Positions 1 through 36,302 of a DNA stretch of 36,302 bases are shown one piece after another (position 1 is the stretch's first letter; every line of letters begins with the position of its first letter). The translations under genes and the position numbers were made by a program. The notes under the pieces are model-generated. The model did no database searches, was not told the DNA's origin, and saw only the letters and a program-made list of their open reading frames with translations. This stretch comes from Macrostomum lignano (Eukaryota): the NCBI GenBank assembly GCA_002269645.1, contig NIVC01003036.1, positions 1-36,302 of the forward strand, read 5' to 3'.

Positions 1-680
1 TGTCACTAATCCCATTTTGGTGTCACTAATCCCATTGTGGTTTCACTAATTACCATTGGGTGTCACTAATCCATTTTGGTGTCACTAATCCCATTTTGGT
101 TTCACTAATACCATTTGGTGTCACTAATCCCATTTTGGTGTCACTAATCCCATTTTGGTTTCACTAATACCATTGTGGTGTCACTAATCCCATTTTGGTG
201 TCACTAATCCCATTTTGTCACTAATACCATTGTGGTGTCACTAATCCCATTTGGTGTCACTAATCCCATTTTGGTGTCACTAATCCCATTTGGTGTCACT
301 AATACCATTGTGGTGTCACTAATCCCATTTTGGTGTCACTAATCCCATTGTGGTGTCACTAATCCAATTGTGGTGTCACTAATCCCATTGTGGTGTCACT
401 AATCCCATTGTGGTGTCACTAATCCATTGTGGTGTCACTAATCCCATTGTGGTGTCACCAATCCCGTTTAGGTGTCACTAATCCCATTGTGGTGTCACTA
501 GTCCCGTTTAGGTGTCAATAATCCCATTGTGGTGTCACTAGTCCCGTTTAGGTGTCAATAATCCCATTGTGGTGTCACTAGTCCGTTTAGGTGTCAATAA
601 TCCCATTGTGGTGTCACTAATCCCATTTTGGTATCATTAATCCCATTGTGGTGTCACTAATCCCATTTGGCGTCACTAAT
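1..680. repeat. Minisatellite, ~20-bp unit GGTGTCACTAATCCCATT(G/T)T, truncated by window start
   Basis: TGTCACTAAT recurs at 1, 21 and onward with period 19-20 and no unique spacers. Confidence 0.97.
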
Positions 681-1276
681 TCAGTTTTAGTATCACTTTC
701 TGTTGTCACTAATTCATTTATGATACCACTAATCCCTTTCAGCACAAACAAATCTAGTTTTTGTGCCAATAATCAACCTTTTACGTCATTGATGTGCGTT
801 ATTAAGAGTTTCATTGTGCCAAAACATTACTTAAGAGTTTCGCATTATTTCATAATATGCAACACCTGTTGCGCAAAAGTACAACTGCAGAGATCCATTG
901 GACCATGTTAACCTTTGCAATGACAATCGGACCACTTCTGCATTGTACAAAAACTATTAAAAACTTAGACGATTTGGTCCAATGGAATTTTACCCTGGGA
1001 ACTTGACAGCGGCAAGTTCAAAGGAAAACTATTGAGATAATTGGCTCTCCACAATGAACGCGGCTCGTTGCAATCATAATTTGATAGTGGACATGGCCTC
1101 ACATTTTCATTTAAAAATTTCTACTGTATTTTTAGGACAGATTGCACTCAGGTGGTTGCTGATGGACTGGGCGCTTTCCTTGTGTTAAACTCTTAGTCAG
1201 GATGGCAGAATTCTTACCACATAACTCAGTCACTCACCCAGCCTTTCACTCATTCACTACTCACTCGTGACCTCAT

Positions 1277-3160
1277 TCATAAACTCAACTCACTTATCAA
1301 TTCACTCAGCAATTTACTCATCAATTCACTCACCAATTCACTCATCAATTCACTCATCAATTCACTCATCAATTCACTCATCAATTCAGTCATCAATTCC
1401 CTTGGCAATTCACTGACCAATTCACTCATAAATTCACTCACCAATTCACTCATCAATTCACTCATCAATTCCCTCGGCAATTCACTCACCAATTTACTCA
1501 TCAATTCACTCATGAATTCAGTCATCAATTCACTCATTAATTCACTCACCAATTCACTCATTAATTCACTCATCAATTCACTCACCAATTCACTCATCAA
1601 TTCACTCATCAATTCAGTCATCAATTCGCTCACCAATTCACTCATCAATTCACTCATTAATTCACTCACCAATTCACTCATTAATTCACTCATCAATTCA
1701 CTCACCAATTCACTCATCAATTCACTTACCAATTCACTCATCAACTCACTCATCAATTCACTCATCAATTCACTCATCAATTCACTCATCAATTCCCTTG
1801 GCAATTCACTGACCAATTCACTCATCAATTCACTCACCAATTCACTCATCAATTCACTCATCAATTCCCTCGGCAATTCACTCACCAATTTACTCATCAA
1901 TTCACTCATCAATTCAGTCATCAATTCACTCACCAATTCACTCATCAATTCACTCACCAATTCACTCATCAATTCACTCATCAATTCCCTCGGCAATTCA
2001 CTCACCAATTTACTCATCAATTCACTCATGAATTCAGTCACCAATTTACTCATCAATTCACTCATCAATTCAGTCATCAATTCACTCACCAATTCACTCA
2101 TCAATTCACTCATTAATTCACTCACCAATTCACTCATCAATTCACTCATGAATTCAGTCACCAATTCACTCATCAATTCACTTACCAATTCACTCATCAA
2201 CTCACTCATCAATTCACTCATCAATTCACTCATCAATTCACTCATCAATTCCCTTGGCAATTCACTGACCAATTCACTCATCAATTCACTCACCAATTCA
2301 CTCATCAATTCACTCATCAATTCCCTCGGCAATTCACTCACCAATTTACTCATCAATTCACTCATGAATTCAGTCATCAATTCACTCACAAATTCACTCA
2401 TCAATTCACTCATTAATTCACTCACCAATTCACTCATTAATTCACTCATCAATTCACTCACCAATTTACTCATCAATTCATTCATGAATTCAGTCATCAA
2501 TTCACTCACCAATTCACTCATTAATTCACTCATTAATTCACTCATTAATTCACTCACCAATTCACTCATTAATTCACTCATCAATTCACTCACCAATTCA
2601 CTCATCAATTCACTTACCAATTCACTCATCAACTCACTCACCAATTCACTCACAGATTTACTCACCAATTCACTCATCAGTTCACTCATCAATTCCCTCG
2701 GCAATTCACTCACCAATTTACTCATCAATTCACTCATGAATTCAGTCATCAATTCACTCACAAATTCACTCATCAATTCACTCATTAATTCACTCATCAA
2801 TTCACTCACCAGTTTACTCATCAATTCACTCATGAATTCAGTCATCAATTCACTCACCAATTCACTCATCAATTCACTCAATTAATTCACTCACCAATTC
2901 ACTCATTAATTCACTCATCAATTTACTCACCAATTTACTCATCAATTCACTCATGAATTCAGTCATCAATTCACTCACCAATTCACTCATTAATTCACTC
3001 AATAATTCACTCACCAATTCACTCAATAATTCATTCATCAATTCACTCACCAATTCACTCATCAATTCACTTACCAATTCACTCATCAACTCACTCACCA
3101 ATTCACTCACAGATTTACTCACTGATTTACTCATCAATTCACTCATCAATTCACTTATTT
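1277..3160. repeat. Minisatellite, 12-bp unit AATTCACTCA(T/C)C, ~1.9 kb
   Basis: Continuous 12-nt period. It generates the MSEL/NSLI pseudo-ORFs on both strands. Confidence 0.98.
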
Positions 3161-3460
3161 TCGTTCATAAACTCATTATTCATACTTGTGAAAATTAATA
3201 ACCTAAAATTTGATTCTTCTACGCAAGTTTTTCATCTGTGATACTAGTAAGCTACTGACCAAGAATTAGATGCGAGTAGCATCATAGAATATTGCCGTCT
3301 AAAAATGAAAAAAGCAGACAACAGTAGGTAAAATCTCTTTTTATTTTGCTTTTCTGCTATTAGTAGTATATTTCCACAACAATTTCGTTAAGTGTCCTTA
3401 AAAGTTCAGCACCGAAAATCTTGAACTCGGAATCAAGTTGTGAGTAACAGATCCAGCTTC

Positions 3461-3760
3461 TCAAACTGGAATCTTGTTCTCAGACCACGGGTGCATCTCG
3501 ATGTGTCCGTCCTCTGCCTCGACCAGACTCATCGGGTTTGTGTCCGGCATCATCTCGATGTGTCCGTCAATTTGCAGCAGCTTATCCAGGGTGTCCGGAT
3601 CGATGTCCCAGTCTTCGTCAATCTCGTCCAGCTGGTAGTGCACTTTCTCGCCGTCAACCACGGACTCGACGAAATCTCCGGAATGGACACCCTGGCGGGG
3701 GTTGGCGGCTGCGGCAACAGCCACCAGCAGAGCGAATAGCAGAGCACAGAATTTGGCCAT
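3461..3760 (-). CDS. Small secreted acidic protein (99 aa, signal peptide, DGHIEM twice), unknown family
   Basis: ATG 3760 gives MAKFCALLFALLVAVAAAA (signal-like) and a stop at 3461-3463, with GC3-rich codons. A 5'UTR intron is plausible: donor G|GTAAGT at 4295, acceptor TTCCAG| at 3776-3775. Minus-strand AATAAA at 3345-3340. Confidence 0.8.
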   Translation of the reverse strand: MAKFCALLFALLVAVAAAANPRQGVHSGDFVESVVDGEKVHYQLDEIDEDWDIDPDTLDKLLQIDGHIEMMPDTNPMSLVEAEDGHIEMHPWSENKIPV

Positions 3761-3809
3761 TTTCTTGCTGTCTTCTGGAAGCAGGAATTGGAAATGTTGT
3801 TTCAATTGT

Positions 3810-4232
3810 AAGGTCACTCTATGAGACCGAGTGAGGTCTCTCTATGAGACTGAGTGAGGTCACTCTATAAGACTGAGTGAGGTCACTCTATGAGACTGAG
3901 TGAGGTCACTCTATGAGACTGAGTGAGGTCACTCAATGAGACTGAGTGAGGTCACTCTATGACATTGAGTGAGATCACTCTATAAGACTGAGTGAGGTCA
4001 CTCTATGAGACTGAATGAGGTCACTCTATGAGACTAAATGAGGTCACTCTATGAGAATAAGTATGGGCACTCTATGAGACTTAGTGAGATCAATCTATGG
4101 AACTTAATGAGGTCACTCTATGAGACTGAGTGAGGTCACTCTTTAAGACTAAGTGAGGTCACTCTGAGACTAAGTGAGTTCACTCTATCAGACTGAGTGA
4201 GGTCACTCTATCAGACTGAGTGAGGTCACTCC
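3810..4232. repeat. Minisatellite, 23-bp unit GTGAGGTCACTCTATGAGACTGA, inside the putative 5'UTR intron of the acidic peptide gene
   Basis: GAGGTCAC at 3856, 3879 and onward; about 18 units. Confidence 0.95.
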
Positions 4233-4829
4233 AATTAAGAAAATTACCCAAATACTAACAAACAGGGGCAATAGTTGCAGAAGTTAATGACTTACCAATC
4301 AGTTTATTTCTATCGTGTTAACCTTCCAGTCAGGCAATGAATTTCAAAGCTTGGTTTTTAAGTCTCTCTTTAATAGCTAGTCGAAATTATGTGACCCATT
4401 ATATCTGAGTAATTGGAACTGGGACCCTTGAGTCCTTATCAGCCTCGAGCAACCGCGGTGTTCTCTCATGGCCCAGAACTGCCTGACCGAGACAATAAAA
4501 AACAATTACGTGTACTAACTGCTACTGAGCAGGGCTTTTGTTTTAGCCGTGTGAATTTCAACATCATGCGAAATCCACAATAATTGCTTTTTCCTCTCTA
4601 TTGGATATTTTGTCTTCGGGTGACGGGGGGAATGCGACACCTGGCATTGGAAAGAATGGCGCCATTCTTCTGATGGTGTCAAATGCCGCCTGATAATGCC
4701 GGGTCATAAACGCTTAATTGAGGATAAATTGAGCGGCTTTTCCGGCTCCTCAAACTTGGCTTCAAGCGAGAACTTTCAGGGGCAATCGGATCCATACTGT
4801 TTCAAGTCCAGTCGATATTCGAGTTTGAG

Positions 4830-6945
4830 ATGAAACTTCTGAGCATTCTGGCGCTCCTGGCGCTGGCGACCGCCGCTCTCGGCGCCCGCCTGCCCGAGAC
4901 CTCGGCCGTGGCGCGGACGTTCTCCGACGATGAGAACGAGTCGCTGAACCAGTACATCAAGGCTCTGCTGGAGAACCTCAAGGAGGAGATGCCGAACGGC
5001 ATTCCAGACCTCAACATCCCGCCGCTGGAGCCGCTGCACCTGCCGGAGATCTACGCCGACATTGAGGAGGGCATGGCCAAGGTGCGCCTGCACATGCTGG
5101 ACCTGCTGATCGAGGGCCTGTCTGGATTTGTTGTCCGCGAGGTCAAAGGCGACCTGAACACCATGAGCTTCTCCTTGGACCTGTTCCTGCCCGAGATCAC
5201 CGGCCAGAGCTACTACGATATGGATGTGAGTTGGCTAGCGCGCTCTGCAGCTACTGCTAGTAGCTTAGTAGCGAATGTTGGAACTGTTTTTAAACGCGAC
5301 CACGATTCCACCCTGCTGTGAGCTTGTAGTTTCCTGACTCATTGCTCTGAGGCATATAATGAGTTTATAAGGTCCGTAATAACCTGAGGGTGTTCGTTAG
5401 TTACTTACTGACTCAGCTCCTGACTCAGCTCCTGACTCAGCTCCTGACTCAGCTCCTGACTCAGCTCCTGACTCAGCTCCTGACTCAGCTCCTGACTCAG
5501 CTCCTGACTCAGCTCCTGACTCAGCTCCTGACTCAGCTCCTGACTCAGCTCCTGACTCAGCTCCTGACTCAGCTCCTGACTCAGCTCCTGACTCAGCTCC
5601 TGACTCAGCTCCTGAGTAAGTTAATGAGTAAGTTCCTGAGAAAGTTAATGAGTAAGTTCCTGAGAAAGTTAATGAGTAAGTTCTTGAGTAAGTTAATGAG
5701 TAAGTTCCTGAGAAAGTTAATGAGTAAGTTCCTGAGAAAGTTAATGAGTAAGTTAATGAGTAAGGTAATGAGTAAGGTAATGAGTAAGTTAATGAGTAAG
5801 TTCCTGAGTAAGTTAATGAGTAAGTTAATGAGTAAGTTAATGAGTAAGGTAATGAGTAAGTTAATGAGTAAGCTCCTGAGGGACTTCATGAGTGAGTTTA
5901 TGCGCAGCTCTAAACGCCTATTTAAAAACATTTTCTGACCTCAACGCATCGCGGATTTCCAGGGCAAGGTGCTCATCTTCCCGCTGTACGGCCGCGGCAT
6001 GGCCGGCCTGAAGGTGAACGATCTGCACTTCAAAGGCACCGCCCGCATCGTCATCAAGGATATGGAGAGCATCCAGCTGGATCACTTCAACATCCACGTC
6101 GAGTTCTCGCAGATCCAAATCTACCTGGAGAACATCGTCGGCGGCGGTAACCTTGGCAACGTGGTGAACACCCTGCTGAACATGCTGGGCAAGCTGCTAT
6201 ACGACAAGTTCCGGGACCAGATCCTGCCTCCGCTGAACAACATCATCAAGAACGCGCTGAACGAGCAGCTGGCCAAGATCAAGCTGTCCGACCTCATCGG
6301 AGGCATCGGCCGGGCGCCCGCAGCCGCTTCAGCGTGTCCCCGGTCCAGGACTCCGTCAACACTTACGTCGACATGCTGATGGAGAACCTGCGCCCCTTCA
6401 TGCGCGACAACGGCATGGACCCGCTGAGCCTGCCGAACCTGTCCACCAGCTTCTCCAAGAAGATCTGGTTCGTCACCTGGCGCGGAGGTGCCAGCATCAG
6501 CCAGGGTCAGCTGCGCAGCCTCTCCAGCATCCACCGCACCGGCAACTTCGGCTTGGACCAGTCGGGCAACCGCCTCACCATTGACGGCTCCGTGGGAGTG
6601 AACCAGCTGTGGGGCAGCTTCAGGGCCCTTGCCTGGTTCATGTCCATCCGCATCTCTGCCGGCATCCAGCTGACCGTCCAGCGGATTCGAGTTCGCGCCC
6701 GCCTGCACGCCGACGTCAGCGACCTGAAGGCGGTGCTGGACCTCTTCAAAATCTCCGAGATCTCCAACATCGGCGTGAAGGTCAGCGGCCTGGGCCCTCT
6801 GAACTGGATTCTGGGCCCCATCGCCACTCTGGTTGTCAACGGAGTTCGCGGCAAAATTGCCCAGGCCATTGAGAGCCCGGTGAAGGCGAAGGTTAACGAG
6901 TTGCTGCAGAACCTGCAGATGCCCAACTTCAGCCAGATGCACTGA
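4830..6945 (+). CDS. Secreted two-domain TULIP-fold lipid-binding protein: N-terminal JHBP/takeout-like domain plus C-terminal Der p 7/BPI-like domain; 2 exons; 1-nt frameshift at ~6312
   Basis: Exon 1 4830-5225 (signal peptide; GIPDLNIPPLEPL is the JHBP/takeout-type motif). Phase-0 intron 5226-5962 (GTGAGT...TTTCCAG). Exon 2 5963-6945 (GKVLIFPLYGRG...; second domain DPLSLPN...GLGPLNW). The frame moves by -1 at the GGG run 6312-6314; one extra G gives ~459 aa. AATAAA at 7025-7030. Confidence 0.8.
5408..5890. repeat. Compound intronic 12-bp minisatellite: (CTGACTCAGCTC)x17, then (A/C)(A/C)TGAG(T/A)AAGTT units
   Basis: Perfect array 5408-5611 grading in phase into a related 12-mer; entirely within intron 5226-5962. 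Confidence 0.96.
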
Positions 6946-7474
6946 GCGAGTTCGAGTTGAGAGAGACACAAGCAGGATATTAACTAACTGTGTGCTTCTG
7001 TGCACTTTTGAGTTTGAATTATGAAATAAACAAATTATAAGCTATGCTCATGTTGTTACATTATTGATTGTTTATCAAGGGCAAAGTAAAGCTAAGAAGT
7101 TTTGTTGTGGCGTTAGCCGCAAAGCAAAATTACTCCCAATACTCAGGCAGTGACTCCAGACGCAGCAGGGGTGGGTCGAAATCCTGGGATTGTAGGAAAG
7201 TTCCGTTTTAAATTAAACTGAATATCGTACTTAGCATCCTCACAGATATTTGTTAGATTTCACTTGCACTGTCTAGACTTGATATCACATTGCCAACATA
7301 ATTCCACAACCTATATCTCCCAATGGGAGTTCAGCTCCCAATTCCCATACCCTTCGCATTCCATGCATCTCCCTGCATTTCCCTACATCTTCTTCAACTA
7401 ATTCCTCCAAGAATCTCCCTGATCCCCCTTCGTCCACGCATCTCCATACATCCATGCCTATCCCCATCCCTCTT

Positions 7475-8290
7475 TGAGTGAGAGATTCGAATACCTGTCT
7501 CTGAGAAGTCAAGCCAATTCATGCCATTTTGCAGCCCTGACCCCCCGATAACGTTGCTGACCCAAAGGCTGCTTAAGCCAATTGTCACGCAAGCCCAGTT
7601 ACTGAGGTCAAGTTTGACTTTCATCGCAGGTTGTGAAGCTGTCTGCTGAACAGCCTGAGTACCGATTGCTGCCCAGTAATTAGCAGTAAATTTCTGCAGC
7701 GCAGCCTTGGCAACCGGAGAATCGCAATGTTTAACTTTCTAACTACTGACAAATTGGAGTAGTATGCGATAACCGGCCACTGATTTGTTTATTTTTACAC
7801 ACACGTCCGAACTTCTGAAATATAATAATAGAACTAATTAGGCGAAAATGCCTGAGGTAAAATGGTCTCGTATTCACTGCAGACTGAACCCGTTGTGAGG
7901 CCTTCCGGTTAGTTTGTTGGTGTTGGTTACATGTGACTGCGGCTGGCTGCTTGTGGAGTTCAATGGTTTACAGATTTGAAGGGCCTGGTGGGGAGATGCG
8001 TGAGATAGAGGGTAGGAGATGTGGGATAGAGGGTGGGAGATGTGGGATAGAGGGTGGGAGATGTGGGATAGAGGGTGGGAGATGTGGGATAGAGGGTGGG
8101 AGATGTGGGATAGAGGGTGGGAGATGTGGGATAGAGGGTGGGAGATGTGGGACAGAGGGTGGGAGATGTGAGATCGAGGGTGGAAGATGTGGGATAGAGG
8201 GTGGGAGATGTGGGATCGAGGGTGGGAGATGTGGGATAGAGGGTGGGAGATGTGGGATCGAGGGGCGAGATGTGGGATCGAGGGTTGGAG
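7475..8290 (+). repeat. Module M, copy 1: ~500 bp non-coding block plus 21-bp G-rich minisatellite GAGATGTGGGATAGAGGGTGG (7985-8290); left arm of the inverted repeat around zinc-finger copy A
   Basis: Reverse-complement match to 11270-12042 (e.g. TCGAATACCTGT 7487-7498 vs ACAGGTATTCGA 12019-12030). Direct match to 13390-14000. Confidence 0.88.
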
Positions 8291-8440
8291 ATCTGAGTTA
8301 GAGGGTGTAAAATTATTATACAATACAACACAGTACAATTTAATACAAGTCATATAAGAAACGTTTTAATGTATTTTAATGCGGTTATCAGAATTAAACC
8401 AAATGTAAAATGTAAAAACATTGCTCACTTTTAACCACCA

Positions 8441-8988
8441 ATCTGCGAGATCGACTCTCTGTACCTTTCCCTCCTGTTAATTCCCTTCTGCAAGCAGCAG
8501 TTGCTGCTAATTCCCTCAGACTTTACCTGCTATTCCATCCGGTACAGAGTTGGCACCATTCAGCGGGGGTCCGGGGGTCACCCGGCCGTCGCGCCGACCC
8601 CCCGCAGCGCTCGCAGCCACCGCAGCCGCGCCCGCCTCGTGCCGCTGCCGCCCCCCGCTGTGCCGCAGTTTTCCCAGGCTGAAAACCCGAGCGTCCCTGC
8701 AGCTGGGGGATTTGCGGCTCTCCGCAGCTCAACTGTCTATGGCCGGCCTCCCGCTGCGGCTGGGGACTCTCATTGGCTCTGAGCTGCCAGCCAATAGCAG
8801 CGAAGCTGCCCTCACTCAGCCTGAGGCGGCTGGGTTGGCGACCTGGGAGACACCATAAAACTGTGGCTCACCAGAAATGTTGGTTCTTCATTGTTGCTGA
8901 GCACGGAGTCCGCCGGTCCGGGCTTCTGATAAAGACTCTCAACTCTTCACCTGCCGTGTGCTTGATTTAGCAATTTTTCACTCTGGAA
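8441..8988 (+). promoter_or_regulatory. GC/CpG-rich promoter and 5'UTR block of zinc-finger copy A
   Basis: Facing CCAAT boxes (ATTGG 8772-8776, CCAAT 8791-8795), TATA-like CATAAAA 8854-8860 and Inr-like TCATTG ~8888. Block conserved in copies B and C while its ORFs are not. Confidence 0.6.
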
Positions 8989-10337
<1,349 letters not shown>

Positions 10338-10799
10338 ATAATCGCTAAATGCCCTATGCGCTTCGATTGCTACTCACAACAGTAGTGTTTTGATATCAGC
10401 TGCGATTGACTGATCTTCAATGATTCTGTAAATATGCTTTCCTACCCGTTTCGGCGATTTGCTTACCGTAGTATTTTGTTGAGGTTTTAATTATAATATT
10501 GCTTTTTTATAATATTGCTCTCAACTTGCTGCTCTAATATCCACGTGTTTAATATTTTTTACAATGATTTGCTTGACGATTGTAATATTTAACTGTATCT
10601 GCACCTGCATGCGCTGTTCTGTGTGTGTGGTGTCACTTTATTATTAAAGGATGCAACTTCTGATTAAATATAAGGTGCTTTCGTGTGTTTCATTTCTTTA
10701 TTATGACCAAAATTCAATTTGATTGGCTGGCTTTTGTTGATTTTGTTATAATTATTGTTATACTGACATTTTCAAAAGTGGCTACGGCAATCGGAGAGA

Positions 10800-11070
10800 A
10801 CTCCCTGCATCTCTCTGCATCTCCCTGCATCTCCCTGTATCTCCCTGCATCTCCCTGCATCTCCCTGCATCTCCCTGCATCTCCCTGCATCTCCCTGCAT
10901 CTCCCTGCATCTCCCTGCATCTCCTTGCATCTCCCCTGCATCTCCCTTCATCTCCCTGCATCTCCCTGCATCTCCCTGCATCTCCCTGCATCTCCCTCCA
11001 TCTCCCTGCATCTCCCTCCATCTCCCTGCATCTCCCTTCATCTTCCTGCATCTCCCTGCATATTATGGAT
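10800..11070. repeat. 10-bp minisatellite CATCTCCCTG
   Basis: Near-perfect array downstream of copy A, degenerating to ~11270. Confidence 0.95.
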
Positions 11071-11269
11071 CTTTTCTGAATCTTCCTGCACCTCCCTATC
11101 TCTCTTGCATTTCCCTACATCTAATAAATCTCCCTGAATATTTTTGCTTCTCATGCATCTAATTCATCTCCCTGCATCTCCCTGTATCTCCCTGCATCTT
11201 CTAACATCTCATGCATCTCCGTAAAATCCTATGAATCTTCCTGAATTCCACTGCGTCCCATGTATGTCC

Positions 11270-12042
11270 TGCATTCCCACCCTCTATCCCACATCTCCCA
11301 CCCTCTATCCCACATCTCCCACCCTCTATCCTACATCTCCCACCCTCTATCCCACATCTCCCACCCTCTATCCCACGCATCTCCCCATCAGGCCCTTCAA
11401 TACCATAAACCATTGAACTCCCCACCATAAACCATTGAATCCCCCACCATAAACCATTGAACTCCCCACCATAAACCATTGAACTCCCCACCATAAACCA
11501 TTGAACTCCCCACCATACGGTAAACCATTGAACTCCCCACCATAAACCATTGAACTCCCCACCATAAACCATTGAACTCCCCACCATAAACCATTGGACT
11601 CCACAAGCAGCCAGCCGCAGTCACATGTAACCAACACCAACAAACTAACTGGAAGGCCTCACAACGAGTTCAGTCTGCAGTGAATACGAGACCAGTTCAC
11701 CTCAGGCATTGTCGCCTAATTAATTCTATTGTCATATTTCACAAGTTCGGACATGTGTGTGTAAAAATAAACAAATCAGTGGCCGTTTATCGCATACTAC
11801 TCAATATGTCAGTAGTTGGAAAGTTAAACATTGCGGTTCTCCGGTTGCCAAGGCTGCGCTGCAGAAATTAGCTGCTAATTACTGGGCAGCAATGGGTACC
11901 CAGGCTGAGTACTCAGGTACTCAGCTTCACAACCTGGTATGAAAGTCAACTGGAGCTCAGTAAGGCTGGTATCGTTAGCGAGGTAAGTGCTGCGTTGAGT
12001 TTGATTGACTGCTCATAAACAGGTATTCGATCTCGAGACTCA
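11270..12042 (-). repeat. Module M, inverted copy (right arm of copy A), with an expanded 22-bp array CCATAAACCATTGAACTCCCCA (11400-11600)
   Basis: Reverse complement of 7475-8290; the core is roughly 90% identical by eye. Confidence 0.88.
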
Positions 12043-12799
12043 TAACCTTTCGGTAGCCAAAATTATTGTCAGAGGCCAAACCTAAGCAAATATTAAGCCA
12101 GCAGGACATCGAAAGCGAAACACAGTAAAACTGCAGGTGTCAACTAATCAAAACATTGATGCCAACCGTGCCAGTCGTTTCGTCTGCTGGGAAATGGGGG
12201 CTGGGGATTTGGAGTGGGATGGGGAGATGCCCATCAGCAACTTCTTCGTGTATATTGTTAAAATGCTTTATAGCTGTAGGGATGTTGGTCTCTTCGAGAA
12301 TGACGAACATGCCACCCACCCAATTATAGACCTATGCTACAGGGAATCCGTCATTTTTAAAATACAACTTTCACCCTTCAAGTTACAGTACTAGGGGTGG
12401 GGAGGTTGCTGTTAATTCAAGCAGATTGAATGAGCAAAGAGTTAATTTATGGTCAACTTTCCCCTCCTTATGTGCATTGATTGTGACTAGTTTGCAATTG
12501 GCTTCAAAATATACTTGGAAACATTGAATATTGGTAATCACAGAAGATTCCGAAAGTGCAGGTGAAGTCTCTCAATGTTTGCGAGTGACGCAAATAAGCT
12601 ATACGCCGCGGCAGACTTGAGTTGAGGAATGAAGTGGGGGGATTGCGGTGTGCGAGGCCTGGACGGATTAAAGCTACTCCCATCAGTTTTCTCGCATTTT
12701 CTATTTCAGAATAGTCCAGGAGAAATTGATCACTGGCGCACAGAGTGGCGACTTTTCAATGTTGCTGAGGATAGCTCGCATAAAGATCATGTATGCATG

Positions 12800-13390
12800 T
12801 ACTCACACTCACTCTCACACTCCCTCTCACAATCACTCTCACTCGCTCACACTCACTCTCACTCGCTCACACTCACTCTCACTCGCTCACACTCACTCTC
12901 ACTCGCTCACACTCACTCTCACTCGCTCACACTCACTCTCACTCGCTCACACTCACTCTCACTCGCTCACACTCACTCTCACTCGCTCACACTCACTCTC
13001 ACTCGCTCACACTCACTCTCACTCGCTCACACTCACTCTCACTCGCTCACACTCACTCTCACTCGCTCACACTCACTCTCACTCGCTCACACTCACTCTC
13101 ACTCGCTCACACTCACTCTCGAGTGGGGAGAGGCTGAGAGTGGGGAGAGGCTGAGAGTGGGGAGAGGCTGAGAGTGGGGAGAGGCTGAGAGTGGGGAGAG
13201 GCTGAGAGTGGGGAGAGGCTGAGAGTGGGGAGAGGCTGAGAGTGGGGAGAGGCTGAGAGTGGGGAGAGGCTGAGAGTGGGGAGAGGCTGAGAGTGGGGAG
13301 AGGCTGAGAGTGGGGAGAGGCTGAGAGTGGGGAGAGGCTGAGAGTGGGGAGAGGCTGAGAGTGAGGAGAGGCTGAGAGTGGAGAGAGGCC
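12800..13390. repeat. Abutting arrays: 20-bp ACTCACTCTCACTCGCTCAC (12800-13120) and 17-bp GAGTGGGGAGAGGCTGA (13121-13390)
   Basis: Both nearly perfect; sharp junction at CACTCTC|GAGTG. Confidence 0.97.
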
Positions 13391-14000
13391 GAGAATCGCA
13401 ATGTTTAACTTTCCAACTACTGACAAAATGAGTAGTATGCCACTGATTTGTTTTTTTACACACACATGTCCTCACTTCTGAAATATAACAATCGAACTAT
13501 AATTAGCGGAAAATGCCTGAGGTGAAATGGTCTTCTACACTGGACCGTTGTGAGGCCTTCCAGTTAGTTTGTTGATGTTGGTTACATGTGACTGCGACTG
13601 GCTGCTTGTGGAGTCCAATGGTGGGGAGATGCGTGGGATAGAGGGTGGGAGATGTGAAATAGAGGGTAGGAGATGTGGGATGGAGGGTGAGAAATGTGAG
13701 ATAGAGGGTGAGAGATCTGGGATAGAGGGTGAGAAATGTGAGATAGAGGGTGAGAGATCTGGGATAGAGGGTGAGAAATGTGAGATAGAGGGTGAGAGAT
13801 CTGGGATAGAGGGTGAGAAATGTGGGATAGAGGGGGAGAAATGTGAGATAGAGGGTGGGAGATGTGGGATAGAGGGTGGGAGATGTGGGATCGAGGGTGG
13901 GAGATGTGGGATCGAGGGTGGGAGATGTGGGATAGAGGGTGGGAGATGTGGGATAGAGGGTGGGAAATGTGAAATAGAGGGTGGGGGATGTGGGACAGAG
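13390..14000 (+). repeat. Module M, direct copy truncated at its outer end, upstream of zinc-finger copy B
   Basis: GAGAATCGCAATGTTTAACTTT... matches ~7716 onward; 21-bp array 13620-14000; 14000-14130 also resembles 8290-8440. Confidence 0.88.
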
Positions 14001-14128
14001 GGTTGCAGATATGAGAGAGGGTGTTAGAATTATTATAAAGAACAGTGCAATGATATTAGTCATATAAGAAACCTTTCAATGTACTCGTATTTGAGAAAAA
14101 ATGTACAATACTGCTAACGTTCTAAGCA

Positions 14129-14683
14129 CCAATCTGCGAGATCGACCCTCTGTACCTTTCCCTCCTGTTAATTCCCTTCTGCAAGCAGCAGTTGCTGCTA
14201 ATTCCCTCAGACCCCAACTGCTATTCCATCCGGTACAGAGTTGGCACCATTCAGCGGGGGTCCGGGGGGGGGGGTCACCCGGCCGTCGCGCCGACCCCCC
14301 GCAGCGCTCGCAGCCGCCGCAGCCGCGCCCGCCTCGTGCCGCTGCCGCCCCCCGCTGTGCCGCAGAGTCCCAGGCTGAAAACCCGAGCGTCACTGCAGCT
14401 GGGGGATTTGCGGCTCTCCGCAGCTCAACTGTCTATGGCCGGCCTCCCGCTGCGGCTGGGGACTCTCATTGGCTCTGAGCTGCCAGCCAATAGGAGCGAA
14501 GCTGCGCCCACTCAGCCTGAGGCGGCTGGGTTGGCGACCTGGGAGACACCATAAAACTGAGGCTCACCAGAAATGTTGGTTCTTCATTGTTGCTGAGCAC
14601 TGAGTCCGCCGGTCTGGGCTTCTGATAAAGACTCTCAACTCTTCCCTGCCGTGTGCTTAATTTACCAATTTTTCACTCTGGAA
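14129..14683 (+). promoter_or_regulatory. GC-rich promoter and 5'UTR block of zinc-finger copy B
   Basis: Homologous to 8441-8988; ATTGG 14468, CCAAT 14487, CATAAAA 14550. Confidence 0.6.
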
Positions 14684-15368
14684 ATGAGCTGCACCTCTGC
14701 ATCTAGCGACGTAAGTTTTGTGACTTCAATTTTGGTGTTTAGATAGATAGATAGATAGATGGATCGATAGATAGATAGATAGATAGATAGATAGAGATAG
14801 ACAGATAGATAGATAGATAGATAGATGGATAGATCTTAACCCATCTCAATCCCATTTCAATCCCACCTCAAATCCCATCTCAATTCCATCTCAATCTCAC
14901 CTCAAATCCCACCTCAATCCCATCTAAATCCCATTTCAATCCCACCTCAATTCCCATCTCAATCCCACCTCAATCCCATCTCAATCCCATCTCCATCCCA
15001 ATTCCAGATGAGCTGCAACGCCAGCAGCTGCAGCAGCGGCAGCCTGGATGAGCAGCGGGAGCTCTTCAAGACTGAGCTGTGCCGCTACTTTGAGGTACAG
15101 TGCAGTGCTGAGTCGAGTACCTGCTCATGTAATCATACCCACCCAGGAACATGCACATGATCCCTTCATTTACCTGCATACCCACCTCTCACCACACTGG
15201 CAGATGGGCAGGCCGTGTCCTTACTCAAGCAGCTGCAAATTCGCTCACGGCCAGTGTGAGCTGAAGCAGCGGCAGAGACCGAGGAACTACAAAACCAAGC
15301 AGTGCCGCTCATTCCACGGGCCGTCAGGGATTTGCAAGTACGGCTCTCGGTGCCAGTTCCTGCACTGA
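14684..15368 (+). CDS. TIS11/TTP-family tandem CCCH zinc-finger microprotein, copy B (92 aa, 3 exons)
   Basis: Exons 14684-14710, 15008-15094 and 15204-15368 with GT-AG sites. LFKTELC...FHGPSGIC...FLH*. AATAAA at 15667-15672. Confidence 0.88.
14741..15000. repeat. Intronic (GATA)n plus ATCTCAATCCC array of copy B
   Basis: Same two repeats as in copy A intron 1, but shorter. Confidence 0.93.
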
Positions 15369-15794
15369 ATAATCGCTAAATGCCCTATGCGCTTCGATTG
15401 CTACTCACAACAGTAGTGTTTTGATATCAGCTGCGAGTGACTGATCTTCAATGATTCTGTAAATATGCTTTCATACCCGCTTCGGCGATTTTCTTACCGT
15501 AGTGTTTTGTTGAGGTTTTATTTATTAATATACATTGCTGTCAAGTCAACGCCTTTCTGCTCCTAATATCCAGCTGTTTAATAATATTTCTATTTGCTTT
15601 GTTGTATTATGGTAATATTTAACTGTATCTGCACCTACGCTGTTCTGTGTGTCATGTCACATTATTAATAAAAGATTTTATTTCTGATCCAATATGAAGT
15701 GCTTGAATGAATTTCAATAGTTTCCTTACCGCGTAAATCAGCTGGTAATGACCAAGATTTAATTTGATCGCTTAAAGACAACTGTGCATTTTAC

Positions 15795-16710
15795 TGCACC
15801 TCCCTGCATCTCCCTGCTCCTCCCTACATCTCCCTGCACCTCCCTACATCCTCTGCGTCCCACTGCATCTCCCTGCACCTCCCTACATCCTCTGCGTCCC
15901 ACTGCATCTCCCTGCACCTCCCTGCATCCTCTGCGTCCCACTGCATCTCCCTGCACCTCCCTACATCTCCCTGCACCTCCCTGCACCTCCCTACATCCTC
16001 TGCGTCCCACTGCATCTCCCTGCACCTCCCTACATCTCCCTGCACCTCCCTGCACCTCCCTACATCTCCCTGCACCTCCCTGCACCTCCCTACATCCTCT
16101 GCGTCCCACTGCATCTCCCTGCACCTCCCTACATCTCCCTGCACCTCCCTACATCTCCCTGCACCTCCCTACATCTCCCTGCACCTCCCTGCACCTCCCT
16201 ACATCTCCCTGCACCTCCCTACATCTCCCTGCACCTCCCTGCACCTCCCTGCATCTCCCTGCACCTCCCTACATCTCCCTGCCCCTCCCTGCACCTCCCT
16301 ACATCCTATGCATCCCCCTGCATCCCCCTGCACCTCCCTACATCTCCCTGCCCCTCCCTGCACCTCCCTACATCCTATTCGTCCCCCTGCACCTCCCTGC
16401 ATCTCCCTGCACCTCCCAACATCTCCCTGCACCTCCCTGCACCTCCCTGCACCTCCCTGCACCTCCCTACATCCTATGCATCCCCCTGCATCTCCCTACA
16501 TCCTATGCATCCCCCTGCACCTCCCTGCACCTCCCTACATCCTATGCATCCCCCTGCACCTCCCTGCACCTCCCTACATCCTATGCATCCCCCTGCACCT
16601 TCCTGCACCTCCCTACATCCTATGCATCCCCCTGCATCTCCCTACATCCTATGCATCCCCCCTGCATCTCCCTGAATCTCCCTATATCCTATGCATCCCC
16701 CTGCATGTGA
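15795..16710. repeat. CA(T/C)CTCCCT(G/A) 10-bp-family minisatellite with CATCCTCTGCGTCCCACTG variants
   Basis: Directly visible downstream of copy B. Confidence 0.95.
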
Positions 16711-17125
16711 CGCATCTCTCACCCTCTGCCCCAGACCTCCCCATCAGGTCATGTGCCCTACTTCACTGGTATAAAACCGTAATCACCAAGAAACAGGAGG
16801 GTCTGACAGCGGTCAGTATTGAAGCTGCAATGAACACGAGAGAATGTGCACGTCATACATTGGCTCATAATTAGTTCTATTATATCATATTTCACAAGTT
16901 CGGACATGTGTGTATAAAAATAAACAAATCAGAAGCCGGTTATCGCATACTACTTTGTTCATCAGTAGTTGGAAAGCTAAACAATGCGATTCTGTGGTTG
17001 CCAAGACTGCCTTACAGAAATTAACTGGTAATTACTGGGCATACAAATTGTTTATTAAAGCTTTTAAGCAAACAGTTTCAGAACCTGGGATCTGAAAGTC
17101 AAATTACTTGAGCTCAGTAATGTTA
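16710..17125 (-). repeat. Module M, diverged inverted copy (right of copy B)
   Basis: 16870-17045 aligns with 11720-11890 (TTCACAAGTTCGGACATGTGTGT...AATTACTGGGCA). GAAAGTCAA...GAGCTCAGTAA at ~17094-17120 matches ~11941-11963. Confidence 0.75.
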
Positions 17126-17189
17126 AGAAAGTTGGAAAAATGTCTTCGAAATGCAATTCCTCAGCATTTCGGTAGCTTTTGGAGTTGAA

Positions 17190-17850
17190 GTGGAATTGGA
17201 TGCATGGAGATGCTTGGGATGCATGGAGATGCTTGGGATGCAGGGAGATGCTTGGGATGCATGGAGATGCTTGGGATGCAGGGAGATGCTTGGGATGCAG
17301 GGAGATGCTTGGGATGCAGGGAGATGCTTGGGATGCAGGGAGATGCTTGGGATGCAGGGAGATGCTTGGGATGCAGGGAGATGCTTGGGATGCAGGGAGA
17401 TGCTTGGGATGCAGGGAGATGCTTGGGATGCAGGAAGATGCATGGGATGCAAGGAGATGCATGAAAGGTAGGGAGTTACAGGGATGCAGGGAAATCGTGG
17501 GATGCGGGGAGTTGCATGAGATGCAGGAAGATGGATGGGATGCAGGGGCAGGGAGATGCAGGGGATGCAGAGGATGTAGGGAGGTGCAGGGAGATGCAGG
17601 GGACGCAGAGGATGTAGGGAGGTGCAGGGAGATGCAGTGGGACGCAGAGGATGTAGGGAGGTGCAGGGAGGTGCAGGGAGATGTAGGGAGGTGCAGGGAG
17701 ATGCAGTGGGACGCAGAGGATGCAGGGAGGTGCAGGGAGATGCAGTGGGACGCAGAGGATGTAGGGAGGTGCAGGGAGATGCAGTGGGACGCAGAGGATG
17801 TAGGGAGGTGCAGGGAGATGTAGGGAGGAGCAGGGAGATGCAGGGAGGTG
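17190..17850. repeat. Inverted 10-bp-family minisatellite, including a 19-bp GGGATGCAGGGAGATGCTT array
   Basis: 17611-17850 is the reverse complement of 15795-16035, including the order of unit variants. Confidence 0.94.
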
Positions 17851-18278
17851 CAGTAAAATGCACAGTTGTCTTTAAGCGATCAAATTAAATCTTGGTCATT
17901 ACCAGCTGATTTACGCGGTAAGGAAACTATTGAAATTCATTCAAGCACTTCATATTGGATCAGAAATAAAATCTTTTATTAATAATGTGACATGACACAC
18001 AGAACAGCGTAGGTGCAGATACAGTTAAATATTACCATAATACAACAAAGCAAATAGAAATATTATTAAACAGCTGGATATTAGGAGCAGAAAGGCGTTG
18101 ACTTGACAGCAATGTATATTAATAAATAAAACCTCAACAAAACACTACGGTAAGAAAATCGCCGAAGCGGGTATGAAAGCATATTTACAGAATCATTGAA
18201 GATCAGTCACTCGCAGCTGATATCAAAACACTACTGTTGTGAGTAGCAATCGAAGCGCATAGGGCATTTAGCGATTAT

Positions 18279-19512
<1,234 letters not shown>

Positions 19513-20051
19513 TTCCAGAGTGAAAAATTGGTAAATTAAGCACACGGCAGGGAAGAGTTGAGAGTCTTTGTCACAAGCCCAGACCGGCGGACTCAGGGCT
19601 CAGCAACAATGAATAACCAACATTTCTGGTGAGCCTCAGTTTTATGGTGTCTCCCAGGTCGCCAACCCAGCCGCCTCAGGCTGAGTGGAGGCAGCTTCGC
19701 TCCTATTGGCTGGCAGCTCAGAGCCAATGAGAGTCCCCAGCCGCAGCGGGAGGCCGGCCATAGACAGTTGAGCTGCGGAGAGCCGCAAATCCCCCAGCTG
19801 CAGTGACGCTCGGGTTTTCAGCCTGGGAAAACTGCGGCGCAGCGGGGGGCGGCAGCGGCACGAGGCGGGCGCGGCTGCGGCGGCTGCGAGCGCTGCGGGG
19901 GTCGGCGCGACGGCCGGGTGACCCCCCCGGACCCCCGCTGAATGGTGCCAACTCTGTACCGGATGGAATAGCAGTTGGGGTCTGAGGGAATTAGCAGCAG
20001 TTGCTGCTTGCAGAAGGGAATTAACAGGAGGGAAAGGTACAGAGGGTCGAT
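19513..20051 (-). promoter_or_regulatory. GC-rich promoter and 5'UTR block of zinc-finger copy C
   Basis: Reverse complement of 14131-14683; homology stops abruptly at 20051, before a CT-rich tract. Confidence 0.6.
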
Positions 20052-20059
20052 CTCTTTCA

Positions 20060-20153
20060 CTGTCCCTTAATGTCACTGACTGTCTCTCAATTTCTTCTCA
20101 CTGTCCCTCTATCTCCCTCTCACAGTCTCCCTCTCACTGTCTCTATCTCCCTC

Positions 20154-20200
<47 letters not shown>

Positions 20201-20230
20201 TTCACTGTCTCCCTATCTCCCTCTCTTCCG
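20060..20230. repeat. CT-rich simple repeat including (CT)n
   Basis: Directly visible. Confidence 0.85.
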
Positions 20231-21669
20231 TCCTCTCCGCCCTCTCTTCGGCCTGGGGAGAAGCCTTCGGTGACTTGCATTTACTCTCATGTCAGCTACA
20301 GAGTTTTAACTCGAGTTTAGTCACTAACCGCTAATTAGCGCTACATGTAGGATGTCTACAGCTTGGAAACAAGGATTAAAATGTGTTGTTTAATTTCTAA
20401 ACCGGCCGAATTCCGTACCACAACGGAATTTTTGTTTATTTATCTTAACATCCTTTTAAAGACAGCCACCATTTAAGTGTTGGAGATTCGAATTGAAATT
20501 GTGATTTATGATGCGATAATTGGGTGACAATATTTTCTGAAAAGTCGATATGCTCGTTCGAATGTTGTATTGAGGGTGGGGCAAATTTAAAGCATGGATA
20601 CTGCGTTTGTGGTGTTGCGTCACTTTGAAGAATAGACCCAGTGCGGCCTACTAAGCCGCAAATAGCAGCAATATGCTTTTAACAAAACACTCTTTGATAT
20701 TGATGAGATTAATCGAGATGCGGAGAGGTGAGAAGAGAGAGCGGGAGAGAATAGCCGGAGATATGAGTATATGCATCAAAGAAAGTTCAATCAATCCCAA
20801 CCAGGATTCACATCAAGTGATCACAGGTTTTTAATTCACCCAAAGCAATATTTTTTAATACTCAAAGCCCCTGGACCCCCCCCCCCTCCAAGAAGATATA
20901 CAACGGAACAAAAACATTTGTCGCATAACACAACAGGGCATAAAGTATCAAGTTACAGCGCGAGTGCTTATTGTAACAGTCGGAATTGTGCAGTCAAATT
21001 GCAATCTGCAGTGCGGCAAGTCATACGAGCCGTATATCACTTGACGAATGAAGACACGAACCATAAAATATATATTGACAGTAGCTGCATGCCTAACTTT
21101 AACTGCACTCGCTGGCTCCTTTGAGCTCCACCAAGGAGAAGCAGAAATTATAACTTGATACAATTACTCTCTCAGTTCCATGTATCTGCTGCTGGTGGTC
21201 TGGTCTGGTTCGCCCAGAGCCTGTGGCCTGACTTCTCTCTTTCATCAGGATCAACCCAGCCATGCGCTACAAGTATCAAATTGCCAAACCATATCTGGTT
21301 CAGTGGCAGGACCGAACAAACACATCCACGCAAAATCGTCTTCAATGCTTGCAGACTCCTGTAGGCACAGACAAATGTAGCTCAGTGGGGAATCCCAGAG
21401 TCATTGAAGGAAAGAAGTGACTCTCTAGAAGACTAAAATAATCGCATTTCAAATTTTTAGCAACTCTGTTTAGTCTACTTGAGTTAGTAGAGAAGAAATT
21501 TTAGCGCTAATACAACTTTGGACCATTTAAAACACGTAAAGCACTTGTGACTCAACAGTTGCCACTCCATCATCGCATTGCAGTCGTTTGAGTCGTTAAA
21601 AAGTCACAATTGAGTTGCCCCCGAGTCTCTAGAGTCAGTAGTAAGTTGTTTTCTTCAAAATGCTATATG

Positions 21670-22170
21670 ATGAGGGAGATGTAGGGAGATACTGAGGGCA
21701 GATGTAAGGGGATACTGAGGGGATATGCAGGGAGATACTCAGGAGATGTAGGGAGATGCTATGAGATGTGAGGAGATGCTGTGAGGAGATGTAGGGAGAT
21801 GCTGTGAGATGTAGGGAGATACAGTGAGGAGATGTAGGGAGATACAGTGAGGAGATGTAGGGAGATACAGTGAGGAGATGTAGGGAGATACAGTGAGGAG
21901 ATGTAGGGAGATGCTATGAGATGTGAGGAGATGCTGTGAGGATATGTAGGGAGATACAGAGATGTAGGGAGATGCTGTGAGATGTAGGGAGATGTAGGGA
22001 GATACAGTGAGGAGATGTAGGGAGATACAGTGAGGAGATGTAGGGAGATGCTGTGAGATGTAGGGAGATGTAGGGAGATACAGTGAGGAGATGTAGGGAG
22101 ATACAGTGAGGAGATGTAGGGAGATACAGTGAGGAGATGTAGGGAGATGCTGTGAGATGTAGGGAGATAC
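21670..22170. repeat. ~23-bp minisatellite GAGATGTAGGGAGATACAGTGAG
   Basis: Directly visible. Confidence 0.94.
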
Positions 22171-22769
22171 CCAGGCCAAATACGAAGAGTTCAGTCAGGT
22201 ATTGAAGCCAGCCAGAGGTTGTCTATAACTAGGCTTAACTAGACTGAGTGTTGGCCAACAAGAACCTCAGTTGCTGCCATGGTGGGCCTGTTTCGCACAG
22301 GGCACACACGAACAGGAATCTTACAATACAAACCAAAATGCAAACAATATGAATCAGTAGATGCGTTTTTCCGGTTGAAAAATTGATACACACACGACTG
22401 TAACTGATATCAGTATCAATTGATAAACACAATTAAGGCAACTGCAGTTTTGTTGCATTTTGTAAGAAAGCAGAGTTACCAGGCCAAAAGAATAACTTGT
22501 ATATTCGAATATATTTAATAACAAATATAAAACATGCAAATTACCAATTATTTAGATGCAAAAAAGAGATCAGTTATTTTGAATGCTGCCAAAAAGGTGC
22601 AGAAAGTGTGTAACATTGTTCACGTTTACACAGACAGTTTCACTTAATATGAGGAGTCATAAATTTCAGGATGCATCAAAAAGCGCGACACGGGCACGCA
22701 ATCTAAAATATAACATTGTGACAAGCCTCTAAAAGCCATTTTATTTCTTTAAGATTATAACTCCACACC

Positions 22770-23240
22770 CTGTATCTCCTCACATTACCTCCCTACATCT
22801 TACAGTTATCTACCTACATCTCTCACAGTATCTCCCAACATCTCCTCACAGTATCTCCCAACATCTCTTCTCAGTATCTCCCAACATCTCCTCACAGTAT
22901 CTCCCAACATCTCCTCACAGTATCTCCCAACATCTCCTCACAGTATCTCCCAACATCTCCTCACAGTATCTCCCAACATCTCCTCACAGTATCTCCCTAC
23001 ATCTCCTCACATTACCTCCCTATATCTCACTCAGTATCTCCCTACATCTCCCCCAGTATCTCCCTACATCTCCCCTCAGTATCTCTCTACATCTCTTCTC
23101 AGTATCTCCCTACATCTCCCCTCAGTATCTCCCTACATCTCCGCTCAGTATCTCCCTACCTTTCATCACAGGATCTCCCTACATCTCCGCTCAGTATCTC
23201 CTTACATCTCCCCTCAGTATCTCCCTACATCTCGCTACAT
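22770..23240. repeat. ~23-bp minisatellite CTCACAGTATCTCCC(A/T)ACATCTC, inverted relative of 21670-22170
   Basis: The unit is nearly the reverse complement of the previous array. Confidence 0.93.
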
Positions 23241-23255
23241 AAAAGCACACGAATT

Positions 23256-24863
23256 TCAACTGGCCAAGTCGAACAGCTGAGGTGCAACACTAACAAGAGC
23301 GGCTTCACCAACACGATTCAACAAAGCCATCACCATGGCAACAGCATCGTTGCTAAGCAAATCAATACCAATCAAAGCCGATCGACTCACTAAAATTGGG
23401 GCAGTAAACAAATGAAACAATTTAATGCTACTCTTCAAATTAGTTAATCCGTTAATCCAATAATTGGGATTATCATCAAATCCGACATGGCCCCTCTGCA
23501 AGCTACTGAGCAGTCTGTGCCAGTTTGGCCTACCAACAGCCAGCACTGTGAGCACAGCTTGAGCAGCAAGGAAAGCGGCCAGCCCAGCATTCGACATGGG
23601 CATATGTGGCCGATAAAATTTCCGATAATAAACCAGATAAGGTAGCACAGCTAGGCAGACAGCTAAACCAATCAGTTCAAGGATGCTGGAGGGATCTGGT
23701 GGGAAATACCTGATGCCAGGAGTGAAGCTGTCAGCTGTCTGAAGAATTGCTACAGCTGGAGACCTGTTTGATTTCTGTGCAGTCTGGTAGTCTATTAGAG
23801 TTCGAAGTTTTTTAACCGAATCCAGTTTGGCCAGGTAGTTGCCGGGCAAAACTGCCAACCAGCTGGCGTGGGGGTCAGCTGAGGTCATGGCTGACAGGCA
23901 CCACAACTGCGACTGGACTCTTGCGCTGGTGCTGCTGCGGTTGCTGCAATAGAAGTGAAAGCAATATTGGTGACGCGATGCGACTGAATGTGATGAGATG
24001 AAGGGATGGTTTACTCTCTCTAATCTCACCTAGTCTCTAGTCTCACCCAGAATGTATCTCACTGTTTCTTTAATCTCACCCAGTCTCTAATCTCACTCAG
24101 AATGTATCTCATTTTTTCTCTAATCTCAACCTGTTTCTAAACTCACCAGTCTCTAATCTCACAGTCTCTAATCTCACAAAACCTGTCTCTAATCTTACAG
24201 TCTCTAATCTAATCTCATCCTGTCTCTGATCTCACCTAGTCTCTAATCTCATCCTGTCTCTAATCTAACCCACTCTCTAATTTTACCTAGTCTCTAATCT
24301 CACCCAGTCTCATACCGATATTAAGAATTAAGAGCGAACCTTTTCGAATCACCCTGCAGCCGTTTCCTTGGCCCCAGCACAGGCAGCGCGGTGCCCCAGG
24401 CGGCAAGGTCGGAGCCCACCACTCCGTCATCGCTGCAGATGAACACCCGCAGGCTGCCAAATCCGCTACTCTGCTTGGCCTCGAAATTGGCTGACAAGAG
24501 CAGAGCGTGAGCAGACCGAGCCAAGCAGCCAGCATCATCAGCTGATGACGTCAGCAAACCAATGGAGAGATTCTGACCATGATTAGTTTTTCTATTGCTG
24601 CTAGACTTGCCAGACAGATAAGACCAGCTGGAACCCGACAGCCGATTAATAAAATTCCTGGCCTCTAGAGATGCGGCATCAGTATGCCTCTTTGACAATC
24701 TTCTATCGCCAATATAATAAGCAGAGCCGGGCATATGACTGCACAGCAATGGCAGCACAATGCAGAACTGCAGCAGCAGTTGCAGAGTCATAATCCTTGT
24801 TGGCAAGCCCATGGTGAAGGTGCGCCACAGCATCTTGTAGGAGAACATCGGCATAAACAGCAT
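23256..24863 (-). CDS. PGAP4: PGAP4/TMEM246-like membrane protein (GPI GalNAc-transferase family) with degenerate catalytic motifs; 2 exons
   Basis: Exons 24863-24340 and 23943-23256, with a phase-2 intron (AG|GTTCGC...TTGCAG|C). Segments match recalled human PGAP4: FCIVLPLLCSHMPGSAYYI ~ FGLLAPLACHRLLHSYFYL; LRVFICS ~ QLFLCN; YFPPDPSSILELIG ~ YINPEPMRILEWVG; VLAVGRPNW ~ VELVGRHYF. Confidence 0.7.
24020..24310. repeat. Degenerate TCTCTAATCTCAC repeat within the PGAP4-like intron
   Basis: TCTCTAATCT recurs about 12 times. Confidence 0.85.
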
Positions 24864-24914
24864 CGCTCTGCATGCATTACAGATTGACACAAATACTACT
24901 GAAATCAGTACTCT

Positions 24915-26075
24915 TGAAAGGGGAATTGGGAAGACTCTTGAAGGGGAATTAAGAAGAATCTTGAAGGGGATTTGGGAAGACTCTTCAAGGGGAATTGGGA
25001 AGACTCCTAAGAGTAATTTGGGAGACTCTTGAAAGGGGAATAGGGAAGACTCTTCAAGGGGAATTGGGAAGACTCCTGAGAGGAATTTGGGAGACTCTTA
25101 AAGGGGAATTGGGAAGACTCTTGAAAGGGGAATTGGGAAGACTCTTCAAGGGGAATTGGGAAGACTCTTGAAAGGGGAATTGGGAAGACTCTTCAAGGGG
25201 AATTGGGAAGACTCTTCAAGGGGAATTGGGAAGACTCTTGAAAGGGGAATTGGGAAGACTCTTGAAGGGGAATTAGGAAGTTTCTTGAAGGGGGAATTGG
25301 GAAAAATCTTGAAGGGGAATTGGGAAGACTCTTGAAGGGGAATTGGGAAGACTCTTGAAGGGGAATTGGGAAGACTCTTGAAGGGAATGGGAAGACTCTT
25401 GAGGGGAATTGGGAAGACTCTTGAAGGGGAATTGGGAAGACTCTTGAAGGGGAATTGGGAAGACTCTTGAAGGGGAATTGGGAAGACTCTTGAAGGGAAT
25501 GGGAAGACTCTTGAGGGGGAATTGGGAAGACTCTTGAAGGGCAATTGGGAAGACTCTTGAGGGGGAATTGGGAAGACTCTTTAAGGGGAATTGGGAAGAC
25601 TCTTGAAGGGGAATTGGGAAGACTCTTGAAGGGGAATTGGGAAGACTCCTGAGGGGGGATTGGGAAGACTCTTGAAGGGAATGGGAAGACTCTTGAAGGG
25701 GAATTGGGAAGTTTCTTGAAGGGGGAATTGGGAAAAATCTTGAAGGGGAATTGGGAAGACTCTTGAAGGGGAATTGGGAAGACTCTTGAAGGGGAATTGG
25801 GAAGACTCTTGAAGGGAATGGGAAGACTCTTGAGGGGGAATTGGGGAGACTCTTGAAGGGGAATTGGGAAGACTCTTGAAGGGGAATTGGGAAGACTCTT
25901 GAAGGGGAATTGGGAAGACTCTTGAAGGGAATGGGAAGACTCTTGAGGGGGAATTGGGAAGACTCTTGAAGGGCAATTGGGAAGACTCTTGAGGGGGAAT
26001 TGGGAAGACTCTTGAAGGGGAATTGGGAAGACTCTTGAAGGGGGATTGGGAAGACTCTCGAAGGGTAATTGGGAA
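24915..26075. repeat. 23-bp minisatellite GGGGAATTGGGAAGACTCTTGAA with a ~431-bp internal higher-order duplication
   Basis: Period 23 (25322/25345). Rare variants GAAAAATCTT (25301/25732) and GGGCAATT (25542/25974) recur at ~431-432 bp. Confidence 0.96.
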
Positions 26076-26484
26076 GAACACATACAGGCGCGGCAATACT
26101 GTACACAGTAACGCACTCATACAGACGCTCACACAGGGTGCACAGCGCGCGCGGCCCTTTGACCTTCTAATCGTCAGACATGTACAGTACAATACAAGTC
26201 AGTAGTACTTAGCGTTTATGTATTGTAATTTTAAAAAGGAAAAATAAGACAACACAAAAACAATAACTAGACTGAGTAGTAAAATGAAAACACGTGAACT
26301 TTTATTTAACGACTCAAACAGACACTTTGGTATTTGGTGTGTTCACCTTTTCAGGCGCAAACATGAGATGTTAGTTAATAGCTAAATTTTATGGTATTAG
26401 GGTTCTTAAACAAATGGTTAGCTAATTTTATCTATGCCATTTCAAACTAACAAGCTGAACACTACAAATAGCATTGTAACTTTT

Positions 26485-26750
26485 CTTAGAAAGCCTAGTG
26501 CTTAGAGCGTCGGGGGTTCGATTCCCGATCCCATTAGGAACAATTTGTGTCCTTGAGCCAGATACTTATAACTCTGCATTGCTTCAGTTCCGCACCCAGC
26601 TGTGAAATGGGTGCCAGCATTAGCTGGGGTAATTGAGGCTGTGTGTGGCGACCCCCCCCCTCCAGTCCTTGGACTGAACAGCCGTACGCAGCCTTCAGAT
26701 GTCGGTTGCACATCTTCCCATTGGGGCAGGTGTATCAAATTATTATTAGT
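26485..26750 (+). mobile_element. tRNA-derived SINE with CORE(MIR)-like central domain
   Basis: A-box-like AAGCCTAGTGC 26491-26501 and B-box GGTTCGATTCC 26515-26525. The following GTGTCCTTGAGCCAGATACTT...CTTCAGTT...CAGCTGTGAAATGGG resembles the recalled CORE consensus. (TTA)n-like tail at ~26740. Confidence 0.7.
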
Positions 26751-26868
26751 AACTAAATGAGGATCTGGCATTTAAAGATTTAAATTTAAGAAAAACTAAA
26801 AATATTCATATCTCACTACTCATTACTTGCATAACATATAGTAGTACTAATTCAGACAGACGCAATGT

Positions 26869-27363
26869 TTATTTAACATCATCAAAGCTAGGCGCAGACC
26901 CAGACTCAATATCCTGGATAAATGATTTATAATAAGCCTCGTATCTCTTGGCGCAGCGCATGACGTCATTGTGCGTGTCCTCGAATGCCCTCCTAGCATT
27001 GGGGTCGTCAAACGCTGAGTCATCTTTCAACAAGCCGTCAATCTGGGCCATAAACTTTCGGAAGTAGAGGCCGCACGGTCCCGTGACGTACTTGGCCACG
27101 CAGCCGCAGTGCCAGTTGTAGCTGCCGTCCGGCCGCTTGAACCCCGGCAGGCTGTACTTCGTGTCGATGTCAAAGTAGTTGGTCATCGACATGGTGGGAT
27201 AGGCGTCCCGGCGGGACAAGAAGGTGGCCACGTTAGCGGGACGGTTGGGTCCGCCAGGGATCTGCTTGGACCAGGAAGATCTCTGATCCTCACTGGGCAG
27301 CACCGGCGGCTGCTGCTCTGCGACTGGTTCCGCTTTTGTTGCAGTTGCAGGAGATGAAGACAT
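26869..27363 (-). CDS. CHCHD4: MIA40/CHCHD4-like protein (164 aa), divergent: CGC instead of CPC and the inner CX9C cysteines lost
   Basis: [29 protein letters not shown] aligns with recalled MIA40 [39 protein letters not shown] ~ QECMQKYPDLY. Intronless CDS with GC3-rich codons; acceptor CTGCAG| 3 nt before the ATG. Confidence 0.8.
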   Translation of the reverse strand: [164 protein letters not shown]

Positions 27364-27384
27364 TTGCTGCAGTCAGGAAGGATC

Positions 27385-27880
27385 GAATTGGGGAGATTCT
27401 TGATGGGGATTGGGGAGATTCTTGGAGGAAATTAAGAAGATTCTTGAATGGAATCGGGAAGATTCTTGAAGGGGAGTTGGGGAGATTCTTGAATGGGAGT
27501 TGGGGAGATTCTTGAATGGGAGTTGGGGAGATTCTTGAAGAGAAATTGGGGAGATTCTTGATGGGGATTGGGGAGATTCTTGAAGAGAAATTGGGGATGG
27601 GGAGATTCTTTAAGAGAAGTTGGGGAGCTTCTTGAAGAGAAATTGGGGAGATTCTTAAAAGGGAATTGGGAAGATTCTTAAATGGGAATTGGGAAGATTC
27701 TTAAATGGGAATTGGGAAGATTCGTAAAGGGGAGTTAGGGAGATGCTTGAATGGGAATTGGGGAGATTCTTAAAGGGGAGTTGGGGAGATTCCTAAAGAG
27801 GAATTAGGGAGATTCTTGAAGGGGATTCGGGGAGATTCTTGAAAGGGATTTGGGGAGATTCTTAAAGGGGAATTTTGGAA
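27385..27880. repeat. Degenerate ~23-bp minisatellite GGGGAGATTCTTGAAGGGGAATT, same family as 24915-26075
   Basis: Shared GGG(G)AATTGGG(A/G)AGA(C/T)TCTTGAA consensus in the same orientation. Confidence 0.9.
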
Positions 27881-28169
27881 ATACAAAGATATTAGGAAAA
27901 AATAAAATAATTTGATATAACAACAGGAACTGGAAACATATAAAGGCCTAAAAAAGCATTTTGAACATCTGCAGATCCTTTATTTTATCATTTTTATTTT
28001 TGAAAATTTAACTAAAAAGTTTTTAATCTTGTGTTTTGTTAAAATGCTGAATATTTCATGTATTAATGACATTAAAACGGCAACAGCAGTTCCATGCTTA
28101 GGAAGTGGCTCGAGCCGATAAATAGGTAGGATTTGAGAAGCTGGAAGTGGCCCAGCAACTCACACTCAT

Positions 28170-28680
28170 GGAGGCTGGATGAGCAACTGAGGATCTGGGA
28201 GGCTGGCCCAGCAACTGAGGATCTGGGAGGCTGGATGAGCAACTGAGGATCTGGGAGGCTGGATGAGCAACTGAGGATCTGGGAGGCTGGATGAGCAACT
28301 GAGGATCTGGGAGGCTGGATGAGCAACTGAGGATCTGGGAGGCTGGATGAGCAACTGAGGATCTGGGAGGCTGGCAAAGCAACTGGGGATCTGGGAGGCT
28401 GGCAAAGCGACTGGGGATCTGGGAGGCTGGCAAAGCAACTGGGGATCTGGGAGGCTGGCAAAGCAACTGGGGATCTGGGAGGCTGGCAAAGCAACTGGGG
28501 ATCTGGGAGGCTGGCAAAGCAACTGAGGATCTGGGAGGCTGGTGGCCCAGCAACTGAGGATCTGGGAGGCTGGCCCAGCAACTGAGGATCTGGGAGGCTG
28601 GCCCAGCAACTGAGGATCTGGGAGGCTGGCCCGGCAACTGAGGATCTGGGAGGCTGGCCCGGCAACTGAGGATCTGAGAG
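28170..28680. repeat. 28-bp minisatellite GCAACTGAGGATCTGGGAGGCTGG(ATGA/CAAA/CCCA)
   Basis: GCAACT at 28211, 28239 and onward; variants occur in blocks. Confidence 0.96.
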
Positions 28681-28855
28681 GCTGAAAGTTTCATAGTCAC
28701 GGAACTCAATAAAAACCACTCAACGCACAATTTCACAAAACAACAACACTAAATCTATGGTATTCCTACAGCAAAGCCACTAAAAACGTATCATACTACT
28801 GCATGGAGAAGAGTAGCACAGTTCAGTAAAAAACGCATTTCCATAAAACACGACA

Positions 28856-29209
28856 TCAACTCGCTTCCCCCTTGCCAACTTTATTGAACAGCCTGTTGTA
28901 GTCATTCTTATCGAAAATTCTACTGGGAGCAGACGGGGCCAGCGGCTCCAGACCGCCTGCGGATGATGAGGCTTCAGCGGCAGCAGCTGCAGCTTCCCGA
29001 AGCAGTCGCTCGTCTCGTTGATCAGCCACTGACTTGTCTCGGCGGGCCGCTGCCTCCTGCGACTCTAAACTCGCTGGCGAGGTGAACAAGCGCTCAGCGT
29101 TGTAGCCAATGATGCCGATGACTACGGCGAATGGAAATGCGATTGCGTTGGCAACTGGACCGGCTCGGGCCATGAAAGTGCGCATCGCTTGCAGGATTAC
29201 GGGTAGCAT
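28856..29209 (-). CDS. SMIM12: Small integral membrane protein 12 (UPF0767) homologue, 117 aa
   Basis: MLPVILQAMRT...FPFAVVIGIIGYNAE ~ recalled MWPVFWTVVRT...FPVAFVVGAVGYHLE; KSVADQRDERLLRE ~ KSISERREDRKLDE. One TM helix; acceptor TCCCAG| 10 nt before the ATG. Confidence 0.88.
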   Translation of the reverse strand: MLPVILQAMRTFMARAGPVANAIAFPFAVVIGIIGYNAERLFTSPASLESQEAAARRDKSVADQRDERLLREAAAAAAEASSSAGGLEPLAPSAPSRIFDKNDYNRLFNKVGKGEAS

Positions 29210-29284
29210 TGTTGCTTAGCTGGGACATGAATGGTGACGATATGTATCGAAAATACACATTGAATGAGTTTTAAATGAAATACA

Positions 29285-30660
29285 ATTGGGATTTCCCTAA
29301 ATCCTAAATAACCGAATGGAATTTCCCCAAATCCTAAATAACCGAATGGGATTTCCCCAAATCCTAAATAACCGAATGGGCTTTTCTTAAACCCTAAATA
29401 ACCGAATGAGATTTTTCCAAATCCCGAATACTCAATAGGGATTTCCCCAAATCCTAAATAACCGAATAGATTTCACCAAATCCTAAATAACCGAATGAGA
29501 TTTCCACAAATCCTAAATAACCGAATCAATGGGATTTCCTTAAATCCTGAATAACCGAATGAGATTTCCCCAAATCCTAAATAATTGAATGGGATTTCCC
29601 CAAATCCTGAATACTCAATAGGGATTTCCCCGAATCCTAAATAACCGAATGGGATTTCCCCAAATCCTGAATACTCAATAGGGATTTCCCCGAATCCTAA
29701 ATAACCGAATGGGATTTCCCCAAATCCTGAATACTCAATAGGGATTTCCCCGAATCCTAAATAAACGAATGGGATTTCCCCAAATCCTGAATACTCAATA
29801 GGGATTTCCCCGAATCCTAAATAACCGAATGGGATTTCCCCGAATCCTAAATAACCGAATGGGATTTCCCCAAATCCTAAATAACCGAATCAATGGGATT
29901 TCCCCAAATCCTAAATAGCCGAATAGATTTTACCAAATCCTAAATAACCGAATGGGATTTCCCCAAATCCTGAATACTCAATAGGGATTTCTCCGAATCC
30001 TAAATAACCGAATGGGATTTCCCCAAATCCTGAATACTCAATAGGGATTTCTCCGAATCCTAAATAACCGAATGGGATTTCCCCAAATCCTGAATACTCA
30101 ATAGGGATTTCTCCGAATCCTAAATAACCGAATGGGATTTCCCCAAATCCTGAATACTCAATAGGGATTTCCCCGAATCCTAAATAACCGAATGGGATTT
30201 CCCCGAATCCTAAATAACCGAATGGGATTTCCCCAAATCCTGAATACTCAATAGGGATTTCTCCGAATCCTAAATAACCGAATGGGATTTCCCCAAATCC
30301 TGAATACTCAATAGGGATTTCCCCGAATCCTAAATAACCGAATGGGATTTCCCCGAATCCTAAATAACCGAATGGGATTTCCCCAAATCCTAAATAACCG
30401 AATCAATGGGATTTCCCCAAATCCTAAATAGCCGAATAGATTTTACCAAATCCTAAATAACCGAATGGGATTTCCCCAAATCCTGAATACTCAATAGGGA
30501 TTTCTCCGAATCCTAAATAACCGAATGGGATTTCCCCAAATCCTGAATACTCAATAGGGATTTCCCCGAATCCTAAATAAACGAATGGGATTTCCCCAAA
30601 TCTTGAATACTCAATAGGGATTTCCCCGAATCCTAAATAACCGAATGGGATTTCCGCTAA
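29285..30660. repeat. 30-bp minisatellite with 60-bp dimeric higher-order repeat (CCTAAATAACCGAATGGGATTTCCCCAAAT / CCTGAATACTCAATAGGGATTTC(C/T)CCGAAT)
   Basis: Lines 29641 and 29701 are identical 60-mers; no unique spacers. Confidence 0.97.
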
Positions 30661-31459
30661 ATCCTGCATTTTACCACGGACAAAAAATTAAAACTAGTCA
30701 GATGTAGAACAACTGCTAATTAAAGTTTATTTGGCAACAATGATCAATGAATTACGATCTTTTAAAGCAATACATAAACATATATATGCATTAAAATTTT
30801 TACAAAAAAAATTTGTTAAAGGAAGAGGTGTGAAACAAAAAAAATTAAGTAACTAGCTAGTAAGTAAAACAAGCACTTCAGCTGCATATCAAAGTGCTTT
30901 ACGATGGTTTTTGGTATTAAAAAAAAGTGACTGCAAAAATAAGGAAAACAGAGTAATGACATTGGAACAGAACAATAGCCACAACCACACCCGACACCAG
31001 TAACAGCCAACTATGAAAAAAAACAACCAACACAAAATTGAAAGACGATGTTAAAAAAAACAAACACAGACTCAAAAAAGGTCCCCGAAGTTCCGTTTGA
31101 ATTAAAACATAACCAACACAACAGTAAAACAGGGAAGCATTTATGTGGAGAGATTTTCAAATTCCACAAACTGGAATAACGATCCTTTTAATTGAAGAAT
31201 TGAAAATAATAACACAACATATCGGTAGAATGTCTAAAAGCAGGCAAAACATTTGTGCAGGAAAAAATTAAAATACAATTATTGTCAAGGAAAATAGGAC
31301 TATATTATTTAATAAATATATCAAATATTATGCGCTTAATTAAGGAAAACTACAAATTGCAAGAGACTGAAAATCAGCAGCCAACAAACCCGCATGAGTC
31401 CAAAACTCATTGCTTGCATACAAGCAATCACTGATAAGCATGTGTTCGGGCCGCTGTAC

Positions 31460-31880
31460 ATGCATGGGATGCAGGGAGATGCAGGAAGATTTAGGGAGAT
31501 GTAGGAAGATGCAGGGACATGAAAGAGATGTAGGGAAATGCAGGGAGATGCAGTGAGATGCATGGGATGTAGGGAGATGCAGGGAGATGTAGGGAGATGC
31601 AGGGAGATGTAGGGAGATGCAAGGAGATTGATGGGATGTAGGGAGATGCAGGGAGATGCATGGGATGTAGGGAGATGCAGGGAGATGCATGGGATGTAGG
31701 GAGATGCAGGGAGATGCAGGGGATGTAATGAGATGCAGGGAGATGTAGGGATATGCATGGGATGTAGGGAGATCCATGGGATGCAGGGAGATGCATGGGA
31801 TGTAGGGAGATGCAGGGAGATGTAGGGAGATGCATGGGATGTAGGGAGATCCATGGGATGCAGGGAGATGCAGGGAGATG
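31460..31880. repeat. GGGAGATG(C/T)A 10-bp-family minisatellite in the DDHD1-like 3' region
   Basis: Reverse-complement relative of the CATCTCCCTG arrays. Confidence 0.93.
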
Positions 31881-32041
31881 AGCACTGTTAGCTTCTAATC
31901 TTTAGTATTTCAGATACCGCAATGACCAAAATTTGTTCATAGATGAAAAAATGAATTTTTGACTGCCAATAAACAAGTAAATAAGTAAATAAACAAACAA
32001 ATAAACATTTGCCAGCCCGTCAATCATTGAAACTCAGTCGA

Positions 32042-35000
32042 TCATCGCTTCGGAATGCCAATAGGCCCATAGTCAGGGAACAGGTGACTCATAATAAACA
32101 GAGCAATATCTTCATGACTCCAATAGGCGGTGTGACTGGTGAGCACACTTACATATGAGGACTCATAGCGGCCTTCTCTCAGCTGATAGTCCAGTCTGTG
32201 CTCAAGTTCGGTCCTGTGCTGCATCGAGTCGTACACATTTACAGCCGGCCGACTACTGTTCGAGGCTGGCGCAGCCTCTCCATTAGCTTCATCAGCGCCC
32301 AGCATCAGATCATCGGCAGCATCTTCAACGTAGTTGCTAGCAAAAGTTTTCAGTTCCGACATGACGGGAGGCCCAGTTGAGCTGACTGAGACTGCTGTAG
32401 CTGAAGCTGACGACGCCACGGAACCGCTGGCAGATGCAGTCTTGCGAAAGCTCGAAAGTCTGGATGGACTGTAGGCTGAGTCACCTGATGGAGACGGCAG
32501 CTGCGGCGGCTGCTGCTGCCCCTTGCCAGTGAATCTTGACAGAAACGTGTTGAACCGGTCTAGGGGTGAGAAATACAGATAGTGACACATAATCACAGAT
32601 AATCACATAATCACAGATAATCACATAATCACAGATAATCACAGATAATCACACAATCACAGATAATCACATAATCACAGATAATCACATAATCACAGAT
32701 AATCACATAATCACAGATAATCACACATAATCACACAATCACAGATAATCACATAATCACAGATAATCACATAATCACAGATAATCACATAATCACAGAT
32801 AATCACACATAATCACAGATAATCACAGACAATCACAGATAATCACATAATCACAGATAATCACACATAATCACAGATAATCACAGACAATCACAGATAA
32901 TCACATAATCACAGATAATCACACATAATCACAGATAATCACAGACAATCACAGATAATCACATAATCACAGATAATCACATAATCACAGATAATCACAG
33001 ATAATCACACAATCACAGATAATCACATAATCACAGATAATCACAGATAATCACACAATCACAGATAATCACATAATCACAGATAATCACACAGCGGCTC
33101 TTTGACTTTCTAATCGTCAGGCGTGAGAGCACAGGAAGGCTGGATATACAATAATAAAATAGCGACTGTCACTACGTCAAGCATCGATTTGGAAAAAGCA
33201 ATATAAACCAGTAAATTGTTAAATAATTTTGCTACCAATTCTTTATAATAGATAAAAATTATTTAGAAATTAGAGCCCAGATAAAATGGGAAAAATGATT
33301 TTTTTATTAGCTAAAACCTTAAATATTATAAAAACTATGAACCAGAGTAGTTTATAATGAGAGTTTATATATTGCGAAAATATATTGCACATCTATCTTC
33401 TACAAGCTAAACTTTAGTATTGATAGATTACTGTAAGCCAGTAAAAGGATTACCAATGTATTCTGAAATAATATAACAAAAATACTAAGAAAGTATAGAT
33501 AATAAAATTTAAATTTAATATGCAAATTTGTGCGAATAAAATTATTTGCAAAGGATATCTACCATGCCAAATTAGTGTTGGATAACATGCAAACTAATTG
33601 AAGGTCTAATGTACATCTAGGGTGGGGTTGTGGGGGCTAGTGTACATCTAGGGTGGGGTTGTGGGGGCTAGTGTACATCTAGGGTAGGTTTGTGGGGCTA
33701 GTGTACATCTAGGGTAGGTTTGTGGGGCTAGTGTACATCTAGGGTGGGGATGTGGGGAGCCAGTGTACATCTAGGGTGGGGATGTGGGGAGCCAGTGTAC
33801 ATCTAGGGTGGGGTTGTGGGGAGCCAGTGTACATCTAGGGTGGGGATGTGGGGAGCCAGTGTACATCTAGGGTGGGGATGTGGGGAGCCAGTGTAGATCT
33901 AGGGTGGGGTTGTGGGGAGCCAGTGTACATTTAGGGTGGGAATGTGGGGAGCCAGTGTACATCTAGGGTGGGGATGTGGGGAGCCAGTGTACATCTAGGG
34001 TGGGGTTGTGGGGAGCCAGTGTACATCTAGGGTTAGATTGTGGGGTTTAAAATCATTGGAAATCATTTATAAAATTAAATGCATTCACTAACACAAGTAC
34101 ATATAAATGCACACATATAACCAATGATGGAACATAAAGATTCAGATATAGCACAACATTAATCAGGATTTTAAAACACACAACAGCATAAAACAAAATC
34201 ACACATCGGCGGTGAAACGAACCTGACAGTGAGGCATCGCTAGCCACAGCTCTTAGAGTGGCTGGGTGTTCTGTTACGGCACACACTTGGCCTGATATTT
34301 GGTAGTTAATGCACGCAATATTAATGATAGCAAGGAAAGCTATAGGGCATAGGCGTAGGGATAGACCAGATTTATCGGTCTGTAGTTAAATATGGCTGAC
34401 TATGGGTTTTTTAGAAGGTAAGAAATTAGATAATCGATAAAAATTAGATAACTAAGGGAGGTAGCTCGTAATTAATTAAGCATGTATTTAGAATTTTACT
34501 GAATAAACGGTAAATAAATTATATTTTTTATATTGACAACTTAAATAATCAATTAAAATTGAGAGAGATGGGAGGAGAGACGCAGATGGAGAGGGGTGGG
34601 AGAGGGGATGGAGGGGAGACAGGAAGATTAGAGAGCCGACCGGTAGATAGTAGGGGAGAGGATGGAGGTGGAGAGAGGTAGAAAGTAGATAGGGGGGAGA
34701 AAGGTAAAATGATGGGGGTGGGAGATAGGAGGGAACAAAGAGGAAATGGGAGGGAGAGAGGGAAATGGGAGGGAGAGAGGGTGATGAGAGGGAGAGAGGG
34801 AACTGGGAGGGAAGAGGGAGATGAGAGGGAGAGAGGGAGATGGGAGGGAGAGAGGGAGATGAGAGGAGAGAGGGAGATGGGAGGGAAGAGGAGATGAGAG
34901 GGAGAGAGGAGAGATGAGAGGGAGAGAGGGAGATGAGAGGGAGAGAGGGAGATGGGAGGGAGAGAGGGAGATGAGAGGAGAGAGGGAGAATGGGAGGGAA

Positions 35001-35907
35001 GAGGTTGATGAGAGGGCGAGAGGGAAATGGGAGGGAAGAGGGAGATGAGAGGGAGAGAGGGAGATGAGAGGGAGAGAGGGAGATGGGAGGGAGAGAGGGA
35101 GATGAGAGGGAGAGAGGGAGATGAGAGGGAGAGAGGGAGATGGGAGGGAAGAGGGAGATGAAGGAGAGAGAGGGAGATGGCAGGGAAGAGGGAGAGAGGG
35201 AGATGGAGGGAGAGAGGGAGGGAGAGAGGGAGATGAGAGGGAGAGGGAGATGGGAGGGAGAGAGGGAGATGGAGGGAGAGAGGGAGATGGGAGGAGAGAG
35301 GGAGATGGGAGGAGAGAGAGGGAATGGGAGGGAGAGAGGGAGATGAGAGGGAGAGAGGAGAGATGGGAAATGGCAGGGAAGAGGGAGAGAGGGAGATGGG
35401 AGGGAAGACACAAATTCAGCAATTCGTCGGCAGAGAAACACCGAAACCCGGAGCTGTGGCCAGCAAGTATCGGGGGGGGGAGCTCAAAGACACGAGTACA
35501 ACCCCGGAGGAACTCACTAATACTGCTAGGCTTGTCTCCGCTGCAGCTGCAATATCGGAGGCATCGAGAGCGCTGGAGTCCTGGCCGGAGCCGCCGCCGC
35601 AAGCTCCGGTGTCGCTGTGCCGAGACGAGAGCTCGTCAAAGTTCAACTCCGGCGGTGACGAGTCGCCAGAGTGCAGCAGAAGATGAGCAGCAGCGAACTG
35701 TTGCTGTTGTTGTTGTTGTTGTTGCTGCTGCTGTTGCTTCCGCTGGCGTTGGCCACTAGGAGAAGAGGCTGCAGCAGCCATGCTTTGGTGAAGCGGCTCC
35801 TGAGGCAGAGTGTGATACGGCGGCTTGTTCATGGCGTCGACTCGGTGGATGTGCACCGGCTGGATGGTGGAGTAGTGCTTCAGGATCAGCGGCTCCAGAC
35901 GGTAGGC
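32042..35907 (-). CDS. DDHD1: DDHD1-like phospholipase A1, 3' exons carrying the DDHD domain; 5' part lies beyond the window end
   Basis: Exon 35907-35518 (TTAAG|AYRLEPLILKHYSTIQPVHIH..., donor GTGAGT) and last exon 32559-32042 (HRLDYQLREGRYESSYVSVLTSHTAYWSHEDIALFI ~ recalled DDHD1 HRIDFELREGLVESRYWSAVTSHTAYWSSLDVALFL). A tentative middle exon 34379-34223 (phase 0 to 1) reconciles the phases. Candidate AATAAA at 30731-30726. Confidence 0.88.
32585..33090. repeat. Intronic ATAATCAC(AG) 8/10-bp minisatellite
   Basis: Directly visible. Confidence 0.96.
33610..34040. repeat. Intronic 30-32-bp minisatellite TAGGGTGGGG(A/T)TGTGGGGAGCCAGTGTACATC
   Basis: GTGTACAT at 33731, 33763 and onward; three G-tracts per unit. 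Confidence 0.95.
34560..35405. repeat. Intronic purine-rich GAGAGGGAGATG(A/G)GAGG repeat
   Basis: Almost exclusively G/A on the plus strand. Confidence 0.93.
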
Positions 35908-35989
35908 CTTAAGAAAAATAAGTTAAAAAAATCAATTCTAGACGTGAGATTTGTACTTTTATGGCAATTAGTTATAGGAGATATAGATT

Positions 35990-36302
35990 TCCCTTACATG
36001 AGGATATGGGAGATTTCCTGACATGAGGATATGGGAGATTTCCCTGACATGAGGATATGGGAGAATTCCTGACACGAGGATATGGGAGATTTCCCTGACA
36101 TGAGGATATGGGAGATTTCCCTGACATGAGGATATGGGAGATTTCCCTGACATGAGGATATGGGAGAATTCCCTGACATGAGGATATGGGAGATTTCCCT
36201 GACATGAGGATATGGGAGATTTCCCTGACATGAGGATGTGGGGTAATTCCCTGACATGAGGATATGGGAGATTTCCCTGACATGAGGATATGGGAGATTT
36301 CC
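35990..36302. repeat. Intronic 26-bp minisatellite GACATGAGGATATGGGAGATTTCCCT, truncated by window end
   Basis: Directly visible. Confidence 0.95.

What the first reader, a model, noticed from the sequence alone, without database searches (positions are those of the whole stretch)
23256..35907. Candidate trans-spliced operon DDHD1-SMIM12-MIA40-like-PGAP4-like with minisatellite-filled intercistronic spacers
Seen: four unrelated genes are co-oriented on the minus strand. Each downstream gene has a YAG acceptor 10, 3 and 4 nt before its ATG (29221-29220, 27368-27367, 24869-24868). The layout is repeated three times: upstream AATAAA (30731, 27984, 26306), 60-230 nt of unique DNA, a 0.5-1.4 kb satellite, then acceptor-ATG. 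This leaves almost no room for promoters. Known: SL trans-splicing resolves polycistrons in flatworms, nematodes and tunicates. Inference: an operon of organelle-membrane genes whose spacers have been inflated by satellites. Weak cis donors exist in two spacers, so 5'UTR introns are not excluded.
Basis: partly seen in the sequence, partly recalled or inferred. Interest (0 to 1): 0.7.

Follow-up and report, generated by a model that had tools for sequence, protein, structure and literature searches.

The report
Flatworm operon with satellite-filled spacers
This is a stretch of the flatworm Macrostomum lignano genome in which three (perhaps four) unrelated same-strand genes are most likely read as one long transcript and cut apart by spliced-leader trans-splicing, with tandem repeats padding the gaps; this layout has already been published for the species, so it is real but ordinary.

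Summary
The window is scaffold NIVC01003036.1 of the Macrostomum lignano Mlig_3_7 assembly. On the minus strand lie the 3' third of a DDHD phospholipase gene, SMIM12 (UPF0767), a divergent MIA40-like gene and a PGAP4-like gene. CAG acceptors lie 10, 3 and 4 nt before the three downstream ATGs.

M. lignano has one 35-nt spliced leader. About 15% of its genes are assigned to operons, and a 2021 paper reports that repeats inflate operon spacers (repeat-adjusted mode about 100 bp, cut-off 1 kb). Here the repeat-free remainders are 112, 107 and 250 nt. In a paralogous copy, GenBank names PGAP4-like, MIA40-like and SMIM12 as g4, g5 and g6 of one transcriptional unit. Two deposited coding regions (CDSs) are 5'-partial and begin 2 and 6 nt from the predicted acceptors.

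I could not reach RNA reads, so no leader junction was seen. Whether DDHD1 belongs to the unit is unproven, and its promoter is off the contig. No shared "organelle-membrane" function is evident. Tandem repeats cover 49% of all non-coding DNA in the window, so satellites are not specific to the spacers.

Verdict: already known, low interest.

The parts
32042..35913 (-). 3' part of a DDHD-domain phospholipase (DDHD1-like) gene. Exon matches lie at about 35913-35854 and 35631-35545, and the last exon is about 32569-32042. The introns are filled with satellites (34720-35405, 33610-34045, 32575-33091). The 5' two-thirds of the gene and its promoter are off the contig.
   Evidence: Pfam DDHD 1.5e-15. 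tblastn of fused model P0005 to the window. Deposited CDS fragment 32362-32042, 106 aa.
30712..32041 (-). Putative DDHD1 3'UTR, AT-rich, containing a 10-mer satellite at 31460-31880. It ends with AATAAA at 30731-30726 followed by a U-rich stretch. Alternative ATTAAA signals lie at 31313 and 31192.
   Evidence: Poly(A) site use is inferred, not shown.
29287..30665 (-). Spacer 1 minisatellite, 30-nt unit, 45.6 copies. The two paralogous copies have 49.6 and 59.6 copies.
29220..29221 (-). Proposed SL trans-splice acceptor AG (tcccAG|) for SMIM12, 10 nt before the ATG.
   Evidence: Sequence. Partial match to the published [T/C]TNCAG motif.
28856..29209 (-). SMIM12 (UPF0767) CDS, 117 aa, no intron.
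   Evidence: Pfam PF15990 1.2e-12, aligned from profile position 1. Deposited CDS.
27965..28855 (-). Putative SMIM12 3'UTR with a 28-mer satellite at 28170-28684 and AATAAA at 27984-27979 (also at 27998).
27385..27874 (-). Spacer 2 minisatellite, 23-nt unit, 21.2 copies (22.2 and 23.2 in the paralogous copies). It is the same repeat family as spacer 3.
27367..27368 (-). Proposed SL acceptor AG (ctgcAG|) for the MIA40-like gene, 3 nt before the ATG. It fully matches [T/C]TNCAG. The terminal AUG of the leader would be in frame (MQMSSS...).
26869..27363 (-). MIA40-like CDS, 164 aa, no intron. It has CGC in place of the CPC redox motif and only four cysteines.
   Evidence: phmmer against PDB: human MIA40 2K3J, E = 9.7e-5, residues 63-106. 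The deposited CDS starts at 27372.
26078..26868 (-). Putative MIA40-like 3'UTR plus the unique part of spacer 3. AATAAA lies at 26306-26301, with an alternative at 26873 overlapping the stop codon. A GTGAG candidate cis donor lies at 26132-26128.
24910..26077 (-). Spacer 3 minisatellite, 23-nt unit, 51 copies (56 and 41 in the paralogous copies).
24868..24869 (-). Proposed SL acceptor AG (atgcAG|) for the PGAP4-like gene, 4 nt before the ATG.
   Evidence: The deposited 'partial' CDS starts at 24869.
23256..24863 (-). PGAP4-like CDS. Exon 1 is 24863-24340 and exon 2 is 23943-23256. The intron 24339-23944 runs GT...AG and holds a 17-mer satellite at 24016-24311. The product is 403 aa from the ATG.
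   Evidence: The splice reconstruction reproduces the deposited 405-aa product exactly. Hydrophobic segments at 22-45, 259-281 and 293-314.

Best explanation
This is a spliced-leader-resolved polycistronic unit (an operon) of Macrostomum lignano.

Proposed mechanism:
- RNA polymerase II starts upstream, either at the DDHD1 promoter (off the contig) or possibly just upstream of SMIM12. It then reads through SMIM12, the MIA40-like gene and the PGAP4-like gene.
- Each upstream cistron is cleaved and polyadenylated after its AATAAA (30731, 27984, 26306).
- The single 35-nt M. lignano leader, which ends in ...GCAUG, is trans-spliced onto the CAG acceptors at 29220, 27367 and 24868. This gives capped monocistronic mRNAs with 5'UTRs of leader plus 10, 3 or 4 nt.
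- The minisatellites between poly(A) site and acceptor are neutral padding discarded with the intercistronic RNA. Their copy number drifts while the roughly 110-250 nt of unique spacer stays fixed.

Shown: the sequence anatomy, the species, the published class of such operons, and the annotators' grouping of three of the genes.

Inferred: use of these exact acceptors and poly(A) sites, co-transcription in this particular copy, and inclusion of DDHD1.
For: 1. Species. The window is NIVC01003036.1 of M. lignano assembly GCA_002269645.1.
2. Published class. In this species 30% of genes carry one 35-nt leader and 15% are assigned to operons. Trans-acceptors have the motif [T/C]TNCAG. Repeats inflate operon spacers, and after subtracting repeats the mode is about 100 bp with a 1 kb cut-off (PMC8629364).
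3. Spacer lengths here. From the poly(A) site to the acceptor the spacers are 1491, 597 and 1418 nt. They are 82-92% tandem repeat, leaving 112, 107 and 250 nt.
4. Annotation. On the paralogous scaffold the consecutive proteins PAA80272-4 are Mlig023451g4, g5 and g6: PGAP4-like, MIA40-like and SMIM12. The authors call multi-gene RNA-seq-assembled transcripts precursor 'transcriptional units' and name the genes prefix.gN (PMC5730564).
5. Transcript boundaries. The deposited PGAP4-like CDS is named 'partial' and starts at 24869. The MIA40-like CDS starts at 27372. The transcript models therefore begin at the acceptors rather than at upstream exons. The authors' boundary-cutting pipeline (TBONE) uses only leader and poly(A) signals for cutting.
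6. Chance. A CAG within 3-10 nt of all three ATGs has a probability of about 0.4%.
7. Copy comparison. Across three copies the unique spacer DNA is constant (137, 125 and 270 nt between anchors). Satellite copy numbers vary: 45.6/49.6/59.6, 21.2/22.2/23.2 and 51/56/41.
8. Donors. No consensus cis donor lies in spacer 1, and only one lies in the region between a poly(A) signal and its acceptor (26132).
Against: - No leader-bearing read or bridging RNA could be examined. The protein collections hold no RNA-derived copies of these genes.
- The shared name prefix is given to transcripts clustered at 95% identity, so it shows that some assembled transcript spans the three genes. It does not show that the window's own copy does.
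- The DDHD1 locus tag was not recovered. The numbering g4-g6 hints at three genes per unit, which would leave DDHD1 out.
- About 790 nt of unique AT-rich DNA after the DDHD1 stop could hold a promoter for SMIM12.
- Only 1 of 3 acceptors fully matches [T/C]TNCAG.
- The deposited partial CDS starts lie 2 and 6 nt upstream of the predicted first exon base, with no AG in front of them. This is unexplained.
- For SMIM12 and PGAP4-like the leader's AUG would open out-of-frame ORFs of 42 and 55 codons.
Confidence: 0.75

Rival explanations
1. Each gene, or at least SMIM12, has its own promoter in the unique spacer DNA or in the satellite. Each is trans-spliced as a monocistronic pre-mRNA whose outron contains the satellite. 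The genes are neighbours but not an operon.
For: - By the published figures (30% of genes trans-spliced, about 40% of those in operons) most SL-spliced genes lie outside operons.
- About 790 nt of unique AT-rich DNA lies between the DDHD1 stop-proximal satellite and spacer-1 satellite, with ATTAAA at 31313 and 31192 that could end DDHD1 early.
- The g4-g6 numbering suggests the annotators' unit has three genes, not four.
Against: - Three of the genes share one transcriptional-unit prefix in the deposited annotation.
- Spacers 2 and 3 leave only 107 and 250 nt of non-repeat DNA, and that DNA must also hold the upstream poly(A) downstream elements.
- The distances fit the published operon mode.
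Confidence: 0.15
2. These are conventional genes with a short non-coding first exon in the unique spacer DNA. The satellite would be a 5'UTR intron that is cis-spliced onto the CAG just before the ATG. For PGAP4-like the donor would be GTGAG at 26132 and the acceptor 24868.
For: - A consensus GT[G/A]AG donor lies at 26132, between AATAAA 26306 and the satellite, in a GC-rich patch.
- GTGAG at 28163 lies upstream of the MIA40-like acceptor.
Against: - Spacer 1 has no GT[AG]AG donor at all.
- The donor at 28163 lies before the SMIM12 poly(A) signal, inside its 3'UTR.
- Three donors in about 2.3 kb of unique spacer DNA is no more than my rough chance estimate, assuming equal base frequencies (2/1024 per position, about 4.6).
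- The deposited transcript models start at the acceptors and carry no upstream exon. That is why the CDSs are 5'-partial.
Confidence: 0.06
3. The arrangement is coincidental. The ATG-proximal AGs and the co-orientation are chance features of a repeat-rich region and have no shared transcription or trans-splicing behind them.
For: - Tandem repeats fill 49% of all non-coding DNA in the window.
- A YAG lies 3-10 nt upstream of 24% of ATGs.
Against: - The joint probability of three CAGs is about 0.4%.
- The annotators' transcript boundaries fall at these acceptors.
- The three downstream genes share one transcriptional-unit prefix.
Confidence: 0.03

Closest known systems
Macrostomum lignano operons with repeat-inflated intergenic regions (Ustyantsev & Berezikov 2021, PMC8629364; transcriptional units of Wudarski et al. 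2017, PMC5730564)
   Same: - Same species and same assembly.
- Same single 35-nt leader and same orientation rule.
- Intercistronic distance is about 100-250 nt once repeats are subtracted.
- Operon size of 3-4 genes falls within the published 2-9 range.
- The genes are already grouped under one transcriptional-unit prefix in GenBank.
   Different: Nothing substantive. This locus is not singled out in the papers (one search found no mention of Mlig023451). DDHD1 may or may not be part of the annotated unit.
Caenorhabditis elegans SL2-type operons
   Same: Co-oriented, functionally unrelated genes. The upstream poly(A) signal is followed by a U-rich stretch and then a trans-splice acceptor close to the downstream ATG. 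The effective spacer is about 100 nt. This comparison rests on established knowledge.
   Different: - C. elegans uses a dedicated SL2 leader for downstream genes and has physical spacers of about 100 nt.
- Here a single leader serves all genes.
- The physical spacers are 0.6-1.9 kb and vary in length between gene copies because of satellites.
Operons of Schistosoma mansoni, Ciona and Oikopleura
   Same: A single leader is used both for monocistronic genes and for downstream cistrons. In flatworms the leader ends in AUG. This rests on established knowledge; the M. lignano leader sequence is.
   Different: In those taxa intercistronic regions are very short, and few operons are known in Schistosoma. 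Here the spacers are kilobase-scale in raw length.

Membership tests
M. lignano SL-resolved operon (criteria of PMC8629364) | Immediately adjacent genes on the same strand with no opposite-strand gene between them | tested here: met
   Four minus-strand genes lie between 35913 and 23256. The plus-strand ORFs in this span are repeat-derived or antisense to a CDS.
M. lignano SL-resolved operon (criteria of PMC8629364) | Repeat-adjusted intergenic distance below 1 kb (mode about 100 bp) | tested here: met
   112, 107 and 250 nt remain after subtracting tandem-repeat arrays, measured from the inferred poly(A) sites. The distance stays below 1 kb if the alternative poly(A) signals are used.
M. lignano SL-resolved operon (criteria of PMC8629364) | The downstream gene carries the 35-nt leader (leader-containing reads at its 5' end) | not testable with these tools
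   No RNA reads are accessible. Indirect evidence only: the deposited 5'-partial CDSs begin at 24869 and 27372, which is 2 and 6 nt from the CAG acceptors.
M. lignano SL-resolved operon (criteria of PMC8629364) | [T/C]TNCAG motif at the trans-splice acceptor | tested here: inconclusive
   CTGCAG (MIA40-like) is a full match. TCCCAG (SMIM12) and ATGCAG (PGAP4-like) each differ at one position.
M. lignano SL-resolved operon (criteria of PMC8629364) | An assembled precursor transcript (transcriptional unit) spans the genes | tested here: inconclusive
   Locus tags Mlig023451g4, g5 and g6 cover PGAP4-like, MIA40-like and SMIM12 on the paralogous scaffold, following the naming rule. The window's own tags are hidden and the DDHD1 tag was not recovered.
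DDHD phospholipase A1 family | DDHD domain | tested here: met
   PF02862, 1.5e-15 on the last exon. Assignment to DDHD1 rather than DDHD2 or SEC23IP was not tested.
SMIM12 / UPF0767 | Match to the family profile from its first position | tested here: met
   PF15990, 1.2e-12, 48.2 bits against a cut-off of 27. Residues 1-78 align to profile positions 1-63.
MIA40 / CHCHD4 | Sequence similarity to the MIA40 core | tested here: met
   Human MIA40 2K3J, E = 9.7e-5, residues 63-106 aligned to 34-77. Yeast MIA40 2ZXT is a weak hit.
MIA40 / CHCHD4 | CPC redox-active motif | tested here: not met
   The aligned motif is C-G-C: NWHCGC against NWNCPC.
MIA40 / CHCHD4 | Twin CX9C motifs (four structural cysteines) | tested here: not met
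   Only two further cysteines are present, in GPCG and MRCAK. By spacing they fit the outer disulfide pair. The inner pair is absent (sequence; human disulfide numbering from established knowledge).
PGAP4 (TMEM246) GPI-GalNAc transferase | Three transmembrane domains, with a tandem pair inserted at about residues 262-308 | tested here: met
   Hydrophobic segments at 22-45, 259-281 and 293-314 compare with human TM2/TM3 at 262-308 (PMC5785973).
PGAP4 (TMEM246) GPI-GalNAc transferase | EDD (DXD-like) donor-binding motif, essential in human PGAP4 | tested here: not met
   The window protein has P-G-N where P0015 (an M. lignano paralogue) and P0016 have E-D-D. The motif's role is described.
PGAP4 (TMEM246) GPI-GalNAc transferase | Detectable homology to characterised PGAP4 proteins | tested here: inconclusive
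   There is no Pfam, NCBIfam or PDB match. Only four relatives turned up among 1.84 billion representative proteins. P0016 has a weak MGAT4_cons hit, E = 0.0026. No vertebrate PGAP4 sequence was compared.

The most novel reading that the evidence does not exclude
The satellites may not be mere padding. Kilobase-long intercistronic arrays that differ in length between gene copies might carry a function, for example as internal promoters, polymerase pausing sites or anti-termination elements.

Alternatively, their tolerance may reveal that a one-leader flatworm protects the downstream pre-mRNA over more than 1 kb after upstream cleavage. That would be a mechanism unlike the short, Ur-element/SL2-coupled spacers of C. 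elegans.
Probability: 0.08. Interest if true: 0.55.

Novelty: already known. Interest (0 to 1): 0.15.

Why it matters
It matters little as a discovery. Both the class (operons in M. lignano whose spacers are swollen by repeats) and, for three of the genes, the locus itself are already in the literature and in the GenBank annotation.

It does serve as a clean worked example. Three near-identical copies show the unique spacer DNA held exactly constant while satellite copy number changes by up to about 18 units. This argues that physical intercistronic length is not constrained in this species.

One question remains open. After upstream cleavage, how does polymerase II continue for 0.6-1.9 kb to reach the next acceptor when only one leader type exists? 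This locus, or ones like it, could address that question using the transgenesis already established for M. lignano.

Tried and rejected
1. Direct RNA evidence. Exact look-ups of the window proteins returned only the genome assembly, with no RNA-seq-derived contigs. The 90% cluster of the MIA40-like protein has five members, none of them fused to the leader. Trans-splicing therefore could not be seen directly.

2. Locus tags in the literature. Mlig023451 and Mlig018815 appear in no paper text and in none of the held supplements.

3. DDHD1 locus tag. The last homology search returned only UniRef models of the older annotation.

4. Leader gene. The leader sequence, down to its last 12 nt, is absent from the window. 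Rfam and ARAGORN found nothing.

5. PGAP4 identity by profile. Pfam, NCBIfam and PDB sequence searches gave nothing for the window protein or for P0016. Structure prediction was not run because it does not bear on the operon question.

6. The old 738-aa fused model P0005 (DDHD + SMIM12 + MIA40-like). I considered it as evidence for bridging RNA. By my reading of its junctions against the window sequence, they need a weak donor and a non-AG acceptor plus a frameshift. It looks like a gene-prediction artefact on the earlier assembly and I did not use it as evidence.

7. A shared 'organelle-membrane' function. I found nothing to support it. DDHD, SMIM12, MIA40-like and PGAP4-like are four unrelated protein families, and I ran no test for a shared function.

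Full report
**What the window is.** An exact-sequence look-up placed the MIA40-like ORF in a cluster with GenBank proteins of Macrostomum lignano. The SMIM12 ORF is encoded on NIVC01003036.1, a 36,302-bp scaffold of assembly GCA_002269645.1 (Mlig_3_7). The window is that whole scaffold. Two near-identical copies of the locus exist, on NIVC01002236.1 (locus L001) and NIVC01000591.1 (locus L004). This fits the known large-scale duplication in the sequenced line (PMC5730564; PMC8629364).

**Checking the observation.**
- On the minus strand the contexts are ttcatgtcccAG|CTAAGCAACA-ATG (AG 29221-29220, ATG 29209), tcctgactgcAG|CAA-ATG (AG 27368-27367, ATG 27363) and taatgcatgcAG|AGCG-ATG (AG 24869-24868, ATG 24863).
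- Minus-strand AATAAA starts at 30731, 27984 and 26306. Further signals lie at 26873 (overlapping the MIA40-like stop), 27998, and ATTAAA at 31313 and 31192. Each of the three chosen signals is followed by a U-rich stretch (read directly).
- Tandem Repeats Finder gives the three spacer arrays as 29287-30665 (30-mer), 27385-27874 (23-mer) and 24910-26077 (23-mer).
- A CAG 3-10 nt upstream is found at 16% of non-repeat ATGs on this strand, so three out of three is about 0.4% by chance.

Two qualifications apply:
- Only the 3' third of the DDHD gene is present. The contig ends at 36302 inside a satellite, so the promoter of the first gene is not in the window.
- Tandem repeats cover 45% of the window and 49% of its non-coding DNA, against 15% simple plus tandem repeats genome-wide. 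They fill the DDHD introns (55%), the PGAP4-like intron (75%) and two 3'UTRs. Satellite filling is therefore the local background, although the spacers are more extreme at 82-92%.

**The genes.**
- The last DDHD exon matches Pfam DDHD (1.5e-15), and the 117-aa ORF matches UPF0767/SMIM12 from profile position 1 (1.2e-12).
- The 164-aa ORF has no Pfam hit and no relatives outside M. lignano in the word-indexed search. It does match human MIA40 (2K3J, E = 9.7e-5) across the redox motif, with CGC in place of CPC. It keeps only two of the four structural cysteines (sequence).
- The fourth gene has two exons (24863-24340 and 23943-23256) and a GT...AG intron carrying a satellite. This reconstruction reproduces the deposited 405-aa product exactly.
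- Its PGAP4 label rests on architecture. Hydrophobic segments at 22-45, 259-281 and 293-314 compare with human PGAP4 TM2/TM3 at 262-308. It also shows 24% identity to an unnamed protein (P0016, from a public sequencing run) that carries the EDD motif.
- The window protein has PGN where P0016 and an M. lignano paralogue (P0015) have EDD. Human PGAP4 requires that motif for activity. It may therefore be an inactive paralogue.

**What it most likely is.** M. lignano uses one 35-nt spliced leader, CGGTCTCTTACTGCGAAGACTCAATTTATTGCATG.
- About 30% of its genes are trans-spliced and about 15% are assigned to operons of two to nine genes. Trans-acceptors show [T/C]TNCAG.
- The authors found that repeats inflate the distances between trans-spliced neighbours. 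After subtracting repeats the main mode is about 100 bp, and they used 1 kb as the operon cut-off (PMC8629364).
- Applying their rule here, the distances from the inferred poly(A) sites to the acceptors are 1491, 597 and 1418 nt. Of these, 112, 107 and 250 nt are not tandem repeat.
- One acceptor (CTGCAG) matches the motif fully. The other two (TCCCAG, ATGCAG) differ at one position each.

**Evidence from the deposited annotation.** Wudarski et al. assembled RNA-seq into 'transcriptional units'. They found that almost 7% are precursor RNAs with several trans-splice sites. They cut these into genes using only leader-read peaks and poly(A) reads, and named the genes prefix.g1, prefix.g2 and so on (PMC5730564).
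- On NIVC01000591.1 the consecutive accessions PAA80272.1, PAA80273.1 and PAA80274.1 are Mlig023451g4 (PGAP4-like, 'partial'), g5 (MIA40-like) and g6 (SMIM12). At least one assembled precursor transcript therefore spans these three genes.
- The PGAP4-like CDS is 5'-partial and starts at 24869. The window's MIA40-like CDS starts with Leu at 27372. The transcript models thus begin at the acceptors, not at an upstream exon.

**Comparison of the three copies.** Anchoring on unique sequence, the non-repeat part of each spacer is identical in length in all three copies: 137, 125 and 270 nt between anchors. The acceptor and poly(A) contexts are 98-100% identical. The arrays, by contrast, have 45.6/49.6/59.6, 21.2/22.2/23.2 and 51/56/41 units. 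The satellites behave as freely expanding and contracting filler, which fits the published 'neutral accumulation' view.

**What remains unproven.**
- I could not see RNA. No RNA-derived contigs or proteins for these genes are in the collections.
- The DDHD1 tag was not recovered. The numbering g4-g6 for three genes hints that the annotated unit has three genes per copy.
- The roughly 790 nt of unique AT-rich DNA after the DDHD1 stop-proximal satellite could be either a long 3'UTR ending at AATAAA 30731 or a shorter 3'UTR followed by a promoter for SMIM12. I put DDHD1 membership at a little over even odds.
- The 2- and 6-nt offsets between the deposited CDS starts and the predicted first exon bases are unexplained. 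No AG precedes them. They may reflect leader-tail bases aligning to leader-like genomic bases, but that is speculation.
- The leader's terminal AUG would be in frame for MIA40-like (MQMSSS...). For SMIM12 and PGAP4-like it would open out-of-frame ORFs of 42 and 55 codons.

**Rivals.**
- Independent promoters with satellite-bearing outrons are the main alternative, particularly at the DDHD1/SMIM12 boundary.
- A cis-spliced 5'UTR exon is possible for PGAP4-like (GTGAG at 26132). However, spacer 1 has no consensus donor, the donor at 28163 lies inside the SMIM12 3'UTR, and the deposited models carry no upstream exon.
- Pure coincidence is unlikely.

**Verdict.** It is an instance of something already described for this species and already reflected in the GenBank annotation, so novelty and interest are low. 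I found nothing to support the suggested functional theme.

Noticed in passing
window 4830-6945 (+): An unrelated plus-strand gene or gene pair. JHBP (PF06585, 1.4e-24 and 3.9e-13) is split by an intron filled with 12-mer satellites (5405-5898). A Group-7-allergen-like domain follows (PF16984, 5.3e-26) at 6334-6945.
   Followed up: partly
window 23256-24863 (-); proteins P0006, P0015, P0016: The PGAP4-like protein has P-G-N where its M. lignano paralogue P0015 and the distant relative P0016 have E-D-D. Human PGAP4 needs this donor-binding motif. Its C-terminal HxGLYS-like stretch is also degenerate. It may be a catalytically inactive paralogue.
   Followed up: partly
window 26869-27363 (-): The MIA40-like protein has CGC instead of CPC and only one of the two structural cysteine pairs. 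If the leader joins at 27367|27366, the leader's own AUG is in frame and would add Met-Gln to the protein.
   Followed up: partly
window 27372 and 24869 (-): The deposited 5'-partial CDS features start 6 and 2 nt upstream of the first exon base predicted from the CAG acceptors, with no AG in front of them. In L001 and L004 base 27377 is A (tcATGactgcag), and the L004 CDS is called complete. This is unexplained.
   Followed up: partly
window 27385-27874 and 24910-26077: The satellites of two consecutive spacers are one 23-nt family (about 77-80% identical across arrays) in the same orientation. No 23-nt array with this unit is listed anywhere else in the window.
   Followed up: partly
window 7993-10680, 13712-15704, 17195-20054: A segment of about 2.7 kb is present three times: directly repeated at 13712-15704 (86-90%) and inverted at 20054-17943 (88-96%). 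The stretches 14138-16477 and 20054-17195 form a large inverted repeat. It carries near-identical ORFs at 14101-14478 (+) and 19642-20076 (-) with no Pfam match.
   Followed up: partly
whole window: Tandem repeats cover 45% of this scaffold, against 15% simple plus tandem repeats reported genome-wide. A 10-mer family (GATGCAGGGA and its complement) recurs in many arrays on both strands, for example 10801-11199, 15794-16706, 17198-17853, 21669-22170 and 31460-31880.
   Followed up: no
proteins P0005 and P0014 (older M. lignano annotation): A 738-aa UniParc model fuses DDHD + SMIM12 + MIA40-like into one protein. It does so through junctions that, by my reading against the window sequence, are not canonical splice sites, plus a frameshift. 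Another model fuses an Ig-like protein to the first 38 residues of the PGAP4-like protein. Both are likely prediction artefacts caused by polycistronic layout on the earlier assembly.
   Followed up: partly
window about 26500-26545 (-), in the MIA40-like 3'UTR: A string that is the reverse complement of a tRNA T-arm-like sequence (gggatcgggaatcgaaccccc), suggesting a SINE fragment antisense to the genes. Neither ARAGORN nor Rfam calls anything here.
   Followed up: partly
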